From: Myxococcales bacterium
GTDB lineage: Bacteria; Desulfobacterota; Binatia; UTPRO1; JBBIJE01
NCBI GenBank assembly: GCA_037446155.1
Contig: JBBIJE010000002.1
Coordinates: 9,171-73,170, forward strand
Length of the DNA: 64,000 bases
Reading direction: 5' to 3'
Shown here: piece by piece, positions 1-64,000 of the stretch
Numbering within the stretch: the stretch's first letter is position 1
How the letters are laid out: every line of letters starts with the position of its first letter
Position numbers and translations under genes: made by a program
The notes under the pieces: model-generated
Told to the model about the DNA's origin: nothing
Seen by the model: the letters and a program-made list of their open reading frames with translations, nothing else
The model's database searches: none

Positions 1-129
1 TCCCGCACCGGCCGCCGCCGCGCCCTTAGCCTGCGCAGCCGAGCTTTGCGGGAACCTGAGGTTCGTGAGCGTAAGGGCGAGCAAGCCCACCGCCGTGTTG
101 CCCAAAAATTCTCGCCTCGTTAGGTTCAT
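1..129 (-). CDS. Tat-signal protein, N-terminal 43 codons only (gene runs off window start); last gene of the Mo-enzyme operon
   Basis: Reverse complement of 1-129 reads MNLTRREFLGNTAVGLLALTLTNLRFPQSSAAQAKGAAAAGAG: an n-region, an RREFL twin-arginine motif and a hydrophobic h-region. AGGGGG lies 6-12 nt upstream of the ATG. It starts 23 nt downstream of the alpha1 stop. Confidence 0.5.
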   Translation of the reverse strand, partial: MNLTRREFLGNTAVGLLALTLTNLRFPQSSAAQAKGAAAAGAG

Positions 130-152
130 CGTCTGGCGCCCCCTGCCTTTTC

Positions 153-3068
153 TCAGACTGCTGCCTTCTCCATCTCTACGGCCGCCCCGCGCGGGGCCAT
201 GACCGGCGCGGCGTAATAGAAGCGGTAGTGGAGCTGACCGTAATCCCCGACAAGGTGGAGCGGCTTCCAGGGGCAAGCGACCGGCTCCTGATTGCCCTGC
301 CAATTGCGGAACTGGTAGGGCTCCCAAGCGTGATACACGATCACCTGCCCGGGCTGCACCGCCGGTGAAACTTTTACCTGCACCTCGAAGCTTCCGACGT
401 CGTTATAGATTCTCGCCCGATCCCCGTCTTTTATTCCCCGCGCCGCGCAATCGGCCGCCGCCGCGTACGCCACCGGCTCGCCCCTCTGCAGCTTTAGCAT
501 GTAAGCGTCGTCTCGCCATATGGCGTGGATGCTCCAGCGGGTGTGGCCGCCCGTCAGGCGAAGGGGATAGTCCCCGCCGCTTCGAGGAAGCTCTTTGTGG
601 GTGGGCAAGGCCTCGCCCAGCTCCAGGAACCAGGGGTGGTCGATGTAGAACTGCTGCCTCCCCGTAAGGGTGGGCCAAGGTTGTTTTCCTTCCACGAACC
701 AGCGCGAGGGAACGACCGTCTCGCCCTCCTTGAAATCGCTTGCGGTTGCGCACGTTGGACCGAACGATCCCGTGCTCTTGATGGGAACCATGCCCTCCTT
801 CGCGGCTTTGCTCCAACTCGCGCCGCGCGTGACCTCGGAGTCGCGAAGGAGGCGGTCCAACACCCCGGTATCGTCCTCGGGGGGATGCTTGCCATGGTCG
901 CTCCAGCGGTCGAATATGCTTGCCAGGCTCCTTTTCTTGCCGAGCGCGTCGGTGTACCCGTCCACACCTCGCGCTAAAGCCTGCTCCTGGATCGCCTTGG
1001 CCAAAAGGCCGAATATCTCCCACTCCCCTTTCGACTCGAAGAGCGGCTCCACCGCCCGATCGCCTACGACCACGTAAGGCAGATAGCTCTGCAAGTATTT
1101 GATACCTCGCTTCTCGTAGTAACCGGCCGCGGGGAGCAGAAGATCGGCCTTGAGCCCACTAGTGCACATCCTGAAATTGACGTCAACGATCAGCCTAAGC
1201 CGCCGCCAAAGCTCCCGCTCGACCACCTGCGGAGCCGGCCAGCGCCGAAGCGGGTTCGCCCCGGTGAAAATGAATATCTCGGGGGCCTTGGGGGGCGAAG
1301 GGTAAACCGGCATCCAGCCCTTCTCGAGCGCCTCCTCGACGTACCGGCGAAAGGGGCGCCTCAGTGCGCCGTCGTGGCCAGCTTCACCGTCCAGCACCGA
1401 GGCCAGGCCCCCGTGGAGGTAGAGCCAAAGAAGCGAGGGGGAGAAAACGAGCTCCTTTTTCGATACCTCGGTGTAGATCTCCTCGAGCTCGCGGGCACCC
1501 AAGCTCACGAACTTTAGCAGGAGCCGCTGCCACCACGCTGGCTCGATCCCCGTAGCCCACCTGTCCCCTCCGCTCATCCCGTACCACGCCGCAAGTCGCA
1601 TCCCCCCTCCCGGCCTCCCCTGGTTGCCGGTCAGCGCCATGAGAAGGATCAAAGCCCTCTGCATGAGGTCGCTATGGTAGTATTTGCAAGCGCCCCAGGA
1701 TGCGAAAATCATCGCGGCGGGAGCCCTGGCCATCTCCCTGGCCATTTGCCGAATGAGGCCGGGGCCCACACCTGTTATCTTCGCCGCCTCCTCCGGGGTA
1801 TAGCGTGCCAGATGCGCCTCGAGAAGCGAAAAGACGGTCGAAACCTCCAGCTTGTCGCCGCTTGCGCCGACGACGGTGAACCTCCCCTCGAGCGCCGGAT
1901 CGAGCCCATCGAGTCCGAGCCTTCCCTTTCCCAGGCCTTTGGAGCCAGGGCTCGGCTCGAGTCCCTGCCTTGCGCGATCCCAGAGGTAGAAAACGTCCTC
2001 CTTCCCGCCCTTTTCGAGATCGGATTGGCGCAGGAAGCGTCCATTGTCCAGGCGCACGAGAAGTGGGAGATCGGTCTGCTCCTTGACGTAGGCAGCATCG
2101 TAGAGCCCCTCGGACACGATCACCTGGGCGAGCGCAAGCGCCAGCGCGGGATCAGTCCCGACCTTGGGATTGACCCAGAGATCGGCCCTGGTGGCGGTGG
2201 CGTTGTAATCGGGCGCTACCACCACGAGCTTGGCGCCGCGGTAGCGCGCCTCGAGCATGAAGTGGAGGTCGGGGATCCTGGTGTAGGAAGGATTGCCCAT
2301 CCAGACGACTATGTAGTCGGAATTGAACCAATCATCCGAGGTGCCCTCGACATTGAACATGCCCCAGGTTTGCACCGCACCGATGGCAAGGTCGCCCACG
2401 CCGGCGTAGGAATCGAGAAAAGTCGCCCCCAAGAGGCTGAAGAGCCACATCTCGCCCAAGCTTGCCGGCCCGACGTCCAAGTTGGAGGTGCCGTGATCGT
2501 ATATTATACATTCAGGCCCCCGCTTCTCGTCGGCGCACACATCGACGATCGCCTCCGCGACCTCCCGAAGCGCCTCCTCCCAAGTGATCCGCTTGAAGCG
2601 CCCCGATCCCCTGGGGCCCAGGCGTTTTAGGGGATACTTCAAGCGGCTTGCGCTGTAGCTCAGGGCGCTGTAGCAGGCTCCCTTCTGGCAGCCGCGCGGC
2701 GAGAAATCGGGGACGGCGGCATGGGATCTTCCGTACGATCCCCGCTGCTCCTCGCGCCAAACCAGGCCGTCGCGAACGAACACGTCCCAAGCACAGGCGC
2801 TGAAGCAGTTGGCGCGAAGATGGGTGCATCGTACCACGCGATCCCACTTCCACTTTTGCCGGTAAAGATCCTCCCAGGAGCGGTACTCGTACCCCTCTGC
2901 TGCTTGCGGCGCGGTTCCATCTGGCGGGGAGGCGAGGGCGGCAAGCCTGAGATTTACGAGGGAGAGGAAAACCGCCCCGGCCGCACCCGCCGCGAGAAAC
3001 TGGCGCCTGCTCAGCCGAGGCTCCACCACCCCTCCCCTTCCGCCCGCCGCCACCGGCTCGAGGCCCAT
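153..3068 (-). CDS. Molybdopterin (bis-PGD) oxidoreductase catalytic subunit, type II DMSO-reductase family, paralog alpha1, Tat-exported
   Basis: ORF 153-3131; likely start at MGLEP (3068). Tat motif SRRQFLAAGAAGAV. The YRSWEDLYRQKWKWD...THLRANCFSACAW motif is an H-x4-C-x3-C FS0-type cluster site (residues 104-113 of the 992-aa ORF, about 2793-2822). Molybdopterin-oxidoreductase-like sequence throughout. Highly similar to alpha3 (e.g. FASWGACKYYHSDLMQRALILLMALTGNQGRPGGG vs FASWGSCKHYHSDLMQRAMILLVALTGNQGKPGGG). Confidence 0.9.
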   Translation of the reverse strand: MGLEPVAAGGRGGVVEPRLSRRQFLAAGAAGAVFLSLVNLRLAALASPPDGTAPQAAEGYEYRSWEDLYRQKWKWDRVVRCTHLRANCFSACAWDVFVRDGLVWREEQRGSYGRSHAAVPDFSPRGCQKGACYSALSYSASRLKYPLKRLGPRGSGRFKRITWEEALREVAEAIVDVCADEKRGPECIIYDHGTSNLDVGPASLGEMWLFSLLGATFLDSYAGVGDLAIGAVQTWGMFNVEGTSDDWFNSDYIVVWMGNPSYTRIPDLHFMLEARYRGAKLVVVAPDYNATATRADLWVNPKVGTDPALALALAQVIVSEGLYDAAYVKEQTDLPLLVRLDNGRFLRQSDLEKGGKEDVFYLWDRARQGLEPSPGSKGLGKGRLGLDGLDPALEGRFTVVGASGDKLEVSTVFSLLEAHLARYTPEEAAKITGVGPGLIRQMAREMARAPAAMIFASWGACKYYHSDLMQRALILLMALTGNQGRPGGGMRLAAWYGMSGGDRWATGIEPAWWQRLLLKFVSLGARELEEIYTEVSKKELVFSPSLLWLYLHGGLASVLDGEAGHDGALRRPFRRYVEEALEKGWMPVYPSPPKAPEIFIFTGANPLRRWPAPQVVERELWRRLRLIVDVNFRMCTSGLKADLLLPAAGYYEKRGIKYLQSYLPYVVVGDRAVEPLFESKGEWEIFGLLAKAIQEQALARGVDGYTDALGKKRSLASIFDRWSDHGKHPPEDDTGVLDRLLRDSEVTRGASWSKAAKEGMVPIKSTGSFGPTCATASDFKEGETVVPSRWFVEGKQPWPTLTGRQQFYIDHPWFLELGEALPTHKELPRSGGDYPLRLTGGHTRWSIHAIWRDDAYMLKLQRGEPVAYAAAADCAARGIKDGDRARIYNDVGSFEVQVKVSPAVQPGQVIVYHAWEPYQFRNWQGNQEPVACPWKPLHLVGDYGQLHYRFYYAAPVMAPRGAAVEMEKAAV

Positions 3069-3167
3069 GTCTCGCCGGGCCGACAGCCGCCCAAGCTCGT
3101 CCCCTTCTCGCAAGCCCTTACCCCATCGCACCAGGGGCGAGCCGGCGCGATCGCGGCCCGGCCGGGA

Positions 3168-5363
3168 TCAGTACTCATACGTGCTCCAGTCGATCTCTTC
3201 CTCCTCCCGCGGCTGCACCACGAGATGAGCCTCCAGGTCGTCCACCGCCATCATGAAATCCGTGACCGCATCGATTCGCCGCTCCGGCTCGGGCACCTTC
3301 GGGTATCCATCGATATCGTAGAATACCAGCGGCATGCGGGTCTCCAAGCCCGCCACCTTCTTCGGATTGCGCAAAAACTCCCTCACCCACTCGGGCCTGA
3401 GCCGCTTCTTGGTAAGCGCCAGATTGATCGAAAGATCGTCCGGATCGACGTCTTTCGGCAGGCCCTGCTCGATCGAGGCCGGGTGGCACTGCATGCATTT
3501 GTTCACGCGAAACACGCTGGCGCCGAGCTCCACGTTGTGCTGGTCTATCTTGGCGGGATCGACCTTCACGTAGTGGCGGGATTCGACTCCGGCCGACGCC
3601 GAGAAGTAATCCACGAGCGCCTCCGCGCTCGCGTCGTCGAAGTCGAAGTTCGGCATCCTCACCTTGAGCCATGGGCGCAGGGCTTCGGGCTTTTTCAGGT
3701 ATTCGAAGAGCCACTGGGGCTGTACTCTCGCGCCCTCGCCGGTAAGCGTGGGCGGGGCCCAGGTCTTGCGCTCGACGAACTCCTTCATGTTGCCCCCCTC
3801 GCCCTCGATCTCGTGGCAGCCGCGGCAGTGCAGGTGTGCAACCATGAGCCTGCCGCGCAAGAGAGCCTCCGTAGCGGGAGTCGCCCTTATGGTATAGGCT
3901 GCCGGCATCTCGGATCCGTCGAAGCTCAGGACGTATGTGACCAGGGCGCGAACGTCCTCCTCGGAAAGTTTGACCACGGGCATCCTGAGCTTGATGTTCT
4001 CCCGCTCGTAGGCCCTGGGCTCCGCAAGCTTCTTTACCAGCCAGTCCCACTTCGTTCGCGGCACGCCTTTCACCTCGCCGAAATCGAGCTCTTCCACCGG
4101 CCGCGCCGCGAACTCGCTCAAGTCGGGAACGCTGAGCGGCGTCTTCTCGAATCCTTTGATCTCGTGGCAGCCGAAGCACTCCATCTTCTCGACGAGCTTT
4201 TTCCCCTTCTCGGGATCCCCTCCCTCGGTAAGCTTGGCGAAATCGGCGAGCTTCTCCTCCCCCTGCTTCTGCTCGGCCAGATAGGCCACGATGTCGCGCC
4301 GCTCCTCTTCCGTGAGCTCGAGCTTGGGCATCGGAGTGGCGGGGTTGTATTTTTTCGGGTCCGCGATCCAGCGATCCAACCATTCCACGCTGACCTTGAC
4401 CCCGATTCCAGCCAGATGGGGAACGCGCCGGCTGACGCTCTTGTCCTGCGGCTCGACCGCGTGGCAGCCGCGACACCCCTTTTCCTTGAAAAGATTCTCG
4501 CCCCGGCTCGAAGAGGCGCCCGCCAGCGATACGCTCTCGAGCGGCGGCTGCTCGGGCATGGTGTCCAGGAAAGCGAGGAGGTCCCTCACCTCGTCTTCTT
4601 TCAGGAAGAAGTGAGGCATCACGGTGTCCTCCTTCGCCTTGGTCGGATCGGACACCCACATGGCGAGCCAGCGGCGGTCCTCGATCTTTCCCTTTATCGT
4701 GGAAAGCGAGGGAGCGAATTTCGGCAGAGCGAGCTTGCGCGCGGTGCGGTGGCATCCCTCGCATCCCAGCTCGACGAAGCGAACCTCCCCCTTTGCGGCG
4801 ACCTCCGCTCCCGCCAGCCCCTGGACGATCTCGTGGCAGCGAGCGCACCTCGCCTGGGCGTACTTGACCGGCAACATGGGCTGGGTTCCCTCGCCCACCA
4901 GGCCGTGCGCCGCCTCCACCGTGCTCCCCACTCCGAGGCCTCCATGGCACACGGTACAGCCGAACCTCGCCACCTGATGGGTTTTGAGATAGTCGCCCGA
5001 GTGGCTGCGAAAGGGCTGGGGCTCGTCGGCGAAGAGCGGATTATCGGTCGCGGCATGGCAGGTCGTGCAGTGATCCACCGCGCCGATCGCCGGAACGTAG
5101 ATCTGTTTTAGCTCCTCCTTCATCCCCGCCGCTTCGGCCTTCAGGCGCTCCAGCTTGGCGACCTCTTTCTCGTCGCCGGCCTCCTTCGCTTCCGCCGCCT
5201 TCCGCTCGAGAAGCTCCAGGTATCTGGCGCGAAAGTCGCTCTGGTATTTTCGCCAAGGCGGAGCGGTTTCTCGCACCACCGCCAGGGCGCAGAGAAGAAG
5301 AAATAGCGGGCCCGCGATCCCCATCGTGAAACGCAGACCCGGACTCCCACGCATCAAGCGCAA
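3168..5363 (-). CDS. Membrane-anchored octaheme c-type cytochrome
   Basis: Eight CxxCH motifs (CTTCH, CTVCH, CARCH, CEGCH, CRGCH, CFGCH, CRGCH, CMQCH). N-terminal hydrophobic anchor MGIAGPLFLLLCALAVV. Sits between the cytochrome b genes and alpha1. Confidence 0.85.
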   Translation of the reverse strand: MRLMRGSPGLRFTMGIAGPLFLLLCALAVVRETAPPWRKYQSDFRARYLELLERKAAEAKEAGDEKEVAKLERLKAEAAGMKEELKQIYVPAIGAVDHCTTCHAATDNPLFADEPQPFRSHSGDYLKTHQVARFGCTVCHGGLGVGSTVEAAHGLVGEGTQPMLPVKYAQARCARCHEIVQGLAGAEVAAKGEVRFVELGCEGCHRTARKLALPKFAPSLSTIKGKIEDRRWLAMWVSDPTKAKEDTVMPHFFLKEDEVRDLLAFLDTMPEQPPLESVSLAGASSSRGENLFKEKGCRGCHAVEPQDKSVSRRVPHLAGIGVKVSVEWLDRWIADPKKYNPATPMPKLELTEEERRDIVAYLAEQKQGEEKLADFAKLTEGGDPEKGKKLVEKMECFGCHEIKGFEKTPLSVPDLSEFAARPVEELDFGEVKGVPRTKWDWLVKKLAEPRAYERENIKLRMPVVKLSEEDVRALVTYVLSFDGSEMPAAYTIRATPATEALLRGRLMVAHLHCRGCHEIEGEGGNMKEFVERKTWAPPTLTGEGARVQPQWLFEYLKKPEALRPWLKVRMPNFDFDDASAEALVDYFSASAGVESRHYVKVDPAKIDQHNVELGASVFRVNKCMQCHPASIEQGLPKDVDPDDLSINLALTKKRLRPEWVREFLRNPKKVAGLETRMPLVFYDIDGYPKVPEPERRIDAVTDFMMAVDDLEAHLVVQPREEEEIDWSTYEY

Positions 5364-5381
5364 GCGCTCACCTCCCCGTCG

Positions 5382-6110
5382 CTAGATGTTGAACCAGGGC
5401 GTCACCAAGAGGTAACGCACACTGAGAAAGATCCTGAGCAGCATTTTTATCGGCACCGCGTACATGAGGAGCGTCAGGACCATCACGGTGTAATAGCGCC
5501 CAGCTCCGAGTCCCTGTTTGAGCCACGGCCAGCGCCTGGCCGGAAGGGCGATTCCCAGGCCGAAATACAAGAGGAGCAGCGGCCCGCCCACCCACCAGGG
5601 AAAGCTCCACAGGCTCTCCTCGGCCGGCTTTACCACCTCCCAGCTTTCCCACGGCCAGTAGAACTGCCAATTGGGGCCGCGCAACACCTGTCCTATGGCA
5701 ATGAGAACCCACCAGAGAGCGAAACCGAAGAGGAAATGGGCGATGGCGAGCCGCCTGCCGGCGAACTGGTACCGGCCGACCCCGACGGTGCTGGTGTCGA
5801 GAAAGGGTATGATCATGAGGCCCACGATTATGAGAGTCGGCAAGACGACCCCGGCGAACCAGGGGTCGAAATAAACGAGAAGCTCTTGCAAGCCGACGAA
5901 GTACCAGGGAGCCTTGGCTGGGTTCTCCGTGCGGTTGGGATCGGCCATGGCGCGAAGCGGGGCGTTTTGCACGAGCGCCCACACCATGAGGCCGCAGCTA
6001 ACGATCAGCGCGGCCAAGAATTCTTTGTAAACGAGCTCCGGGAAGACCGCGACCCGCCCCGGCCCGAATCCCTCGTCGTCGATCCTGCCTTGCTCGTTGC
6101 GCTCGCTCAT
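5382..6110 (-). CDS. Cytochrome b C-terminal half (subunit IV / PetD-like) of a Rieske/cytochrome b complex
   Basis: Within ORF 5382-6449. Start MSERNEQ at 6110 overlaps the upstream stop as ATGA. Motif [19 protein letters not shown] matches the PEWY region of cytochrome b/subunit IV. Several predicted TM helices with a C-terminal extension. Confidence 0.8.
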
Positions 6111-6910
6111 AGCGGACAGGAAATCCCGCCGTCCTTTCTCACGCGCCAGAAGTGGATGAACATGAGAATGCCAGCGATCAGGGGGAGCGCCACGCAGTGC
6201 AGGACATAGAAGCGAAGCAGCGCGTTGCCCCCCACACGAACGTCTCCCAAAAGGAGAAAGCGCGCGTCGTTGGTGGGCGTTACCCCTAGGAATTCGTGGA
6301 AGGGGCCCTCGGCGCCGATAAAGGGCGTAGCCGCCGCCATGTTGGTGCCGACCGTGATCGCCCAAAACGCCAGTTGATCCCAGGGGAGGAGATAGCCGGT
6401 GAAGCTCAAAAGCAGCGTGAGCACGAGCAGCACGACGCCGACCACCCAATTGAACTCCCGCGGGGGCCGGTAAGAACCGGTAAGAAAAACCCTGAGCATG
6501 TGGAGCATGACGAGCAGGACCATGAGGTGCGCTCCCCAGCGGTGGAGATTTCTAAGCGGCACTCCGAAGAGCACCCCATGTTCTAGAACCAGCATGTCGA
6601 GATAGGCCCACTCGGGAGTGGGCCGGTAATAGAACATGAGATAAACGCCCGTTATCGTCTCCACGATGAAGAGAAAGAGCGCAAGCCCCCCCAAGCAGAA
6701 GGTAAACCGCACCTTGAGGGCGGCTTTGGGGAGGCTCACCGGGTGCAGATGCAGAAAGAAGTTGCTCGTTACCTCGAGCGCGCGGTTTCTCACCGTGTCG
6801 GCATAGCCGTGCCGGAGCACCGCGGTCACCGGCTGACTCTCGCGGATCTTGCGCCCGACGCGGCGCAACCGCTCGCCGAATCTCTCCCTCCTAGGTGCCG
6901 GCCTGCTCAT
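6107..6910 (-). CDS. Cytochrome b6-like N-terminal half (di-heme cytochrome b)
   Basis: [25 protein letters not shown] and [28 protein letters not shown] carry the conserved heme-ligand His pairs of the cytochrome b N-terminal domain. The gene is split from the subunit-IV-like piece as in b6f/b6c complexes. Confidence 0.85.
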
Positions 6911-6934
6911 TTTGCTCTCTCGTTCCTCATCCCC

Positions 6935-7300
6935 TCAGTAGGGGAGCTCGCCGTGCTCGCGCTCCCACTGCTCGATCGGAACCATAGCGATCGCATCCCA
7001 GGGGCAGCCGGCCACGAAGCAACCCATCTGGCCCGAGGCAAGACAAGCGCGACAGCCGACGCACTTCAAGGGATCGACCCAGATCCTGCCGAACGGATAA
7101 GCATCGTCGGCCGGCTCGAGAATCATGCAATCCTCGACCGGGCAGAAAACCTGGCAGACCGGTGCGCCGGCGCAACCCGTGCACGCATCCGAAACGACGG
7201 CGATCGCCTTGGGCTTGCGCTTTCGCCTGCCGACCAACCGGCCGGCAGGGCCCTTGCCCGCTTTGGCGCTCGCAAGCGTCACTACCGCCCCCTGTTGCAC
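6935..7300 (-). CDS. 2[4Fe-4S] ferredoxin-domain protein
   Basis: Two cluster motifs: CTGCAGAPVCQVFCP and CVGCRACLASGQMGCFVAGCP. Lys/Arg-rich N-terminus. Placed between the Rieske and cytochrome b genes. Confidence 0.7.
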   Translation of the reverse strand: MQQGAVVTLASAKAGKGPAGRLVGRRKRKPKAIAVVSDACTGCAGAPVCQVFCPVEDCMILEPADDAYPFGRIWVDPLKCVGCRACLASGQMGCFVAGCPWDAIAMVPIEQWEREHGELPY

Positions 7301-7313
7301 ATCAGTCTCCCGC

Positions 7314-7913
7314 TCAGCCGAGAAGAACGAACGAATCGGGGTGGTCGAAGCTATCCGCCTCGAACACCTTGCTTGTGTCCACTACCAACATGCCGCTCAA
7401 GTCGACGCCGATTTTGAGCCTCGGCAACGGCCGGGGCGCGGGCCCGGAAAAGTTGACGCCGTTGCTATGGTACTCGCTGCCGTGGCAGGGGCAGCGGAAC
7501 TGCCTCGCCGAGGCGAACCAGTTGACCGTGCAGCCTAGATGAGTGCAGCGGCCCGACATGGCGAAGATCCGATCCTGCTGCCGGACGACGAAAAACCGGT
7601 AGCGGCGCTTCCAGGTCTCGTCCACTTCGATCACCCCGTAGGCGTCGGGGGTCCCGCCCCGCATGAACTCCTCGGGCGCCCCGATCCTGAACGTGGTGGG
7701 GGGCTGGTAAAGCACTCGGGGGAAGAAAAAGCGCAGGGTCTCGATCCCCGCCACCCCCAAAGTGGCGATAAACCCACCCCATCCCGCCAGGGTGAGGCCG
7801 CTCAGCAGAAGCTCGCGCCTGGCAAGCGACTCTTTGGCGCCCTCGCCGGCCTCTCCCGGCCCGACCAAGGCGCGGATCACCTTCGCAGCCGCATCGTCCA
7901 GTGGCATGCGCAA
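7314..7913 (-). CDS. Rieske [2Fe-2S] iron-sulfur protein, Tat-dependent
   Basis: CTHLGC and CPCHGS Rieske boxes. Tat motif ARRELLLSGLTLAGWGG followed by a TM helix. Start lies 4 nt after the chaperone stop. Confidence 0.85.
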   Translation of the reverse strand: MRMPLDDAAAKVIRALVGPGEAGEGAKESLARRELLLSGLTLAGWGGFIATLGVAGIETLRFFFPRVLYQPPTTFRIGAPEEFMRGGTPDAYGVIEVDETWKRRYRFFVVRQQDRIFAMSGRCTHLGCTVNWFASARQFRCPCHGSEYHSNGVNFSGPAPRPLPRLKIGVDLSGMLVVDTSKVFEADSFDHPDSFVLLG

Positions 7914-7917
7914 CCCT

Positions 7918-8580
7918 CTACTCAGCGCGCTTTAGAAGTCCCTCCACCCAATTTCGGTCACGGGTCGTGAACCCGACGGTCAAGGAAACCAGATCGGCGA
8001 AAAACTGGAGCGGCTCCTGCTTCGCGAGCTTGGCTGCCATGAGCGGCAGCCATTTCACGACTTGCCGCTCCAGAAAATCCCGCGTAGCCCGCCTGAAAGC
8101 GCCGCAATCATGACCTGCGTGGAGCGCGCGCGTTTCGCAAAAACTCAGGTAATGGAGAAACTCGAGCTCGGTGGTCAAATGGTCGGGAAGCTCGCGCTGG
8201 GTGCTCGACAGAGACAGCCCGAAGTGGCTGTAGAACCGCATCACTTCCTCCATCACCCGCATTCTCGCTCGCCCGTAGTGTCCCCCGTAGAGCGGACAGG
8301 GCGGGCCGCCCACCCCGACGTCGAACAGGCGAATGTACTCGGCCTGGAAGTCGTCGTACGAACAGGTGGCCGAAAGGGCGCCAAGCTCCCCGAAGTCGTA
8401 GGGAAGACCGGCCAAGAGGCCGCCGAGCTCATCGCGCAGCGTACCGCCAGCGACCGACGCGTGAAATTCCTCGGTGGGAAACCGGAAGCAGGAGGCGAGC
8501 GCCGCGTACACTCGGCTTCTCGCCGCAGCCGCCCTCTCCTCTTCCCCGCTTAGATCCCTGATTTCCACGTTCACGTCCAT
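7918..8580 (-). CDS. TorD/NarJ/EbdD-family cofactor-insertion chaperone (delta subunit)
   Basis: About 220 aa, Tat-proofreading-chaperone-like, with LPDHLTTELEFLHYL resembling the TorD-family signature. Overlaps the beta gene stop by 10 nt. Confidence 0.75.
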   Translation of the reverse strand: MDVNVEIRDLSGEEERAAAARSRVYAALASCFRFPTEEFHASVAGGTLRDELGGLLAGLPYDFGELGALSATCSYDDFQAEYIRLFDVGVGGPPCPLYGGHYGRARMRVMEEVMRFYSHFGLSLSSTQRELPDHLTTELEFLHYLSFCETRALHAGHDCGAFRRATRDFLERQVVKWLPLMAAKLAKQEPLQFFADLVSLTVGFTTRDRNWVEGLLKRAE

Positions 8581-9689
8581 CTAAGCTCCGCCGGATCCTG
8601 CGTGAGATGGCTGAATAGCTCCTTCCACTGGTAAACGATCAAGAGGTCCATGAGCTCGGACTTCTCGCCCCGGCGCGTCTTCGCCATCTCTCCCTTCAGC
8701 GTCTCGAGCGCCCGCTCGACCTCGTCCCCGAAGAGATACTGCAAGTACTTGAGCGGTATCCGGGGCTTGGTCTCGTCTATCTCCCCCCGTTCATTGAACC
8801 GCGGCGGCGCCAGCGGCGGCACGTAATAGACATTGGGCTCGGTTCCGGTCTCGGGGTGAAGCGGCAGCGCCACCTTCCACTCCTTTACCAGCTTGTAAAC
8901 GGGACTCGTCTCGTCGTCGAGCAATCCCACGAAACGAAGCCGGCCCGGGCACTGCCTGGCGCACGCCGGCGGCACCTTCTTCTCGACGCGCGGAAAACAA
9001 AAGATGCACTTTTGGGCCACCTTCTTCACATGATTGAAATATATCTTCTTGTAAGGGCAGGCCTCCATGCAAAACCGGTAGCCGCGACACCGCTTCTCGT
9101 CGATGAGCGTGATTCCGTCCTCTTTCCGCTTGTAGATGGCGTTACGGGGGCAAGCTTCCAAACAGGCCGGGTAGGAGCAATGGTTACAGATCCTCGGCAG
9201 GTAGAAATAGAAACTGTTGGGATACTGCCCGCCCCCCTGATCCTCGTCCCAGTTGGGACCCCACTTGGGCTCCTCGCCTTTTACTTTCAGATAAACGCCG
9301 TTCCCCTTCCCGCCTTGAAAGACCTCGTCGTAGTTGAACTCCCAGGCCGCTCCGAAATCGTCCACCAGCGGCAATTGCCCGGCTATAGGCTCCTTGAATT
9401 CCCCTCTGAAGCCGCCTCCCATCTTCTCCCAATCCTTGGGAGTGCCCTTGCCCGGCTGGGTGTTGACCGTCGCCCACCACATGTATTCCATACCCTCTTC
9501 GCGGGTCCACAGGGTCTTGCACGCTATGGTGCAGGTTTGGCATCCCAAGCACTTGTTCAAGTCGAACACCATCGCCAGTTGGTGATCTACCGTGCGAAGC
9601 TGCTCTTTCTTGGCCTTGGCTTCCCGCGCCAACTCCTCCTGCCGCTTCTTCTTTTCTTCCTCGAGCTGCTGCTGTGTCTTATCTGCCAT
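8571..9689 (-). CDS. Fe-S beta subunit of a type II Mo enzyme (NarH/EbdB-like, four Fe-S clusters)
   Basis: MVFDLNKCLGCQTCTIACK, CNHCSYPACLEACP, CRGYRFCMEACPY and CIFCFPR are the four ferredoxin-type Cys groups of NarH-family beta subunits. It also carries the family-specific insert (WEFNYDEVFQGG). Confidence 0.9.
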   Translation of the reverse strand: MADKTQQQLEEEKKKRQEELAREAKAKKEQLRTVDHQLAMVFDLNKCLGCQTCTIACKTLWTREEGMEYMWWATVNTQPGKGTPKDWEKMGGGFRGEFKEPIAGQLPLVDDFGAAWEFNYDEVFQGGKGNGVYLKVKGEEPKWGPNWDEDQGGGQYPNSFYFYLPRICNHCSYPACLEACPRNAIYKRKEDGITLIDEKRCRGYRFCMEACPYKKIYFNHVKKVAQKCIFCFPRVEKKVPPACARQCPGRLRFVGLLDDETSPVYKLVKEWKVALPLHPETGTEPNVYYVPPLAPPRFNERGEIDETKPRIPLKYLQYLFGDEVERALETLKGEMAKTRRGEKSELMDLLIVYQWKELFSHLTQDPAELRWT

Positions 9690-9750
9690 GGCTGCTCTCC
9701 TTCTCGCTCACTCGATCTCCCAAATCCGGGTTGATTCGCCTGCGCGCCGC

Positions 9751-10410
9751 CTATGCCTCCAACTCGAAGTCGCGCCATTCCTTGGAGAAGCTCTTGACTC
9801 CGGCGCGCTCGCCGTTTCCGCCTTCCCAAACGGCAAACCCGATCTTGGTCGGCTTTCCCACTTCGAGTTTGACCGACTCATCCGGCGGGCCCCCTACCGC
9901 CAAGTTCCTCGCCAGCACCACCTGCCACTTCCCGTTCTCCCAGCGGGACTTGGCCTTTATGAAGCTCTCTTCGCTGTAGTTGGTGGTGCTGAGGCCTTCG
10001 GCCCAAACGTTCTTCGGCTGATCGGCGAAATCGGCGCGCCAGTACCAGGCATTGACCCGCTCCTCCTTGCGCCCCATCTCGTCTATCGGAGGCTCGTCCT
10101 TGATGGGGAACAAGACGCCGGCACCATCCGGAAATGTGTTGGTTTCCGTTACCTCGAGATTGCGCGCCTCGTCCGCCCATTCGAGCCTCAAGAACACCTG
10201 CCCTCCGTTGTGACAGCATTTGACCTCGAGCTCCCTCACCTTCCCGATCTTCTTTTCGTCACGCGAAGCTTTGATGTACTCGGAAGGCTGATTCGCAAGC
10301 GGCGTCGCCGCCATCTCGATCTTCTCCCCCGCCACGCCGCTCCACTGCCCCGAGGTCGGATCGAGCAATTCCTCCAAACTCGCGCTTACCTTCTTTGCCT
10401 TTATCGCCAT
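9751..10410 (-). CDS. Heme-b gamma subunit, ethylbenzene-dehydrogenase (EB_dh) domain family (EbdC/SerC/NxrC-like)
   Basis: Within ORF 9751-10455; start MAIKAKK at 10410 overlaps the anchor stop. RVNAWYWRAD (W-x-W) and the C-terminal WEGGNGERAGVKSFS...FEL are reminiscent of the EB_dh heme-b domain. About 219 aa, as for EbdC-type subunits. Confidence 0.7.
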   Translation of the reverse strand: MAIKAKKVSASLEELLDPTSGQWSGVAGEKIEMAATPLANQPSEYIKASRDEKKIGKVRELEVKCCHNGGQVFLRLEWADEARNLEVTETNTFPDGAGVLFPIKDEPPIDEMGRKEERVNAWYWRADFADQPKNVWAEGLSTTNYSEESFIKAKSRWENGKWQVVLARNLAVGGPPDESVKLEVGKPTKIGFAVWEGGNGERAGVKSFSKEWRDFELEA

Positions 10411-10964
10411 CTCTCTCCTCCTATCTCTCGACGCAGACCGCTCGGCGCGGCCCACGCACGATCTAACGCCGCCGTTTTACCTCTAGCCCCCTCCCCTTCG
10501 CGCGCAAAAATCCAGCGCAGCGCTTTCAGTGCCCGCTCGGTACCCACTACTAAGATGTGCAAGCCCAGCACCGCCGCAGCGGCATAGGTGAGCCACTCGT
10601 GGATCGAAAACATCCGATCCGCAAGCTGAATGGAAAAATGGTCCGGCTTCCAGATGACGAGGCCGCTTGCACCGAAGATCAGGGTGACCCAGTAAGTGTA
10701 ACGCACGTGGATGCCCCGCCACCACCCCGTGAAGCGCCACGGGGGCATCTTGGGCCAGCGCCGCGCCCCGGCGTACACCACGAGAGGCACCACGAGCGAG
10801 ACGATGCCAAACCAGAGGTGGATCTCCTTGATCGTAGCGGAATAGCCGCCGACGAAGCGCGCCCGAAGCTCGGGAAAAAGGAGGAGGAGGGCGGTCCCGA
10901 AGGTCACCGTGAAAAGAGCGGCGTGACTCGTGTGCAAAACGAAAAGATAACTCGGCTTTCTCAT
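10401..10964 (-). CDS. His-rich polytopic membrane protein, putative heme-b membrane anchor/quinol-interacting subunit
   Basis: Within ORF 10401-11015; start MRKPSY at 10964. About 5 hydrophobic helices with His in or near them (LHTSHAALF, EIHLWFG, GIHVRY, SIHEWL, GLHILVV). First gene after the 200-bp gap downstream of alpha2. Confidence 0.5.
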   Translation of the reverse strand: MRKPSYLFVLHTSHAALFTVTFGTALLLLFPELRARFVGGYSATIKEIHLWFGIVSLVVPLVVYAGARRWPKMPPWRFTGWWRGIHVRYTYWVTLIFGASGLVIWKPDHFSIQLADRMFSIHEWLTYAAAAVLGLHILVVGTERALKALRWIFAREGEGARGKTAALDRAWAAPSGLRREIGGERWR

Positions 10965-11164
10965 CGGCCGCTCTGATCGAACCCCAAATTTGCGAACGGC
11001 AAGCGCCCATTGCATCGGCCGCCCCGCTCCGTTTCGCCTTCCCGTCCCCTTCCATAATCGCGCGCGCTGCAGGCGGCGCGCAATCCCCCGATCGGGGTAG
11101 CCCGTACATGCTTTCGATGAGCAGGAGCGAACGTACGGTTACACTCTTCCATCGGCCGTCCGGG

Positions 11165-14100
11165 TCAGATCTTCTGCACGTCCACTGCAACGGCGCGGTC
11201 CGCTTGCTGGGGCTGCCAGTTCCATCTCCAATACTTAAGATGCCCGTAATCGCCGGCCAGGTGCAGCCACTTCACCATGCCCGGAATCGCCGCGTCGTAA
11301 GGTACCTGGCCCGGGAACTGGTAGGGCTCCCAGGCGTGGTAAATGATCAACTGCCCCGGCCGGGCGGAGGGGGCAAGCTTGACCGACACTTTGAAGGACG
11401 AAAAGTCGTTGAAGACCTTGACGACCTCTCCATCCTTTATCGCCTTCTTCTTGGCGTCCTCCGGATTCATGAACATGAAAGGCTGCCCCCGGTGCGTCAT
11501 GAGCAAAACCTTGTTCGTCACCCAGATCGAATGGATGCTCCAGCGCTGATGCCCGCTCGTCATCCGAAATGGATAGTTGCCCCCCATGGTCGGATTGGGC
11601 TTGTGTACGGGAAGCGCTTCGCCCGCTTCCAGGAACCAGTCGTGGTCTATGTAGAACTGCGCCCGCCTGGTGAGGGTCGGATACGGTATCTTCTTCTCCG
11701 TATGGAAGGTGAGGCAGGACACCGTCTCGTTCGGCTTTATGTCGCCCGCTACGTTCAAGCTCACGGGGTCGTATTTCCCGAGGCTCGTGAACCTGACGAA
11801 ACCATCTTTGCGGTATTTCGCCAGATTGGAGCCGGGGGGAAAGAGCCCTTCGCGCACGCTGTCCTCGGCGAAAAGCTCGAGCGCCTTTTCCATTTCATTT
11901 TCTTTTATCTGCTCGCCGTAGGTATAACGGGTGTAAATTCGATCGAAGCGGCGCGTCCTCCCCATGACCGCCCCCTGCCCTGGGAAGAGGGCGCGAACCA
12001 CTCGCTCCCCGATTTCGGTCTCGGCCAGCCGAGAAAGCAGCGCCCCCAAGGTTCCGCCCGCCATGCTGATCAGCGCCTTGGGAACCGGGCGGGTGCGTTT
12101 GTACTCCTCGAGCCCCTGCGCCTTGGCGCGCTCGCCTATCTTTTTCGCGAGGCGGCCGAAGATCTCGAACTCCGTGAGCGACTCGCCCAGCGGATCTACG
12201 GCCTTGTCGGTGAATGTGTTGAAGGTCACGTGCGGCGTGAAGAAGCGAAAATCCGGCCGCTCGTAGAACCAGGCGACCGGCAGGACGTAATCGGAGTAAA
12301 GTGCGGTCGTGCTCATGCGCGGATCCACGGTGACGATGAGCTTGAGCTTCGGCCAGAGGTTCTGGAGCAGTTGCTTGTACCCGCCTCTGGTTCTTCTCAA
12401 GGTGCTCCCCGCCAAGCCGAAGAGCACCTCCGGGGGCCGAGTGGGTTCCGGCAGCACGTACCCTTCCCACCAGCCCTTCTCCAGCGCCTCTTTGTAGTAG
12501 TCGTCGAAGGAGCGCTTCATGCTCGGATCCGACCACTCCTTCTTGTTCCACACCTCGCGGTAGCCGGCATGGTGGTACCAGTAGAAGACCGGCGGAACGG
12601 TCCCCACGAGCGAGCTCGTCAAGCGGTCCCGCTCGATGGCGACCATCTCGTCGGTCATGGTAGGATCCTGGGCGCGGATTTTCTCGTTGAGGTCGTCCAT
12701 CAGCTTCGCCAGGCGCTCGTATTCCTCGACGGTGGCGACATTTCGGCCGAAGGTGAACTCCTTGGGGTCCCCCGATTCGTTCCAACCGCGGTTGCCGGTC
12801 CCCTTCTTCCCCCAGTTTCCGGTAAGACCGAGCAGCAGAGCCATCGAGCGCTCCATCAAGTCGCCATGGTAGTATTTATTGGAGTTCCAGCCCATGAGAA
12901 CGTTCGTCCGCTTGCTCGCTACCTTCTTGGCGAGCAGGCGAATGATCTGGGGGGAGGTCCCGCAGAGTTGCGAGGCCTGCTCGGGCGTGTAAGCCTTGAG
13001 ATGCTCCTTGAGAAGAGCGAATACCGGCTCCACCGTCACTTCCTTGCCGTCTTGCAGCTTGACCTGGACCGTGCCCTCCAGGGCCGGATCCACCCCTTCG
13101 AGCTCGAGCGTCGCCCGTGGCGCCTGCACGATCTTGCCCGACTTGGCGTCGAGAAAATAAAACTGGTCGTTGCGCCCGCCGCTTTCGAGATCGCTTTGGC
13201 GCAAGAACTTCTTGGTGTCCCTCCTGACCAGAAGGGGCAGGTCGGTTTGCTCCTTCACGAAGGCGGCGTTGTGGAGATTCTCGGTTACGATGACGTTGCA
13301 CATGCCGAGCGCCAGGGCGGCGTCGCAGCCGAAATTCACCGGCACGTAGAGATCGGCATGGATGCTGGATGCGTTGTAATCGGGCGCGATGCTCACCACC
13401 TCGGCACCATGGTAGCGACCCTCGGTAATGTAGTGGGCACCGGGTATCCTCGTATAGACGGGATTCATGTGCCATATCAGCGTAAGCTCCGCGTGGAACC
13501 AGTCGTCCTGGGAGCTGCAATGCTGGAACTTCCCGTAGGTTATGTAATTGCCGACGTTGAAGTCCCCGATGAGAGCGTCCACGTCGAGGGTCGTCGCACC
13601 CAGCGTGGTGGCGAAGCGGCCGACGCTGAGGGCCTGGAAGATGCCGATGTTCCCCGGCCCCATCTCGAATACGATCGACTCGGGCCCCTTCTCCTTGATG
13701 GTCGAGATCATTTGATCGGCTATGTCCGTCAGCGCCTCGTCCCAGCTCACCCTCTTCCACTTGCCCTGGCCGCGCTCGCCCACGCGCTTTAGCGGGTAGA
13801 GCACGCGCTCGGCACCGTAGGTGACTTTGCTGAAGGAGGCTCCCTTCTGGCAGCCTCTGGGATTCATGTCGGGCACGCCCGGTTCTATCACCGGATAGCG
13901 GGCCTGCTGCTCCTCCCTCAGTATCAGCCCGTCACGCACATATACGTGCCAGGCGCAGTTGCCCGGGTAGCAATCGACGCAGTGCGTGCCCTTCGTGACC
14001 TTGTCCCAGCGCCACTTCTCCCGGTAGAGATCCTCCCAGGAGCGGTAGGTGTAGCCCTGCGGCCCTACCACCGCCTCTTCGGCCACGGATGCGCGCGGCC

Positions 14101-14179
14101 TTAGCGATGTAAGCGAGAGCGCGAGCATTGTGGTGCCTGTTACCTTGAGGAAATCCCGCCGCGTGAACAACACTCCCAT
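11165..14179 (-). CDS. Molybdopterin oxidoreductase catalytic subunit, paralog alpha2 (divergent), Tat-exported
   Basis: Tat motif TRRDFLKVTGTTMLALSL. YRSWEDLYREKWRWDKV then THCVDCYPGNCAW (H-C-x2-C-x4-C, about 13955-13984) differs from the H-x4-C-x3-C of alpha1 and alpha3. 1004 aa. Molybdopterin-oxidoreductase-like sequence throughout. Confidence 0.9.
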   Translation of the reverse strand: MGVLFTRRDFLKVTGTTMLALSLTSLRPRASVAEEAVVGPQGYTYRSWEDLYREKWRWDKVTKGTHCVDCYPGNCAWHVYVRDGLILREEQQARYPVIEPGVPDMNPRGCQKGASFSKVTYGAERVLYPLKRVGERGQGKWKRVSWDEALTDIADQMISTIKEKGPESIVFEMGPGNIGIFQALSVGRFATTLGATTLDVDALIGDFNVGNYITYGKFQHCSSQDDWFHAELTLIWHMNPVYTRIPGAHYITEGRYHGAEVVSIAPDYNASSIHADLYVPVNFGCDAALALGMCNVIVTENLHNAAFVKEQTDLPLLVRRDTKKFLRQSDLESGGRNDQFYFLDAKSGKIVQAPRATLELEGVDPALEGTVQVKLQDGKEVTVEPVFALLKEHLKAYTPEQASQLCGTSPQIIRLLAKKVASKRTNVLMGWNSNKYYHGDLMERSMALLLGLTGNWGKKGTGNRGWNESGDPKEFTFGRNVATVEEYERLAKLMDDLNEKIRAQDPTMTDEMVAIERDRLTSSLVGTVPPVFYWYHHAGYREVWNKKEWSDPSMKRSFDDYYKEALEKGWWEGYVLPEPTRPPEVLFGLAGSTLRRTRGGYKQLLQNLWPKLKLIVTVDPRMSTTALYSDYVLPVAWFYERPDFRFFTPHVTFNTFTDKAVDPLGESLTEFEIFGRLAKKIGERAKAQGLEEYKRTRPVPKALISMAGGTLGALLSRLAETEIGERVVRALFPGQGAVMGRTRRFDRIYTRYTYGEQIKENEMEKALELFAEDSVREGLFPPGSNLAKYRKDGFVRFTSLGKYDPVSLNVAGDIKPNETVSCLTFHTEKKIPYPTLTRRAQFYIDHDWFLEAGEALPVHKPNPTMGGNYPFRMTSGHQRWSIHSIWVTNKVLLMTHRGQPFMFMNPEDAKKKAIKDGEVVKVFNDFSSFKVSVKLAPSARPGQLIIYHAWEPYQFPGQVPYDAAIPGMVKWLHLAGDYGHLKYWRWNWQPQQADRAVAVDVQKI

Positions 14180-14198
14180 CGACTCTTACCTCCCTTGC

Positions 14199-17066
14199 CT
14201 AGGTCCTGATCCTCTCCACCTCGACCGCCGTCGCCCTGGGCGTGTGGCTCGGCTGCGCGAGGAAAGTACGGTAGTGGAGCTGGCCGTAGTCGCCGACCAG
14301 GTGGAGAGGCTTCCAGGGCGAAGCCACGACTTCTTGGTTACCCTGCCACTTCGGGAACTGATAGGGCTCCCAGGCGTGGTAAACGACAACCTGGCCCGGC
14401 TGCAGCGTGGGCGTTACCTTGGCCCTGGCGGAGAAGCTCCCCACGTCGTTGTAGATCCTGACCCTGTCATGGTCGGAGATACCGCGAGCCTTGGCGTCCG
14501 AAGAGCCGATGTAAATTACCGGCTCGCCCCGCTGAAGCTGCAGCATAAAACGCTGGTCGCGCCAGATGGCGTGTATGCTCCAGCGGGTGTGGCCTCCCGT
14601 CAGGCGAAGCGGGTAATCCCCCCCCGCCAGAGGGGGGGGCTTGTGCGTGGGAAGGGCCTCCCCGAGTTCCAGATACCAGTCGTGATCGATCAAAAACTGC
14701 TGTCTTCCGGTGAGAGTCGGCCAGGGCTGTTTCCCCTTCACGAACCACTGCGAAGGAGAGACCGGCTCGCCCTCGATAAGATCGCTGCAAACCGCGTCGA
14801 TGCCGCTGTAGCGCCCGGTGCTCTTGATCTTGATTACCCCGAGCTTTCGCGCCTCGCTCCAGTTCGTGCCCGCCGTAACGGGAGACTCCTCGAGGATATA
14901 CTCCATCGGCTTCGCGTCATCCCCCGGCGCCCACTCCCCTCCCTTGCTCCACTCCTCGTAGATGGCCGTGAGATCGTGGCGATTGCCGAAGACGTCGGTG
15001 ACCTCGCGGATTCCCGCCTTCTCGGCCTGCTCGGCGATTTTTCGCGCCAAGAGCCCCGAGACCTCCCACTCCCCTTTGGATTCGAACAGCGGATCGACCG
15101 CCCGATCCCCGATCACGACATAGGGCAGGTAGGTCTGAGTGAACTTGATGCCGATCTTCTCGTAATAGCCTGCGGCGGGCAAAATGATGTCCGAGTAAAG
15201 GCCGGTCGTGGACATCCGAAAGTTTATGCTCACCGCCAGGTCGAGCTTGGGCCAGAGAACTTCGCGCGCGACCTGCGGCGTCGGCCAGCGCCTAAGCGGG
15301 TTGAGCCCGCTGAAGATATAGAGCTTCGGAGATTTGCCGTTGCGCGGATAAAAGGGCATCCAGCCCTTTTCGTCCGCCTCTCTTGCGTATTCGGAAAATG
15401 GCCGCTTGAGCGCCGGATCGTTGAATTCGGGGCGGCTTACCACCTTGTCGAAGCCGCCATGGTGGTAGAGGCTATAGAGCACGGAGGTGTAGGCGTAGCG
15501 CTCCCTCACCAGGCGGGTAAAGAATCCCTCGAAGTCCCTAACCGTCGGCTTGGCCATGCCGATGAGAAAGCGATCGATGAGGCTCAAGTCGTAAGCGTTG
15601 GCCATCCGCTCGAATCCCTCGAGGCTCCACCACGCTCCGATCCTCAATCCCCCGCCCGGCTTTCCCTGGTTGCCAGTGAGCGCCACCAAAAGGATCATCG
15701 CGCGTTGCATGAGGTCGCTATGGTAATGCTTACATGAACCCCAGGAGGCGAAGATCATGGCGGAGCGCGCCTCGGCGAACTCGCGGCCGAGCTGCCGGAT
15801 GAGCTTTGCGTCGATCCCGGTCTGCCGACCAGCGAGCTCCGGCGTGAAATTGGCGTCAAGGTGCTCCCGCAGGACCTCGAAAACCGGCCGGACCTCGACC
15901 TTTCGGCCGTCGGCGAGCTCCACCGTGAAGCGGCCCTCGAGCGCGGGTTTTCGCGTGTAGAGTTTCAAATTGCCGCGCTTTAGGCCCTCGCTTCCCGGTG
16001 CTCGGGCGAGTTCGTTGTTGCTCGAGTCCCAGAAGTAGAAGACGTTTTCCGCGCCTTTCCTCTCCACATCCGACTCGCGCAAGAACTTCTTGGTGTCCTG
16101 GCGCACGAGAAGCGGCAAATCGGTTTGTTCGCAGACGTACTCGCGATCGTAGAGACCCTCGGCAATGATTACCTGTGCGGCCCCGAGGGCGAGCGCGGCG
16201 TCGCTTCCGACCCTGGGATTGAGCCACAGGTCGGCGTGGATGGCGGTGGCGTTGTAATCAGGTGCAACCACCACCAACTTGGCGCCGCGATAGCGTGCCT
16301 CGAGCATGTAGTGCATCTCCGGTATTCGCGTGTAAACCGGGTTGCCGAGCCAAACCACGATGTAATCGGACCTGAACCAATCGTCCGAAGTCCCGTCCAC
16401 GTTGAACATGCCCCAGGTTTGGATGGCGCCCATCGGCAGGTCGCCGACCCCAGCCCAGGAATCGAGGAAGGTCACCCCGAGCAGGCTAAAGAGCCGCTGC
16501 TCCCCTCCCGTGCTCGGGCCGAAATCCACGTTGGTCGTTCCGTGATCGTACCAGATGCACTCGGGTCCCTCCTTGGCCGCGACCTCCACGAGCTTGCGTG
16601 CGATCTCCTCCAGCGCCTCGTCCCACGATACCCGCTTCCATTTCGCGGAGCCTCGCGGCCCCAGCCGCTTGAGCGGGTACTTGATGCGACTCGGACTGTA
16701 CATGAGGTCGCTGTAGCAGGCGCCCTTTTGGCATCCTCGCGGGCCGAAGTCGGGAATTTGCGGGTTGGTCTGCGCGTAGCGTCCGGATTGCTCCTCCCGC
16801 CAGACGATCCCATCCTTGACGTAGAGGTCCCACGCGCACGCGGCGATGCAGTCGGTCCGCAGGTGGGTGCCTCGTACCACTTTGTCCCAGCGCCACTTCT
16901 CGCGGTAGAGGTCCTCCCAGGAAGCATAGTCGTAGCCGTCGACGATCCTCCCGCCGCTTGCGCTTTGCTCGGCGCGCGCCTCCCGGGACACCTCCAGGTA
17001 GTGCAGGCAGAGCGCAAGGCCGGCTGCCGCCCCCGCCGCTTTCAGAAACTCTCTTCGGCTCAGCAC
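14199..17066 (-). CDS. Molybdopterin oxidoreductase catalytic subunit, paralog alpha3, Tat-exported
   Basis: Tat motif SRREFLKAAGAAAGLAL. YASWEDLYREKWRWDKVVRGTHLRTDCIAACAW (H-x4-C-x3-C, about 16836-16865). 955 aa. Closest to alpha1. Sits 20 nt upstream of alpha2. Confidence 0.9.
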   Translation of the reverse strand: MLSRREFLKAAGAAAGLALCLHYLEVSREARAEQSASGGRIVDGYDYASWEDLYREKWRWDKVVRGTHLRTDCIAACAWDLYVKDGIVWREEQSGRYAQTNPQIPDFGPRGCQKGACYSDLMYSPSRIKYPLKRLGPRGSAKWKRVSWDEALEEIARKLVEVAAKEGPECIWYDHGTTNVDFGPSTGGEQRLFSLLGVTFLDSWAGVGDLPMGAIQTWGMFNVDGTSDDWFRSDYIVVWLGNPVYTRIPEMHYMLEARYRGAKLVVVAPDYNATAIHADLWLNPRVGSDAALALGAAQVIIAEGLYDREYVCEQTDLPLLVRQDTKKFLRESDVERKGAENVFYFWDSSNNELARAPGSEGLKRGNLKLYTRKPALEGRFTVELADGRKVEVRPVFEVLREHLDANFTPELAGRQTGIDAKLIRQLGREFAEARSAMIFASWGSCKHYHSDLMQRAMILLVALTGNQGKPGGGLRIGAWWSLEGFERMANAYDLSLIDRFLIGMAKPTVRDFEGFFTRLVRERYAYTSVLYSLYHHGGFDKVVSRPEFNDPALKRPFSEYAREADEKGWMPFYPRNGKSPKLYIFSGLNPLRRWPTPQVAREVLWPKLDLAVSINFRMSTTGLYSDIILPAAGYYEKIGIKFTQTYLPYVVIGDRAVDPLFESKGEWEVSGLLARKIAEQAEKAGIREVTDVFGNRHDLTAIYEEWSKGGEWAPGDDAKPMEYILEESPVTAGTNWSEARKLGVIKIKSTGRYSGIDAVCSDLIEGEPVSPSQWFVKGKQPWPTLTGRQQFLIDHDWYLELGEALPTHKPPPLAGGDYPLRLTGGHTRWSIHAIWRDQRFMLQLQRGEPVIYIGSSDAKARGISDHDRVRIYNDVGSFSARAKVTPTLQPGQVVVYHAWEPYQFPKWQGNQEVVASPWKPLHLVGDYGQLHYRTFLAQPSHTPRATAVEVERIRT

Positions 17067-17731
17067 GCCTCCGAGACCTCCTGCCTCCCGGGAATCAAAG
17101 CGGCTTGGAAGAACCGCAAGGTTTCTTGCTTGATCCGCGCCACGCCCTGTGGCCCGAATGCATCGGAAAGCCAGGCCGGGGCCAGCATGGGCGCCGAAAT
17201 GAACGAGAAAATCACGATACCCATCACGGCGATGATGAGAAACATCGGGTCCCCACGCCTGAAAACCCTGGCGTCTTGCCCTTGAGAGATGAAATCTGTG
17301 ATGGCCTCGATTATGGGCCTGGCATGCTCTGCGAGCGTGCGTCCCAGCTCTTCTTCCTGATCCAGCGCCGCCCGCACGAGCATGTGAGCCCTTCCCGGGT
17401 GCGTCGCGACGGATTCTATGTAGGTCTCGATAAGCTTGAGAAGCCGCTCCTCGAAGGAGAGGCTCCCGGAAATCGCGCCGCGAATCTTATCCTCGAGTTC
17501 CCGGGTGGCGCGGTCGGTTACCTCTTCGTATATGCTCTGCTTGTTCTTGAAGTGGTGAAAGAGCGAGGCCTTGCGGATCCCCACTTTCGCGGCCAGTTTC
17601 TGAAGGCTGGTCCCATGGTAGCCGTGCGCTGCGAACATTTCCTCGGCGGTCTTGAGGATCGCTTCGCGGGTATCGGCGCGGCCTCTGCGTCTTGGCCGTT
17701 TTACCGGCCTGCTTTCGTCGACGTTAAGCAT
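17060..17731 (-). CDS. TetR/AcrR-family transcriptional regulator
   Basis: N-terminal HTH TREAILKTAEEMFAAHGYHGTSLQKLAAKVGIRKASLFHHFKNKQ. Start MLNVDES at 17731 (ORF extends to 17782). Its stop overlaps the alpha3 start by about 7 nt. Confidence 0.85.
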   Translation of the reverse strand: MLNVDESRPVKRPRRRGRADTREAILKTAEEMFAAHGYHGTSLQKLAAKVGIRKASLFHHFKNKQSIYEEVTDRATRELEDKIRGAISGSLSFEERLLKLIETYIESVATHPGRAHMLVRAALDQEEELGRTLAEHARPIIEAITDFISQGQDARVFRRGDPMFLIIAVMGIVIFSFISAPMLAPAWLSDAFGPQGVARIKQETLRFFQAALIPGRQEVSEAC

Positions 17732-17982
17732 GCTAACCTTCCTACCGGTCGGGAGGGTAGATTGTAAAGGGCGACGCGTCATCCAAGAATGTGATTTTTG
17801 TCAGTTTTTTCGACGGGCCTCTCCGCGCAAGAAAAACGGCGGCGGCGGACCGAGCCGACTATCGAGCCCAGCCAGACTGCCCCCCCGTCGGGCCAGCGAA
17901 GAGGCGAAGCGCCAGCCAGGGCTGGTCCGCGGAGCGCCGTCCCCTGGTGCCGCCCAGGCCCGCCTGCTAAGTACCCAAACCC

Positions 17983-18417
17983 ATGGAAGAGCGCCAACCA
18001 CCGCAACCGAGGGGCTCTCGCCTACGCGACCTTCTTTTCCCCGATCCGCCTCGAAGCCTTCCGGCCTCGCGGGGGATCAGAATCGCGTTCCGCACGGCGC
18101 ACATCGCAAGCTTTGGCATCGTGTTGGGTGGGCACTTCTTCGACATCGAGCCGGCCCGTTTGCTCTGGCCCCTTTACGCCAGCGTGGCCACGGGTGCGGG
18201 GCTCATCGCCGTGGAGCTCCACAAGAGCTGCCGGTGGGTCTATCAGGGAATGGGTGTGATGACGCTACTCAAGTGCGCTCTTTTGCTGACAATACCATGG
18301 GCTTGGAGCTGGCGCGTGCCGATCCTTCTCGGCGTGTTGGTGCTAGGGTCCGTCGGCTCGCACATGCCGAGCCGGTTTCGCTACTACTCCCTCATCCACC
18401 GCCGCCCCCTGGAGTAG
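17983..18417 (+). CDS. Hypothetical small membrane protein (uncertain)
   Basis: Hydrophobic segments (IASFGIVLGGHFF, LIAVELH, VPILLGVLVLGSV). Divergent from the TetR gene. Its 3' end overlaps the convergent tatA by 26 nt, which lowers confidence. Confidence 0.3.
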   Translation: MEERQPPQPRGSRLRDLLFPDPPRSLPASRGIRIAFRTAHIASFGIVLGGHFFDIEPARLLWPLYASVATGAGLIAVELHKSCRWVYQGMGVMTLLKCALLLTIPWAWSWRVPILLGVLVLGSVGSHMPSRFRYYSLIHRRPLE

Positions 18418-18700
18418 CCTCGGGCTTTTTGTCTGCGGGAGGCTCGCCCCGAGTTGCCGACTCGCCCCCTTTCGTGGGCGTCGCTTTTGCCGCCGACCCT
18501 CCCGCCTCGCCTTTCTCCGCTTCCCGTTCCGCCTCGGCAATGGCGGTTCGCACCTGGGTTTCGACATCCCTGGCTGCTTTGCGAAACTCGGCCAGCCCTT
18601 TTCCCAGGCTTCGCGCAACCTCGGGAAGCCTTTTTGGCCCGAGGACCAAAAGCGCCACTACGAGGATAACGATGAGCTCGGGAAGGCCAATGGGTCCCAT
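18392..18700 (-). CDS. tatA: Twin-arginine translocase subunit TatA/E
   Basis: MGPIGLPELIVILVVALLVLGPKRLPEVARSLGKGLAEFRKA is a typical TatA TM plus amphipathic helix, followed by a charged, low-complexity tail. Confidence 0.85.
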   Translation of the reverse strand: MGPIGLPELIVILVVALLVLGPKRLPEVARSLGKGLAEFRKAARDVETQVRTAIAEAEREAEKGEAGGSAAKATPTKGGESATRGEPPADKKPEATPGGGGG

Positions 18701-18830
18701 TCAAGAGCTATCCAATCAGGCGCGGCCTGCGAGACCGCCCGAGGTACCCAAGACAATGAAGAGCCAAAGCCCGCCAAACCTCCCTGACGAGTCCGCCGGC
18801 TGGGCAGGCGCGCGCCCGGCGCTCGCCCCG

Positions 18831-19073
18831 CTACTGGCCACCCCCGGCCCGCCCCTTCTCCTTGGACTTCTCCCCTCCCTTTTCGCTCTCCTGATTCGAG
18901 GAGCCTCCTTGCGCGGAAGGAGTCACGTCGATTGCGTCGTCGCGCAGGCCCTTGCGAAAAGCCGTAATCCCCTTGCCCAACCCGCTCATGAGCTCGGGTA
19001 CGCGAGAGGCGCCAAAGAGGAGAAGGACGATCAAGAGAATCACCAAAAGCTCGGGTAAGCCGAGGCCGAACAT
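18831..19073 (-). CDS. Second TatA/TatB-family translocase subunit
   Basis: [42 protein letters not shown]; paralog of the adjacent tatA. Confidence 0.8.
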
Positions 19074-19193
19074 TTACCGACACCTCCAGAGCCGCAACAT
19101 ATCAGGAAGAACCAGCAGGCACAACCACCCGGGATTCGGCCGGCGACAACGCCGCGCGCCGCCGCCTTCGACCACGCTTGCTCGCAAGCGGCC

Positions 19194-20024
19194 CTAGAGC
19201 CGCGGCCGCCTAAACGTCCTTTTACGCACGCATCTGCTGTCTAAGGCCCTGCCGCTTCCCCCTTCGCTTATGACGCGCATCATTACCGCGGGCGCCGTTA
19301 CCTCTACTCCACCCAGTACGCTCACCCCCCGCTCGAAGAGAGGCTCCGGCACCACGCTCGCTGTAGGGCCTACCACCGCTACTTCGCGCGCCCGCCCGCA
19401 CATGGGCAAAAGGCCGTCGAGCGACCCGTTGGCGAGGGCCGAGCCGGTGATGATCACGAGCGTGGAGACCCCGAGAAGCTCCGCCGCCTCCTCCTCCCGG
19501 CGAAGCCACCGCCGATGCTCATCCCTTACCATCGAGGAATCGCGCTCGAAAAGGTAAAGCTCCCGAACCCGCCCTTCGAGCCGCACGAGATAGGGCGTCA
19601 TCGCCCCCACGAGGCTCACGACGTCATCGGCCTCGGGGTGCAGAAGCTCGAAAGGATCCGCCGGCGCACCGGCGGCGTCGAATGCCTGGGGCCTTGGATT
19701 CTCTACGAGAACGTGGTTGCAGAGAGCGTTTAGAACCGCCATGCTGGCGGACCACAGGAGAGGGTCATCTTCGCCGCGAAGGGCGAGGAGCTCGAAGGCC
19801 GCCCTTTCGCAAAACGAGCCCGGCTCCGGCAAACCCCGGGAGGGTAAAGGGCAACACTGCCCCCTCGCCCTCTCCCCGTGCGAGACATACGCCAGTCCTG
19901 CCGATCCATCCTCGAGAACCGCTCCGGCCAGATAGACCCCGATGCGCAGATCCGCCACCGCCGGCCACCCAGCGGGAGGACCGAGCTCTCTTCGCACGGC
20001 CTCTTCGATTTCCGCTAGTAGGCT
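19194..20024 (-). CDS. DUF4213/DUF364-like protein (Rossmann-like putative metal-chelation domain)
   Basis: C-terminal 276 codons of ORF 19194-20570. The N-terminal R/G-rich part overlaps the Crp gene in another frame, so I discount it. Likely TTG start overlapping the Crp TGA. Region MAVLNALCNHVLV...TLVIITGSALANGSLDGLL...VAVVGPTASVVPEPLFERGVSVLGG. Confidence 0.45.
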   Translation of the reverse strand, partial: SLLAEIEEAVRRELGPPAGWPAVADLRIGVYLAGAVLEDGSAGLAYVSHGERARGQCCPLPSRGLPEPGSFCERAAFELLALRGEDDPLLWSASMAVLNALCNHVLVENPRPQAFDAAGAPADPFELLHPEADDVVSLVGAMTPYLVRLEGRVRELYLFERDSSMVRDEHRRWLRREEEAAELLGVSTLVIITGSALANGSLDGLLPMCGRAREVAVVGPTASVVPEPLFERGVSVLGGVEVTAPAVMMRVISEGGSGRALDSRCVRKRTFRRPRL

Positions 20025-20881
20025 CAACCCGCCGCCAAGCGCTCCAGCCGCGGGCGGTCGAGGATGGTCAACCGTCCACGCCCCGTCGCTATGACCTTTT
20101 TCTGCTTGAGCTTTCCGAGCAGGCGAATGACCGTCTCGGTCGCGACTCCTATGGCCTCCGCCAGCTCCCGGCGGCTGAGCGGCAAGATCAGCCGGTTCGC
20201 CTGCGCCGGATCCACGGCTCGATCCCCGAGCTGCAAGATCAGCGTGGCCAGTCGCGCCTCGGCCGATTTGAACGCGAGATCGTGAATCGCCAACCGGCTC
20301 GCCCGCAGCGCTTGGGAGAGCTGCGAGATGGTACGCATTGCCACAAGCGGCTGTTTCCGCACCAGTTCCATGAAACCGGCCCAGGGCAGGAACGATACCT
20401 GCGAATCCGTAAGCGCCTCGGCGGTGAGGGTAAGGACGCTCTTGGGCTCGATCGAAACCTCCCCCAGCAGCTCTCCCGGCCAGCACACGTGCACGATATG
20501 CTCCTCCCCCATTCGCCCGGTTCGCGACAACTTGACGGCGCCGTCGCAAAGGATATAGACGCCGAGACAAGGGCTACCCTCCCGAAAGATCGACTGATGG
20601 CGGCGGTAAAGCACGGTGGTCGCAAGCTCCAGGAAGGCCTCGAGGTCTTCCGGCGGCAGGTCGCAGAGAATACCGGTGTGGCGTACCTCGCAATGGTTGC
20701 AGGCTATTTTTTGCCGCGGCCTGCGGCCGCCGGATAGGGCGGACCGAGAGGGGGGCTGAGCCTCTTTGAGCGGCAAGCGCACCGTCACCGCGGGCCGCTT
20801 GCCTATTGGCGATGGCGGGCGAGAACCTGACGACTCTTTCATCTGATCACACGGCCTGTCCGGCCCCCTCTTTTCTAGCAC
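20024..20881 (-). CDS. Crp/Fnr-family transcriptional regulator with N-terminal Cys cluster (FNR-like sensor)
   Basis: cNMP-binding-like core (YRRHQSIFREGSPCLGVYILCDGAVKLS) and a Crp-type HTH (SRRELAEAIGVATETVIRLLGKLKQKKVI). N-terminal CNHCEVRHTGILC (C-x2-C-x8-C). Start is either GTG at 20881 or the internal MKESS. Confidence 0.85.
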   Translation of the reverse strand: MLEKRGPDRPCDQMKESSGSRPPSPIGKRPAVTVRLPLKEAQPPSRSALSGGRRPRQKIACNHCEVRHTGILCDLPPEDLEAFLELATTVLYRRHQSIFREGSPCLGVYILCDGAVKLSRTGRMGEEHIVHVCWPGELLGEVSIEPKSVLTLTAEALTDSQVSFLPWAGFMELVRKQPLVAMRTISQLSQALRASRLAIHDLAFKSAEARLATLILQLGDRAVDPAQANRLILPLSRRELAEAIGVATETVIRLLGKLKQKKVIATGRGRLTILDRPRLERLAAG

Positions 20882-20989
20882 GCGCCGGCGCCCACCGCTA
20901 GCACGCTTTCCGGTTCCGCAGGTGGTTTCTTGAGGCCAGTTTTGGGTGTACTAACGACGAACGGCCGATCTGCAATTTTGGGAGGTATG

Positions 20990-21796
20990 GAAATGAGCGC
21001 CAAGGTTATAACTGAGCGCAGGGGACACATCTGGATCGTCACGATCAACCGGCCCGAGCAGATGAACTGCGTCGACGGGGAGACAGCGCAGATGCTGGAG
21101 CAGGCGTGGAAGACCTTTCGGGACGACGACGACCTCTTCGTCGCCGTCTTGACCGGAGCGGGGGACGCGGCCTTTTGCGCGGGTGCCGATCTCAAGAATC
21201 TCGCAAGCCTCGGACCGCCCGCGCACGCTTCGGCCCACCAGCGGCGCCGCTTCATAACCAACGGCCCCGGTTATATGGGCTACACTCGGCAGACCGACAT
21301 CTTCAAGCCCATCATCTGTGCGGTCAACGGATACGCCTTCGCCGGCGGCCTGGAGCTCGCCTGCCTGGGCGATATCAGGGTCGCCAGTGAAAACGCCGAA
21401 TTTTGGGTGGCCTGCCGGCGTTGGAACGTGCCCTTGCTCGACGGCGGAACGCAACGGCTTCCGCGCATCGTAGGCATGGGGTGGGCGATGGAACTCATCG
21501 TCTTGGGCAAGAGAATCGATGCCCGCGAGGCGTATCGCATCGGGCTGGCGAACGAGGTCGTGCCGCGCGGAAAGGCCCTCGAGCGAGCCCTGGAGCTGGC
21601 CGAACAGATCTGCGCCTATCCCCAGGGCGCGATAAGGACCGACAAGCAGGCGGCTCTGATGGGCTTCGGCCGCCCCTTGGAAGAGGGCTTGCGGATCGAA
21701 TGCGAGGTCGGACAAACGGCGCTTCAAACGCACGACATTCGAGAAGGCGTAGAGGCGTTCGTGCAAAAGCGCCCTGCGACCTTTCGTCACGATTGA
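20990..21796 (+). CDS. Enoyl-CoA hydratase/isomerase (crotonase family)
   Basis: ITINRPEQMNCV...AFCAGADL...AVNGYAFAGGLELA crotonase-fold motifs. Start MEMSAK within ORF 20930-21796. Confidence 0.85.
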   Translation, partial: EMSAKVITERRGHIWIVTINRPEQMNCVDGETAQMLEQAWKTFRDDDDLFVAVLTGAGDAAFCAGADLKNLASLGPPAHASAHQRRRFITNGPGYMGYTRQTDIFKPIICAVNGYAFAGGLELACLGDIRVASENAEFWVACRRWNVPLLDGGTQRLPRIVGMGWAMELIVLGKRIDAREAYRIGLANEVVPRGKALERALELAEQICAYPQGAIRTDKQAALMGFGRPLEEGLRIECEVGQTALQTHDIREGVEAFVQKRPATFRHD

Positions 21797-22631
21797 AGGG
21801 ATCGGCTTTGCGAGGACAGCTTCGAGCGGTAGCGCTCCTTGACCTTTTTGCCGCGTCGCTCGAGAAGCGGCACCATGAGCTTCCTGAGCCTGGGGAACAG
21901 GTTGCCCACGGTGGCGAGATAACCCGTCGCGACCGGGATGGTTCGCTCCGGGCGCCCGTCCTTGGCGGACATCAAGACCAGCCTCGCCACCTCCTCGGCG
22001 CTACTCATCGGGTTGGCGAAAATGAGATCGGGGACATGGTCCAGGTCGCCTAGGATAAAGTCGGTGGCGACCGGTCCCGGCGAGACCACGCTGGCGTGGA
22101 TACCGCTGCCCTCGAGCTCCGCGCTAAGCGCGAACGTGAAAGCTCTGAGCCCAGCCTTGGTCGCGCAGTACACCGCCTCGTGGGCCACTGGAACTTTGCC
22201 CGCGATCGAGGCGACGTTCACGATGCTGCCACCTCCCCTCTCGCGCATCCGCGGCAGCGCAAGGCGTGCGAGCACTATCGGAGCGCTCAAGTTGACCGCC
22301 ACTTCGGCCGCCAGTTGATCTGCCTCGAATCTTTCGATCGGCCCCCGAAAGTTGACACCCGCGTTGTTGACCAAGATGTCCAGGCCGCCGAAGCGGCGGT
22401 GGGCTTCTTCCACCACCCGACGGCAGGCCTCCAGCGACGAGACATCCGCTACGACCGCGGCCGCCCTGCCGCCCCTGGCATCGATCTCGCTTGCTACGGC
22501 CTCCAGCACCTCCCGGCGCCTCGCCACCAGAACGACCGCCGCCCCCTCGGCGGCGAAAAGCCTGGCGCAGGCCGCTCCGATCCCCGAGGAGGCCCCGGTA
22601 ACTAGCACCACCTTGCCGTCGAAATCGCCCA
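21787..22631 (-). CDS. Short-chain dehydrogenase/reductase (SDR)
   Basis: GKVVLVTGASSGIGAA ... NNAGV ... Y..K SDR motifs. Probable TTG start at 22631 (GGGGGA upstream) within ORF 21787-22815. Confidence 0.8.
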
Positions 22632-22643
22632 AGCGGCTTCCCC

Positions 22644-23687
22644 CTATGGCTCTATCGCGATCTTGATCACGCCTTCTCGCCGCTCGCGAAACAACTCGTA
22701 GGCTTGGCAAATATCCGCAAGCCTCATCGTGTGGGTCCAAAGTGGCGTGAGATCGATCCGCCCGCAGCAAATAATCTCGATCATCCGGGCAAGCCGCGCC
22801 GGACCGCATGGACAAAGGGTGGTCACGTACCGCCGATGGTAAAAGCGCGTGGGATCGACGGGGATGGACAGGTTCGAAGGCAAGGCCCCGTAGGCCCCCA
22901 AACCGGAAATCGTGCCCCCCGGTCGCGTCACCTGAAAGCAGCCCGCCAACGCCGCTTCCTTACCCACCGCCTCCACCGCCACATCCACTCCATCTCCCGT
23001 CATGGATAGGATCTCCGCCACGGGGTCGCACTCCTCGGGATTGAGCACCATGTCCGCGCCAAGCCGCCTCGACATCGCGCATCTTTCCGGCACCGATTCC
23101 ACGGCTATTATCATCCCAGCGCCCAAAGCCTTGGCTGCGGCCGTGACGCACAACCCGAGCGGCCCCTGGGCGAAGATGGCCACGCGGTCTCCCACCCGAA
23201 GCGGCGCCCGCTCCAGGACGCCGATGGCGGTGGACATGATATCCGTGGCGAAAAGCACTTGGCGGTCCTCGAGTTCCCGCGGAATCTTGAAGAGATTCGC
23301 CTGTGCGTAAGGCACGAGGAGATATTCGGCCTGGCAGCCGTGGATCAGCATCCCGAAGCGATAGGCCCCCCCTTCGGTGGTGCAGATCTCCGGGTTTCCC
23401 GAAAGACACTGCGGGCACTGGCCGCAGGGAGTAAGACACGAAGTCAATACCCGGTCCCCCTTCTCGAAGCCGGTCACGCCCTCTCCGACCTCCTCGACGA
23501 CACCAGTCATCTCGTGGCCCATGACGACCCCAGAGATGGGAGTTTCGAGAACGTGCAAATCGGTCCCGCAGATCGTTGTAAGGGTTACCTTGAGAAGCGC
23601 CTGGCCAGGGCCGGGCAGAGGTCGCTCGAGATCCTGCAATTCGACCTTGCCTATGTCCACATGCACGCATCCGGTCATCTTGGCCAT
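22644..23687 (-). CDS. Zn-dependent alcohol dehydrogenase (MDR family)
   Basis: ICGTDLHV...GHEMTGVVEEVG plus structural-Zn Cys CLTPCGQCPQCLSG. Rossmann GPLGLCVTAAAKALGAG. Start MAKMTGC. Confidence 0.85.
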   Translation of the reverse strand: MAKMTGCVHVDIGKVELQDLERPLPGPGQALLKVTLTTICGTDLHVLETPISGVVMGHEMTGVVEEVGEGVTGFEKGDRVLTSCLTPCGQCPQCLSGNPEICTTEGGAYRFGMLIHGCQAEYLLVPYAQANLFKIPRELEDRQVLFATDIMSTAIGVLERAPLRVGDRVAIFAQGPLGLCVTAAAKALGAGMIIAVESVPERCAMSRRLGADMVLNPEECDPVAEILSMTGDGVDVAVEAVGKEAALAGCFQVTRPGGTISGLGAYGALPSNLSIPVDPTRFYHRRYVTTLCPCGPARLARMIEIICCGRIDLTPLWTHTMRLADICQAYELFRERREGVIKIAIEP

Positions 23688-23808
23688 GATCGGTCTCCTC
23701 TCGTGCCGAACTGTGCCCGCCACCTCGTAGCATCACAGCCCTAAACAGTCCATAGCGGAAGCTCCTCGAGCCCCCAGGCGGCACCTGCGCGGCGCCCCCG
23801 GCTCAGAC

Positions 23809-24684
23809 CTACCGGTTCGCTCTCCTCCAGGCCGGCCTTCTAGTAGGGGGTGTCTGGCGACCCAAGAGTCGCCGCAGCACCTTGAGGTTCTCGCGATCGG
23901 CGAAGCCATCGCCCTGCTTCGGGGTCTCCAGGATCTTGGGCACCCGCGCGAGCCTGGGATCGTTTACCAGCCGCCAGAAGGCCGACAGGCCGATGGTGCC
24001 CAGACCGATGTGCTCGTGCCTGTCGCGGTGGCTGCCCAACGGCAACTTGCAATCGTTCAAGTGCACCGCTGCGATCGAATCCATGCCGAGCAGAGCATCC
24101 CACTCGGCCAATGTCGCCTCGTAGCCACCCGCTTCCCGCAGATCGTAGCCGGCGGCAAAGGCGTGGCAGGTATCGAAACAAAAGGCGATCGAGTCCGGAT
24201 CTCGAACCAGATCCCTGATCGCCGCAAGCTGCGCGAACCTGTATCCGATACTTGTCCCCTGGCCCGCGCTGTTCTCCAGGAGGATCTTGACGCCCAAGGA
24301 CGCGGCTTGGCCGGTGACCTCATCGAGGCTTCGAGCCGCACGGCGGATGGCGAAGCGCTCCCCCGCCCCCCCGTGGCAGCCCGCGTGCACTACGAGCCCG
24401 CCGATGCCGAGCCGCCCGCAGCGGCCGACCTCGTCGAGAAGCGCCCGAATCGAGCGGCGCAGAATCCGCCCGTCGGGAGCACAGAGGTTTATGAGATAGC
24501 CGGCGTGTGCCAGGCAGCTAGAGATCTTGGCCTGCTCGAGCCGCGCACGAAAAAGGTCGGCCCGCTCCTGCCCGATCGGCTTTGCCTTCCAACGCGCGTT
24601 GTTGCCGGTAAAAATCTGGATCGCCCGGCACCCAACCTCTCGGCCGCGCCCAGGCGCCTTTTCCACCCCTCCGGCAATCGACAT
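23809..24684 (-). CDS. nfo: Endonuclease IV (AP endonuclease family 2)
   Basis: Start MSIAGG. HAGYLINL, LENSAGQG and CFDTCHAFAAGYD resemble the Nfo metal-binding signatures. Confidence 0.85.
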   Translation of the reverse strand: MSIAGGVEKAPGRGREVGCRAIQIFTGNNARWKAKPIGQERADLFRARLEQAKISSCLAHAGYLINLCAPDGRILRRSIRALLDEVGRCGRLGIGGLVVHAGCHGGAGERFAIRRAARSLDEVTGQAASLGVKILLENSAGQGTSIGYRFAQLAAIRDLVRDPDSIAFCFDTCHAFAAGYDLREAGGYEATLAEWDALLGMDSIAAVHLNDCKLPLGSHRDRHEHIGLGTIGLSAFWRLVNDPRLARVPKILETPKQGDGFADRENLKVLRRLLGRQTPPTRRPAWRRANR

Positions 24685-24823
24685 GTGAGCCCCGAGAAGG
24701 TCGGCTCCCTGTCGCCCGACTTCGCCATCCATCTCGACTGGTGAGCCTATCCCGGCGCCCCGGCGCGATCCAGCCCCGCCCCGAAAAAGACCGCGGCAGA
24801 GATAACCCCGCCCTTTGCCCCGG

Positions 24824-25153
24824 CTAAGAGGCCCCTTCGGCGTGCCGCCTCAAGTACTCGAGAAGCACCCGCTCCTCCTCGCGATCGAGCGCCACCTTGG
24901 CGCCGCGCTTGGCCCCCAGAACATGCATGCGCAAGTTGATCTCCCAAGTAGCCGACGTCATGGAGCCCGGGGCGAAGAGGCGATGACACTGCGAGCATCT
25001 TTGCCGGTAGAGAATCGCGCCCGGGGAATCCGGCTCGGGCAGCCTCGGGCCACACGACGCGGCGAGCCCAACGAGAAGGAGAGCGGCCCAGAGCCCAGGT
25101 GACCGTAGCCGAAGCGCGGCCCTCCATTTTGCCTCCGCTTCTCGACGAGCCAT
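24824..25153 (-). CDS. Small monoheme c-type cytochrome lipoprotein
   Basis: Start MARREAE. Signal peptide with lipobox LAASC. Single CSQCH plus candidate Met ligand (GSMTSATW). ORF extends to 25294 with a less likely start. Confidence 0.55.
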   Translation of the reverse strand: MARREAEAKWRAALRLRSPGLWAALLLVGLAASCGPRLPEPDSPGAILYRQRCSQCHRLFAPGSMTSATWEINLRMHVLGAKRGAKVALDREEERVLLEYLRRHAEGAS

Positions 25154-25226
25154 CCTGGTTTGACCCAGCCCCACCCACACCATTAGAATGCCTTCGATTC
25201 TTACACGACCCAGGAGGTGAGCACCA

Positions 25227-26768
25227 GTGATCATGGATATCGGACCGGCCGCCAACGCGCGCAACTTTCCCGATCGCACGGCCGTCGTTTTCAAGGAGGT
25301 ACGCTACACGTGGGCGCAGTGGAACAGCCGCATAAATCGGCTCGCTAACGCCCTTCTTCGCATCGGCCTTTCGCCCGGGGACAAGTGCGCCATGATGCTC
25401 AACAACTGCCATCAGTTCTTGGAGGTCATGCTGGCGAGCAGCAAGATCGGGGTTCTCGCGGTCCCGATGAGCTACCGCCTGCGCGCCCGGGAGATAGAGT
25501 ACGTACTTGCAAACTCCGACGCCCAAGCCTTCGTCTTCGAGCCACACTTCCTGAGCGAGGTACAGGCTGCCCTCGAGGGCCTCGCGCGCTTCCCCAAGGA
25601 GCGGCTGATCACGATAGGAGAGTCGGACAGAGCCGGCGGGCTCTCTTACGAAGCCCTGCTTGCGGACTCCGGCGAGGCCGAACCGCCAGGCGATGCGGGC
25701 CAGGCCCTGAACGCCATGATCTATACCTCCGGCACGACGGGCAATCCCAAGGGGGTTTACCGCACCAACGGGGTCGATCCCTCGATCGTAATGGGTATAA
25801 TCCAGGCCTTTTCGCTCATGCCGGGGGAGGTACACCTGGTTCCCGCGCCTCTCTACCATAGCGCTCCCACCCTGGGGTCGGTTTTGGCCATCGCCCTGGG
25901 CGGCACCGTGGTGATCATGCCGAGGTTCGACCCGATCGAGTTTCTCGAAGCCATCGAGCGCGAGCGCGTCACCTCGGCTATGGTAGTCCCCACCATAGTC
26001 AAGCGGATACTGGCGCTTCCCGAGGAGGTGCGCGCTCGTTTCGACATAAGCTCCATGCGCGCGTTGATCGTCGGTGCCGCCCCCTTTCCCGTCGAGACGA
26101 AACGCGCCGCGGTAGCCTACTTCCGCGACTGCGTGTACGAGTACTACGGCTCGACCGACGCGGGATTGAACACGGTTCTCAAGCCGAGCGAGCAACTGGA
26201 GCGCCCGGCCAGTTGCGGCAAGGCCCTGCCGGGGCAGGATATAAAGATCTTCGACGACGAGGGTAACGAACTGCCCCCCGGCGTGCAGGGCAACGTTTAC
26301 ATCGCAAGTCCCCTCGTCGCCGCCACGCAGTACTACAAGGATCCGGAGAAGACCAAGAGATCGCGCATTGGCGAGTACATGACCGTGGGGGACGTGGGCT
26401 ACCTCGACGAAGATGGTTATCTTTACATCTGCGACCGCAAGTCCGACATGGTGATCTCGGGAGGGGTGAATATCTACCCGGCCGAGATCGAGCAGGTGAT
26501 CCACGAACACCCGGCGGTCTTGGACGTCGCCGTGATCGGCGTTCCCAGCGAGGAATGGGGAGAGGAGCTCAAGGCGGTGGTGCAGCTAAAGCCCCAAGCC
26601 CGAGCGAGCGAAGAGGAGATCATCGACTTCTGCCGCCAGCGCCTGGCCGATTTCAAGCGCCCGCGGTCGGTCGATTTCGTCGCCGAGGTGCCCCGCAATC
26701 CCTCCGGCAAACTTCTCAAACGCGAGCTGCGGGAGCGCTACTGGGCGGGAAGGGAGCGAAGGGTCTGA
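25227..26768 (+). CDS. AMP-dependent acyl-CoA synthetase/ligase
   Basis: YTSGTTGNPKGV AMP-binding motif, GEYMTVGDVGYLDEDGYLYICDRKSDMVISGG, C-terminal PSGKLLKREL. Confidence 0.9.
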   Translation: MIMDIGPAANARNFPDRTAVVFKEVRYTWAQWNSRINRLANALLRIGLSPGDKCAMMLNNCHQFLEVMLASSKIGVLAVPMSYRLRAREIEYVLANSDAQAFVFEPHFLSEVQAALEGLARFPKERLITIGESDRAGGLSYEALLADSGEAEPPGDAGQALNAMIYTSGTTGNPKGVYRTNGVDPSIVMGIIQAFSLMPGEVHLVPAPLYHSAPTLGSVLAIALGGTVVIMPRFDPIEFLEAIERERVTSAMVVPTIVKRILALPEEVRARFDISSMRALIVGAAPFPVETKRAAVAYFRDCVYEYYGSTDAGLNTVLKPSEQLERPASCGKALPGQDIKIFDDEGNELPPGVQGNVYIASPLVAATQYYKDPEKTKRSRIGEYMTVGDVGYLDEDGYLYICDRKSDMVISGGVNIYPAEIEQVIHEHPAVLDVAVIGVPSEEWGEELKAVVQLKPQARASEEEIIDFCRQRLADFKRPRSVDFVAEVPRNPSGKLLKRELRERYWAGRERRV

Positions 26769-26855
26769 GGCCATCTTCCCCCCTCGCGCCGCAACTGCCG
26801 TTGCTCCGCCGATCCCTGGGCGCCCCCAAAAGAGGAATCGCCGTTTTGCCGAGGC

Positions 26856-27350
26856 CTACGTCAAGCGCACCCGGCAGTTGGCCGCCTGTCCGGTACTCTC
26901 TGCCACACCCACCTCCAATGACTCCAGGCCTTGGCGCATCCCGCTGCCAAGCTCCTCCTTGAGCCGGGTCGCGAGAAACCAAGCAAGCTCCTCCGCGGAG
27001 GTGTGCGCAATCGGAAGCAGGACGACGTCGGAGACCGGAAAGAGGAAACGCGAGCCGTCCCGGTGCACCACCTCCACGCTCTCGCCGAGTTCGCGAATGC
27101 TCAGGCAGTCGCTCCTCGCAGGAAGGAGGGTGCGCTCATCGAGCTCCCGGCACAGTCGCCTGCCCAAGTCTTTGACCAGGGCGAAGTCCATCACATAACC
27201 GTCCTCACCCAGGACGCCTTCCAGGCGAAGCGAAACCCGGTAGTTGTGCCCGTGCAGCCGCTCCCTGCCCTCTCCGTGGGCCATGAAATGAGCGGCGGAG
27301 AACTTGAGGTAATCCTTGGCTACCTGGATCGAAAATCTCTCGCCGGCCAC
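26856..27350 (-). CDS. 6-pyruvoyl-tetrahydropterin synthase / QueD-family protein
   Basis: FSAAHF...RLHGHNYRVSL resembles the PTPS/QueD Zn-binding His motif. 164 aa. Confidence 0.75.
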   Translation of the reverse strand: MAGERFSIQVAKDYLKFSAAHFMAHGEGRERLHGHNYRVSLRLEGVLGEDGYVMDFALVKDLGRRLCRELDERTLLPARSDCLSIRELGESVEVVHRDGSRFLFPVSDVVLLPIAHTSAEELAWFLATRLKEELGSGMRQGLESLEVGVAESTGQAANCRVRLT

Positions 27351-27357
27351 GCCATCC

Positions 27358-28053
27358 TCACCGTGCGCCCAGTGCTCGGAGAATGGACTCCATGTCGGTC
27401 CAATCGGGGAAGACCATGTCGGCGCCCAAGTCGGCCAAAGCAGAATAGGACGTGCGTCCGGTAGCGACCAGCATGGCGCGCATGCCGTTCGCCCGGGCGG
27501 CCGCGAGGTCCCTAGGGGTGTCTCCTACCACAACGCAACTTTCGGGCGGGATGCGCTCCCCCCAGTGTCGCTCCGCCCGCTTCCTCCCCAAATCGGCGAT
27601 CGCCGCGCGCTCGACATGATCGCTGCCGTACGCCCCCACGGCAAAGTACCGCGCCAGTCCGGCCGCTTGGAGCTTGATCGACGCAGCCAGCGCGAAATTA
27701 CCTGTCACCACGGCGAGCCGGTGCTGCGGGCTCGCTTCCAGCGCCTCGAGAATCTCCCGCACGCCTTTCTCCGGGCTGACGGTTATGGAGCCAGCCGCGA
27801 TCGCGGCGCGAAGACTGCGGCCGTGGACCTCTTCGAGCCGCTCGATTTCCGCCGCCGTCGCCACTCTCCCCGTTCCCAGCCGGCAGAGCACCTCTGTCAC
27901 GATGGCCTGGTCGGTCATCCCGTCGGTGCGAACCTCGCCAGGCTCGAAGCTCACTCCGAAGACCTCCCGCATCGCCTCGCTGAAGGCGCCGACGGCATTT
28001 GTCGCGTGGAGCAGGGTACCGTCGAGATCGAATAGTAGCAACGTGGTGCCCAC
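27358..28053 (-). CDS. HAD-superfamily hydrolase (phosphoglycolate-phosphatase-like)
   Basis: LLLFDLDGTLL motif I and the downstream VVGDTPRDLAAARANG motif IV. Confidence 0.8.
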   Translation of the reverse strand: MGTTLLLFDLDGTLLHATNAVGAFSEAMREVFGVSFEPGEVRTDGMTDQAIVTEVLCRLGTGRVATAAEIERLEEVHGRSLRAAIAAGSITVSPEKGVREILEALEASPQHRLAVVTGNFALAASIKLQAAGLARYFAVGAYGSDHVERAAIADLGRKRAERHWGERIPPESCVVVGDTPRDLAAARANGMRAMLVATGRTSYSALADLGADMVFPDWTDMESILRALGAR

Positions 28054-28130
28054 GGCGTCCCCAGCGCCGTCTCAGCCGCTCCCCAGGGCACCGGGACCGG
28101 CCCCAGCGATCGGCTCCGCCGGCAGACGAT

Positions 28131-28928
28131 TCATCTCGCATCCTCCTTTTTCTCGGCGCGCTCGGTCGAGCGCACGATCCGAACCGCTCGCCCCTCGTAC
28201 CCCAGCGTACCACGAAAAGCCAAGAATTGCCGCGAGGGGTCGTCCGCGAACCAAAAACGGTGAGCCGGCAGGAAGGATGCGAAAAGCACATTTCCTATGC
28301 CGCCCAGATCGGCTCGCAAGCGGACCTCGTAGGCCCTTTGCAGACCCGCCCCCAGATCCACGGCTTCCCGCTCGACCACCTCGGCGCGAAGCCTGTACAC
28401 CTTGGGCTCCGGGGTGAGGGCTACCGTGCTGAACTCTCCGAAACGGGTGGGATCCGCCGTAACCTGCGCCGAAGCCACCGCCAGCATCGGGCCGACGTAC
28501 GTATCGGGAGGCAGATCGAGCTCGTACTGCCTCGTCTCCCCCTTGATGGTAGTCTCCACAATGCCGGCTTGGAAGTCCATGTCCTGTCTCTCCGCCTCGC
28601 CGTTTTGGATCGCCCTCTTGTGGAACTCGAGCGGTTCCAAAATGCCGTTTATCCTCGCCGTAGCCTCCTCGCGCGAGCGTTCCCCATTGGTAAAGCGGCG
28701 ATCGAGCTCGAGGTGCAAGATCTCCCCTTCGCGCCATGCCCGCAGCCGCTGGACTCCCAGAGGCGCTCCTCCTTCGGCCGCCAAGACCAGATGCTCATCC
28801 TCCCGCACTCCCTCGAGCGAGCTTATGGCTTCGGGGACAGGAACGGGTGCGGCCGCCGCACGGCCGAAATAAATCGAAAGTGCGATCGCCAAAACGAGCC
28901 AGCCAGGAATTCTCGTGAACCACATCAT
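28131..28928 (-). CDS. Secreted hypothetical protein
   Basis: N-terminal signal peptide MMWFTRIPGWLVLAIALSIYFGRAAAAP. I recognise no domain. Stop overlaps the start of the next gene upstream. Confidence 0.55.
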   Translation of the reverse strand: MMWFTRIPGWLVLAIALSIYFGRAAAAPVPVPEAISSLEGVREDEHLVLAAEGGAPLGVQRLRAWREGEILHLELDRRFTNGERSREEATARINGILEPLEFHKRAIQNGEAERQDMDFQAGIVETTIKGETRQYELDLPPDTYVGPMLAVASAQVTADPTRFGEFSTVALTPEPKVYRLRAEVVEREAVDLGAGLQRAYEVRLRADLGGIGNVLFASFLPAHRFWFADDPSRQFLAFRGTLGYEGRAVRIVRSTERAEKKEDAR

Positions 28929-30682
28929 TTTTTCTCCAGCGCCACCTTAAGGGTGCGCATCCGGTTTATGGCCGCCCCAACCTCGAGCAGTCTCGGCATG
29001 GCGAGATCTTGAAGCCCTCCGCATACCGCCCTGAGGCCCTTCCTTCCGATCTCCTCGAACACCGCGCCCAGAAGCTCCCGGAGGTCGCTCGCGGATTGCC
29101 CGGAGCAGCGCTCGCCGAGGGCATGAATGAGAGCGCCGATCGCCCGAGTTTGGCTCGGATCGACCAGTTGTTCGAGCCCCTCGAGCTCGATAGCGGTAGT
29201 GCCGTAAAGAATGGTATGGAGTCCCTTTACCGAGATCTTCACTTCCCTTCGGCCCCGCCGCGCATCGAAACTCGACGGGTGCGGCCTGCGGCCCCGCAGG
29301 GCCGCCTCCCGTAGCGGCCTCCCCGGTCTCTCTCGCTGCCTCCTCGTCGGAATCTCCGCCACTATCGTTCGCGCTCTGTTCGTGAGGACCCTGGGCTCGT
29401 ACTCGACCATCGCGATCACCTGATCGGCCACCTCCAGGTAATCCCCCGATCCCCCCATTACCAGGATGGTGGATACGCCGAGATCCTCCTTGAGCTCCAC
29501 CACGCGATCCACGAAAGGCGTGATCGGCTCGCAGCTCTTGGGAATCAGCGCCTGCATCCGCGCGTCCCGAATCATGAAGTTCGTCGCCGAGGTATCCTCG
29601 TCCACCAGGAGCACCTCCGCCCCCGCCTCCAACGCCTCCATGATGTTGGCCGCCTGCGAGGTCGAACCGCTGGCATTGTCGGTCGAGAAAGCTCGAGTCG
29701 GGCGCCCCAGCGGAAGGCCGTCGATAAAAGGAGAGATGTCGACCTTCTCTACCCGCCGCCCGTCTTCCGCCCGGATCTTTACCGTCGCCGGATTCGATAC
29801 CACCCTCTCCCGCCCGTCGCCCGGGATGTGGTCGTAGATGCCGAGCGCAAGCGCCGACAAAAGCGTGGACTTGCCGTGAAAACCTCCGCCTACTATCAAA
29901 GTTATCCCCCGGGGGATTCCCATTCCCGATACCTCGCCCCCGTTGGGAGCGGGGATTTTTACCGCAAGCTCCGGCGGGGACTTGAAGGGGACCGCATCCG
30001 CAGACTTAAGCGGCCGAGGGTCCACCCCGCTCTGGCGGGGCAGCAAGGAGCCATCGGCAATGAACGCCACAAGCCCCAGCCCCGCAAGCGCGCCGCGCAG
30101 CGCCTGCTGATCCTCGATCGCGCGGACATGGCCCGCCAACGCCCCCAGATCGAGCGACTTGGCGACCAGGCTTCGGCGCACCAGGGCCGGGAGGGCGCGA
30201 AGGAGCATTTCCCGTGCCCCCTCTCCGTCTATGCGCCGGCCGAAGGCGGGCAGTCCCACGGCGAATCGGGCTTCCACGCAGCCGTCATGGATCTCGAGCG
30301 CCGTGCGCTTCAACACTTCTTGGCCTCCCGCGTCGATCGCGATGAGCCCGCTCGATCCCATCCCTCTGCGCTCCCTAATTTCCGAGCGAATGGCTCTTGA
30401 GAAGGCGCGGGCCAGGAAATCCTCCAGTGCCAGAAGCCGCGCCTGATTTCTCCAGAGCGCGGGCTCGAAGCTCGCCACCTCCGCCGGCACGCTGACCCTG
30501 GCGCGGGAAGGGCTGGCGAAGGGATCCCCCTGGATACGCTCGAGAAACAGGAGGAAATCCCCGAAGTCGTACCCGCCTCGGAGGTCTTCGTATGCTTTGT
30601 AGCCCTTACCTGAGATGCGGCCGATTAGGCGATCCAGGTCCTCGGCGCTACGCAGGCTCCGCTCGGTCACCGGCTGCGTCAC
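28925..30682 (-). CDS. Predicted ATPase of the ABC class (COG3044-like), uncharacterized
   Basis: 585 aa. Walker A GGGFHGKSTLLSALALGIY, and EVLLVDEDTSATNF resembling Walker B/D-loop. The overall layout matches the stand-alone ABC-ATPase family. Confidence 0.7.
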   Translation of the reverse strand: MTQPVTERSLRSAEDLDRLIGRISGKGYKAYEDLRGGYDFGDFLLFLERIQGDPFASPSRARVSVPAEVASFEPALWRNQARLLALEDFLARAFSRAIRSEIRERRGMGSSGLIAIDAGGQEVLKRTALEIHDGCVEARFAVGLPAFGRRIDGEGAREMLLRALPALVRRSLVAKSLDLGALAGHVRAIEDQQALRGALAGLGLVAFIADGSLLPRQSGVDPRPLKSADAVPFKSPPELAVKIPAPNGGEVSGMGIPRGITLIVGGGFHGKSTLLSALALGIYDHIPGDGRERVVSNPATVKIRAEDGRRVEKVDISPFIDGLPLGRPTRAFSTDNASGSTSQAANIMEALEAGAEVLLVDEDTSATNFMIRDARMQALIPKSCEPITPFVDRVVELKEDLGVSTILVMGGSGDYLEVADQVIAMVEYEPRVLTNRARTIVAEIPTRRQRERPGRPLREAALRGRRPHPSSFDARRGRREVKISVKGLHTILYGTTAIELEGLEQLVDPSQTRAIGALIHALGERCSGQSASDLRELLGAVFEEIGRKGLRAVCGGLQDLAMPRLLEVGAAINRMRTLKVALEKK

Positions 30683-31470
30683 TTGCCCTTGAAGGAAGCG
30701 GGGCGCTTCTGCAGAAAAGCCTCCATCCCCTCGATCCGATCGGCACTGTCGAAGAGGTCGGCAAACAAAGAACGCTCGAGCGCCAGTCCGTCCGCGAGGC
30801 CAAGGCTCAGGCCCTCGTCAATCGCCTGCTTCACCTTCGCCACCGCAAGCGGCCCCTTCTTGGCCAGAGTCTCGACCACCTGTTGGACGCACCGAGCCAG
30901 GTCCTCGGGAGGGACCACCCGGTTCACGAGGCCGATTCTCAGGGCTTCCTCGGCATCGATCGGCTCCCCGGTCATGCAGATCTGCTTGGCGATCCCTGGC
31001 CCAACGCGGCGCGCCAGACGCTGCGTGCCCCCGAAACCGGGGATGATACCCAGATTGACCTCCGGCTGCCCGAAGCGCGCCCGCGTCGAGGCGAAAATCA
31101 AATCGCACGCGAGCGCAAGCTCCAATCCTCCCCCGAGCGCATAGCCGCCTACCTGCGCGATCACCGGCAAGGGCAACGCCGCGAGCGCGTCCATGACGCC
31201 ATGGCCGAGCTCCCCGAACGCCCGCGCCTGCTCGGCATTCATCGCCCGCATTTCGGCGATGTCCGCGCCTGCCACGAATGCCTTCTCCCCGGCTCCGGTA
31301 ACTACCACCGCCCGAAGATCGCCCGCACGGGCGAGCTTGGCTGTCTCCTCGATCGCCGCTCTGAGTCCTTCGAGCACGGCGGTGTTGAGGGCGTTCAACT
31401 GCTTGGGCCGATTGACCGTGACGGTCGCCACCTGGCCCGCCCGCTCGAAGATTACCTCTTTATTCTCCAT
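30679..31470 (-). CDS. Enoyl-CoA hydratase (crotonase family)
   Basis: Start MENKEVIF (GGAGGA RBS) within ORF 30679-31746. VTVNRPKQLNALN...AFVAGADI...GYALGGGLELALACD. Confidence 0.9.
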   Translation of the reverse strand: MENKEVIFERAGQVATVTVNRPKQLNALNTAVLEGLRAAIEETAKLARAGDLRAVVVTGAGEKAFVAGADIAEMRAMNAEQARAFGELGHGVMDALAALPLPVIAQVGGYALGGGLELALACDLIFASTRARFGQPEVNLGIIPGFGGTQRLARRVGPGIAKQICMTGEPIDAEEALRIGLVNRVVPPEDLARCVQQVVETLAKKGPLAVAKVKQAIDEGLSLGLADGLALERSLFADLFDSADRIEGMEAFLQKRPASFKGK

Positions 31471-31481
31471 CGCGGATCCTC

Positions 31482-32345
31482 CTACTTCTTCTCCGCCGTG
31501 TAATCGTAAAAGCCCCGGCCGCTCTTGCGCCCGAGCCAGCCGGCGGCGACGTACTGGCGAAGGAGCGGACAGGGCCTGTACTTGTCTTCCCCGAGCTCCC
31601 GGTGCAGCACCTCGGCGATCGCCAGGCAGGTATCGAGCCCGATCAAGTCGGCGAGCTCGAAGGGGCCCATCGGGTGATTCAGCCCCAACTTGATGCCGCG
31701 GTCGATGTCCTCGCGGCTGGCCAGGCCTTCGTAGAGCGCGTAGCACGCCTCGTTCAAGAAAGGTATCAGGAGACGGTTCACGATAAAGCCGGGGATGTCC
31801 CGGCTGGTCACCACCGTCTTGCCCAGACGCTCCGCCAAGGAGACGGTCTCCCGATAGGTATCCTCGTCGGTGGCAAGCGACCTAATCACCTCCACGAGCT
31901 TCATGAGCGGCACGGGATTCATGAAATGCATCCCGATCACCTTGTGCGGCCGCTTGGTGGCCGCCCCGAGCCGGGTAATGGATATGGATGAGGTATTGGA
32001 CGCGATTATGGCGTTCGGCTTCAGAATCCCGTCGACCTCGGAAAAGATCTTGAGCTTTAGCTCCTCGTTCTCCGTCGCCGCCTCGATCACCATGTCCGCG
32101 GATGCCAGGCTCTTGGTGTTCTCGACCACCTCGATCTTCCCCAGGGCGTCATCGCGCGCGGATTGCTCCAACTTGCCGCGCTCGACGAGCTTGTCGAGTT
32201 GCTTGGCGATGCCGCCCTTGCCCCTTTCCGCCAGCTCTTTATTGGCGTCGGCAAGGAGAACCTTCACTCCGCTTCGGGCGCACACCTGGGCGATCCCTCC
32301 GCCCATTTGTCCCGCCCCTATGACGCCTACGCTCTCGATTGCCAT
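31482..32345 (-). CDS. 3-hydroxyacyl-CoA (3-hydroxybutyryl-CoA) dehydrogenase
   Basis: Start MAIESVGVIGAGQMGGGIAQV (NAD-binding GxGxxG) with GGAGG RBS. Typical HADH C-terminal domain. ORF extends to 32465. Confidence 0.9.
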   Translation of the reverse strand: MAIESVGVIGAGQMGGGIAQVCARSGVKVLLADANKELAERGKGGIAKQLDKLVERGKLEQSARDDALGKIEVVENTKSLASADMVIEAATENEELKLKIFSEVDGILKPNAIIASNTSSISITRLGAATKRPHKVIGMHFMNPVPLMKLVEVIRSLATDEDTYRETVSLAERLGKTVVTSRDIPGFIVNRLLIPFLNEACYALYEGLASREDIDRGIKLGLNHPMGPFELADLIGLDTCLAIAEVLHRELGEDKYRPCPLLRQYVAAGWLGRKSGRGFYDYTAEKK

Positions 32346-32534
32346 CTCAACCTCCTGCGCGAACCTCGCGCCCGGTTCAAAGCGAATGCGAGGGACCATA
32401 TACAGCCGCTCTTTGTGCGCGGCACGCCTGCCCCGCGCCTCGGCCAAGCGCGCGGGCCTGAGCACAACAGGGCAAAATCCTAGGTGGGGCTGCGCAACAG
32501 GTCAAGGGCACCCAGCTTGGCAGGCTCAAAGGCC

Positions 32535-34535
32535 CTAGGAGGGCAGGAGACCTTCGGTGAGCGCCACCGGCTCGATCAGCTTCTCCGACAGGCCCTCCAG
32601 GAAGCGCGACGGCGCGCCGAGCACTACCCCGCAGGAGCGGTCGTAAATCTCGATGGGATAAGCGATGAAAAGGTTCTCCTTCGCCCGCGTCACGGCAACG
32701 TACATGAGACGCCTCTCCTCCTCCATTTCATCCTCGTCGCGCACGCTATACCAGGCGGGAAACCTCCCCTCGGCGGCCCAGATGATGAAAACCGTGTGCC
32801 ACTCGAGCCCCTTGGCGGAATGAATGGTCGAGAGCGTGAGCAGCCCCTCGTCCTCCTTCTCGGCGGCCAGGATACCACCCACGCTGTCGCTCGGGGGCTC
32901 GAGTGCCATGTCCACGAGCATGCTGGGGAGGCTCCGGTAACGGTGCGCGATAGCGACGAGGTGCTCGAGATCGCGAAGTCTCTTCGGATAATCCTCTCGA
33001 TATTTTCTCTCCACGATCGGCTTGTAATGCTCCAGTACGAGCTCCATGCAGGAGGCGGGGGAGGGTGTGGCCGAAGCGATGCGGCGAAAGAGCTCGGCTA
33101 AGCGTGCAAGCTCCGCCCGTTTGCTCCCCTTGGCCGAAAAACTCTCCAAAGCCTCGGCTACCTCCCCGCGGGCGATCACCCAGGAGAGAATTTCGCGGCA
33201 TCCCTTGGGTCCCACCCCCTCGATCAAGAGGAGCAGGCGGTGCCAGGAGACCTCGTCTCTGGGGTTCACGACGACTCGCAGGTAAGCGAGCACATCCTTT
33301 ACGTGGGCGGTTTCGATGAACTTGAAGCCGCCCCGCTTGACGAAGGGGATGTCGCAACGGGCGAGCTCGATCTCCAGATCGAAGGAGTGGAAGCTCGAGC
33401 GGAAAAGCACGGCCATCTCCTCCAGTGGAACGCCCTCCTCGCGCAGCTCGAGGATCTTCTGGCAGACAAAACGGGACTGCCAGCGCTCGTCCGGAGCCTG
33501 CACCAACACAGGCCGGACACCGCCGCCTCGCTCCGTAAAAAGTACCTTAGTGTATTTCTCCGGAGCGCGATCTATGATCTCGTTGGCCAGATCCAGAATC
33601 GGCTGCGTGGAGCGGTAGTTTTCCTCGAGCTTGATGAGCTTGGCCCGAGGGAAGAGGCGCGGAAACTCCATGATGTTGCGGAAGTTGGCGCCGCGGAAGG
33701 AATAGATAGATTGGGCGTCGTCCCCCACCACCATCACGTTCTCGTGGCCTCGGGCGAGCAGGCGCACGATCTCCGCCTGGAGGTGGTTGGTGTCCTGGTA
33801 CTCGTCCACCATGATGTAACGGTAGGCGCTCGATAGCGTCTCGGCCAGCCGCTCGGAGCACCGCAGGCCGTCGCGCAACCTCACGAGAAGATCGTCGTAA
33901 TCGACCAGATGTTTATCCAGCTTGTAGCGCCGGTAGGCTTCCTCGAGCCCCACAAACGCCTCCAACTCGTCGAGCAGATGCGGGTAGCGCCGCTCGAGGA
34001 GTTCCGCCAGAGGAACGCCGCAATTGACCGCCATCGAGAGCACCTCGGCAATCAGGCCCTTCTTGGGGAACCTCCGCTCCCGGCGATCGAGGTGGAGGTC
34101 GCTTCGGATGAGGTTTATCACGTCCTCGGAGTCCCCCCGGTCGAGGATCGTGAAATCCCGGTCATAGCCGGCCAAGTGCCCGTATCTACTGAGCACCATG
34201 TTGCCGAACGCGTGAAAGGTTCCCCCCGCCACCCTGCCGCAATCCACCCCGACCAAAGTGGAGGCGCGTCTGAGCATTTCCTCTGCCGCGCGGCGGGTGA
34301 AGGTGAGAAGCAGGATGTTTCCTGGGCGAACCCCCTTCTCGAGGAGATAAGCCACACGATAGACGAGGGTGCGGGTCTTGCCGCTGCCCGCGCCGGCGAT
34401 CACGAGCACCGGTCCCTCGGTGGCGGTTACCGCCTCGTGCTGCGCCGGGTTGAGATCCCGCTCGTAGGAGATCCGGCTGCTGGGTGGCACGCCGGTGCCG
34501 CCCGGGCGCAGAGTGTAAGTTCGATTCGCCTTCAC
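32535..34535 (-). CDS. UvrD/PcrA/Rep-family ATP-dependent DNA helicase
   Basis: Walker A AGAGSGKTRTL, MVDEYQDTN (motif II), C-terminal VAVTRAKENLF. Confidence 0.9.
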   Translation of the reverse strand: MKANRTYTLRPGGTGVPPSSRISYERDLNPAQHEAVTATEGPVLVIAGAGSGKTRTLVYRVAYLLEKGVRPGNILLLTFTRRAAEEMLRRASTLVGVDCGRVAGGTFHAFGNMVLSRYGHLAGYDRDFTILDRGDSEDVINLIRSDLHLDRRERRFPKKGLIAEVLSMAVNCGVPLAELLERRYPHLLDELEAFVGLEEAYRRYKLDKHLVDYDDLLVRLRDGLRCSERLAETLSSAYRYIMVDEYQDTNHLQAEIVRLLARGHENVMVVGDDAQSIYSFRGANFRNIMEFPRLFPRAKLIKLEENYRSTQPILDLANEIIDRAPEKYTKVLFTERGGGVRPVLVQAPDERWQSRFVCQKILELREEGVPLEEMAVLFRSSFHSFDLEIELARCDIPFVKRGGFKFIETAHVKDVLAYLRVVVNPRDEVSWHRLLLLIEGVGPKGCREILSWVIARGEVAEALESFSAKGSKRAELARLAELFRRIASATPSPASCMELVLEHYKPIVERKYREDYPKRLRDLEHLVAIAHRYRSLPSMLVDMALEPPSDSVGGILAAEKEDEGLLTLSTIHSAKGLEWHTVFIIWAAEGRFPAWYSVRDEDEMEEERRLMYVAVTRAKENLFIAYPIEIYDRSCGVVLGAPSRFLEGLSEKLIEPVALTEGLLPS

Positions 34536-34675
34536 GCTCGAGCGAGCCTAGTTTGAGCCGCGCCAAATTGCAACTTGACTCACTGCTCTTCCCAGGAGCG
34601 GATCGCAGCGGGTATATTCGTAAGCGCAAATTGGCGGGGCCACATGACGCCAGCCGAACAGAGGAGGTCTCGATC

Positions 34676-35029
34676 ATGGGCGCGGAGTCTCGAGGGAGCG
34701 ATCCGGGCGCAGGAGCCCCGGCGGGATCGGAGCCGGGTGCCAAGGGGCAGCGTCTCACCATTCAAGCCGACCCCGCGACCGCCCAAGGGGTGTATTCGAA
34801 CCTGATGATGGTCAGCCATCGCAAGGAGGAGTTCGTCCTCGATTTCCTTTTCGTTCAGCCAGCAACGAGCGCCCCGGGCGGGCAGTTGGCGTCGCTGCGC
34901 TCCCGCGTAATAACTACACCCGAGCACGTCAAGCGAATCGTTCGCGCGATCAAGGAAAACATCGAACGCTACGAGGCGAAGTTCGGCGCCATCCAGGAGG
35001 CGACGGATCTGCCAAAGCTCGTGCATTAG
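34676..35029 (+). CDS. DUF3467-like small protein
   Basis: Start MGAESRG with GAGGAGG RBS, within ORF 34484-35029. GVYSNLMMVSHRKEEFVLDFLFV matches the conserved core of that family, as I recall it. Confidence 0.55.
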   Translation: MGAESRGSDPGAGAPAGSEPGAKGQRLTIQADPATAQGVYSNLMMVSHRKEEFVLDFLFVQPATSAPGGQLASLRSRVITTPEHVKRIVRAIKENIERYEAKFGAIQEATDLPKLVH

Positions 35030-35047
35030 CGGAAGGGGTCGCACGCC

Positions 35048-36505
35048 TTGGGGGGCGAAAACGGGGAAGTGCGATATCTCCGGGCAGAGCGAAGCCGCTA
35101 CGAGGCCAAGGGTTACGTGAAGCGGGATCGGAAGAGGAAAGGGCGCGGCGGGAGGGGCCCGATTCTGCCGATCGCGGGTCTCGTGGCGTTAGCGGTCCTC
35201 GTTACCATTGGCCTGCGCCGCCCCTCCCTTGAGAAGCCGAAGCCGGCGCAGGGGAAACAACGCGCGGTGGAGGTCGAGGAGGCGGCGGCGAGTCTCCCCG
35301 AGGCCTTGTCCGAAACAGAGCCCGAGCTCGAAGATCCTATCCTCCGACTCAACAATCGCGCCGCGCAGCTCTCGGCAGCCGGCGATTTCGCGGGGGCCGC
35401 AAAGCTTCTCGATCAGGCTTTGGCGCGCAGCCCCTCCGACGAGGCGCTCCAGCGCAACCTTCAAGCGGTTCTCATAAATTGGGGTTACGCCAGTCTTCGG
35501 GCGGAGGACTTTTCCTCGGCCATAAGCCGTTTCATCAAGGCCCAGGCCCTGGGCGACAGAGTCGAGATCGAGCGCGGGCTAGGCTATTCCTATTTCCGCC
35601 AGGGGCGCCTCGAGCTAGCGCGCGCGGCCCTAGAGGCTGCCATCGCGCTCGATCCGGCGGACGAGGAGAGCCTGGTCACGCTGGGCCAGACCCTGCTCAA
35701 GTTGCGCGACCATGCGGGAGCGCTGGAAGCCTTCGAGCGAGCACTGGCGCTCGGGTCCACCTACCCGGGCGTGAGCCGGGCGGTCGAGAAGCTTCGCCGA
35801 GATGCGCAAACCGAGCGAACCTATACACGCCTGGAGAGCTCTCACTTCACGATAAAATTCGAGGGAAGGGAAAACGTTCTGGCAGGGCGGACCATCTTGA
35901 ACGGCCTCGAGGAAGCGTACAGAACCGTCGGGGCACGCTTCGGCCACTACCCGACCCGGCGGCTCGAGGCGGTTCTTTATACCGATCAAGTGTTCGACGA
36001 GGTGATAAACTCGCCGGGCTGGAGCGGGGCCATCTTCGATGGAAGGATCAAGATCCCCGCCAGGGGAATCACCCGCGGGAGCGAGCGCTTGCAGCGCACG
36101 CTGCGCCACGAGTACGCCCATAGCGTCATTCTCGAGCTCACCCAGGGCAAGGTGCCGGCGTGGCTCAACGAAGGCCTGGCGCAACTTTGCGAAGGAGAAG
36201 GGGACCGGGGCCGCGGCGAGTACTTGCGCAGAGTGCTGAGGGCGGGCGAGCTTTTGCCCCTGGGGGAACTCGAGCGACCCTTTATCCATCTCGGTGGGGA
36301 ACGAGCCAAGCTCGCCTACGCGCAAGCGTACTTCGCCGCTCTCTACCTCACCGAGTCGAAGGGACGCCACAACGTGGCCAGGCTGCTAAAAGCGTTAGGT
36401 ACAGGCGACGACTTCGCGCGCGTCTTCGAACAGACCATGCACCTGAGCTACGCCGATTTCCAGGAGGGGTTTTTCGACCACTTGCAGCGGCGCTTCGGTT
36501 CGTAA
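35048..36505 (+). CDS. Membrane-anchored TPR-repeat protein with C-terminal HExxH peptidase-like domain
   Basis: N-terminal TM (ILPIAGLVALAVLVTIGL). TPR-like repeats (AAKLLDQALARSP..., AISRFIKAQALGD...). HEYAHSV zincin-type motif. Confidence 0.7.
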   Translation: MGGENGEVRYLRAERSRYEAKGYVKRDRKRKGRGGRGPILPIAGLVALAVLVTIGLRRPSLEKPKPAQGKQRAVEVEEAAASLPEALSETEPELEDPILRLNNRAAQLSAAGDFAGAAKLLDQALARSPSDEALQRNLQAVLINWGYASLRAEDFSSAISRFIKAQALGDRVEIERGLGYSYFRQGRLELARAALEAAIALDPADEESLVTLGQTLLKLRDHAGALEAFERALALGSTYPGVSRAVEKLRRDAQTERTYTRLESSHFTIKFEGRENVLAGRTILNGLEEAYRTVGARFGHYPTRRLEAVLYTDQVFDEVINSPGWSGAIFDGRIKIPARGITRGSERLQRTLRHEYAHSVILELTQGKVPAWLNEGLAQLCEGEGDRGRGEYLRRVLRAGELLPLGELERPFIHLGGERAKLAYAQAYFAALYLTESKGRHNVARLLKALGTGDDFARVFEQTMHLSYADFQEGFFDHLQRRFGS

Positions 36506-36694
36506 CGCTTCCCGGCTGGGGTGGTTGCAATCGGAGGCGAACAGGCGTTATCTGGAAGCGCCCAGGGCGGCCTTTGTCGAGCAGGGCTCGAAGAGGAACG
36601 TCGAGAGAAAGAGGAACGAGAACCCGAGAGAGAGGGTCGGGGGCGCTCGGTGGAACCGCAGTCGGCACGGGGGCCCGAGTAAGGAGGACGAGCG

Positions 36695-37300
36695 ATGAAG
36701 CTTTACGACTTTGCGCTAGCGCCGAATCCGAGAAAGGTACGGATCTACCTCGCGGAAAAGGGCATCGATATCCCCCGCCAAGAGATCAATCTCGCCGCCG
36801 GGGAACAGCGCTCGCCCGAGTTCCTCAAGATCAATCCTTTGGGACAGGTGCCAGTTCTGGAGCTGGACGATGGGAGTCATCTCCCAGAGTCGCTGGCTAT
36901 TATAGAGTACCTCGAGGAGCTGCATCCGGATCCGCCGCTCCTGGGCACGGACCCGGTCAGCCGGGCGCGCATAAGGGCGGCGGAGCGGGCCTGCGAGTTC
37001 GGCGTGCTCCTGCCGGCAGCCATGATTTTTCAGCACACGAGCCAGTTTTTCGCCAAACGCATACGGCAGATCCCCGAGGTCGCCGAGACCGCGAAGGGGA
37101 TGCTCGCCAAGAGATGGGCCCTTCTCGACGAGCGCTTGGCGGACCGGGAGTGGGTGTGTGGCGGTTATTCCATAGCCGACATCACGCTCCTCGTCGGCGT
37201 CGACTTCGCTGCGGCTTCGGGCGTGCGTCCCGATCCATCCCTCTCGCATCTTTTGCGCTGGCACCGCTCGGCCAGCGCACGCCCGAGCGCCAAGGCGTGA
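36695..37300 (+). CDS. Glutathione S-transferase
   Basis: MKLYDFALAPNPRKVRIYLAEKGI...GQVPVLELDDGSHLPESLAIIEYLEE thioredoxin-like GST N-domain. AAGGAGGA RBS. Confidence 0.85.
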   Translation: MKLYDFALAPNPRKVRIYLAEKGIDIPRQEINLAAGEQRSPEFLKINPLGQVPVLELDDGSHLPESLAIIEYLEELHPDPPLLGTDPVSRARIRAAERACEFGVLLPAAMIFQHTSQFFAKRIRQIPEVAETAKGMLAKRWALLDERLADREWVCGGYSIADITLLVGVDFAAASGVRPDPSLSHLLRWHRSASARPSAKA

Positions 37301-37331
37301 GAAGCTGCTGGTCGCTTCCCCCGCGCTGTCA

Positions 37332-38378
37332 CTAGGCCGAGCGAGCCGGGGGCGCCTCGAGTACGATCGCCTTGCGTCTCGACTCCTTCACGAATCCGCG
37401 CGCAAGCAGCCACTCGATCGTGCGCCGCAGCACTTCCTTGCAGGGGAGGAAGCGGTAGCCGAGCTCGCGGCGTGCCTTCTCCGAGCTGAAGTAGCCATAG
37501 GTGCCGTGGAACTCGGCCACCTGCTCGGTAGTGACCATGGGAGTCGCTCCGAACAGACGCCCCCCTGCCTCCATGAGAGCGGCGGCGATTCGAAAAACCA
37601 GCTTGGGAGCGCGCCCGCGAGGGGCGGGTAGGCCGGTGAGCTCGGCGATCGTCTCGTAGAAGGCCCGCACCGTCACGTTCTCTCCGGCCAGGATGTATCT
37701 TTCACCAGCCCGCCCCTTCTTTTCAGCCGCCAGGCAGCCTCGCGCCACGTCCTCGACGTCCACCACGCTGAACCCACCGTCGAAGTAAACCGGGGTAGGA
37801 AAATTGATGAAGTCGAGGACCAGCTTCACCGAAGAGCTCACGCCGTAGAATCCGGGACCGAGGATCAGGCCGGGAAGGACGAAGACGACCGGCAAACCGC
37901 TCCTTTTTTGCGCTTCGACCGCGGCGCGCTCCGCCGCTAGCTTGGCCCGTAAATACGCGGTGCGCCACTCCGTGGCATGGTGACTTTCATCCCGGCACTG
38001 CGTTGGCCCGCGGCCGAATCCGATCGTACCCGCGGTGCTCACGTAGACCGCGCGCTCCACCCCGTGGCGCTCGATTGCACGGATTATGGCCCTGCTTCCT
38101 TCGACCGTGGGCCGCACGATTTCTCGCTCCGCATCCCTCGCCCAGAAAAGGAAAGCCGCGGCAGCGTGATAAACTGCGGCGCAACCGCGCACCGCGCGGT
38201 CCATGGCCTCCGCGTCGAGGAGGTCCCCGTAGACCCGCTCGACATCCAATCCCTCCAGGGGCGTCAGGTTGCTGGTGCGCCGCACCATTACCCTGACCTC
38301 CCGGCCTTCTGCCAAAAGCATCCGCACGATGTTGTTGCCGAGATGACCATTGGCACCGGTGACCAACACTTTGCCCAT
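37332..38378 (-). CDS. NAD-dependent epimerase/dehydratase (extended SDR)
   Basis: MGKVLVTGANGHLGNNIVRML Rossmann motif and a YxxxK region. Confidence 0.85.
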   Translation of the reverse strand: MGKVLVTGANGHLGNNIVRMLLAEGREVRVMVRRTSNLTPLEGLDVERVYGDLLDAEAMDRAVRGCAAVYHAAAAFLFWARDAEREIVRPTVEGSRAIIRAIERHGVERAVYVSTAGTIGFGRGPTQCRDESHHATEWRTAYLRAKLAAERAAVEAQKRSGLPVVFVLPGLILGPGFYGVSSSVKLVLDFINFPTPVYFDGGFSVVDVEDVARGCLAAEKKGRAGERYILAGENVTVRAFYETIAELTGLPAPRGRAPKLVFRIAAALMEAGGRLFGATPMVTTEQVAEFHGTYGYFSSEKARRELGYRFLPCKEVLRRTIEWLLARGFVKESRRKAIVLEAPPARSA

Positions 38379-38401
38379 ACGCGCCCCTCCTCGAGCCGCC
38401 C

Positions 38402-38431
38402 CCGGGCAGGCCGACGCGAAAGCCTGCCCGG
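38402..38431 (-). promoter_or_regulatory. GC-rich hairpin (10-bp perfect stem CCGGGCAGGC/GCCTGCCCGG, 10-nt loop) in the 5' leader of the epimerase gene, downstream of the methyltransferase gene
   Basis: Read directly: cccgggcaggc-cgacgcgaaa-gcctgcccgg. No U-tract follows on the transcribed strand, so it is not a classic intrinsic terminator. Confidence 0.3.
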
Positions 38432-38548
38432 CTCGGAGCCGCTGAACTTGCAGCTAATCAAGCCCGAGCACGGCTTACAAGACCCGCAGCGACGCCCTGC
38501 TCGCGCGCACGCGCCGAGCCACCGCCTCTGGTCCCCAGTGCGACGCGG

Positions 38549-39256
38549 CTAGGGCTTTTGCGCAATCAGAAGGATCTCCGGCTTGAGAAGACGAGCGGCC
38601 AGCAAGTTGAGGGGATAATAACGAAACATCGAGCCGCTGCGGTAGAGCTCGACGACAGCAAAATATCTCTCCACGAGAGACCTGAACTCGGCCAGGGTCC
38701 ACTCGTGAAGGTGGGTGTCGTCGTAGAGGAAGCGATGAAACGAGAATTCGTAGTCGAAGGTGGTGAATACCGCTCGGCCGCCCTTCTTCAAAACGCGCCT
38801 CGCCTCCCCCAGCAGCGCCTCAGGCTCGCGTACGTGCTCTATCGTATTGACACAGCAGACTCGATCGAAGCTCTGCGAAGAGAAGCCCAAGCGAGCGGCA
38901 TCCATCCTGGCGAGAACGAGCGAGGGGGGCCCGAGCCCTGCGGCCTCGAGCCAACGGTCGACGCCGACAGCCTCGCAACCCATGCGCTCGAGCTCGGCGC
39001 AGTAGTCGCCCACGCCGCATCCGAGATCCAGTACTCGCATACCCGACTCGAGCTTCAACGCCGCGAGGACCTCTCTCATCTGCGGATCCGTACGCGGGGT
39101 GCGCTCGAAATATCCCTTCCGTCCGCCGAAGCGCCGCTCATGATAGCCTCCGTAAGAAGGCCATGCGACCGTGGCCGACTCGAAACCGCATCGGCGGCAG
39201 CGGGCCCCCCTCGAAGCGAGAAAGAAATAGGGCCGATTACAGGAAGGGCAGCGCAT
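38549..39256 (-). CDS. Class I SAM-dependent methyltransferase with N-terminal Zn-ribbon
   Basis: CPSCNRPY...CRRCG zinc ribbon, then VLDLGCGVGDY (motif I). Confidence 0.8.
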   Translation of the reverse strand: MRCPSCNRPYFFLASRGARCRRCGFESATVAWPSYGGYHERRFGGRKGYFERTPRTDPQMREVLAALKLESGMRVLDLGCGVGDYCAELERMGCEAVGVDRWLEAAGLGPPSLVLARMDAARLGFSSQSFDRVCCVNTIEHVREPEALLGEARRVLKKGGRAVFTTFDYEFSFHRFLYDDTHLHEWTLAEFRSLVERYFAVVELYRSGSMFRYYPLNLLAARLLKPEILLIAQKP

Positions 39257-39395
39257 CCCGCAGCCTACTCACTCTACAGGAAAGACCTTGCCAGGTGGAA
39301 CATACCAAAAGAGAGGAAAAGCCGAACATGCCTCTTACCCGGGGCGCTCGCCCGCCCGCGCTTCGTTGCTCGAGTTCCTCGGGTCTGGTAGAGGT

Positions 39396-39650
39396 ATGAC
39401 GATGCGGCCAAAAGAGGAGAGTTCGCGAGCACCCGACCTGATCGTCGATCTTCGGGGAGTGCGCTGCCCGCTCAACTGGGCTAGAGCCAAGGTAACGCTG
39501 GAGGGATTGGAGCCGGGGGCGCTCGTCGCCTTTCGCCTGGACGACGAGCGAGGCGTGCGGGACATGCCTCGGGCGGCGGAGGCCGAAGGGCACCAGGTCG
39601 TCGAAGTGCGAGAAGAGGATGGGGGCTGGGTCATAGCGATAGAGAAGTAA
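39396..39650 (+). CDS. TusA-like sulfurtransferase (SirA/YedF family)
   Basis: DLRGVRCPLNWARAKVTL carries the CPxP motif. Start MTMRPK within ORF 39288-39650. Confidence 0.7.
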   Translation: MTMRPKEESSRAPDLIVDLRGVRCPLNWARAKVTLEGLEPGALVAFRLDDERGVRDMPRAAEAEGHQVVEVREEDGGWVIAIEK

Positions 39651-39698
39651 CGCCTGGCGCCTTCGCGGCTGCTCCCAACAGGCTCGCCGTCACCCCTC

Positions 39699-40142
39699 TC
39701 AATAGGGACAAGGGTAGCGGGGAAGAGGACCGTACCACCAGTAAAACAGAGGTGGTCCGTACCACCACCAACAATCGGCGAAAGGATACGCGCGGTCTGC
39801 GATTTCCCCCTGGCGGCGCAACTGCTCGAGGTAAGCATCCTGGATCTCGTCGATCACCTTGGTGCTCACGCCGGCCGAATGAAGCGCGATCACCTCGTCG
39901 GCAGAGAGCCGGTAGAAGGTTCCTGAAGACCTTATTTTGTCGATGATCTCGGCATCCCCCACCCCCTCCTGGCTCATTCTGATAATCTCGTCCAGCCCAA
40001 GCGGTGGTGGCGGCTTCGGCCGCGCCGTCAGGGGGGCGCAGGCCGCAACGGAGATAACGACGAAAAGGAAGAGGAGGCAAAGCTTGCCCCTCCTCTCCTG
40101 CCGCTCTCCAACCTCGCATCCTGACCGATAGCGCATGGTCAT
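39699..40142 (-). CDS. Hypothetical lipoprotein with aromatic/Pro-rich C-terminus
   Basis: Start MTMRYRS within ORF 39699-40556. Signal peptide plus lipobox VAAC. C-terminus CWWWYGPPLFYWWYGPLPRYPCPY. Confidence 0.5.
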   Translation of the reverse strand: MTMRYRSGCEVGERQERRGKLCLLFLFVVISVAACAPLTARPKPPPPLGLDEIIRMSQEGVGDAEIIDKIRSSGTFYRLSADEVIALHSAGVSTKVIDEIQDAYLEQLRRQGEIADRAYPFADCWWWYGPPLFYWWYGPLPRYPCPY

Positions 40143-40474
40143 TGCCGCGGTGCCTCGCGGTCCTCGCCGCTTGGGAGCCCCGCCAGCGGGCCTGCCGCGC
40201 CCGTTCGGTCGAGCAAGCGGGCGAGGGGGAGAAAAAGGGCCGGTAAGACGATCGCCGCAATGCCGGAGGCGACCGTCCCGAGCAGCAAAGCCATGTGCCG
40301 AGCCCTGGCGATCTGATAGTCCGCCTGATAGAGCAAATGTCCGGGGTGGCGTTCCAAGGCGAGAACGGCCCGGCGGTACGCATCGTCTCGCGCAAGTTCC
40401 AAGCCGAAAAAGACTCCGGCGCCGGCGCCAGAAAGAAAGAAGGCGAGGGCGAGGATGCGTAGGGCTTTGCTCAC
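40139..40474 (-). CDS. Hypothetical small 2-TM membrane protein (uncertain)
   Basis: Hydrophobic stretches ILALAFFLSGAGAGVFFGL and LLLGTVASGIAAIVLPALFLPL. Possible GTG start with a 4-nt overlap on the ArgA-like gene. Confidence 0.25.
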   Translation of the reverse strand: MSKALRILALAFFLSGAGAGVFFGLELARDDAYRRAVLALERHPGHLLYQADYQIARARHMALLLGTVASGIAAIVLPALFLPLARLLDRTGAAGPLAGLPSGEDREAPRQ

Positions 40475-41583
40475 AGATCCAACCTGAGTGTCGTGATGCG
40501 GGCGCGCCGCTCCCGATCGTAGTCGCGCCACTTCTCGGGGGGCACCTGGGCTGCATCCACGGTCCTGAAACCCTGGTGGAGGAAAAACTCGACCGCGTGG
40601 GGATTGGCGGTGCAGGCGAACAGGTAGGAAAGGCCTAGCCTCCTGGCCTCCCGCACCACGGCGCCGAGCAGCCTAGAGCCTACCCCCCCTCCCTTGAACC
40701 GGCTCACCGTGCAAAGGGCGACGACCTCTCCAGCCGCCACCTCCCGGCTTCGGTACTGCCCCAGGGCACATACTCCCGCCAGCCGATGCGAGCCGACAGT
40801 GGCTCCCCACGTATCCGGCAAGAGGGCCGCTATCTCGGCCTCCGATCTAGGCTTGAGAAATCCTTCCTCCTGCCCTCTGCGGATGAAGCTCTCCACCTCT
40901 CGCGCATCGTCTATACCCACCCGACTCACCCGGCAGTAGTCCTCCATGGTGCACACGGTTCCAGTCCCTTGATAACTGAAAAGCTCACCGGCCAGGCCCT
41001 CCAGCGTGCAGATGCTGACCGATTCGACCCCGCCCCTTAGCGCAGCGCACGCCGCCTCCACCACCTCGCGCCTGTCCCCCTGCTCGACGAGATCCGACAG
41101 GCCGACCACGTCGACGAAGGAGCAAAGCTCCCCTTTGGCGTTGCGCAGGCCACCCTGCCGGTCCACTATTACGAGCTTGTGTACTCTGAGGCGCGCGCAT
41201 ATCGCGGAGGCTTCATTGACGGCCGCCTGCCGACTGACGTGCCCTAGGGTTACCAAAACCATGCTGTGTTCTCGAGCCGCCTGCCAGATTGCCCGCACCG
41301 TGGCATCGGCCGCCGCTTCTGAGGCCATCTCGACCGACGCCAGTCGCGCGCGAGCGCAAGACGCGATCGAACCAGCTACCCTTTCCGCCTCGCCCCTGTC
41401 CAGGCCATCCAGGAAGAATATCACTCTGGTTGAATTGGCTACCAGATCGGACGCCACGTCGGCCAAGGCGCCAGAGCGCTCGCGAAGGCAGCCAGCGCCG
41501 ACGGCAACCGCCAGCGTCTTGCCACGGAACTCTTCGAGGTAGAACTCCTTTTCGGCAAAATCGCCCGACTGGCATGGCTCCAT
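40471..41583 (-). CDS. Amino-acid N-acetyltransferase (N-acetylglutamate-synthase-like: amino-acid-kinase fold + GNAT)
   Basis: N-terminal kinase-like domain (RVIFFLDGLDRGEAERV..., MVLVTLGHVSRQAAVNEASA) and C-terminal GNAT (ALCTVSRFKGGGVGSRLL). Confidence 0.75.
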   Translation of the reverse strand: MEPCQSGDFAEKEFYLEEFRGKTLAVAVGAGCLRERSGALADVASDLVANSTRVIFFLDGLDRGEAERVAGSIASCARARLASVEMASEAAADATVRAIWQAAREHSMVLVTLGHVSRQAAVNEASAICARLRVHKLVIVDRQGGLRNAKGELCSFVDVVGLSDLVEQGDRREVVEAACAALRGGVESVSICTLEGLAGELFSYQGTGTVCTMEDYCRVSRVGIDDAREVESFIRRGQEEGFLKPRSEAEIAALLPDTWGATVGSHRLAGVCALGQYRSREVAAGEVVALCTVSRFKGGGVGSRLLGAVVREARRLGLSYLFACTANPHAVEFFLHQGFRTVDAAQVPPEKWRDYDRERRARITTLRLDL

Positions 41584-41626
41584 CGCTCACCCCACTGTCC
41601 TCCCCAATGCCCTAAAGCGGCGCCGG

Positions 41627-43372
41627 TTGCAATCGGCCGCGGCGCGCCTTACAAGAGTGCCCATGCTCCGCCGCGCTCGCCGCCTCTTCGCGGCTTGTTT
41701 CTCGTCGATCCTCGCCGTCGCTTGCACGGCTCTTGCCGCCGGCACGAGCTCGCCACCGCCAGGGGCGCGCGCAGCGGTAGCCGCGGAGGATCCGCGGGCG
41801 GCTGAAATCGGCGCCGCAGCGTTCGCAGCCGGCGGCGGCGTAGTCGACGCCGCAGTGGCCACCGCCTTTGCAGTCTGCGTATTGCATCTATCCTCGTGCG
41901 GTCCGGGCGGCGGAGGGTTCATGCTCGCTTACGATGCCTCGGCGGGCGAGGCCTACGCCCTGGATTTTCGCGAAGTCGCCCCTTCGGCTTTGGAAGAAAG
42001 ATTGGTGCTTACCGCCGGCGAGCCCGATCCGGCGAAGCTACGGCGTGGGGGACTGGCGGTTGGCGTGCCTGGTTTCGTGGCAGGGCTTCTCGCCGCTCAT
42101 GCGCGCTTTGGCAAGCTCAGCCTTTCGCGGCTTCTCGCTCCATCCGTCGAGCTTGCAGAAAAAGGGTTCCCCATAGGGGAGCATCTGGCTGCCCAGATCA
42201 GCCGCGAGCGCGAGGGTCTGGCGGAATCGCCCGAGCTGCGCGCGCTATTTTTCGACGAAGGGGGAGAGCCTAAAGGAGCAGGCGCAACGCTGGCGTGGCC
42301 CGCATTGGCCGAAACCCTTAGGTCCGTGGCGAGCGCGGGAGAGGACGCCTTTTACCGGGGCGGTACGGCCTCCTCGATCGTGTCCGCCGTCAAAGCGGCC
42401 GGCGGCGTGATAACCGCGCGCGATCTAGAAAGTTATCGGCCGCTGTGGCGCCGGCCGCTCGCCGGCAGATATCGGGGACTTACGCTTCTCACCATGCCGC
42501 CGCCGGGCTCGGGAGGCGTAGTCATCGAGATCCTCAACGTGCTCAGCGCTTACGAGCTAGCCTCCCTCGGTAGCGATTCCCCAACCTACCTCCACCTTCT
42601 TGCCGAAGCCATGCGGGTCGGTTTTTCGGATCGCGCCTTGTGGTATGGAGATCCAGCATACACGGAAGTCCCCCTCGAGCGGCTGCTCTCGGCGAGTCAT
42701 GCCGCGAAGCTGCGAAGCTCGATCTCGCACCTGCGGGCGGGCGACGCGAGAGAAACCGAACAGCCGGCCGACTCAGGCACCTCCCACCTCTCGGTCATCG
42801 ACGAGAGAGGCAACGCGGCCGCAATCACCGTGACGATCAACACGGCCTTCGGGTCGCTTCTCGCGGTTCCCGAAACCGGCATCATCTTGAACAACGAAAT
42901 GGATGACTTCTCGCTCCCGAAGCGAACATCCAATTTCTACGGATTGACGGGAGCGGAGCCAAACAGGATCGCGCCGGGCAAACGACCCTTGAGCAGCATG
43001 TCGCCCACCATTGCGGTGGCAGAGGGGAAGGCGACGCTCGCGATCGGAGCATCGGGGGGACCGAGGATAATCAGTTCGATCGTCCAGGTCCTCATCGAAA
43101 TCGTGGACTTCGGGCGAAGCAGCCAACATGCCGTCGCCTCCTCCCGCATCCACCATCAGGGAGTCCCGTCGAAGCTTTTCTTCGAGCCGCGCCTGCCCCC
43201 GTTGAGCGGGCTTAGGCTGCGCAGAATGGGACACGAGCTTGCGCTCGAGCCAGAACTGGGTGCGGTCCAGGTGGCCCAGCGGTTCGCCGCAGGCCTTGCC
43301 GCGGCCGCCGATCCCAGAAAACACGGAGGGGTCGCCTACTGGGCGCCAGCCACCGACCCGGCCACTCGCTAA
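41627..43372 (+). CDS. ggt: Gamma-glutamyltranspeptidase
   Basis: Signal peptide. Catalytic Thr in SGTSHLSVID. GNAAAITVTINTAFGS and GIILNNEMDDFS. Confidence 0.9.
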   Translation: MQSAAARLTRVPMLRRARRLFAACFSSILAVACTALAAGTSSPPPGARAAVAAEDPRAAEIGAAAFAAGGGVVDAAVATAFAVCVLHLSSCGPGGGGFMLAYDASAGEAYALDFREVAPSALEERLVLTAGEPDPAKLRRGGLAVGVPGFVAGLLAAHARFGKLSLSRLLAPSVELAEKGFPIGEHLAAQISREREGLAESPELRALFFDEGGEPKGAGATLAWPALAETLRSVASAGEDAFYRGGTASSIVSAVKAAGGVITARDLESYRPLWRRPLAGRYRGLTLLTMPPPGSGGVVIEILNVLSAYELASLGSDSPTYLHLLAEAMRVGFSDRALWYGDPAYTEVPLERLLSASHAAKLRSSISHLRAGDARETEQPADSGTSHLSVIDERGNAAAITVTINTAFGSLLAVPETGIILNNEMDDFSLPKRTSNFYGLTGAEPNRIAPGKRPLSSMSPTIAVAEGKATLAIGASGGPRIISSIVQVLIEIVDFGRSSQHAVASSRIHHQGVPSKLFFEPRLPPLSGLRLRRMGHELALEPELGAVQVAQRFAAGLAAAADPRKHGGVAYWAPATDPATR

Positions 43373-43411
43373 GCGCCGAGATGGCGGCTGGCAGGAGCCC
43401 GTTCGACTTCC

Positions 43412-44689
43412 TTACAGCCGGATCGTCTGCTCGCGGCCGGCACCGACCGAAATCATGCACACCCTGGTGCCGGTCAACTCTTCCAGCCGGTGTATGTACC
43501 GCCGAGCCGCTGCCGGCAGCTCCTCCAGGCGCCTCAGATCCCCCAAGGGCTCCTTCCACCCTGGCAGATCCTCGAAGACCGGCTCGACCGCCGCCATTAC
43601 CCTCTCATTTGCCGGCACGTGCGCGAACTCGGCCCCGTCGTATCGATAGGCTCGGCAAACGCGAATCGGATCGATGCCCGAAAGCACGTCGAGCTTGGTG
43701 ATGGCCAAACCGGTGAGCCCGTTCAAGCGCGCGGCTTGGCGCACCACCACGGCATCGAACCATCCGCAGCGGCGCGGCCGGCCGGTGGTCGATCCGAATT
43801 CCCTCCCTTCCTCTCGCAGACGCTCCCCGAGCTCGTTATCGAGCTCGGTCGGAAACGGCCCGCTTCCCACTCTGGTAGTATATGCCTTACAGATCCCGAT
43901 CACCTCGTCTACCATTCGAGGCGATATGCCGGCGCCGGCGCACACACCCCCGGCAACCGTGTTGGAAGAGGTGACGAAGGGATAGGTCCCGTGATCGACG
44001 TCGAGCATCATGCCCTGTGCCCCTTCGAACAACACGCGTTTCCCTTCGCCGATCGCCCGGTGGAGGTAAAGCGCCGTATCGGTCACATACTGGCCGAGGA
44101 GGTCGCGAAAGCGAAGGTACCTGGAGAGGATCTCCTCACCGCTCATCTCTTTCTCCTCGAGGACGCAGCGCAGATAGAGATTTTTCTCCCGCAAATTGCG
44201 CTCGAGCTTGGCGCGAAAGAGCGTTTCGTCGATGAGATCCACGAAGCGGATGCCGGTGCGCGCCACCTTATCTTCGTAAGCTGGCCCTATTCCCCTCCCT
44301 GTCGTTCCGATCTTCCCGCTTCCTCTTCTTTTCTCGCGCGCCAGATCGATGGCTTTGTGGTAGGGCATGATCAAGTGCGCCTGCTCGCTTATCTTGAGGG
44401 AGCTCGGGTCGGATAGGAAGCCCCGCTTGCGCAGGGACTCTATCTCCTCGATCAAGACCTCCGGATCGACTACCGTGCCACCGGCTATGACGCAGACCTT
44501 GCCGGCGTGAAGCACCCCCGACGGTACCAGATGAAGCACCGTCAGCTCGGATCCTACCATGAGCGTGTGTCCGGCGTTGTTCCCCCCATGGAAGCGAACG
44601 ACCACATCCGCTTCGCTGGCGAGCAGGTCCACGACCTTGCCCTTGCCTTCATCGCCCCACTGGGCTCCAACGACCACGATGGTACCCAT
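43412..44689 (-). CDS. purA: Adenylosuccinate synthetase
   Basis: MGTIVVVGAQWGDEGKGKVVDLL P-loop, GGNNAGHT, TTGRGIGPAYEDK. Confidence 0.95.
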   Translation of the reverse strand: MGTIVVVGAQWGDEGKGKVVDLLASEADVVVRFHGGNNAGHTLMVGSELTVLHLVPSGVLHAGKVCVIAGGTVVDPEVLIEEIESLRKRGFLSDPSSLKISEQAHLIMPYHKAIDLAREKRRGSGKIGTTGRGIGPAYEDKVARTGIRFVDLIDETLFRAKLERNLREKNLYLRCVLEEKEMSGEEILSRYLRFRDLLGQYVTDTALYLHRAIGEGKRVLFEGAQGMMLDVDHGTYPFVTSSNTVAGGVCAGAGISPRMVDEVIGICKAYTTRVGSGPFPTELDNELGERLREEGREFGSTTGRPRRCGWFDAVVVRQAARLNGLTGLAITKLDVLSGIDPIRVCRAYRYDGAEFAHVPANERVMAAVEPVFEDLPGWKEPLGDLRRLEELPAAARRYIHRLEELTGTRVCMISVGAGREQTIRL

Positions 44690-44695
44690 CGTCTT

Positions 44696-45694
44696 TCAAG
44701 CCTCGAGCCGCCTCGCCTCGAGCTTGCCCGAAAGTGGCGGCACGTTTACAGCATACCTCAGCTCCCCGCCCTCGAAAAAGCGCCTGATCTCGCCCGCAAG
44801 CTCGACCGCAAGCCGGGCCTGCGCCTCGCGGGTTCTGGAGCCCAAGTGCGGCGTGAGCACGACGTTATCCATGGAGAGGAGCGGGTGCCCAGGCGGAGGC
44901 GGCTCCCGCGAGAAGACATCCAGAGCCACACCCCCCAGATGCCCGTCGGCTAGCGCCGCCGCCAACGCGGCTTCGTCCACGATCCCGCCGCGCGAGCAGT
45001 TGACGAGGCGAGCTCCCCGTTTCATCTTTGCTATCGCTCGCTCGCCGATGAGCCCGCGCGTCGCGGGGGTCAAAGGGACGTGAAGCGATACGAAATCGGC
45101 TCTGGCAAGGAGGGTATCGAGATCCACGAGCTCTACCGCGGCCCTCGTCGCGCCCCCCATCGCCGCCGCCGGGTCGTGGCCCACCACGCGCATGCCGATC
45201 GCCGAAGCCAGCTCGGCCACGATGCTCCCTATCCTCCCCAGCCCGATCACTCCCATCACCTTGCCTCGCAGCTCGCAACCCGTGAGCCCGGCCCTGGACC
45301 AGCCGCCGGCCTTTACCATCGCATCGCCCTGAGGAATCTTTCGCGCCAAGGCGAGGACCATCCCTATGGTATGTTCTGCCGTCGAAACCGCGCTTCCGCT
45401 GGGCGCGTTGACAACCGGTATCTTGCGGCGGGTCGCCTCCTCGACGTCGATGTTGTCCACACCGATACCCGCCCGACCGATCACGCACAGTCGCGAGGCC
45501 GCCGCCAGCACATCCGCGTCCACCCGCGTAGCCCCGCGCACGATCAAGCCGTGCACCCCACCGACACGCCGCAAAAGATCCCTCTTCGCCAACCCTGGCG
45601 CCAGTTCGATATCGAGGGTGCCCGCGGCGTCCAAGACGGCGCCGCCGGCGGCCGGGAAGGGATCGGTTATCAGTACCTGGAACTTAGCCAACAT
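44696..45694 (-). CDS. D-isomer-specific 2-hydroxyacid dehydrogenase (SerA / hydroxypyruvate-reductase-like)
   Basis: NAD-binding GVIGLGRIGSIVA. Catalytic region NCSRGGIVDEAAL. Confidence 0.85.
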   Translation of the reverse strand: MLAKFQVLITDPFPAAGGAVLDAAGTLDIELAPGLAKRDLLRRVGGVHGLIVRGATRVDADVLAAASRLCVIGRAGIGVDNIDVEEATRRKIPVVNAPSGSAVSTAEHTIGMVLALARKIPQGDAMVKAGGWSRAGLTGCELRGKVMGVIGLGRIGSIVAELASAIGMRVVGHDPAAAMGGATRAAVELVDLDTLLARADFVSLHVPLTPATRGLIGERAIAKMKRGARLVNCSRGGIVDEAALAAALADGHLGGVALDVFSREPPPPGHPLLSMDNVVLTPHLGSRTREAQARLAVELAGEIRRFFEGGELRYAVNVPPLSGKLEARRLEA

Positions 45695-45729
45695 GCCGCC
45701 AGCGCGGCGAGCTCCCGCACGGGCTCGTT

Positions 45730-46875
45730 CTAGGCCGGCATGCCCTCCATCAGCACGGCCTGCGCCGCACCGACCGACTTGCCGAACTCCACGGGGTAGC
45801 CGAAGCGCGCCAACGCCATCTCGAGCGCTCCGAGCCCGACGATCAGGTCGAAGGTTCCCGCGTATCCGATGTGGGCTATCCTCACGATCTTGCCCTTGAG
45901 GTGATCCTGCCCGCCGGCGAAGGTGACTCCCATCTTGTCCCGCAAGTAGCTCACGAGCTTCTTGCCGTCCACCTTCTCCGGCACGAGAATCGCCGTGAGG
46001 GCTGGACTGGGGCTCTCCGGCGCAAGAAGCTTGAGCCCTATCGCCTGCGCGCCGGCTCTGCCAGCCCGGGCCAGTCGGTCGTGGCGGGCGAAGACCTGCT
46101 TGAGCCCCTCCCCCAGGATCAGCTTGAGAGCGGCTCGCAGTCCCACGATCATAGATATCGCCGGCGTGTAGGCCGTGGTATGCTTTGCCTGATTGTCCCG
46201 TTCCCGGGTTAGGTCGAAATAGAACTTGGGGAGCCTCGCTTTCTTGGTGGCCTCCCAGGCGCGCTCGCTGAGACTTATGAAAGCCAGACCGGGGGGGAGC
46301 ATGAGCGCCTTCTGAGACCCGGTAACGAGCACATCCACGCCCCAGTCGTCCATGGGCAGATCCACCACGCCGACCGCCGTTATCCCATCTACGATGAGGA
46401 GGGTTTGGCTGCGACGGGTGAGAGCGGCTATCTCCTTTACCGGGTGCAGCACGCCGGTAGAGGTTTCGCTGGCCTGGATGAGGAGCGCCCGAGCGGGGCC
46501 GCGGCTGAGCGCTGCTTCGACCTCGGCCACGCTCACCGCCTTACCCCACTCTACCTTGATCTCGTCCACCGCAACGCCATACGATCCGCAGATCTTAGCC
46601 CACCGCTCGCCGAATTTCCCGCCGTTCACCACGATCACGCGATCGTCGGGAGAAAGGGTGTTGCTGACGGCAGCTTCCATCGCCCCGGTGCCGGAAGCGG
46701 CCAACACCAGGACATCCTGCGTGGTTTGAAATAGCTTTTTCAAGTCCTCCTGAGCCTCGGCGAAAATAGCCTCGAACTGGGGGGTTCGATGATGAATCAC
46801 CGGCTCCGCCATGGCCAAGAGCACTCCTGCCGGGACCGGCGTCGGACCCGGCGCCATGAGGTATCTCTTGATCAT
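45730..46875 (-). CDS. Class V aminotransferase (serine-glyoxylate / alanine-glyoxylate type)
   Basis: MAPGPTPVPAGVL N-terminus and the PLP-lysine region DVLVTGSQKALMLPPG. Confidence 0.85.
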   Translation of the reverse strand: MIKRYLMAPGPTPVPAGVLLAMAEPVIHHRTPQFEAIFAEAQEDLKKLFQTTQDVLVLAASGTGAMEAAVSNTLSPDDRVIVVNGGKFGERWAKICGSYGVAVDEIKVEWGKAVSVAEVEAALSRGPARALLIQASETSTGVLHPVKEIAALTRRSQTLLIVDGITAVGVVDLPMDDWGVDVLVTGSQKALMLPPGLAFISLSERAWEATKKARLPKFYFDLTRERDNQAKHTTAYTPAISMIVGLRAALKLILGEGLKQVFARHDRLARAGRAGAQAIGLKLLAPESPSPALTAILVPEKVDGKKLVSYLRDKMGVTFAGGQDHLKGKIVRIAHIGYAGTFDLIVGLGALEMALARFGYPVEFGKSVGAAQAVLMEGMPA

Positions 46876-47088
46876 ACGCCTCTTCCTCCGAAGTGGCGGC
46901 GCGGCGGGAACGAAAAAAGCCCGGCTACCCCTCCTTTGGCCTCCGAGGCGCCGGGCTCACCGATCGGCTGCACCTTCCAAGGTATTCCTAACTATCAAAA
47001 ACGCGACCCGCGCCGACCCAACCGATTGAGTAAAAACCCGAAACAAGCTAACGGAAGGCCTAGGCGAAGTCAAGGCTAGCAAGGAGGT

Positions 47089-48843
47089 TTGGCGATGAAC
47101 TGGGGGTATGCGTTAACGTTCTCTCTCCTGCTTTCTCTCGCGGCGTTCAATCCAGTGGCGCAGGCGGTGGAAGACTCGGCGCAAGATTTACCTGGGGCGG
47201 CCCGAAGCTTGAGCGCCGAATCGGAGCTCGAGCAGCTTCGCCGCCGGCCGCAGGCCGCCGCGATCCTCTGGCACCAGTGGCGCCCCGCATCGGAAGCGAT
47301 TGCCCGCGGCGAATTCGCAAGGCTCGGCCCGAGCCGCGAAGCAGCGCTTCGGCTTACGTTGAAGGAGGCAGTCGCCACCGCCCTAGGCAACAACCCGGGC
47401 ATCGCCGCCCAGCGACTTAGCCCGCTGATCGGACGCGAGAACGTGCGCCAGGCCCTCTCCGCGTTCGATCCGGTGGCTTCGCTGGAGGTGAGCAAAGCAC
47501 GCCGAGAAAGTCCCAACCCTTCGGCGCTGGCCGGAACGCTGGCGAATGTGAACACCAACTTCGATGCTAATTTTCGCCTCGGCAAGCTCACTCGATCGGG
47601 AGCGCAGCTCGCGCTCGACTTCACCAACAACCGCCTGCGCTCGAACGCCATCTTCGAGAGCTTGGTCCCACGCTTGACCTCGGAGCTGACTCTTTCCCTG
47701 ACCCAGCCTCTGCTGCGAGACTTCGGCTACGACTTCAGCTACCTTCTGGTACGCATCAACCGCGTAAGCAGCAAAGCGCAGCATTACGCGTACGAAGCGG
47801 CGCTCAACGCCTTCGTCAAGAGAATAGTCGAGGCGTACTGGAACCTCGTCTTCGCCCGCGAAAACCTCAAAGTGCAGGAGGAATCGTTGCGGCTCGCTCG
47901 CGAGATCGTGAAACAGAACAGGGCGAGGGTCGACGTGGGACTGCTTCCTCCGGTTGCGGTGAAGGAGGCCGAGACGGAAGCGGCTCTGCGCGAGGAACAG
48001 GTGATCGAGGCCGCCAATGCCCTCGACCTCGCCGAAAAGACGCTGCGTCAGGTAACCCACCTCGAAGAGCCCGGAGCGCTGCGTCCCCGCGCCATAGAAC
48101 CGGCGGAAGACCCCTCGATCGAACCGGTGACGGTCGATCCCCAGGAGGCGCTGGCGACGGCGCTCGAGCGACGGCCCGAAATGCTCGCCTCGGCTCTGGA
48201 ACTCAAGGCCGCGGAGCTTACGGTAAGGCTAAGAGAAAACCAACTGCTGCCCCGGCTCGACTTGGTCGGCTCGGCTGGTCTCAACGGCCTGGCCGGCGAC
48301 GCGAAGATCGTAGAATTCGGCGGACAGCAGTTCTCCACCAGGTTCGACGGCGACTATCTGGACACCCTGGACCGGCTTGGCAGTACTGATTTCTATTCCT
48401 TTTCGGCCGGCGTGCGCGTAGAGGTACCGCTCGGGAACGCGGCAGCCAAGAGCGATTACACCAAGAGCAAGATCGAGCTTTCGCGCTCCGAGCTGCAGCG
48501 GCGCCAGCTCGTTTCCGACATTTCCCTGGAGGTAGACAAAGCAGCCGGGGACGTGACCTCGGCTCTCAAGCGAGTGGCGGCCAGCCGGCTGGCGCGCGAA
48601 CTGGCCGAGGAGAATCTGAGAAACCAGCAGAAGCGATTCGAAGTCGGCATGGCGACCACCACCGACATACTGGACTTCCAGGAGGATCTCACCAAAGCGC
48701 GGGCGGCGGAGGTAAAGGCAGCCATCGACTACAATGTCTCTCTGGCCGACTTGGAACGGGCCAAAGGAACTCTCCTGGAACGATATTCGATCGTATTGGA
48801 GGAGCCGGGCGAAGAGTACGTTCCTTGGTGGGCGAGGCTTTAG
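47089..48843 (+). CDS. TolC-family outer-membrane efflux protein
   Basis: Signal peptide. Two TolC-like repeat halves and coiled-coil segments. C-terminal DYNVSLADLERAKGTL. Confidence 0.85.
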   Translation: MAMNWGYALTFSLLLSLAAFNPVAQAVEDSAQDLPGAARSLSAESELEQLRRRPQAAAILWHQWRPASEAIARGEFARLGPSREAALRLTLKEAVATALGNNPGIAAQRLSPLIGRENVRQALSAFDPVASLEVSKARRESPNPSALAGTLANVNTNFDANFRLGKLTRSGAQLALDFTNNRLRSNAIFESLVPRLTSELTLSLTQPLLRDFGYDFSYLLVRINRVSSKAQHYAYEAALNAFVKRIVEAYWNLVFARENLKVQEESLRLAREIVKQNRARVDVGLLPPVAVKEAETEAALREEQVIEAANALDLAEKTLRQVTHLEEPGALRPRAIEPAEDPSIEPVTVDPQEALATALERRPEMLASALELKAAELTVRLRENQLLPRLDLVGSAGLNGLAGDAKIVEFGGQQFSTRFDGDYLDTLDRLGSTDFYSFSAGVRVEVPLGNAAAKSDYTKSKIELSRSELQRRQLVSDISLEVDKAAGDVTSALKRVAASRLARELAEENLRNQQKRFEVGMATTTDILDFQEDLTKARAAEVKAAIDYNVSLADLERAKGTLLERYSIVLEEPGEEYVPWWARL

Positions 48844-49086
48844 GCGCCACCCCGGTCCGAGCCGGGAACTCATCCTCGCCGAAAACCTCCGCTCGACGGG
48901 AAACTACGAGCCGGCGCGTAAGGGGAGTCATCTTCTGCCGGCCGCCCCTTGTGGTCTTGTGCCGCGCAGTGATGCTCGATCGGGGGCGCAGCGCGCGAGC
49001 AGGCTGCCGATACCCCGGGTCGTGCGCGCTCGACAGATCATCCGAGCGACAAGAACCGGCAATCGTCCGAGCCGGAGGTCGCGGCC

Positions 49087-49365
49087 ATGGCCGACCGATC
49101 CGGCATCGGCCGCAAAAGGCCTCTACTCGTCCAGCTCTCGCGATTCGACCGCTTCGAGGATCCCTCGGCGCCAGTCAGGGCCTATCGCGCGGTACGGCAG
49201 ACCTTCGATTGCAAGCTCCTTCTCCTCGGCGCAGGGGCGCAGGACGATCCGAAGGGGGCAAGGGTGCTCGCGGAAGCGAGGGAGCCTTTGGCCGAAAACC
49301 CAGGCATTTGCGTTCCGGGGCCGGCGGTCGAGAGCGGGTCAGCAGGCCCCCTCAACGCTGGATGA
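49087..49365 (+). pseudogene. Remnant of a GT4-family glycosyltransferase (C-terminal-domain fragment only)
   Basis: RPLLVQLSRFDRFEDPSAPVRAYRAVRQTFDCKLLLLGAGAQDDPKGARVLAEAREPLAENPGI resembles the conserved C-terminal Rossmann half of GT4 enzymes. Only 92 codons, no N-terminal domain, and the end overlaps folE. Confidence 0.4.
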
Positions 49366-49900
49366 GATTCATGAACTCCTCGCGGGTCTCTCGCCGAGTG
49401 CGAAACACGCCGAGGCATGCGCTGGTAACTATGACCGAGTTCTGCTTTTCCACGCCGCGCATTCTCATGCACAGATGCTCCGCCTCGAGAACCACTCCCA
49501 CACCCATGGGCTCGAGCTCGGTCATCAGGGTGCTGGCGATCTGCGTGGTGAGACGCTCCTGCACCTGCAGGCGGCGGGCGTAAATCTCGACCAACCGGGC
49601 GAGCTTGCTCACCCCGATTATGCGCCGCTTGGGGATGTAAGCCACGCTGGCACGCCCGAAAAACGGCAGCATGTGATGCTCGCAGAGAGAGAAGAAATCG
49701 AGATTCTTGAGGAGGATCATCTCCTCGTAGTCTTCCACGAAGAGGGCGCCGTTTATGACCTGCCTAGGCTCCTCATGGTAGCCCTTCGTAAGATAGCGAA
49801 GCGCCTTCTCGACCCGTTGGGGAGTCCTGCGAAGCCCTTCTCGGTCCGGGTCCTCCCCCATTTCCCGCAGAATCGCGCGGACGTTATCCTGTATGTTCAT
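49352..49900 (-). CDS. folE: GTP cyclohydrolase I
   Basis: Start MNIQDNV. FSLCEHHMLPFFG (Zn-binding CEHH) and AYIP. ORF extends to 50029. Confidence 0.9.
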   Translation of the reverse strand: MNIQDNVRAILREMGEDPDREGLRRTPQRVEKALRYLTKGYHEEPRQVINGALFVEDYEEMILLKNLDFFSLCEHHMLPFFGRASVAYIPKRRIIGVSKLARLVEIYARRLQVQERLTTQIASTLMTELEPMGVGVVLEAEHLCMRMRGVEKQNSVIVTSACLGVFRTRRETREEFMNLIQR

Positions 49901-50025
49901 AGCGGGGCGATTATAACGGAGCGGCTGAACGGGGCAACTACCGTTCAGGGCGGTGCTCTGCGCCGTGTCGGGCACCGAATCGGGAAGAGGACCGGCGGGT
50001 TCGGCGGACCCTCGAGGCCTGCCCT

Positions 50026-51063
50026 TCAACCCCTGCTCTTCTTCTCCAATGCCCGCACACGCTGGTACTTGCGGTAGTCGTAGCCGGTCGCCATGGCCAT
50101 GAGAAGCCCTTCCATGCCCCCCTCCTTCTCCCGCCGCAAGATCGAGAGCCGGTCGAAGAACTCGTGGAAATCCTTGTTCACGCGCCGCTCGTCGCTCATC
50201 GGGGAGAGGAAGAAATCTTTGAGCCGCGTCACCGTAAAGCGCAACGCCGAGAAACGGAGCTCGTTAGGAAACGCGTCCCATTCGGCCAAGGAAAGGGTGC
50301 GCACCTGCTCGTAACCCCCGAGGATGGCCTCGAATTTCTCGAGAATGTATCTGCCACCTTCGAAACACAAAGCATTGACGGCGGTGGCCAGGTCGAAAAT
50401 GAACTTGCCGCGACAGGAGGCTTCGAAATCGAGCACCGCCGTCAAGCGATCTCCGCGAAAGAGCAGGTTGTCGAAAAAGAGATCGCCGTGGATTATACCC
50501 TTCGGCAGTTTTCCCTCGAGGTAGTTCTGCAGATATTCTATCTCCTCGTCGAGCGTGCGGACCATCCTCTTGAAATAGGCCGGCAAGCTACGACGCACGT
50601 CTCTGTAGATCTCCAGAACCCGCTCGAAACTGAACCGGTTGTCTATTCCCTTTTTGTAGATCTTACCTAAGACATGCAGGTCGGCTAGGACTCTTCCGAT
50701 GGTCTCGAGCTGCCCGAGCGTGAGCTTCTCCGGGCGAACCGCCTTGCCCTCCACGTACTTGTAGACCGACACGCACTTCCCCCCCAACTCCTGGTAATAG
50801 CGCCCGTGGCAATCAGCCAGTGGCTGGGGACAGGGAAATCCGTGTTTCTGCAGGTAGAGCAGCAGTTCTAGCTCCCGCTTGACCTCGAGCTCGCCCTTCA
50901 CCTCGTCTATCTTGAGGAAGAACTTGCCCTTGGTGCACTCGAGCCGGTAGTTCGTGTTGACCGAGCCGGTCGTCACGCCGTTGGCGCTAATCAACCGGCC
51001 GAGCCCATAATCCTCGGCGATTCTCAGCAGGTGCTGCCTGTCTACGAAGGTATAAACTGCCAC
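50026..51063 (-). CDS. Type II homoserine kinase-like protein (aminoglycoside-phosphotransferase/protein-kinase fold)
   Basis: IIHGDLFFDNLLF catalytic loop and DFE motif. Lower GC and a Lys-rich protein relative to its neighbours. Confidence 0.7.
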   Translation of the reverse strand: MAVYTFVDRQHLLRIAEDYGLGRLISANGVTTGSVNTNYRLECTKGKFFLKIDEVKGELEVKRELELLLYLQKHGFPCPQPLADCHGRYYQELGGKCVSVYKYVEGKAVRPEKLTLGQLETIGRVLADLHVLGKIYKKGIDNRFSFERVLEIYRDVRRSLPAYFKRMVRTLDEEIEYLQNYLEGKLPKGIIHGDLFFDNLLFRGDRLTAVLDFEASCRGKFIFDLATAVNALCFEGGRYILEKFEAILGGYEQVRTLSLAEWDAFPNELRFSALRFTVTRLKDFFLSPMSDERRVNKDFHEFFDRLSILRREKEGGMEGLLMAMATGYDYRKYQRVRALEKKSRG

Positions 51064-51182
51064 TTGAGCGATTAGGCCCGCCTTTCGAGGCCACCTAGCT
51101 TATACCTGTAAGTATGCGATTGTCAAGAGAAAAATGAACACCCGCGAATTATCAAGGCTTTTCGCGGCAGCCGCGCCCATCG

Positions 51183-51851
51183 CTACAAAAGCTTCGGGCA
51201 AAGTCGCTCGAGGGGGCAACGGGGACAGTCGGGCGCGCGAGCCTTGCAGACCCTTCTTCCGTGGTGAATCACGCGATGCGAAAAGTGGGTCCACTGGCGC
51301 GCGGGCAGGAGTTTTTGGAGATCGATCTCGATCTTGTCCGGGTCGCCGTCGCTGGTAAGGCCGAGCCTCGTCGCCACGCGCTTGACGTGCCGGTCAACCA
51401 TGATGGCGGGGACACCCAAAGCCGTCCCCAAGACAACGTTGGCCGTTTTGCGTCCCACACCGCCGAGCTTTACCAGCGCATCGATGCTCGTTGGCACCTC
51501 GCCTGCGTGCCGCTCGACGAGCGCACGCATGCACGCGGTTATGGCCTTCGCTTTCTGCCGGAAAAAACCGGTGGGACGAATGACGTCTTCGAGCTCGTGC
51601 AGGTTGGCACTCGCAAGCGCCTGGGGGGTGGCGTATTTCTCGAACAGGGCCGGCGTCACCTCGTTCACCCTTTCGTCGGTGCATTGTGCCGAGAGAATCG
51701 TCGCCACCAGAAGCTCCCAGGGGGAGCGATAGTTGAGCGCACACCAGGCGTCGGGATAGGCCTTGGCGAGGGCCGAAGCGATCTTGCGCGCCCTCTCCCG
51801 GCGCTCTTCTTCGCTCTCCCGCCGCTTTGGACTGCGCCCCTTACCTTTCAC
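51183..51851 (-). CDS. nth: Endonuclease III (DNA glycosylase/AP lyase)
   Basis: Probable GTG start at 51851 with GGGAGG RBS, within ORF 51183-52193. HhH-GPD (LVKLGGVGRKTANVVL) and C-terminal CxxxxxxCxxCxxxxxC 4Fe-4S loop. Confidence 0.85.
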   Translation of the reverse strand: MKGKGRSPKRRESEEERRERARKIASALAKAYPDAWCALNYRSPWELLVATILSAQCTDERVNEVTPALFEKYATPQALASANLHELEDVIRPTGFFRQKAKAITACMRALVERHAGEVPTSIDALVKLGGVGRKTANVVLGTALGVPAIMVDRHVKRVATRLGLTSDGDPDKIEIDLQKLLPARQWTHFSHRVIHHGRRVCKARAPDCPRCPLERLCPKLL

Positions 51852-53512
51852 CCTGCTCCCTCCCGCATGTGGCAGCGTTCGCTCTCCAGCGACCCGCGAT
51901 ACCTGCCAAGCTCCTCCTCTCGGGCGCGCGCGTCCCACAAGAGGAGCCCGGCTAAGGTATCGACCACCGCGCGAGCCCGACTCAAGCCCGCATCCGGAGC
52001 TCTGAAAGCTATCTGCGTTCGCCTGCGAAAAACATCTTCCAGGGTAGCCGCGAACTCGCCCGCCACCGCGTAAACCAGCTCCGCCCAAATGTAGGGGAGC
52101 CCTTCTATGACCGGTTCTCGTTGCGCCGGATCGCTCAACAGAGAAGCGAGTTCCACGGCCCTGGCCCCGTACGTCTGGACGATATGTTCCCACACTTCCT
52201 TGGGAAGATCGGCGGGCGGGTGCGGTGGCGGCCCGTTAGAACCCCAGCCTCCCGCCCCGGGGAGAGGCTCGATCGCCGTCTTGCACGGAGCGAAGGAGCG
52301 CCGAGGGTCTTTTCGAGAAAGCAACTTGACCACGCGGTCGGTTGCCTGCTCCGCCATCCTGCGGTACGTGGTGAGTTTCCCTCCCGCCACCGATATGAGT
52401 CCCGAGGGGCTCTCGATCATCGCCTCTTCGCGGGAGACGCGAGACGGCTCCAACCGCCGGCGCGAGGTGGATTCGACTAGCGGGCGCACACCGGCGTAAC
52501 TTGCCACTACGTCGCTCTCTCGAAGCGAAGCGCCGGGAAAGTAGTGGTTCACCGTCTCCAAGATATACTCCACGTCGGCGGGCTCGGACGAGACGGCATC
52601 TGGAAGTTCGTCGAAATCGGTATCGGTGGTACCCAGCAAAGCCTGCTCCTGCCAGGGGATGACGAACATCACGCGGCGGTCCCGCACCCCCCTTATGGCG
52701 ACCGCGCAGCGGTTTCCCACCCTTTGCCTGGGCACGAGTAAATGCACTCCCTTGGTCGGGCGCAAAAGGGGCTTGGAAGCGGGGTCATCCAGGGCGCGCA
52801 CCCGATCCACCCAAGGGCCCGTGGCGTTTATCACTATCGACGCTCGAACCCTCAGTCCCTCCCCGCTCAACTGGTCCTCCAACTGCACCGACTCTATCTT
52901 CCCGGTATCGCCGTGGGTAAACCCCACCACACTCATGTGGTTGCAGGCGACGGCGCCATGAGCGCAAGCGGAAATCACGTTTTCGAGGGTGAGCCGCGCG
53001 TCGTCGGTCCAGCAATCGTAATACAACATCGCGCCCCGAAGCCCGCTCCGTTTCAATCCCGGCTCCACCCCCTCGACCCGCTCCCGGCCGAGATAACGAT
53101 GCAGCCCCACGTTGCGGAACGCCGAAAGAGCATCGTACAACCACATAGCGGCGCCAAGCCGCCACCGCCCGACCGGATCCCCGGCAAAGATGGGAAAGAC
53201 GAACGGCAGCGGCCGCACCAGGTGTGGCGCCAGGCGCCGGCGGAGCAAGTCACGTTCCCGGCACGCATCCAAAACGAGCTTGATGTCGAACTGCTCCAGG
53301 TAACGTAACCCACCATGCACCAGCTTCGACGACCGGCTGCTCGTTCCCGAGGCGAAATCGCCCTTGTCCACCAACGCCACGCTCATCCCCCTCATTTGCG
53401 CGTCGCGCGCGATGCCGGCGCCGGTTATGCCTCCGCCGATCACCAACAGATCGAACTGCCGCCGAGCCAGCGCCTCTTTGGCGTCGGCCCGCCTCTCGCG
53501 CAAGCTCTTCAC
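51848..53512 (-). CDS. glpD: FAD-dependent glycerol-3-phosphate dehydrogenase
   Basis: FDLLVIGGGITGAGIARDAQMRG FAD-binding motif and DKGDFASGTSSRSSKLVHGGLRYLE. Confidence 0.85.
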   Translation of the reverse strand: MKSLRERRADAKEALARRQFDLLVIGGGITGAGIARDAQMRGMSVALVDKGDFASGTSSRSSKLVHGGLRYLEQFDIKLVLDACRERDLLRRRLAPHLVRPLPFVFPIFAGDPVGRWRLGAAMWLYDALSAFRNVGLHRYLGRERVEGVEPGLKRSGLRGAMLYYDCWTDDARLTLENVISACAHGAVACNHMSVVGFTHGDTGKIESVQLEDQLSGEGLRVRASIVINATGPWVDRVRALDDPASKPLLRPTKGVHLLVPRQRVGNRCAVAIRGVRDRRVMFVIPWQEQALLGTTDTDFDELPDAVSSEPADVEYILETVNHYFPGASLRESDVVASYAGVRPLVESTSRRRLEPSRVSREEAMIESPSGLISVAGGKLTTYRRMAEQATDRVVKLLSRKDPRRSFAPCKTAIEPLPGAGGWGSNGPPPHPPADLPKEVWEHIVQTYGARAVELASLLSDPAQREPVIEGLPYIWAELVYAVAGEFAATLEDVFRRRTQIAFRAPDAGLSRARAVVDTLAGLLLWDARAREEELGRYRGSLESERCHMREGAG

Positions 53513-54273
53513 CTGAAGCCCAAAAGCTTGTGAAGCTGGGGAACGACCCGCACATCGCCGTGGCGCTCCGCCCCCGCGCGAGTGAACTCCTCGAGGCGGG
53601 CGAGCGGGAAGCTCAGCCGACCCTCACCTGGCGGCCAGATAGGCTGAATGAACATGGGAACGTCGCCGCAGACCTCCGACACGAGCTCGGCGGCTTTGGC
53701 TACTTCGCCTGGATTGGTATCCTCATCCACAGGAAGCTTTACGTATAACGTGAGGCCGCCGCCGAGGCGAGAGGCGGCGAGGCGAAGCGACGCCTCGTGC
53801 TCCGCCCAAAGCGGCCGCTCTCCCGAGTTCGACGGTAGTTTGATATCGAGGCTCAAGAAATCCACGACCGGCAGTACGCGCTCGAGGGCATCCGGCAGAG
53901 TCCCGTTCGTCTCCAACAGAATAGCTAGCTCCCGATCGAGCGCCGCTGCCACAGCGATGACGAAGCCCGGCTGCGCAAGCGGCTCCCCGCCGGTTATGGC
54001 CAGAGTACGAGCGGCAGGCTCCTTGGCGCGCAAGGGTCGCAGTTTGTCCGCCAACACCCCAGCCTCGATGGGGTTTTCCAGGAGCGCAGCCGTCCCATTT
54101 CCCATCCAGACGCGGCACACAGGGACCGGCACGAGGCTCTCCGGGGTGTCGCAATAACGGCAGCGAAGATTGCAGCCGGCAAGCCGCAGGAAAATGTGCC
54201 GCTGCCCCACCAGCAGCCCCTCTCCCTGGAAAGACGCGAATATCTCGGATACGTTCCCCCGACTCATGCTCAT
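53509..54273 (-). CDS. queE: 7-carboxy-7-deazaguanine synthase (radical SAM)
   Basis: EIFASFQGEG...RLAGCNLRCRYCDT (CxxxCxxC next to the QueE-type N-terminus). Confidence 0.75.
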   Translation of the reverse strand: MSMSRGNVSEIFASFQGEGLLVGQRHIFLRLAGCNLRCRYCDTPESLVPVPVCRVWMGNGTAALLENPIEAGVLADKLRPLRAKEPAARTLAITGGEPLAQPGFVIAVAAALDRELAILLETNGTLPDALERVLPVVDFLSLDIKLPSNSGERPLWAEHEASLRLAASRLGGGLTLYVKLPVDEDTNPGEVAKAAELVSEVCGDVPMFIQPIWPPGEGRLSFPLARLEEFTRAGAERHGDVRVVPQLHKLLGFR

Positions 54274-54342
54274 GCTTGCGACCGCCGCCCCCGCGATGCC
54301 TTCCGGGCCACGATAGAACTTAACATACGACCGCTGCGGTCG

Positions 54343-55728
54343 CTATCCGGTCGGGGGAAGGGCGAGAACGAGTTTGAGATCCATCACGTTGACGCCAGTA
54401 GGGCCGGGTCGGAAAAGGTCTCCCAGCGCCCCAAAGAACGCGTAGGAATCGTTTCGGGAAAGGAAGGCGCGCCAGTCGAGCCCCAGCGCGCGCGCCCGCG
54501 CCAGGGTAGTGCCATCGACGAACGCCCCGGCCGCGTCGGTAGGGCCGTCGATCCCGTCCGTTCCTGCGCTCAGCAAGACCACCCGTGGTAGCGCTGCCAA
54601 GGCCTCTGCGGCGACCAGGGCGAACTCCTGGTTGCGTCCCCCCAGCCCGCGGCCACGGACCTCGACCGTCGTTTCCCCCCCCGCGACCATGAGAAGGGGC
54701 GAGCAACCCTTTAGAAGCGCCCCCACCTTGGCCGCCACCCCTGTGGCGAACCCCCGCGCGGAAGCAGCCGTGTCCCCGCTCAGGCAGCAGCCCATATCCA
54801 GCACTTGAAACCCGCGCGCGAGCCCGGCTCGCACGGCCCCCTCCCGGGCGGTATGGTTGGTCGCCAAGGTAACGAGAAGCCGCCGTCTTCGCGTGCCCCT
54901 GGCAACCGCGGACGGTTGCTTTGGTGTATCTTTTACCTTGCCGGCGAGGCCGCGGCTCAAATGCTCCCGCACCGCCTCCCCCGCTCGCTCCCACAAGCCG
55001 TAGCGACGTAGCACCGCCACCGCGTCCGCGAACGTGGTCCTGTCGGGAACCGTCGGGCCCGAGCCCACCACCGCCGGGTCGTCCCCCATCACGTCGGAGA
55101 CCAGAAGCGTCAGGCAAGGCCTCCTGCCGAGCAGCCTGCCGAGCTGACCCCCTTTTACCGAGGAAAGATGCTTGCGAACCGCGTTGATCTCCCCGATATC
55201 CGCCCCCGACTCAAGAAGCGCCCGCGTGACCGCCACCTTCTCGCCCAGCGGGATTCCCGGGGCGGGCGCGACCAATAGACTCGACGCGCCTCCGGTGATA
55301 ACTACAATCACGGGGGTATCTTCGGAGAGGCCGGCGATTTTCGCTACGAGGGCTCGGGTGGCGTTTTCGCCGCGCTCGTCGGGCAGGGGATGGGAAGCGA
55401 CCCTTTGCTCGACCCGTTCGAGCTTCGCTTCGTACCCATCCGGAACTATGACCAAACCACCGGCGATGCGAGCGCCGAGCGACTCTTCGAGGACGGCCGC
55501 CACCGACGCCGCCCCCTTGCCCGCCCCGAAGACCATAGCCTTCGCGTTACTCGCTACCTTCCACACCCGACCGCCGGCTGGATCGCGAACACCCCAGCCT
55601 TCCTCAGTGCAAAAAACCAGAGGAGGTACGAGGCGCCTGGGATGGACTGCCGCAACCGCAGAAAAGTAGATCTTCTCCAGTTCGACTCGCGCCGCCGATG
55701 CATCCTGGGGCGTCATCCCTGGACCCAC
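54343..55728 (-). CDS. Glycerate kinase (MOFRL family)
   Basis: Two-domain layout with VVITGGASSLLVAP and MVAGGETTVEVRGRGLGGRNQEFAL. Confidence 0.8.
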   Translation of the reverse strand: MGPGMTPQDASAARVELEKIYFSAVAAVHPRRLVPPLVFCTEEGWGVRDPAGGRVWKVASNAKAMVFGAGKGAASVAAVLEESLGARIAGGLVIVPDGYEAKLERVEQRVASHPLPDERGENATRALVAKIAGLSEDTPVIVVITGGASSLLVAPAPGIPLGEKVAVTRALLESGADIGEINAVRKHLSSVKGGQLGRLLGRRPCLTLLVSDVMGDDPAVVGSGPTVPDRTTFADAVAVLRRYGLWERAGEAVREHLSRGLAGKVKDTPKQPSAVARGTRRRRLLVTLATNHTAREGAVRAGLARGFQVLDMGCCLSGDTAASARGFATGVAAKVGALLKGCSPLLMVAGGETTVEVRGRGLGGRNQEFALVAAEALAALPRVVLLSAGTDGIDGPTDAAGAFVDGTTLARARALGLDWRAFLSRNDSYAFFGALGDLFRPGPTGVNVMDLKLVLALPPTG

Positions 55729-55803
55729 GGAAGCCTGCCTCCTGCCTTGCCCGCCACTAACCTTTGACGTATAAGCCTACCCCTGACCGAGAGGAGGGTA
55801 ACC

Positions 55804-56328
55804 ATGGCTGACGGCCGAACCTTTCGTCGCCTTTTTGAGGCATGGCGTCAAGTCCTTACCGACCCCGCAGGATTTTTCCAAGAGATGCCTGTAACCGGCG
55901 GTCTTGGGACTCCGCTGGCTTTTCTCGCCGCGTGCGCGGTCCTCTTCGCGGTGGGGATCGTGCTGGTCAGCGGAAACTTCGGCTGGGGGCTAGGGCTTTT
56001 GATCTGGGCCATCGTAAAGGTTGCGATCGGGGCGGCCATAATCCGCCTAGCCGCCAGCTCTCTTTTCGATGGGCAGGCCGGCTACGAGGCGACTTTTCGC
56101 GCCTGCTCGTATGCGGCCGCGCCCATAGTGTTCCTGTGGATCCCGGTCATCCAGTACTTCGCGGCCCTTTACTTGGCATACCTATTGGCCAAGGGGATCG
56201 AACGGGTGAACGGATTTCGGATGGCCGAGGCGCTCTTGAGCCTCGTGGCGGCCGGTGCGGTGGGAGCGTGCGTCCTGCTGGCCCTCGGGCTTGCGGACTG
56301 GATCCCTGCCTATCCGATCTTTCGTTGA
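55804..56328 (+). CDS. Yip1-domain membrane protein
   Basis: About 5 TM helices, 174 aa, N-terminal cytosolic segment. Weak family-level recognition only. Confidence 0.5.
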   Translation: MADGRTFRRLFEAWRQVLTDPAGFFQEMPVTGGLGTPLAFLAACAVLFAVGIVLVSGNFGWGLGLLIWAIVKVAIGAAIIRLAASSLFDGQAGYEATFRACSYAAAPIVFLWIPVIQYFAALYLAYLLAKGIERVNGFRMAEALLSLVAAGAVGACVLLALGLADWIPAYPIFR

Positions 56329-56359
56329 GGGCGCCGGCCCCTCGAGCGCCCCGCCGAGG

Positions 56360-56785
56360 CTAGCTACCTTCCTCGTCCAAATCTTGGGTTCCCAGGCGCC
56401 GGTAGGTTCTATCTTCATCGAAACGGCGCTCGAGCTTTTCGCGCCGCTCCTGCTCCCCCTGGCACTGCACGCAAAGCAGCGTGAAGGGCATCGCTTTCAA
56501 GCGGGCTTCGGTGATCTCGCCCTCGCAGGACTCGCATATCCCATAGGTGCCATTTTCTATTCTCTGCAAAGCGTCTTCGATGGCCTTGAGCTTCTCGCGG
56601 TCGCGGCCACTGAGGATCAAGCTCATTTCCCGGTTGCGCTCCTCGCTAGCGAGATCGTACGCGTCCATCCCTTCTTCGCGCCCGCCTGCCCGGCCAGCCC
56701 TAAGGCCGGTCTTGATATCCTTGAGGAGCTGCTCCTTGGCGCTCTCCAGCGTAGCCCTTGCGCTCTGTAGGAAATCCTTCCTCAT
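56360..56785 (-). CDS. DksA/TraR-family C4 zinc-finger regulator
   Basis: Coiled-coil N-terminus and CESCEGEI...CVQC zinc finger. Confidence 0.75.
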   Translation of the reverse strand: MRKDFLQSARATLESAKEQLLKDIKTGLRAGRAGGREEGMDAYDLASEERNREMSLILSGRDREKLKAIEDALQRIENGTYGICESCEGEITEARLKAMPFTLLCVQCQGEQERREKLERRFDEDRTYRRLGTQDLDEEGS

Positions 56786-56874
56786 ATTTCACCTTGAGGG
56801 CAAAAATCTAGGGGCTGCCGGATCGCAAGTCAACATACTTTTTGCGCGCGCCCCGCGACCCGAGATGCTTCCAG

Positions 56875-57363
56875 CTAATCGCGGTAGTTGACGAATTGCA
56901 AGGGGATGCCCAGGTCCTCGCCTCGCAGCCGCGCTATCACCGCCTGCAGGTCGTCGCGCTTCTTTCCGCTAATTCTCACCTGCGCTTCGAGCACCTGCGC
57001 TTGAACCTTGAGTCCGAGCCCCTTTACCACCTTGACGATCTCGCGCGCCTTGTCGGCATCTATTCCCTGCTGAACCCGAATCACCTGGCGGGCTCGGCCG
57101 CTAGGGGAGCTTTCGAGCGGCCCGTAATCGAGCGCTTTGAGCGGCACCCCTCGGCGGGCGAGCTTCCCCTGTACGACCTCGACGGCCGCCTTTACCCGGT
57201 ACTCGTCTTTGGAGGTTACGACCATCTCGCCTTTGGCATCCCACTCTATTTGCGTGTTGGTCCCTTTGAAATCGTAACGCTGGACGATCTCTTTGCGGGC
57301 CTGATTGAGGGCATTGTCTACCTCTTGCAGGTCGACCCGCGACACTATGTCGAATGAGGGCAT
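56875..57363 (-). CDS. yajQ: YajQ-family (UPF0234) nucleotide-binding protein
   Basis: MPSFDIVSRVDLQEVDNALNQ...YDFKG N-terminus as I recall for YajQ, 162 aa. Confidence 0.85.
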   Translation of the reverse strand: MPSFDIVSRVDLQEVDNALNQARKEIVQRYDFKGTNTQIEWDAKGEMVVTSKDEYRVKAAVEVVQGKLARRGVPLKALDYGPLESSPSGRARQVIRVQQGIDADKAREIVKVVKGLGLKVQAQVLEAQVRISGKKRDDLQAVIARLRGEDLGIPLQFVNYRD

Positions 57364-57373
57364 TTCCCACCAC

Positions 57374-58036
57374 CTACGAGCCCGGAGGGACCACGATGTC
57401 TACCCCGGGCGGGGGCCGGAACTCGAAGAGGCTCGGGGCCAGCGCAGCCTGGGTATCGATCTTTTCGAAACTGATCCTGGTTACGTTTCCTGTCACGTCT
57501 TTGGTTTCTATACCAACGACATCGAAGCTCCCACGATCCACCGTGAGCATCACCCCCTCGCCGCCCTCGTCCTCTCTCGGCTTCAGGCTCAACTTGACCC
57601 GCTCTCCAGTACAACTGGACTCGTCCAACTCGACCTCGAAATCCCGATCTATCCGGGCGGCCCCCAAAAGCAGCGCATAAGGAGCCGACGACGCGAAGGC
57701 GGACTCGAGCCTTAGCTTCACCACCTGGCGCTCCGTAGGCTCGTACAGCCACACAGCCGCACCGTCTGCAACTATCAGCCGCTGCTCTTCCCCGAGGTAC
57801 TCCCAGCGCATTCTCCCGGGCTTCTTGAAGTACACTACACCCTTCCTCTCTTCGCGCTTGTCGAGCGCGGCAAAGGTAGTTTCCTGGCGAAAATCCGCTT
57901 GCCAGCTTTCGGTGCTATCGTACCGGTGCTGCAGCCCTGCCACCACTTCGTTAGCGGCCACAGGGCAGGGGTCGGCCGCATGGGCCGGGCCGGGCCAGAC
58001 CAGCATCGCCAGAAAACAGAGAAAGATGTCAATCAT
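57374..58036 (-). CDS. lolA: Outer-membrane lipoprotein carrier LolA
   Basis: Signal peptide. FRQETTFAALDKREERKGVVYFKKPGRMRWEY resembles the LolA beta-barrel core. Confidence 0.75.
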   Translation of the reverse strand: MIDIFLCFLAMLVWPGPAHAADPCPVAANEVVAGLQHRYDSTESWQADFRQETTFAALDKREERKGVVYFKKPGRMRWEYLGEEQRLIVADGAAVWLYEPTERQVVKLRLESAFASSAPYALLLGAARIDRDFEVELDESSCTGERVKLSLKPREDEGGEGVMLTVDRGSFDVVGIETKDVTGNVTRISFEKIDTQAALAPSLFEFRPPPGVDIVVPPGS

Positions 58037-60296
58037 CGCCGATCGGGGGGGCGAGGATTTCTCTTGGCCTAGCGCCCTCGGCGCGGCTTACGACCCCTTC
58101 CCGCTCCATTCTCTCGATCATCCTGGCCGCCCGGTTGTAGCCGACGCGAAGCCTCCTCTGTAACCAAGATATCGACGCTTGGCGGCTCTCGGTGACGAGC
58201 TGCACCGCCTGGTCGTACATCTCGTCGTAATCGTCGTCTACGTCACCTTCGGCCGCCTCGGGCTTCTGGTCTTTGAGCAGCTCCAGCTGATAGCTCGGGC
58301 TCTCCTGCGCTTTCCAAAAATCGACCACCCGCCGGATCTCGGTTTCCGATACGAAGGGGCCGTGTATCCTCTGCACCCTTGCAGTTCCGGGGGGGAGGTA
58401 CAACATGTCCCCCTCCCCGAGCAGCCGCTCCCCGCCGATCGTGTCGAGGATGGTCCGTGAATCCACCCTCGAGGTCACCTGAAAGGAGATCCGAGCCGGG
58501 AAGTTCGCCTTGATCAACCCGGTGATCACGTCGACCGAAGGCCGTTGGGTCGCCAATATGAGGTGAATTCCGGCGGCCCTCGCCTTCTGGGCGAGCCGGG
58601 TCACCGATTCCTCGATGTCGCGTCCCACCGTCATCATCAGATCGGCGAGCTCGTCGACCACGATCACGATCCTGGGCAAGTGCTGGTGCAGGAGAGGCTG
58701 CGCATCGTCGCCGGCGTCGTCCATTACCCAACTATCGTCATCGTCGCTCTCCGTCTCGGTAAGCTCGATCACACCGGCGCGCCGCTCCTCCTCTTCCCGC
58801 TCGAGGACCCGATTGTAGCTGTCTATGTTGCGCACCTTCTTGTCCCGCATCAATCTGTAGCGGTAATCCATCTGGCGCATCACGTTCGCCAGGGCGGCGG
58901 CGGCTCGCTTCGGGTCTGTCACGACCGGCACGAGCTGGTGTGGAATGCCATCGTACACCGAAAGCTCGAGCATCTTCGGATCGATCATGATGAACCGAAC
59001 GTCCCGGGGGGAGCACCGGTAGAGTATGCTTAGAACCATACAATTTATGGAAACCGACTTGCCCGTGCCGGTTGCACCGGCGATCAGCAGGTGAGGCATC
59101 CGGGTGAGGTCCGCCACCACCGGAGTCCCGGTCGTGTCCTTGCCGAGTCCGAGGAGAAGCTTGGCGTCGCTCCCTGTAAACTGCGGACTTGCCAGGATCT
59201 CGTGCAGGAGGACCTTCTCGCGGCGCTGATTGGCGACCTCGATTCCCACTACCGACTTCCCCGGGATCGGAGCCAAGATACGCACACTCATCGCCCGCAG
59301 GGCCATGGAGAGATCGTCCGCGAGATTGACGATACGGTTCACCTTCACTCCCGGCGCCGGCTCGAACTCGAAAGTCGTTATGACGGGCCCCGGCCGGACG
59401 GCGACCACGTTCCCCTCGATGGCGAAATCCGCGAGCTTGCTCTCCAAGATGTGGGAGCTTGCAACGAGCGCCTCCTTGTCGATGGGGCTCCCGCCCCTGA
59501 CAGGGGGGTCGAGGAAAGAGAGCGGGGGAAGCTCGTAGCTCTGATCGAAGCGCAACTCGGACTGCTTGGCAGCGGCCGCTTTCGAAGCGGGCTCCCGCTT
59601 TTTGGGGGTTTCCTCCTCCAAGAGGATAACGGGGGAGTCGCTGCGGGGTTTCCATCCCGGGGCAGCGAGCGTCTTCTTTTCGGGCGCGGCGCTCAAAGCG
59701 ACCACCGGCCGTCGCATCACCGTCACCCGCCGCTTCGCCCAACTCGCTATCCTGCGAGCTCCATGGCCTGCCGTGCGCCCGGCTCGGCCCGCCCAGGCGG
59801 CCGCACCCGAGAGGGATCCGCCAGTCACGAGCAATCCCGCCAGCAATGTACCCGTTGTAACTAGCACCAGCGCGCCCGCCCTGCCGAAAAGATCGCCAAG
59901 CGTCGCGGCCGCAAAGCCTCCTAGCCAGCCCCCGGCCTCTGCAACCGGTTGCGCCTCCCCGAGGATGCCGAAGAACGCGGCCACACAAAGGAGCAAGAGC
60001 CCCGCGGCGGCGACTCTGGCTGGGGAAAGCAGGAGCGGAGTCTTCCTTATCAACGTAAGAGCAGCACCGAGAAGGAAGAGCGGCAGAAGGTAAGCGCTCC
60101 TACCAAACGCCGGCATCAGCAGATCGGCGAGAAGGTGCCCTATCGGTCCCCCCAAGTTGGCCGTCGGCTGTGCCGGCACGTAGGAGCCCAGGGCAAGCAA
60201 GCAGTAAGCCGCCATACCTACGGCCACGATGCCGCCGAGCTCCCTCGACGCCCCCTTTTCCTTCAGCCTCGCCTGCTTCGCTGCCTCTCTCGCCAC
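58029..60296 (-). CDS. ftsK: DNA translocase FtsK/SpoIIIE
   Basis: N-terminal TM helices. Walker A LLIAGATGTGKSVSIN. Motor domain and C-terminal winged-helix (gamma) region. Confidence 0.9.
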   Translation of the reverse strand: MAREAAKQARLKEKGASRELGGIVAVGMAAYCLLALGSYVPAQPTANLGGPIGHLLADLLMPAFGRSAYLLPLFLLGAALTLIRKTPLLLSPARVAAAGLLLLCVAAFFGILGEAQPVAEAGGWLGGFAAATLGDLFGRAGALVLVTTGTLLAGLLVTGGSLSGAAAWAGRAGRTAGHGARRIASWAKRRVTVMRRPVVALSAAPEKKTLAAPGWKPRSDSPVILLEEETPKKREPASKAAAAKQSELRFDQSYELPPLSFLDPPVRGGSPIDKEALVASSHILESKLADFAIEGNVVAVRPGPVITTFEFEPAPGVKVNRIVNLADDLSMALRAMSVRILAPIPGKSVVGIEVANQRREKVLLHEILASPQFTGSDAKLLLGLGKDTTGTPVVADLTRMPHLLIAGATGTGKSVSINCMVLSILYRCSPRDVRFIMIDPKMLELSVYDGIPHQLVPVVTDPKRAAAALANVMRQMDYRYRLMRDKKVRNIDSYNRVLEREEEERRAGVIELTETESDDDDSWVMDDAGDDAQPLLHQHLPRIVIVVDELADLMMTVGRDIEESVTRLAQKARAAGIHLILATQRPSVDVITGLIKANFPARISFQVTSRVDSRTILDTIGGERLLGEGDMLYLPPGTARVQRIHGPFVSETEIRRVVDFWKAQESPSYQLELLKDQKPEAAEGDVDDDYDEMYDQAVQLVTESRQASISWLQRRLRVGYNRAARMIERMEREGVVSRAEGARPREILAPPIGDD

Positions 60297-60326
60297 CTCC
60301 CCTACCCCCCTTCGAACTGCGGCAAC

Positions 60327-61991
60327 TCAAAGCTCCATAATAACCGGCAGGATAACGGGGCGTCTACCCAGCGTGCGCCGGAAGTAGCGGCTCATGGCCT
60401 TGCGAAGCTCTTCCTTGACCTCCAGTCCGTCGGATCTCGAGCCGGGAGCGAGCGCCGCGAGCGTCTCCAGGACCACGGCTCGAGCTCCCTCGAGCAGCGC
60501 ACGGCTGTCCGCCTCGAGCGCGAAACCGCGCGAGATCAGGTCGGGACCGTTTACGATCTCGCCCGTGTCGCGGTTCAGGGCCACAACCGCCAGCACCATT
60601 CCATCCGCCGACAGGTGTCGGCGGTCGCGCAGAACCAGGTCGCCCACGTCCCCTATTCCCTTACCATCCACGAGCACCCTGCCGCTTGCGACCCGCTCGC
60701 ATCGCCGCGCGGCTTCCTCGCTAACCTCCAGGCGATCCCCGTCTTCGAGGAGGAAACAGCGCTCGCTCGCAACTCCCATTTCCCGCGCCAGCTTGACGTG
60801 CTTGGCGAGCTGGCGGTATTCACCGTGCAGCGGTACGAAATACTTTGGCCTCACCAGCGCAAGCATCAGCCTCAGTTCCTCCCGGTACGCATGTCCTGAG
60901 GTGTGCACTCGAGCTATCCGCTCGTGGAGCACTTCACCGCCGCTTCTAGCTATGTTGTTGATCATCCGATTTACCGCGCTTTCGTTCCCCGGTATCACAC
61001 GCGAAGAAAGGATCACGGTATCGCCCGGCTCCACCCGGATCTGCTTGTGCTCTCCCATGGCGATCCGCGTGAGCGCGGAAAGCGGTTCCCCTTGGCTTCC
61101 AGTGGTAAGAAACGCCAGGCAACTGGGGGGCAGCTCGCCGATCCCCTCCGGCGGCACCAGCGTGGTCGGAGAAAATCGCAGGTAGCCGAGTCTCGCCCCA
61201 AGCTCGATGCTGGTGAGCAAACTGGTCCCGACGACGCAAACCTTGCGGCCCTGCCCCTCGCACAGGTCGAAGATCTCCTGGATCCGGTGTATGTGGGAGG
61301 CGAACGTGGCCACGAAGATCCGCCCCGTGACGCCCCGGAAGATCTCGCCAAGACTGCGCCCTACGGCGGTTTCCGAAAGCGTGAATCCCTCCACCTCGGA
61401 GTTCGTGGAGTCCGACAAGAGAAGCAGAACGCCCGCATTGCCGACCTTCGCCAGGCGCCCGAAATCGGACGGCCTGCCGTCGACGGGGCTTTGGTCGAAC
61501 TTGAAATCGCCCGTGTGAAGAATGGTGCCAGCGGGAGTCGAGATGGCCAGAGCCACGGAATCCACAATCGAGTGGGTAACGTGGATAGCCTCGAGCCGAA
61601 AGGGGCCGACCTGCCAGGTATCTCCTGCCACGACCTCCTCTAGCGGCAACCCCGCAAGCTCGTGCTCCCGAAGCTTCTCCTCCAGAAGAGCCAATGTGAA
61701 GCGGGTGCCGTACGTCGGCACTCGCAACTCTCGCGCGAGATAAGGATAGGCCCCGATGTGGTCCTCGTGTCCATGGGTAAGGATCACCGCCTCGAGTCTC
61801 TCGCCCAGTTCTCTTAGGTAAGCGAAATCGGGGATCACGAGATCTATTCCGAGCATCTGAGCATCGGGGAACATGACACCGCAGTCGATGGCTATCGCCG
61901 CATCCCCCCATTCGATCACGAGCAGGTTGAGACCGATCTCGCCCAAACCACCGAGCGGGACGATGTGAAACGGCGCCGAGCGCGCACCCAT
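60327..61991 (-). CDS. rnj: Ribonuclease J (metallo-beta-lactamase/beta-CASP)
   Basis: Start MGARSAPFH at 61991, whose ATG overlaps the plsC TGA. HGHEDHIG Zn motif. ORF extends to 62585 but that part is R-rich shadow sequence. Confidence 0.9.
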   Translation of the reverse strand: MGARSAPFHIVPLGGLGEIGLNLLVIEWGDAAIAIDCGVMFPDAQMLGIDLVIPDFAYLRELGERLEAVILTHGHEDHIGAYPYLARELRVPTYGTRFTLALLEEKLREHELAGLPLEEVVAGDTWQVGPFRLEAIHVTHSIVDSVALAISTPAGTILHTGDFKFDQSPVDGRPSDFGRLAKVGNAGVLLLLSDSTNSEVEGFTLSETAVGRSLGEIFRGVTGRIFVATFASHIHRIQEIFDLCEGQGRKVCVVGTSLLTSIELGARLGYLRFSPTTLVPPEGIGELPPSCLAFLTTGSQGEPLSALTRIAMGEHKQIRVEPGDTVILSSRVIPGNESAVNRMINNIARSGGEVLHERIARVHTSGHAYREELRLMLALVRPKYFVPLHGEYRQLAKHVKLAREMGVASERCFLLEDGDRLEVSEEAARRCERVASGRVLVDGKGIGDVGDLVLRDRRHLSADGMVLAVVALNRDTGEIVNGPDLISRGFALEADSRALLEGARAVVLETLAALAPGSRSDGLEVKEELRKAMSRYFRRTLGRRPVILPVIMEL

Positions 61992-62752
61992 CAGCGCTCG
62001 CCTCTCATTTGCGGCCGGTGGGCCGCGAGAATCGCGTTGCGAACCTCTTCCATGAGCTGCTCCTTCGAAGCCGGCCCGTAGCGCGACGGGTCGATCGGCT
62101 TGCCCACGATTACCTCCACCTCCCCGGGCTCTGGGCGCCAACTCCCCCGAGGGAGCATCCGCCCCGTTCCATTCACGATCACGGGCACGATAGGGGCTTT
62201 GGTTTCCATGGCGAAGACGAAGCCCCCTTTCTTGAAGGGGAGCAGGCTGCCGTCGCGACTTCGCGTCCCCTCGGGGAAAAAGATGACCGAAATCCCTCGG
62301 GAGATTTTCTCTTGGGCCCGTCTCAAGCTCTCGATCGCGCGGCGCTGATCCGATCTGTCGATGATCACATGCTTCGTGGCCTTCAGGGCCCATCCGAAAA
62401 ACGGCACCCTCACCAGCTCCTTCTTGGCAACCCAGCGCAACTGATACCGCTTCAGTGCGGCTACGAGCACCGCGGCGTCGAGGTTGCTTGCGTGGTTCGA
62501 CATGAAAACATAGGCCTTGTCTCGGTCGAGGTTCTCGAGTCCCTGCACTCGAAGGCGCACCCCACAAAGCCGAAGAATGGACCACACCCAGAAGCGCGTG
62601 ACCAGGTACGCCAGCCGCGCCTCCCGGTCAAGGAACGAAAGGACGATAGCGACGGGGGCGCACAGTAGCGTGTTCGCCAGGAAGACCAGATACTTGACAA
62701 ACAGCACGGGGATCCCTCTCCCTCCACCCCTCAGCCTAGCCCGCCGCGCCAA
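61991..62752 (-). CDS. plsC: 1-acyl-sn-glycerol-3-phosphate acyltransferase
   Basis: NHASNLD (HxxxxD) and FPEGTRS motifs. Exact start uncertain. Confidence 0.8.
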   Translation of the reverse strand: MARRARLRGGGRGIPVLFVKYLVFLANTLLCAPVAIVLSFLDREARLAYLVTRFWVWSILRLCGVRLRVQGLENLDRDKAYVFMSNHASNLDAAVLVAALKRYQLRWVAKKELVRVPFFGWALKATKHVIIDRSDQRRAIESLRRAQEKISRGISVIFFPEGTRSRDGSLLPFKKGGFVFAMETKAPIVPVIVNGTGRMLPRGSWRPEPGEVEVIVGKPIDPSRYGPASKEQLMEEVRNAILAAHRPQMRGER

Positions 62753-62773
62753 CTATAGGTCCGCCGAACCGAC

Positions 62774-62829
62774 GAAGTCAACCGAGCTCCGCTCCTCGGC
62801 CGCCAATGAATAACAGTAACGTTGACTTC
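62774..62829. repeat. 9-bp perfect inverted repeat GAAGTCAAC ... GTTGACTTC (38-bp spacer) in the plsC/ssb divergent region
   Basis: Read directly at 62774-62782 and 62821-62829. Confidence 0.3.
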
Positions 62830-62991
62830 CCTCGCGGGCATTGTATTGTTGGGCTCGCGCGAATGACCCCAAAGGCGCCAGCCGTGGGGGCAACGCGGGG
62901 CACCCTGGCAGGTTGACCCCTGGACCTGCAGGGGATCGGGTCAGCGCGCCGGAGAAACCCGGAGCGAACTGGAACCCCGAGTGGAGGAAAA

Positions 62992-63405
62992 ATGTCGGTC
63001 AATAGAGTCATCATCATCGGAAACCTCGGCCGCGACCCCGAGGTACGCTTCACGGCAAGCGGCAAGCCGGTCGCCAATTTCCCGGTTGCGACCTCCGAGG
63101 TTTGGACCGACGCGGAGGGAAACCGCCAGGAGCGAACCGAGTGGCATAACATAGTGGTTTGGGGCAAGCAGGCGGAGGCGTGCGGCCAGTACCTGGCCAA
63201 GGGAAGGCAGGTTTATGTCGAAGGCTCGATCCGCACTCGCCAATACGACGACAAGGAGGGAAATCGCAGATACATGACAGAGATCGTCGCTCAGCGAGTG
63301 CAGTTCCTGGGTGGCGGCAGAACCGCCGCCGAACCCGCGCCAGAGCCGCCCGCCACAGAGGAACCCGCAGCCCCGTCCACAGAGGACGACGACATCCCGT
63401 TCTAA
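62992..63405 (+). CDS. ssb: Single-stranded DNA-binding protein
   Basis: [22 protein letters not shown]-fold start and acidic tail DDDIPF. Confidence 0.95.
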
Positions 63406-63530
63406 TCCGACGCCCTGGAAATTTCGCCGCCCCGCTCTGGTGGCCAGCGATACCAGTTCCGCCTACTAGCCTTCGACACCGCCGAAGACAGCAAGCCCTC
63501 GCGGGCCCCAGTCGCCTGCGCGAGCGCCGC

Positions 63531-63986
63531 CTACAGCAACCCCTCCTCAGCCAGGCTCACGTAACATCCGTCGCCTACGATCACGTGATCCAGCACCCGC
63601 ACCCCTAGGATCTCGCCCACTTGCTTCAAGCGCCTGGTTATCTCGATGTCCTCCTTGCTCGGTGCGGGATCGCCGCTCGGGTGGTTGTGTACCAGAATCA
63701 AGGCCGCCGCGGACTCCTCGATCACCGGAACGAAGACCTCGCGCGGATGAACCAGGGAGGTGGTGAGCGACCCCTCGGAAACTCGGGCGTCCTTCAGCAC
63801 CCGGTTCTTGCCGTCGAGCAAGACCACCCGGAAGACCTCTTTCTTCAGATGGGCAAGCGAGTGGCAGCAGTGGCGGAACACATCGGCACTGGATCGCACT
63901 ACCGCCCCACGCTCTAGCCGCCTTTCCCCCAAGCGCTTGCCGAGCTCGAAGGCTCCCCCGAGGATTGCGGCCCTGGCCGGTCCCAT
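63531..63986 (-). CDS. radC: RadC-family JAB/MPN-domain protein
   Basis: HNHPSGDPAPSKEDIEITRRL (JAMM motif). ATG at 63986 with GAGAGGGGA RBS. The gene may extend beyond the window if the upstream N-terminal domain is fused. Confidence 0.8.
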   Translation of the reverse strand: MGPARAAILGGAFELGKRLGERRLERGAVVRSSADVFRHCCHSLAHLKKEVFRVVLLDGKNRVLKDARVSEGSLTTSLVHPREVFVPVIEESAAALILVHNHPSGDPAPSKEDIEITRRLKQVGEILGVRVLDHVIVGDGCYVSLAEEGLL

Positions 63987-64000
63987 TCCCCTCTCTCGCT

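Follow-up and report, generated by a model that had tools for sequence, protein, structure and literature searches.

Within the stretch of DNA analysed here (64 kb, hereafter the window), several genes for catalytic (alpha) subunits of molybdenum enzymes related to ethylbenzene dehydrogenase (EBDH) lie together with a single set of genes for beta, gamma, and delta subunits, and the question is whether several alphas could be served by one electron-transfer unit and, if so, with what range of substrates. Enzymes of the EBDH and steroid C25 dehydrogenase (S25DH) type are of interest for stereospecific synthesis, for example, of 25-hydroxyvitamin D3. To our knowledge, these oxygen-independent hydroxylases are the only known means of water-based activation of some hydrocarbons, steroid side chains, and isoprenoids, and the very few members characterised so far all come from a small set of cultured organisms. 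The sharing of beta and gamma subunits by different alphas in Sterolibacterium denitrificans, which a sequence-only reading of this DNA had invoked as a precedent, is borne out by the literature: this bacterium has eight alpha genes and fewer beta and gamma genes; alpha1 to alpha4 of S25DH each gave active alpha-beta-gamma complexes when made with beta, gamma, and the chaperone SdhD; and the alphas differ in substrate range (PMC6016249).

A literature search found no paper joining Binatia with ethylbenzene dehydrogenase, and molybdenum hydroxylases are not mentioned in the Binatota genome paper. A search for EBDH combined with Rieske proteins and type II DMSO reductases returned only papers on nitrite oxidisers and haloarchaea.

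Organisation of the Gene Array

The genes lie on the minus strand in an operon-like array spanning about 17 kb, in the order TetR-family regulator, alpha3, alpha2, cytochrome b561, gamma, beta, delta, Rieske protein, ferredoxin-like protein, cytochrome b in two parts, octahaem cytochrome c, alpha1, and alpha4 (Table 1). Intergenic gaps range from −10 to +200 nt, and adjacent alpha genes are spaced by 19–23 nt. Overlaps amount to 7 nt between the stop of the TetR gene and the start of alpha3, 10 nt between the end of b561 and the beginning of gamma, and 4 nt between the gene for the C-terminal part of cytochrome b and the one upstream of it. In a promoter and terminator scan, terminator-like sites occurred in the array at chance-level counts, with none within the intergenic gaps; since the counts did not exceed chance, the scan is uninformative save for the lack of intergenic terminators. 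A tRNA scan of the window detected no tRNA genes.

Three near-identical relatives (L007, L009, and L010), taken from Logan and JGI, served as comparison strains. The DNA of L009 and L010 is 92.6–93.2% identical to the window, and a stretch of L007 collinear with positions 17936–24184 of the window (89.6% DNA identity) carries the orthologues of the two Tat genes located just upstream of the array (L007:5122-5364 and 5443-5805). A scan of genome contigs found relatives only at 51–59% identity. By PurA, the DNA belongs to an uncultured lineage, the best named matches (68–69%) being a 'Deltaproteobacteria' MAG and a Candidatus Binatia MAG. The dN/dS values indicate purifying selection on all genes of the array.

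Table 1. Genes of the array and its upstream flank (positions in the window).
Feature	Position	Strand	Supporting evidence
Alpha4, N-terminal 43 codons, gene continues past the window edge	1..129	-	Tat-tagged Mo-bisPGD catalytic subunit; translation MNLTRREFLGNTAVGLLALTLTNLRFPQSSAAQAKG...
Alpha1, catalytic subunit of the alpha1/alpha3 orthogroup	153..3068	-	PF00384 and PF01568; TIGR03479, 955.9 bits
Octahaem cytochrome c, 731 aa, N-terminal membrane anchor	3168..5363	-	Eight CxxCH motifs; one N-terminal hydrophobic helix
Cytochrome b, C-terminal part, subunit IV-like, 242 aa	5382..6110	-	PF00032; multiple TM-like helices
Cytochrome b, N-terminal part, b6-like, 267 aa	6107..6910	-	PF00033, 140.6 bits; PF13631
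Ferredoxin-like protein, 121 aa	6935..7300	-	Two Cys clusters; weak PF12797 match; no signal peptide
Rieske [2Fe-2S] protein	7314..7913	-	PF00355; N-terminus RRELLLSG...
Delta, TorD/NarJ-type assembly chaperone	7918..8580	-	TIGR03482, 179 bits (cut-off 152.3); PF02613
Beta, Fe-S subunit	8571..9689	-	TIGR03478, 524.6 bits (cut-off 480.7)
Gamma, EB_dh haem b subunit, 219 aa	9751..10410	-	PF09459, 112.5 bits
Cytochrome b561, membrane	10401..10964	-	PF01292, 34.6 bits (cut-off 30.1)
Alpha2, catalytic subunit of the EbdA-sister orthogroup	11165..14179	-	Molybdopterin and Molydop_binding; TIGR03479, 999.6 bits
Alpha3, catalytic subunit, recent alpha1 paralogue	14199..17066	-	Molybdopterin and Molydop_binding; TIGR03479, 1005.9 bits
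TetR-family regulator, array head	17060..17782	-	TetR-type NCBIfam matches; PF00440 in the L007 orthologue
Two TatA/TatB/TatE-family genes, just upstream of the array	18384..19073	-	PF02416 on the L007 orthologues

Four Catalytic Subunits and One Beta/Gamma/Delta Set

The earlier description of three Tat-tagged alpha paralogues stands as regards the three full-length reading frames and their Tat motifs, but the number rises to four once the gene at the window edge is included. The 43 codons of this gene translate as MNLTRREFLGNTAVGLLALTLTNLRF... and are collinear with complete genes for 954-aa proteins with Molybdopterin and Molydop_binding domains in L009 (L009:12898-15762) and L010 (L010:12925-15789). 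The Tat motif [ST]RR[DEQ]FL is found in all alphas, as SRRQFL (alpha1), TRRDFL (alpha2), SRREFL (alpha3), and TRREFL (alpha4); the Pfam TAT_signal model gave a sub-threshold match to alpha3 only. Against the 984.75-bit cut-off of TIGR03479, the model of type II DMSO reductase alpha subunits, alpha2 and alpha3 score above and alpha1 just below. For alpha1, the GTG at 3026 is the more probable true start, giving a protein of 957 aa; P0121, also of 957 aa, is 100% identical to alpha1.

Alpha1 and alpha3 share 60.7% identity, against 39.0% for alpha1 and alpha2 and 40.5% for alpha2 and alpha3, in agreement with the earlier view of alpha2 as the more divergent paralogue; alpha4 is 43–47% identical to the other three. 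Pseudogenisation of the alphas, a possibility raised beforehand, was ruled out by reading frames uninterrupted in L007, L009, and L010, by dN/dS values of 0.05–0.14 (0.11–0.14 for alpha1, 0.05–0.06 for alpha2, and 0.09 for alpha3), and by the conservation of catalytic and cluster-binding residues described below.

Beta, gamma, and delta each gave one match in the window (tblastn, E ≤ 1e-3), and Pfam scans of the other large reading frames in the window were negative for additional EB_dh, Fer4_11, and Nitrate_red_del proteins; the single set noticed in the initial reading is thus confirmed at this scale. Further beta or gamma genes beside the edge gene, which would have undermined that reading, did not appear in L009 and L010, where MFS or DUF2784 genes come after this gene, itself an alpha. 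Four groups of Cys residues (4+4+3+4) are visible in beta, which is under purifying selection (dN/dS 0.03–0.05) and scores 446 bits with EbdB (2ivf_B), 377 with PcrB, and 240 with NarH. Gamma gave 141 bits with EbdC (2ivf_C), with the haem ligands Met108 and Lys201 aligned and conserved; it scores 157 bits with TIGR03477, below the cut-off of 169.85, and, like the deposited EbdC chain, has no signal peptide.

Phylogenetic Position of the Alpha Subunits

The alpha tree was a rooted neighbour-joining tree with bootstrap, not a maximum-likelihood one, and was built without S25dA, CmdA, AhyA, DdhA, and SerA references. The alphas fall into three orthogroups, each with bootstrap support of 99–100; alpha2 groups with EbdA (98–100), and alpha1 and alpha3 are sisters (94–96). 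ClrA was placed outside the group of alpha1/alpha3, alpha4, and EbdA/alpha2 with a bootstrap of only 66%. Alpha2 scored 836 bits with EbdA (2ivf_A) versus 504 with PcrA, and BLAST identity to EbdA is 41.6% for alpha2 and 36–37% for alpha1 and alpha3. None of the three reaches the 2000-bit cut-off of the EbdA equivalog model NF042978 (alpha1, 640; alpha2, 895; alpha3, 681 bits). Judged from these scores, the alphas are relatives rather than orthologues of EbdA. The alpha-beta-gamma-delta set is assigned to the type II (class II) DMSO reductase family on its model matches, the Tat motifs, the FS0 and Mo ligands of the alphas, the four Cys groups of beta (the family pattern being three [4Fe-4S] clusters and one [3Fe-4S]), the haem b gamma, and the TorD-like delta. 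The tree likewise indicates that alpha1 and alpha3 arose by a recent lineage-specific duplication and that the orthogroups are older than the divergence of the compared lineages.

FS0 Motif and Active Site

The FS0 strings of alpha1 (HLRANCFSAC), alpha3 (HLRTDCIAAC), and alpha2 (HCVDCYPGNC) are exactly those given previously, and that of alpha4 is HFVNCWYQAHC. The corresponding spacings are H-x4-C-x3-C in alpha1 and alpha3, H-x3-C-x4-C in alpha2, and H-x3-C-x5-C in alpha4, the last being identical to that of EbdA. The suggestion that the FS0 site of alpha2 has been rewired is rejected, because alpha2 keeps the canonical H-x3-C register: in HMMER and MAFFT alignments its His, Cys, and Cys fall on the H-x3-C-x5-C ligand positions of EbdA, and its loop is one residue shorter with an extra Cys after the His. 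In a census of 201 homologues with a recognisable motif, 96 had H-x4-C-x3-C and 105 had H-x3-C-x4-C, with the extra Cys present in 19 of the latter. H-x3-C-x4-C is the norm in the alpha2 clade, and it is the H-x4-C of alpha1 and alpha3 that is unusual when judged against NarG, PcrA, pNarG, and ClrA (all H-x3-C-x3-C) and EbdA. A tentative and minor possibility is an all-Cys FS0 in the alpha2 subclade, in which the extra Cys beside the His would have replaced it as a ligand (C-x2-C-x4-C).

Every alpha conserves the FS0 ligands (His/Cys/Cys/Cys, the third Cys being that of NPRGC) and the equivalents of the EbdA Mo ligand Asp223 and of Lys450. In the same comparison with EbdA, which had been proposed earlier, His192 of EbdA was conserved in none of the alphas. 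The loops that surround the Mo ligand differ in sequence from one orthogroup to the next, a pattern that fits different substrate specificities. The idea of three specificities is compatible with these loops but requires adjustment, since there are four alphas and since alpha1 and alpha3, as recent duplicates, may differ little in substrate.

Accessory Redox Genes

The cytochrome b561 has at least three TM-like helices and seven His residues. In L001, L003, and L015 its gene immediately precedes gamma; in L002 it comes right behind an alpha2-type alpha. A module comprising the Rieske, cytochrome b, ferredoxin-like, and octahaem cytochrome c genes sits inserted within the operon. The octahaem protein gave Cytochrom_C matches in four stretches and c7/NrfB-like matches (dN/dS 0.08–0.09), and the N-terminal part of cytochrome b has dN/dS values of 0.02–0.05. 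The ferredoxin-like protein, with the sequence CTGCAGAPVCQVFCP ... CVGCRACLASGQMGCFVAGCP, is conserved in L007, L009, and L010 (dN/dS 0.12–0.29). The Rieske/cytochrome b module is absent from the equivalent multi-alpha clusters L003, L014, L015, and L017, which makes it an accessory rather than the core partner.

Recurrence of the Multi-Alpha Arrangement

An excess of alphas over beta and gamma (four to one at this locus) recurs in unrelated MAGs, with two to six alphas per beta/gamma pair and the same three alpha orthogroups: five alphas accompany one gamma-beta in L003, six in L014, two in L015, and at least three in L017. A TetR gene also adjoins the alpha genes in L014. The flanks of the L015 cluster carry genes for a thiolase, ChsH2-OB, and acyl-CoA dehydrogenases; L016 has an orphan alpha of the alpha1/alpha3 type next to hydantoinase-B, AFOR, and CoA-transferase genes. 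In the window, genes for a Zn-dependent alcohol dehydrogenase (Zn-ADH), an SDR, an enoyl-CoA hydratase, and an acyl-CoA ligase adjoin the array.

The multi-alpha clusters bear on the possibility, rather unlikely in our estimation, that only alpha2 uses the local beta and gamma, the other alphas being satellites with another partner or with a beta and gamma encoded elsewhere. In the window as well as in L003, L014, and L015, the gene immediately upstream of (b561)-gamma-beta is always of the alpha2 type, and orphan alphas of the alpha1/alpha3 type in L013 and L016 have no beta or gamma in the readable flanks of 3–10 kb on either side, so that, evidently, such alphas need not be encoded beside their partners. 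However, partners supplied in trans would themselves amount to sharing, and all four alphas retain the FS0 ligands that pass electrons to beta. Their close packing in one array without intergenic terminators, the lack of another beta or gamma in the 64 kb or beyond alpha4 in L009 and L010, and the retention of satellite alphas beside a single gamma-beta in at least four other lineages also argue against exclusive use by alpha2.

Direction of Catalysis

The Rieske and cytochrome b genes, together with the 41% identity of alpha3 to Haloferax NarG, led us to weigh seriously a function as an oxyanion reductase, a bacterial counterpart of the haloarchaeal pNar, in which each alpha would act as a terminal reductase on a different oxyanion or another oxidant and electrons would pass from quinol through the Rieske/cytochrome b complex or b561 to gamma, beta, and the alphas. 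The pNar operon of Haloferax mediterranei (narG region, pHME322) has the same ingredients, namely a type II alpha (NarG), NarH, an EB_dh protein, a TorD-like chaperone, a Rieske protein, and cytochrome b, and is otherwise the setting from which a Rieske/cytochrome b pair beside a type II enzyme is known. Alpha1 and alpha3 are marginally closer by BLAST to Haloferax pNarG (38–41% identity) than to EbdA, the alpha1/alpha3 clade stands beside the Nar/Pcr clade in 30% of bootstraps (with EbdA, alpha2, and alpha4 in 66%), and a Crp/Fnr-type regulator gene lies near the array.

The rooted neighbour-joining bootstraps and the signature residues led us to downgrade this interpretation, which we now consider unlikely. 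A clade of Escherichia coli NarG, Haloferax pNarG, and PcrA, with a bootstrap of 100, leaves out all window alphas, and alpha2 is instead the sister of EbdA. The aromatic gate and Tyr signature of PcrA and pNarG (F-Y...W-Y-[GS]-D, with Trp461; F-YDWYSD / DW in NarG of H. mediterranei) was missing from the window alphas in the alignment; they read AGVGD, ALIGD, or PEIGD before the Mo-ligand Asp, and K-[YH]-Y-H where the signature, with its Trp after the Lys450 position, has [HD]-W-Y. Moreover, beta and gamma score best with EbdB and EbdC, the Rieske/cytochrome b module is missing from the four other multi-alpha clusters, no chlorite dismutase or nitrite reductase gene was found in the 64-kb window, and the neighbours include alcohol dehydrogenase and beta-oxidation genes. 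The pNar system also differs in having a single alpha and no octahaem cytochrome c, ferredoxin-like gene, or b561.

That the extra alphas are redundant or decaying recent duplicates without distinct function is highly improbable and largely refuted: the lineage-specific duplication giving alpha1 and alpha3 would favour it, but alpha2, alpha4, and alpha1/alpha3 are only 39–47% identical, their orthogroups are older than the split of the compared lineages, the genes are intact in three strains and under constraint, and every orthogroup has active-site loops of its own.

A Probable Modular Hydroxylase with a Proposed Shared Electron-Transfer Unit

The four alphas are most likely anaerobic hydroxylases on one common chassis. 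The notion of several alphas on one beta/gamma/delta set passed every computational check applied, with four in place of three as the number of alphas. In its full form, a modular EBDH/S25DH-type enzyme in which four alphas with different substrates share one beta, gamma, and delta and feed a downstream electron route is, in our opinion, reasonably probable; we infer the physical sharing of beta and gamma, the oxidative direction, the organic substrates, and the downstream route from gene content and residue conservation. Four Tat-tagged Mo-bisPGD alphas of three old orthogroups would each assemble with the Fe-S beta and the haem b gamma, the TorD-like delta would assist alpha maturation, and the complexes would be exported by Tat. 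Each alpha would most likely oxidise a different organic substrate by water-dependent alkyl C-H hydroxylation, with electrons leaving from FS0 through the beta clusters to the gamma haem b and then possibly passing to the membrane cytochrome b561, the quinone pool, the Rieske/cytochrome b complex, and the octahaem cytochrome c. Circumstantial support for such hydroxylation comes from the alcohol dehydrogenase, SDR, enoyl-CoA hydratase, CoA ligase, thiolase, and hydantoinase-B genes that neighbour the alphas here or in L015 and L016.

A more elaborate version can be proposed only tentatively. Up to four interchangeable alphas would plug into one beta-gamma held at the membrane by a dedicated b561, encoded by a gene that overlaps that of gamma and shows conservation across several unrelated lineages; substrate electrons would reach the quinone pool and, through a cluster-encoded Rieske/cytochrome b complex with a cytoplasmic ferredoxin-like subunit, the octahaem cytochrome c. 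If so, anaerobic C-H hydroxylation would be coupled to a Q-cycle with conservation of energy, and EBDH-type enzymes would thereby have their physiological electron acceptor assigned.

The locus extends a known design and is not a new kind of system. With S25DH1–4 it shares the class II alpha-beta-gamma architecture, a Tat-tagged Mo alpha, a four-cluster beta, a haem b gamma, a TorD-like chaperone, and alpha genes that outnumber beta and gamma genes. However, S25DH alpha2–4 are 72–82% identical to alpha1, whereas the window alphas are 39–61% identical and form three deep orthogroups, and all four of them lie in one array that holds a single beta/gamma and also encodes a cytochrome b561 and the Rieske/cytochrome b/octahaem c module. 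We know of neither b561 nor such a module among the S25DH genes. Among solved structures, alpha2, beta, and gamma match EbdABC(D) of Aromatoleum aromaticum (PDB 2IVF) best, and the FS0 ligands, Asp223, Lys450, and the Met and Lys that bind haem in gamma are conserved, but the window has the order alpha-(b561)-gamma-beta-delta instead of A-B-C-D, multiple alphas, extra membrane redox genes, and no conserved His192. The uncharacterised AhyA system, a proposed hydroxylase of non-aromatic hydrocarbons, is also EbdABC-like, and the alpha2 clade may or may not correspond to its cluster; environmental EbdA-like sequences from anoxic sites have been placed in the AhyA cluster, and no multi-alpha arrangement was found for AhyA in the passages searched (PMC7803848).

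Implications

A shared chassis would be a general evolutionary strategy and not a peculiarity of Sterolibacterium, with uncultured lineages (Binatia-like, Myxococcota, and Chloroflexota) holding batteries of deeply diverged alphas per electron-transfer unit. The cytochrome b561, the dedicated bc-type complex, and the octahaem cytochrome c are offered here as candidate physiological redox partners of EBDH-type enzymes. The three alpha orthogroups, with their group-specific active-site loops, provide concrete targets for substrate discovery.

Catalytic and Accessory Subunit Genes of the Array

The sequence-only reading had described three catalytic (alpha) subunits with a single set of beta, gamma and delta subunits. 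Alpha1, alpha2 and alpha3 are present as described, each with Molybdopterin and Molydop_binding domains and a twin-arginine motif, and with TIGR03479 scores of 956 to 1006 bits; identities of 60.7% for alpha1/alpha3, 39.0% for alpha1/alpha2 and 40.5% for alpha2/alpha3 confirmed that alpha2 is the more divergent. Their true number, however, is four. In two close relatives (L009 and L010, one Logan and one JGI contig), which are collinear with the window through this point at 92.6–93.2% DNA identity, the gene cut by the window edge is complete and encodes a 954-aa Molybdopterin/Molydop_binding protein whose N-terminus is the same; the locus therefore has a fourth alpha, 43–47% identical to the other three. 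The possibility of a second beta/gamma pair next to this partial gene is ruled out in both relatives, where the next gene after the complete alpha4, on the opposite strand, codes for an MFS transporter or a DUF2784 protein, and no beta or gamma gene follows. A tblastn search of the whole 64 kb returned one match each for the NarH-like beta, the EB_dh gamma and the TorD-like delta, and likewise for cytochrome b561, the Rieske protein and cytochrome b. Pfam scans of other large ORFs of the window found housekeeping and catabolic genes, and no further subunit genes.

The G+C content of the window is 60–66%, and a GC3 filter was used to tell real genes from the long antisense ORFs that high-GC DNA commonly shows; within the first 18 kb, the real genes are nearly all on the minus strand. 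Three plus-strand ORFs of 535–894 aa, antisense to real genes (11108-13792, 2721-5111, and 14130-15737), were rejected as high-G+C artefacts, their GC3 being low compared with the sense frames. Adjacent genes of the array overlap by no more than 10 nt or are separated by gaps of no more than 200 nt. No intergenic terminator was found in any array gap, terminator-like sites being no commoner than in shuffled sequence. We infer that the array, from 17782 to 1, is one operon. The alpha1 ORF opens with GTG at 3131, the sequence-only reading placed its start at ATG 3068, and the gene calls of NCBI and Logan begin at GTG 3026 (957 aa); the latter is more likely the true start, as it places the RR motif 8–9 residues from the start, matching the other alphas.

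Genes of the array and its surroundings in the window, and related loci in the coordinates of their own sequences
Feature	Coordinates	Strand	Remarks
TetR	17060-17782	-	array head
alpha3	14199-17066	-	Molybdopterin + Molydop_binding
alpha2	11165-14179	-	Molybdopterin + Molydop_binding
cytochrome b561	10401-10964	-	PF01292
gamma, EB_dh	9751-10410	-	
beta, NarH-like	8571-9689	-	
delta, TorD-like	7918-8580	-	
Rieske protein	7314-7913	-	
ferredoxin-like protein, 121 aa	6935-7300	-	two ferredoxin-type Cys clusters
cytochrome b, two parts	6107-6910 + 5382-6110	-	
cytochrome c, 731 aa, octahaem	3168-5363	-	eight CxxCH motifs, one anchor helix
alpha1	153-3068	-	start more likely 3026; Molybdopterin + Molydop_binding
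alpha4	1-129	-	first 43 codons only in window
upstream genes	17983-24732		two TatA/B-family, DUF364, Crp/Fnr-type regulator, enoyl-CoA hydratase, SDR, Zn alcohol dehydrogenase, AP_endonuc_2/TIM-barrel; orthology to close relative L007
AMP-binding acyl-CoA ligase	25227-26768	+	<15 kb from array
enoyl-CoA hydratase + 3-hydroxyacyl-CoA dehydrogenase pair	30679-32465	-	beta-oxidation; <15 kb from array
L014 (JGI 3300027987)	2356-23021		six alphas (two divergent) around single EB_dh gamma + beta; TetR, MarR between
L016 (GCA_016210005.1)	1-12880		operon: hydantoinase-B, LUD/CCG Fe-S protein, ferredoxin, aldehyde:ferredoxin oxidoreductase (AFOR), NMO, family III CoA-transferase; orphan alpha1/alpha3-type alpha last
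L017 (ERZ25039554 contig_10418)	1-16028		at least three alphas, gamma, beta, MobB, delta; adjoins MMPL/sterol-sensing transporter

The dN/dS values calculated against two related strains, with dS of about 0.2–0.3 throughout, were 0.11–0.14 for alpha1, 0.05–0.06 for alpha2, 0.09 for alpha3, 0.03–0.05 for beta, 0.05–0.09 for gamma, 0.10–0.18 for delta, and 0.16–0.22 for b561, and they indicate no decay in any of these genes.

Conservation of the Design in Related Loci

Two Myxococcales MAGs (L001 and L003) carry an opposite-strand alpha4-like gene followed by alpha2-like, b561, gamma, beta, alpha4-like and two alpha3-like genes, giving five alphas per single gamma–beta unit. In locus L015, b561, gamma, beta and delta accompany two alphas, and genes for acyl-CoA dehydrogenases, a thiolase and a ChsH2-type OB protein lie on its flanks. 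In every multi-alpha locus compared, an alpha2-type gene immediately precedes gamma–beta or b561–gamma–beta, and the alpha4- and alpha1/alpha3-type genes are satellites. An orphan alpha1/alpha3-type gene was also found in a Binatia MAG (L013), and no beta or gamma gene lies within 10 kb of the orphan alpha in L016. Among the alpha homologs, many carry the label Binatia, Myxococcota or Chloroflexota. PurA has relatives at 96% and 80%, and its best named matches are in a 'Deltaproteobacteria' MAG (69%) and a Candidatus Binatia MAG (68%), so that the host is an uncultured bacterium, probably related to Binatia. The alpha set of L014 is the largest among the loci compared. The alpha genes of L017 include shortened copies of 740 aa and 292 aa, and these, together with the adjoining transporter, hint that the substrates may be steroids or hopanoids and that alphas are still being gained and lost.

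Family Placement and Active-Site Residues

The closest solved relatives of the window subunits are EbdA, EbdB and EbdC of ethylbenzene dehydrogenase (EBDH). Scores against EbdA and Pcr were 836 and 504 bits for alpha2, 681 and 543 bits for alpha4, 643 and 620 bits for alpha3, and 616 and 561 bits for alpha1; beta scored 446 bits with EbdB, 377 bits with Pcr and 240 bits with NarH. Gamma matched EbdC with 141 bits and keeps the Met108 and Lys201 haem ligands in the alignment. None of the alphas reached the EbdA equivalog cut-off of 2000 bits (scores 640–895).

Neighbour-joining trees (100–200 bootstraps) included the window alphas, all alphas of four related loci, EbdA, PcrA, Haloferax NarG, Alicycliphilus ClrA, and E. 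coli NarG, with EbdA and PcrA rebuilt from printed alignments and checked for length. The alpha2 clade grouped with EbdA (bootstrap 98–100), alpha4 formed a clade of its own (99–100), and so did alpha1/alpha3 (100), with alpha1 and alpha3 as sisters (94–96), while both NarG proteins and PcrA formed a clade (100) with every window alpha outside it. The deep position of the alpha1/alpha3 clade is soft: it joined EbdA, alpha2 and alpha4 in 66% of replicates and stood beside Nar/Pcr in 30%, and by BLAST alpha1 and alpha3 are slightly closer to Haloferax NarG (38–41% identity) than to EbdA (36–37%).

The motifs of FS0, the alpha Fe-S cluster with His and Cys ligands, had been quoted correctly, but the proposal that alpha2 is rewired was not borne out. 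Both HMMER and MAFFT align alpha2 H-CVD-C-YPGN-C onto EbdA H-LNI-C-WPQGS-C, which places the alpha2 His and both Cys in the canonical H-x3-C register; its second loop has one residue fewer than that of EbdA, and the His is directly followed by an additional Cys. E. coli NarG, Haloferax NarG, PcrA, and ClrA have H-x3-C-x3-C, and alpha4 has a spacing identical to that of EbdA. Since alpha1 and alpha3 have a one-residue insertion ahead of the first Cys (H-x4-C-x3-C), it is they, not alpha2, that carry the unusual spacing. The alpha1/alpha3 spacing occurs in 96 and the alpha2 spacing in 105 of 201 homologs with a recognisable motif, the extra Cys being present in 19 of the 105. Judged from these sequences, the FS0 spacings are clade signatures, not a private rewiring.

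In an alignment including EbdA, all alphas keep the fourth Cys (NPRGCQKG), the Mo-ligand Asp (EbdA Asp223), and Lys450. PcrA and Haloferax NarG have F-Y-D-W-Y-[GS]-D ahead of the Mo ligand, together with a Trp that follows the Lys450 position, a signature that we take to be the PcrAB gate residues F164, Y165, and W461, whose numbering fits the sequence; at the same sites the window alphas have AGVGD, ALIGD or PEIGD, and K-[YH]-Y-H.

Membrane Redox Genes and Direction of the Reaction

The b561 gene and the start of gamma share 10 nt, and a b561 gene between an alpha2-type alpha and gamma is also found in several unrelated MAGs (L001, L002, L003, and L015), which suggests that the complex is anchored in the membrane, unlike the soluble EbDH. 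To our knowledge, such an anchor is not part of characterised EBDH or steroid C25 dehydrogenase (S25DH) enzymes. The block of Rieske, ferredoxin, cytochrome b and octahaem cytochrome c genes is restricted among the loci compared to the window lineage (L007, L009, and L010). Of the eight CxxCH motifs of the octahaem protein, four belong to a c7/NrfB-like part at the N-terminus and the other four to class I cytochrome c domains, and the protein also has one N-terminal membrane helix; a shorter relative, a 485-aa cytochrome c, is encoded directly after an alpha2-type alpha in L008. The ferredoxin-like protein, encoded between the Rieske protein and cytochrome b, lacks a signal peptide and is kept in three related strains; bc-type complexes do not usually carry a cytoplasmic Fe-S subunit. 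Taken together, b561, the bc-type module and the octahaem cytochrome would make a coherent electron route, in which electrons could pass from the alphas via beta, gamma and b561 to quinone, with the octahaem cytochrome c then receiving them from quinone through the Rieske/cytochrome b complex.

The main rival explanation is that the enzymes work in the reverse, reductase direction, as in haloarchaeal pNar, whose operon likewise has Rieske and cytochrome b genes. We rate it lower because the fully supported NarG/PcrA clade and the signature residues set the window alphas apart, and because the Rieske module is accessory, without a counterpart in the sister clusters.

Substrate Context and Precedent

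Genes for a Zn alcohol dehydrogenase, SDR, enoyl-CoA hydratase, acyl-CoA ligase, and further beta-oxidation enzymes lie beside the array, and the set upstream of the array would be consistent with an alcohol product being oxidised and with regulation under anaerobic conditions. Related loci carry thiolase/ChsH2 (L015) or hydantoinase-B (L016) genes; acetophenone carboxylase, which acts third in the ethylbenzene pathway, belongs to the hydantoinase-B family. Since the array and related loci adjoin catabolic genes, the context favours organic substrates for the alphas.

The locus is most economically read as a modular enzyme of the EBDH/S25DH type, in which several catalytic subunits would work with one beta–gamma unit and one chaperone. 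S25DH of Sterolibacterium denitrificans is an explicit precedent for several alphas per beta/gamma set: this bacterium has eight genes for alpha subunits and a smaller number for beta/gamma, and its alpha1–4 were each made as an active alpha-beta-gamma complex together with the chaperone SdhD (PMC6016249). The sharing of beta and gamma among the window alphas is a well-supported hypothesis on comparative grounds, given the single beta/gamma/delta set and the recurrence of the design elsewhere. The observation of several alphas beside one beta/gamma/delta set is real and more extensive than first stated, both in the number of alphas and in its conservation.

In the array, the S25DH logic takes a multi-orthogroup, single-operon form, with a membrane redox module encoded alongside. 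A Binatota genome survey makes no mention of EBDH/S25DH-type enzymes. Such an extension of known S25DH logic would not astonish a specialist. The locus offers concrete handles both on the electron acceptor of EBDH-type enzymes and on their substrate diversity.

Follow-up and report, generated by a model that had tools for sequence, protein, structure and literature searches.

A TetR-family regulator heading an operon for ethylbenzene dehydrogenase-like molybdoenzymes: a predicted substrate-responsive repressor and its candidate operator

In the 64-kb stretch of DNA analyzed here (the window), the gene for a TetR-family regulator runs directly into that for a molybdopterin enzyme subunit, alpha3. 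This raises two questions: whether the regulator controls the enzyme next to it, and whether its presence says anything about what the enzyme acts on. Our main reading, to which we give a probability of roughly 0.7 from sequence comparisons, is that the regulator is a one-component, substrate-responsive repressor encoded by the first cistron of a ~17.6-kb, 13-gene operon for periplasmic enzymes resembling ethylbenzene dehydrogenase (EBDH), together with their own electron-transfer chain (Table 1).

Table 1. Features of the TetR-headed molybdoenzyme locus, in window coordinates
Feature	Position	Strand	Description or basis
alpha1, third molybdopterin subunit	153..3131	minus	61% identical to alpha3; final gene visible in co-oriented run
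Rieske protein, small ferredoxin, split cytochrome b, 731-aa multihaem cytochrome c	3168..7913	minus	short gaps/overlaps throughout
Cytochrome b561-like membrane protein, EB_dh haem-b gamma, 4-cluster FeS beta, NarJ-type delta chaperone	7918..11015	minus	Pfam, NCBIfam, L089 calls
alpha2, EbdA-like molybdopterin subunit, 1004 aa	11165..14179	minus	follows alpha3 after 19 nt
alpha3, Tat-exported type II DMSO-reductase-family molybdopterin subunit, 955 aa	14199..17066	minus	Pfam Molybdopterin + Molydop_binding; TIGR03479
GTGcTGA, alpha3 start overlapping TetR stop, 7 nt	17060..17066	minus	direct reading; L089
GGAGG ribosome-binding site of alpha3, within TetR coding region	17077..17081	minus	direct reading; L089
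TetR-family regulator gene	17060..17731	minus	223 aa; HTH residues ~25-71; nine-helix fold
AGCATGCT palindrome spanning TetR start codon	17727..17734		judged a chance feature
-10-like hexamer TAGGAA over right operator arm	17739..17744	minus	inferred
Candidate TetR operator: core CTCCCGACCGGTAG 17755..17742, extra CTACC 17760..17756	17742..17760	minus	comparative
Weak -35-like TTTACA, 18 nt upstream of TAGGAA	17763..17768	minus	direct reading; kept in L089; inferred
CRP/FNR-like box CTGACaaaaaTCA (TGA-N6-TCA), centre ~65 nt upstream of ATG	17792..17804	minus	comparative
144-aa membrane protein, divergently transcribed	17983..18417	plus	no family match
Crp/FNR-family regulator	20024..20881	minus	cNMP-binding + HTH_Crp_2

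The protein encoded at 17731..17060 is a canonical TetR-family regulator. Its reading frame runs from an ATG at 17731..17729 to a TGA at 17062..17060; Pfam TetR_N (PF00440) matches residues 25-71 over the whole profile (E 1.7e-15), TetR_C_29 and TetR_C_24 match the C-terminal part at 36.3 bits (cut-off 26.2) and 31.4 bits, and 148 TetR chains in the PDB match the regulator. The AF2 model (pLDDT 91.4) has nine helices, H18-36 through H194-212, and Foldseek pairs it with many TetR structures at a probability of 1.00, so that both hallmarks of the family, the N-terminal three-helix HTH and the all-helical C-terminal ligand/dimerization domain, are present. These Foldseek matches are to generic TetRs only, at 13-23% identity, and therefore give no ligand call. 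When the protein was scored against TetR orthologous groups with curated NCBIfam equivalog cut-offs (FadR/YsiA, FasR, ScbR, AcuR, BetI, AcrR and others), it stayed below every one, the best being ScbR at 52 bits (150), FasR at 51 (330) and FadR at 45 (200). Some of the model's better structural matches, and its best partial NCBIfam matches, are to acyl-CoA- and lipid-sensing TetRs (Bacillus FadR/YsiA, M. tuberculosis FasR, Myxococcus AibR, Thermus PfmR), and the operons headed by relatives of the window regulator include beta-oxidation and steroid-like ones; however, identity to these sensors is just 17-22%, all scores fall far below the family cut-offs, and no such orthologous group is supported. 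In a related strain (locus L089) the orthologue is 91% identical and is likewise called at 223 aa, while the nearest relative outside the strain (L014) is 38% identical. A longer frame from an ATG at 17782 was considered and is unlikely, because the L089 call is 223 aa and promoter-like elements lie downstream of 17782.

The initial annotation had the TetR stop overlapping the alpha3 start by about 7 nt and took the two genes to be co-transcribed; the first claim holds and the second almost certainly does. The overlap can be read directly: alpha3 starts at a GTG (17066..17064) with its GGAGG 10 nt upstream, no start is possible further upstream, and the next in-frame start would remove the RR from the twin-arginine motif of the N-terminus (M-L-S-R-R-E-F-L-K), which fixes the overlap at 7 nt. 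The junction is base-for-base identical in L089, as is the gene order, and comparable TetR/alpha overlaps occur elsewhere (20 nt in L068, 10 nt in L083). From TetR the operon continues with alpha3, alpha2, the cytochrome b561-like protein, gamma, beta, delta, Rieske, ferredoxin, cytochrome b, cytochrome b(C), multihaem cytochrome c and alpha1, with gaps of at most 61 nt across the co-oriented run, bar one of ~150-200 nt. TetR heads this operon and its pairing with the Mo enzyme recurs in distant genomes; it is almost certainly co-transcribed with the Mo-enzyme genes. A sigma-70-like match also lies within the TetR gene (17442..17413) and could give alpha3 some TetR-independent transcription.

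The pairing was followed through 79 loci holding alpha3 homologues. TetR stands directly before alpha in two of them (L068, L073) and at the head of a gamma-beta-(delta)-alpha run in seven more (L014, L033, L051, L053, L057, L063, L066); in L008 a small ORF separates it from beta-alpha, and in L034 it is divergent. At least three TetR lineages head such operons among these loci. TetR is present in only about one-fifth of the alpha3-homologue operons whose head could be resolved, so that the regulator is recurrent but not universal. From the regulator's side, we ran a sequence-only TetR profile search and then read the gene context of eight contigs: on four, the TetR relative lies directly upstream of a co-oriented, EBDH-like alpha of ~950 aa, and on the other four it heads a lipid- or steroid-like catabolic operon (with P450, KshA-like Rieske, acyl-CoA dehydrogenase, thiolase and enoyl-CoA hydratase genes among the contexts). 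The same or a closely similar TetR-alpha pair recurs in distant uncultured bacteria. The initial annotation had conceded that homologues lying consistently apart from Mo-enzyme genes would speak against its proposal; homologues do occur beside such genes, and the linkage of TetR to enzyme is strongly supported.

A shared control site points the same way. Directly upstream of the TetR start, CTCCCGACCGGTAG is a one-mismatch copy of a palindrome, CTACCGWWCGGTAG, that was found in nine loci ahead of TetR, beta or alpha genes and preceded by a CRP/FNR-like box. The pattern CTACC-N6-11-GGTAG occurs only once in the window (0.09 expected), footprinting of the window against L089 shows the candidate operator to be kept, and it sits where palindromes precede other genes of the same TetR subfamily. 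In the same comparison the CTGACaaaaaTCA box is a conserved island within an otherwise diverged intergenic region, and the same box recurs, its spacing to the operator unchanged, in seven other loci (L014, L015, L003, L006, L007, L009, L019). The box-plus-operator cassette has 11 copies in 1.49 Mb, lying ahead of TetR, beta or alpha, against an expectation that we put at ~0.1, and TAG(G/A)(A/C)N is kept at the -10-like offset in all aligned promoters. The candidate operator in this corrected form is thus found ahead of Mo-enzyme genes and not, as the initial annotation had allowed it might be, before unrelated genes only. The window copy is imperfect, with one arm mismatch and the spacer AC, and since the window TetR also shares so little identity with that of L014, the assignment of the operator to the window TetR is indirect. 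Taken together, the pairing with Mo-enzyme genes and the common control site in related genomes make it most likely that TetR is a repressor belonging to this operon and sensing its substrate.

A candidate for the protein that reads the upstream box is the Crp/FNR-family regulator encoded 2.3 kb upstream of TetR, which has homologues in the related clusters L014, L028 and L073. It carries C-x2-C-x8-C near its N-terminus, though only with the long start (the 220-aa call in L089 would lack the motif), and it scores 66 bits against the Fnr subfamily model (cut-off 228).

We propose that a TetR dimer without ligand would bind the operator palindrome and, since this overlaps the -10-like TAGGAA and lies 7-20 nt from the ATG, would block RNA polymerase. 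A small organic molecule would release TetR from the DNA, the likely inducers being the hydrophobic substrate of the enzymes or else an alcohol, ketone or acyl-CoA formed early from it. With its gene inside the operon, the repressor would be negatively autoregulated and made along with the enzymes. The upstream box would be the site of a Crp/FNR-type activator, probably the product of 20881..20024, and the operon would then be expressed only when the signal of this activator (probably anoxia) coincides with the inducer. Translation of alpha3 may be coupled to that of TetR or re-initiated after it. Familiar systems of this kind are BetI (betIBA) and AcuR (acuR-acuI-dddL), TetR-family repressors whose genes open the very catabolic operons that they shut off. 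As predicted here, the window system would share with them a one-component HTH repressor that is co-transcribed with its targets and negatively autoregulated, a palindromic operator over the core promoter, and an inducer related to the pathway. Unlike those systems, it would govern periplasmic Mo-bisPGD enzymes along with a respiratory chain, its promoter appears to need the CRP/FNR-type box in place of a good -35, and the TetR ATG lies 7 nt downstream of TAGGAA, so that the TetR message would be leaderless or nearly so.

Two other readings of the promoter region have to be weighed against this one. The initial annotation had put an autoregulatory operator at the palindrome over the TetR start codon, and AGCATGCT is indeed there, perfect, touching the start codon and kept in L089. 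Its role as operator is nevertheless highly improbable: at 8 bp it is too short; with two copies in the window, where 0.85 would be expected, it is real but no more than chance would give; in L089 the whole 40-nt block around it is conserved as well; the corresponding promoters of L014, L015, L003, L006, L007, L009 and L019 lack it; and 8 nt further upstream there is a longer palindrome that occurs family-wide. CTCCCGACCGGTAG at 17755..17742 is the better operator candidate. The other reading holds that the real target of TetR is the divergent membrane protein (17983-18417) or some distant gene, in the manner of many TetR-efflux pairs, its place before alpha3 being accidental. A TetR gene divergent from a membrane-protein gene is the layout seen most often in this family, and the 251-bp intergenic region could serve both genes; yet in L014 the homologue of this protein is 21 kb away from TetR, which still heads the Mo operon, adjacency to alpha or gamma-beta-alpha recurs across lineages with at least three TetR subfamilies, and the cassette stands ahead of beta or alpha even in loci where the stretch examined holds neither a TetR gene nor a homologue of the membrane protein. 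We therefore consider an accidental placement improbable, and keep to TetR as the probable repressor of the Mo-enzyme operon.

What that operon encodes belongs to the type II DMSO-reductase family: alpha3 scores 1006 bits against TIGR03479 (cut-off 985), TIGR03478 and TIGR03482 are matched above their cut-offs and TIGR03477 (gamma) just below (157 vs 170 bits), and the Tat signal, the FS0 His/Cys motif (H-x4-C-x3-C in alpha3), the Asp ligand to Mo (alpha3 D209, aligned with EbdA D223), the FeS beta, the EB_dh gamma and the NarJ-type delta are all present. At two positions of EbdA that we take to be active-site residues, Lys450 and His192 (numbering matched only to the 2ivf alignment), alpha3 has a Lys (K446, invariant in 27 homologues) and a Val beside an indel. 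As in ebdABCD-ped of Aromatoleum aromaticum, alpha, beta, gamma and a delta chaperone of the same subfamily occur together, an alcohol dehydrogenase or SDR is close by, and alpha is periplasmic and Tat-exported; unlike the window operon, ebd has a single alpha and lacks genes for a Rieske protein, cytochrome b or a multihaem cytochrome. The EbdA/B/C/D equivalog cut-offs of NCBIfam are not reached by the window proteins, and the alphas are far below theirs (EbdA 681-896 against 2000 bits, EbdB 460 against 740, EbdC 161 against 400, EbdD 116 against 360). Three window alphas with a single beta-gamma-delta set, and a fourth alpha on the same contig, recall the steroid C25 dehydrogenases (S25DH) of Sterolibacterium denitrificans, where several alpha paralogues go with few beta-gamma sets and one chaperone (PMC6016249). 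One 57%-identical alpha homologue bears the automatic JGI name “steroid C-25 hydroxylase alpha subunit,” and the literature searched yielded no regulator of S25DH genes.

Whether these enzymes act on organic compounds is a separate matter. They might instead work in respiration, reducing an inorganic acceptor or a small polar one (selenate, chlorate, perchlorate, nitrate or the like), with TetR sensing a non-substrate such as a toxic by-product or redox-active quinone, in which case its presence would say nothing about an organic substrate. Judged by bit scores against EbdA and PcrA, on which the placement of the alphas rests, alpha3 (643 vs 620) and alpha1 (615 vs 561) match PcrA nearly as well as EbdA, the Asp ligand of alpha3 is shared with perchlorate reductase, and the His192 position of EbdA is not kept in alpha3. 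The Rieske/cytochrome b and multihaem cytochrome c would suit electron delivery to a periplasmic reductase, and in the selenate respiration of Thauera selenatis a route of this type links quinol with the periplasmic reductase. An FNR-family regulator gene and box exist at the locus, and characterized EBDH is controlled by a two-component system, EdiSR, and not by a TetR (PMC4729919). On the other hand, alpha2 of the same operon is clearly EbdA-like (836 vs 504 bits), the column of EbdA K450 holds His in PcrA where alpha3 has Lys, and neither chlorite dismutase (cld) nor any other oxyanion-specific gene was found among the window ORFs scanned. For comparison, pcrABCD is controlled by PcrR/S/P with sigma-54 (PMC3884062). 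SDR, Zn-ADH, enoyl-CoA hydratase and acyl-CoA ligase genes lie directly upstream in the window, with a 3-hydroxyacyl-CoA dehydrogenase gene also close by, and alcohol dehydrogenases, SDRs and beta-oxidation-type enzymes are likewise the neighbors in related loci; the eight TetR contexts sampled include lipid- and steroid-like catabolic operons but never respiratory ones, and several alphas to a beta-gamma-delta set is the pattern of S25DH (PMC6016249). A reductase role thus seems unlikely to us, and an organic inducer or substrate is favored. The initial annotation had leaned the same way on the strength of the regulator class. That lean is reinforced by the contexts of the TetR relatives, the upstream genes and the EbdA-like alpha2, whereas the contrast of TetR with FNR or NarXL is no valid discriminator here, because a Crp/FNR gene and box are present and EBDH is itself under a two-component system.

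Regulator class alone (TetR as against FNR or two-component) therefore does not separate organic-substrate from oxyanion enzymes in this family, and the locus appears to use TetR and FNR-type input together. More tentatively, and with somewhat less than even confidence, we suggest that the TetR subfamily, the CTACCG-NN-CGGTAG operator and the CRP/FNR-type box may form a switch dedicated to substrate sensing in a very large clade of EBDH-like Mo enzymes, as yet wholly uncharacterized: alpha homologues number more than 2,500, in Binatia, Myxococcota, Chloroflexota and related uncultured bacteria. The mechanism is that of a standard autoregulated TetR operon, an ordinary kind of bacterial gene control, so that its value is practical rather than conceptual. 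The enzymes under control belong to a big family of oxygen-independent, C-H hydroxylase-like molybdoenzymes of uncultured soil, groundwater and sediment bacteria, and a candidate repressor with a 14-bp site offers an experimentally cheap route to their substrates, by way of the compounds that release TetR, as well as help in finding co-regulated genes in metagenomes. If the switch is what we suggest, the regulator could give, through ligand screening or as a biosensor, a handle on the substrates of these anaerobic hydroxylases, and in metagenomes the regulon of EBDH-like enzymes could be delimited by means of the operator.

An autoregulated operon under a TetR-type repressor is the reading best supported by our analysis, and we put its probability at roughly 0.7. 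The TetR gene opens a series of 13 genes that all point the same way and are separated by short gaps or overlap; it is followed by the molybdopterin subunits alpha3 and alpha2, a cytochrome b561-like membrane protein, the EB_dh haem-b subunit (gamma), the FeS subunit (beta), a NarJ-type chaperone (delta), a Rieske protein, a small ferredoxin, a split cytochrome b, a 731-aa multihaem cytochrome c and a further molybdopterin subunit, alpha1. By NCBIfam, alpha, beta and delta belong to the type II DMSO-reductase subfamily and gamma scores slightly under the subfamily cut-off; all four lie far under the equivalog cut-offs for ethylbenzene dehydrogenase.

The 223-aa regulator belongs to the TetR family and has both the helix-turn-helix and the helical C-domain: it matches TetR_N over the entire Pfam profile (E 1.7e-15), TetR_C_29 above the curated cut-off and 148 PDB TetR chains, and its predicted structure has nine helices (pLDDT 91.4, with a 78-sequence alignment as input). 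An NCBIfam scan placed it in no curated orthologous group, and the structure search with the model named no ligand, its matches being to the generic TetR fold only. An upstream in-frame ATG is an unlikely start, because the gene call in L089, the orthologous locus of a close relative, is also 223 aa and promoter-like elements lie downstream of that ATG. At the other end of the gene, the initial annotation had the TetR stop overlapping the alpha3 start by about 7 nt, and the overlap is indeed exactly 7 nt (GTGcTGA), and a GGAGG, still within the TetR coding sequence, precedes the GTG by 10 nt. Alpha3 itself is a 955-aa molybdopterin oxidoreductase with a twin-arginine signal (MLSRREFLK). The junction is identical throughout in L089, where TetR is 91% and alpha3 94% identical.

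Coordinates of the features discussed (window positions unless a related locus, L, is named)
Feature	Position	Strand
TetR gene, ATG to TGA	17731..17060	-
TetR stop codon TGA	17062..17060	-
Alternative in-frame TetR ATG	17782	-
Alpha3 start codon GTG	17066..17064	-
Terminator-like hairpin, TetR 3' end (rejected)	17117..17100	
Sigma-70-like TTCTCA-18-TAGAAT	17413-17442	-
AGCATGCT	17727-17734	
28-bp imperfect palindrome (superseded)	17733-17760	
CTACC-N9-GGTAG	17742-17760	
14-bp core CTCCCGACCGGTAG	17755..17742	
TACAAT (alternative -10, dropped)	17766..17761	
CRP/FNR-like box (also L003, L006, L007, L009, L019)	17792-17804; L014 833-845; L015 2407-2419	
Second palindrome CCTACCGAATGGTAGG	L015 2582-2597	
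Three alphas	153-17066	-
Rieske, ferredoxin, split cytochrome b, multihaem c	3168-7913	-
Cytochrome b561-like membrane protein	10401-11015	-
Two TatA/B-family paralogues and DUF4213/DUF364 protein	18392-19073 and ~19194-20000	-
QueD-like synthase and GTP cyclohydrolase I	26856-27350 and 49352-50029	-
TetR-alpha-nitroreductase module	L068 9188-15009; L081, L082, L083 ~7001-12800	
Genes divergent from the TetR-alpha pair	L082 1729-6875	

The palindrome originally offered as the autoregulatory operator, AGCATGCT, did not hold up: this 8-bp sequence occurs twice in the window against 0.85 copies expected, which is chance level. A 28-bp imperfect palindrome was in turn superseded by a 14-bp core once related promoters were aligned. 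The 251-bp intergenic region has largely diverged between the window and L089 except for two conserved islands, CTGACAAAAATCA(C/T)ATT and the stretch from CTTTACAA up to the start codon. Other genes of this TetR subfamily are also preceded by a palindrome, located between -31 and -9 relative to the start codon; it is perfect in L086 (TTTCTACCTGCGCGCAGGTAGAAA), with near variants in L085, L083, L081, L068, L088, L082 and L034. The window's CTACC-N9-GGTAG is the sole such motif in the 64 kb (0.09 expected), and its core has one arm mismatch. GGTAGGAAGG is common to the window, L015, L006 and L007, and since 40-90 nt separate it from the start codon in the last three, its conservation does not stem from a ribosome-binding role. 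L015 has a second perfect palindrome, its arms 4 nt apart, some 200 nt away from the first and at the point where the divergent alpha begins; this suggests that the beta/alpha intergenic region has two putative operators.

When the subfamily promoters were aligned by anchoring on the right arm, GGTAG, this arm always overlapped a -10-like TAGNNN or TAANNN, with the ATG 15-19 nt past its start, so that the messages would have little or no leader. A good -35 (TTGACT or TTGATC) is present in the non-Mo operons; in the Mo-linked promoters its place is taken by (C/A)TGAC-N5-TCA, a box with the TGA-N6-TCA core of CRP/FNR-type sites. From the predicted start, this box is about 62-66 nt upstream in promoters of the window type and about 41 nt upstream in those of the L068 type. 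A regular-expression scan for box followed by operator returned 11 instances in 1.49 Mb of retrieved loci, against about 0.1 expected by our own estimate, and nine of the 11 share one architecture: (C/A)TGAC-N5-TCA, 33-36 nt, C(T/G)(A/C)CCG-NN-CGGTAG and TAG(G/A)(A/C)N, with the consensus palindrome CTACCGWWCGGTAG (= CTACCGAACGGTAG). The gene that follows is TetR in the window, L089 and L014, beta (MG(K/R)QMAMVFDLNKCIGCQTC) in L015, L006 and L007, and a Tat-signal alpha in L003, L009 and L019; the corrected candidate operator thus precedes Mo-enzyme genes and not only unrelated ones. A Crp/FNR-family gene lies near the operon in the window and likewise in L014, L028 and L073.

Taken together, a ligand-free TetR dimer would sit on the 14-bp candidate palindrome, overlapping the -10 region and the predicted start site, until an inducer frees it from the DNA; the repressor gene, as first cistron, would be expressed together with the enzymes, and alpha3 would be translated from its own GGAGG as soon as ribosomes finish TetR. 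With its poor -35, its conserved TGA-N6-TCA box and a Crp/FNR-family gene close by, the promoter appears to receive a second, activating input as well, through a Crp/FNR-type activator that probably signals anoxia. Of all this, the identities of the genes, their overlap, the recurrence of the pairing and the conservation of the motifs are observed, and DNA binding, inducer, transcription start and activator are inferred.

Other readings of the same stretch fared less well. TACAAT could serve as the -10, which would put the box at about -43, but the hexamer has no counterpart at that offset in L015, L006, L007, L009 and L019, and we dropped it because TAG(G/A)(A/C)N over the right operator arm is conserved in those same loci; it may serve in the window alone. 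Read as RNA, the palindrome would form a hairpin sequestering GGAAGG, but the predicted -7 kcal/mol is worse than for shuffled sequences (z +1.25), and Rfam had no match in the window. A terminator-like hairpin in the 3' end of TetR has both its stem and its T-run broken in L089, uncompensated. A separate observation is the sigma-70-like site (9/12) within the TetR gene: a scan of 1.6 kb gave no other promoter-like match (0.2 expected), and this one could allow some TetR-independent transcription of alpha3.

A word-index search with TetR returned only its own 90% cluster and one 29% match beside an AurF-like gene. As the protein alone is nearly without close relatives, the pairing was approached from the enzyme side, and an alignment of alpha3 homologues gave 79 loci from species-representative genomes, mostly MAGs (Binatia, Myxococcota/"Deltaproteobacteria", Chloroflexota and Nitrospirae). 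In the ORF maps TetR and alpha share 20 nt at their stop-to-start junction in L068, about 27 nt separate the two genes in L073, and L014 has the window's gene set reordered (TetR, gamma, beta, delta, four alphas, Rieske, ferredoxin, cytochrome b, multihaem c, then CRP). TetR precedes a gamma-beta-alpha-alpha-type run in L033, L051, L053, L057, L063 and L066 (gamma or beta being unlabelled in some maps), heads the operon in L008 and is divergent in L034. By a crude operon walk, a TetR is present in about a fifth of the operons with a resolved head; others start with MobB or unidentified genes. These regulators form at least three lineages: the window and L014 (38% identical) with looser kin in L068 and L034; seven that cluster tightly (46-80% mutual identity) and have a weak YsiA/FadR-like C-domain; and L008.

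A profile built from six of the TetRs found 582 relatives, and eight, picked solely for long contigs, were sampled for context. Rather than lying consistently apart from Mo-enzyme genes, four of the eight are directly upstream of a co-oriented ~950-aa molybdopterin subunit (one overlapping it by 10 nt), which supports the pairing; in three of these a nitroreductase-like protein, a ferredoxin and a Zn-alcohol dehydrogenase follow. The remaining four stand at the front of operons that encode P450, KshA-like Rieske and KstD-like flavoproteins, acyl-CoA dehydrogenases, enoyl-CoA hydratase, thiolase, ChsH2-like and SCP2 proteins. None of the eight has a respiratory oxyanion context. The TetR-alpha-nitroreductase module that recurs in other MAGs (alpha of about 950 aa, nitroreductase-family protein of 263 aa, ferredoxin of 110 aa, Zn-alcohol dehydrogenase) has no adjacent beta or gamma gene and sometimes continues with an acyl-CoA dehydrogenase or thiolase. 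Divergent from the pair, L082 encodes a MarR-type regulator, a ferredoxin-like protein, a radical SAM protein and a different molybdopterin enzyme of 731 aa that carries a Molybdop_Fe4S4 domain.

The initial annotation had favored an organic substrate over an oxyanion, and this interpretation stands in part: the TetR-enzyme linkage and the organic lean are kept, while the AGCATGCT operator and the contrast with FNR are not. Regulator class does not track substrate class among characterized enzymes: ebd is controlled by the two-component system EdiSR (PMC4729919), pcr by PcrRSP with sigma-54 (PMC3884062) and a selenate reductase operon of Enterobacter by FNR (PMC12724226). Circumstantially, TetR favors an organic, probably hydrophobic, molecule, given that its relatives occur among catabolic genes, that dehydrogenases and beta-oxidation enzymes are encoded nearby, that alpha2 is clearly like EbdA (836 bits vs. 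504 for perchlorate reductase PcrA) and that alpha3 conserves the EbdA Lys450 equivalent. In number, the alphas (three, with a fourth on the same contig) also resemble the multiple alpha paralogues of steroid C25 dehydrogenase (PMC6016249). Caution comes from alpha3 and alpha1 being almost equidistant from EbdA and PcrA, from the EbdA His192 column not being conserved, and from the Rieske/cytochrome b/multihaem-c genes, which would fit electron flow either way. Among the ORFs scanned over the remainder of the window there was neither a chlorite dismutase nor any other gene specific to oxyanions.

Upstream of TetR on the same strand are the Crp/FNR-family regulator and, between the two, a DUF4213/DUF364 ("heavy-metal chelation") protein and two TatA/B paralogues, an arrangement kept in L089; these may serve the Tat-dependent alphas as dedicated export or cofactor helpers. 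TetR and a 144-aa membrane protein are transcribed divergently. Further upstream are enoyl-CoA hydratase, SDR, Zn-alcohol dehydrogenase and acyl-CoA ligase genes and, later, a 3-hydroxyacyl-CoA dehydrogenase. The QueD-like 6-pyruvoyl-tetrahydropterin synthase and GTP cyclohydrolase I belong to pterin/queuosine metabolism and have no evident link to the operon. Within the operon the three alphas share a single beta-gamma-delta set (alpha1 is 61% and alpha2 41% identical to alpha3), and the fourth paralogue, P0016, lies outside the window on the same 307-kb contig. The Rieske/ferredoxin/cytochrome b/multihaem-c set, also found in L014, looks like a self-contained quinone-linked electron chain; the b561-like gene adjoins gamma here and in about 10 other loci.

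In the literature searched, no paper described control by a TetR for ebd, cmd or s25d clusters or for EBDH-like or S25DH-like operons, and nothing relevant turned up on such clusters in Binatia (Binatota) or Myxococcota. BetI and AcuR are TetR repressors that are encoded by the first gene of their operons and are autoregulated, and the window's TetR would work likewise. What is new here is the cassette of operator and box, together with the breadth of the TetR-alpha pairing, and these add useful detail to a known principle rather than a new one.
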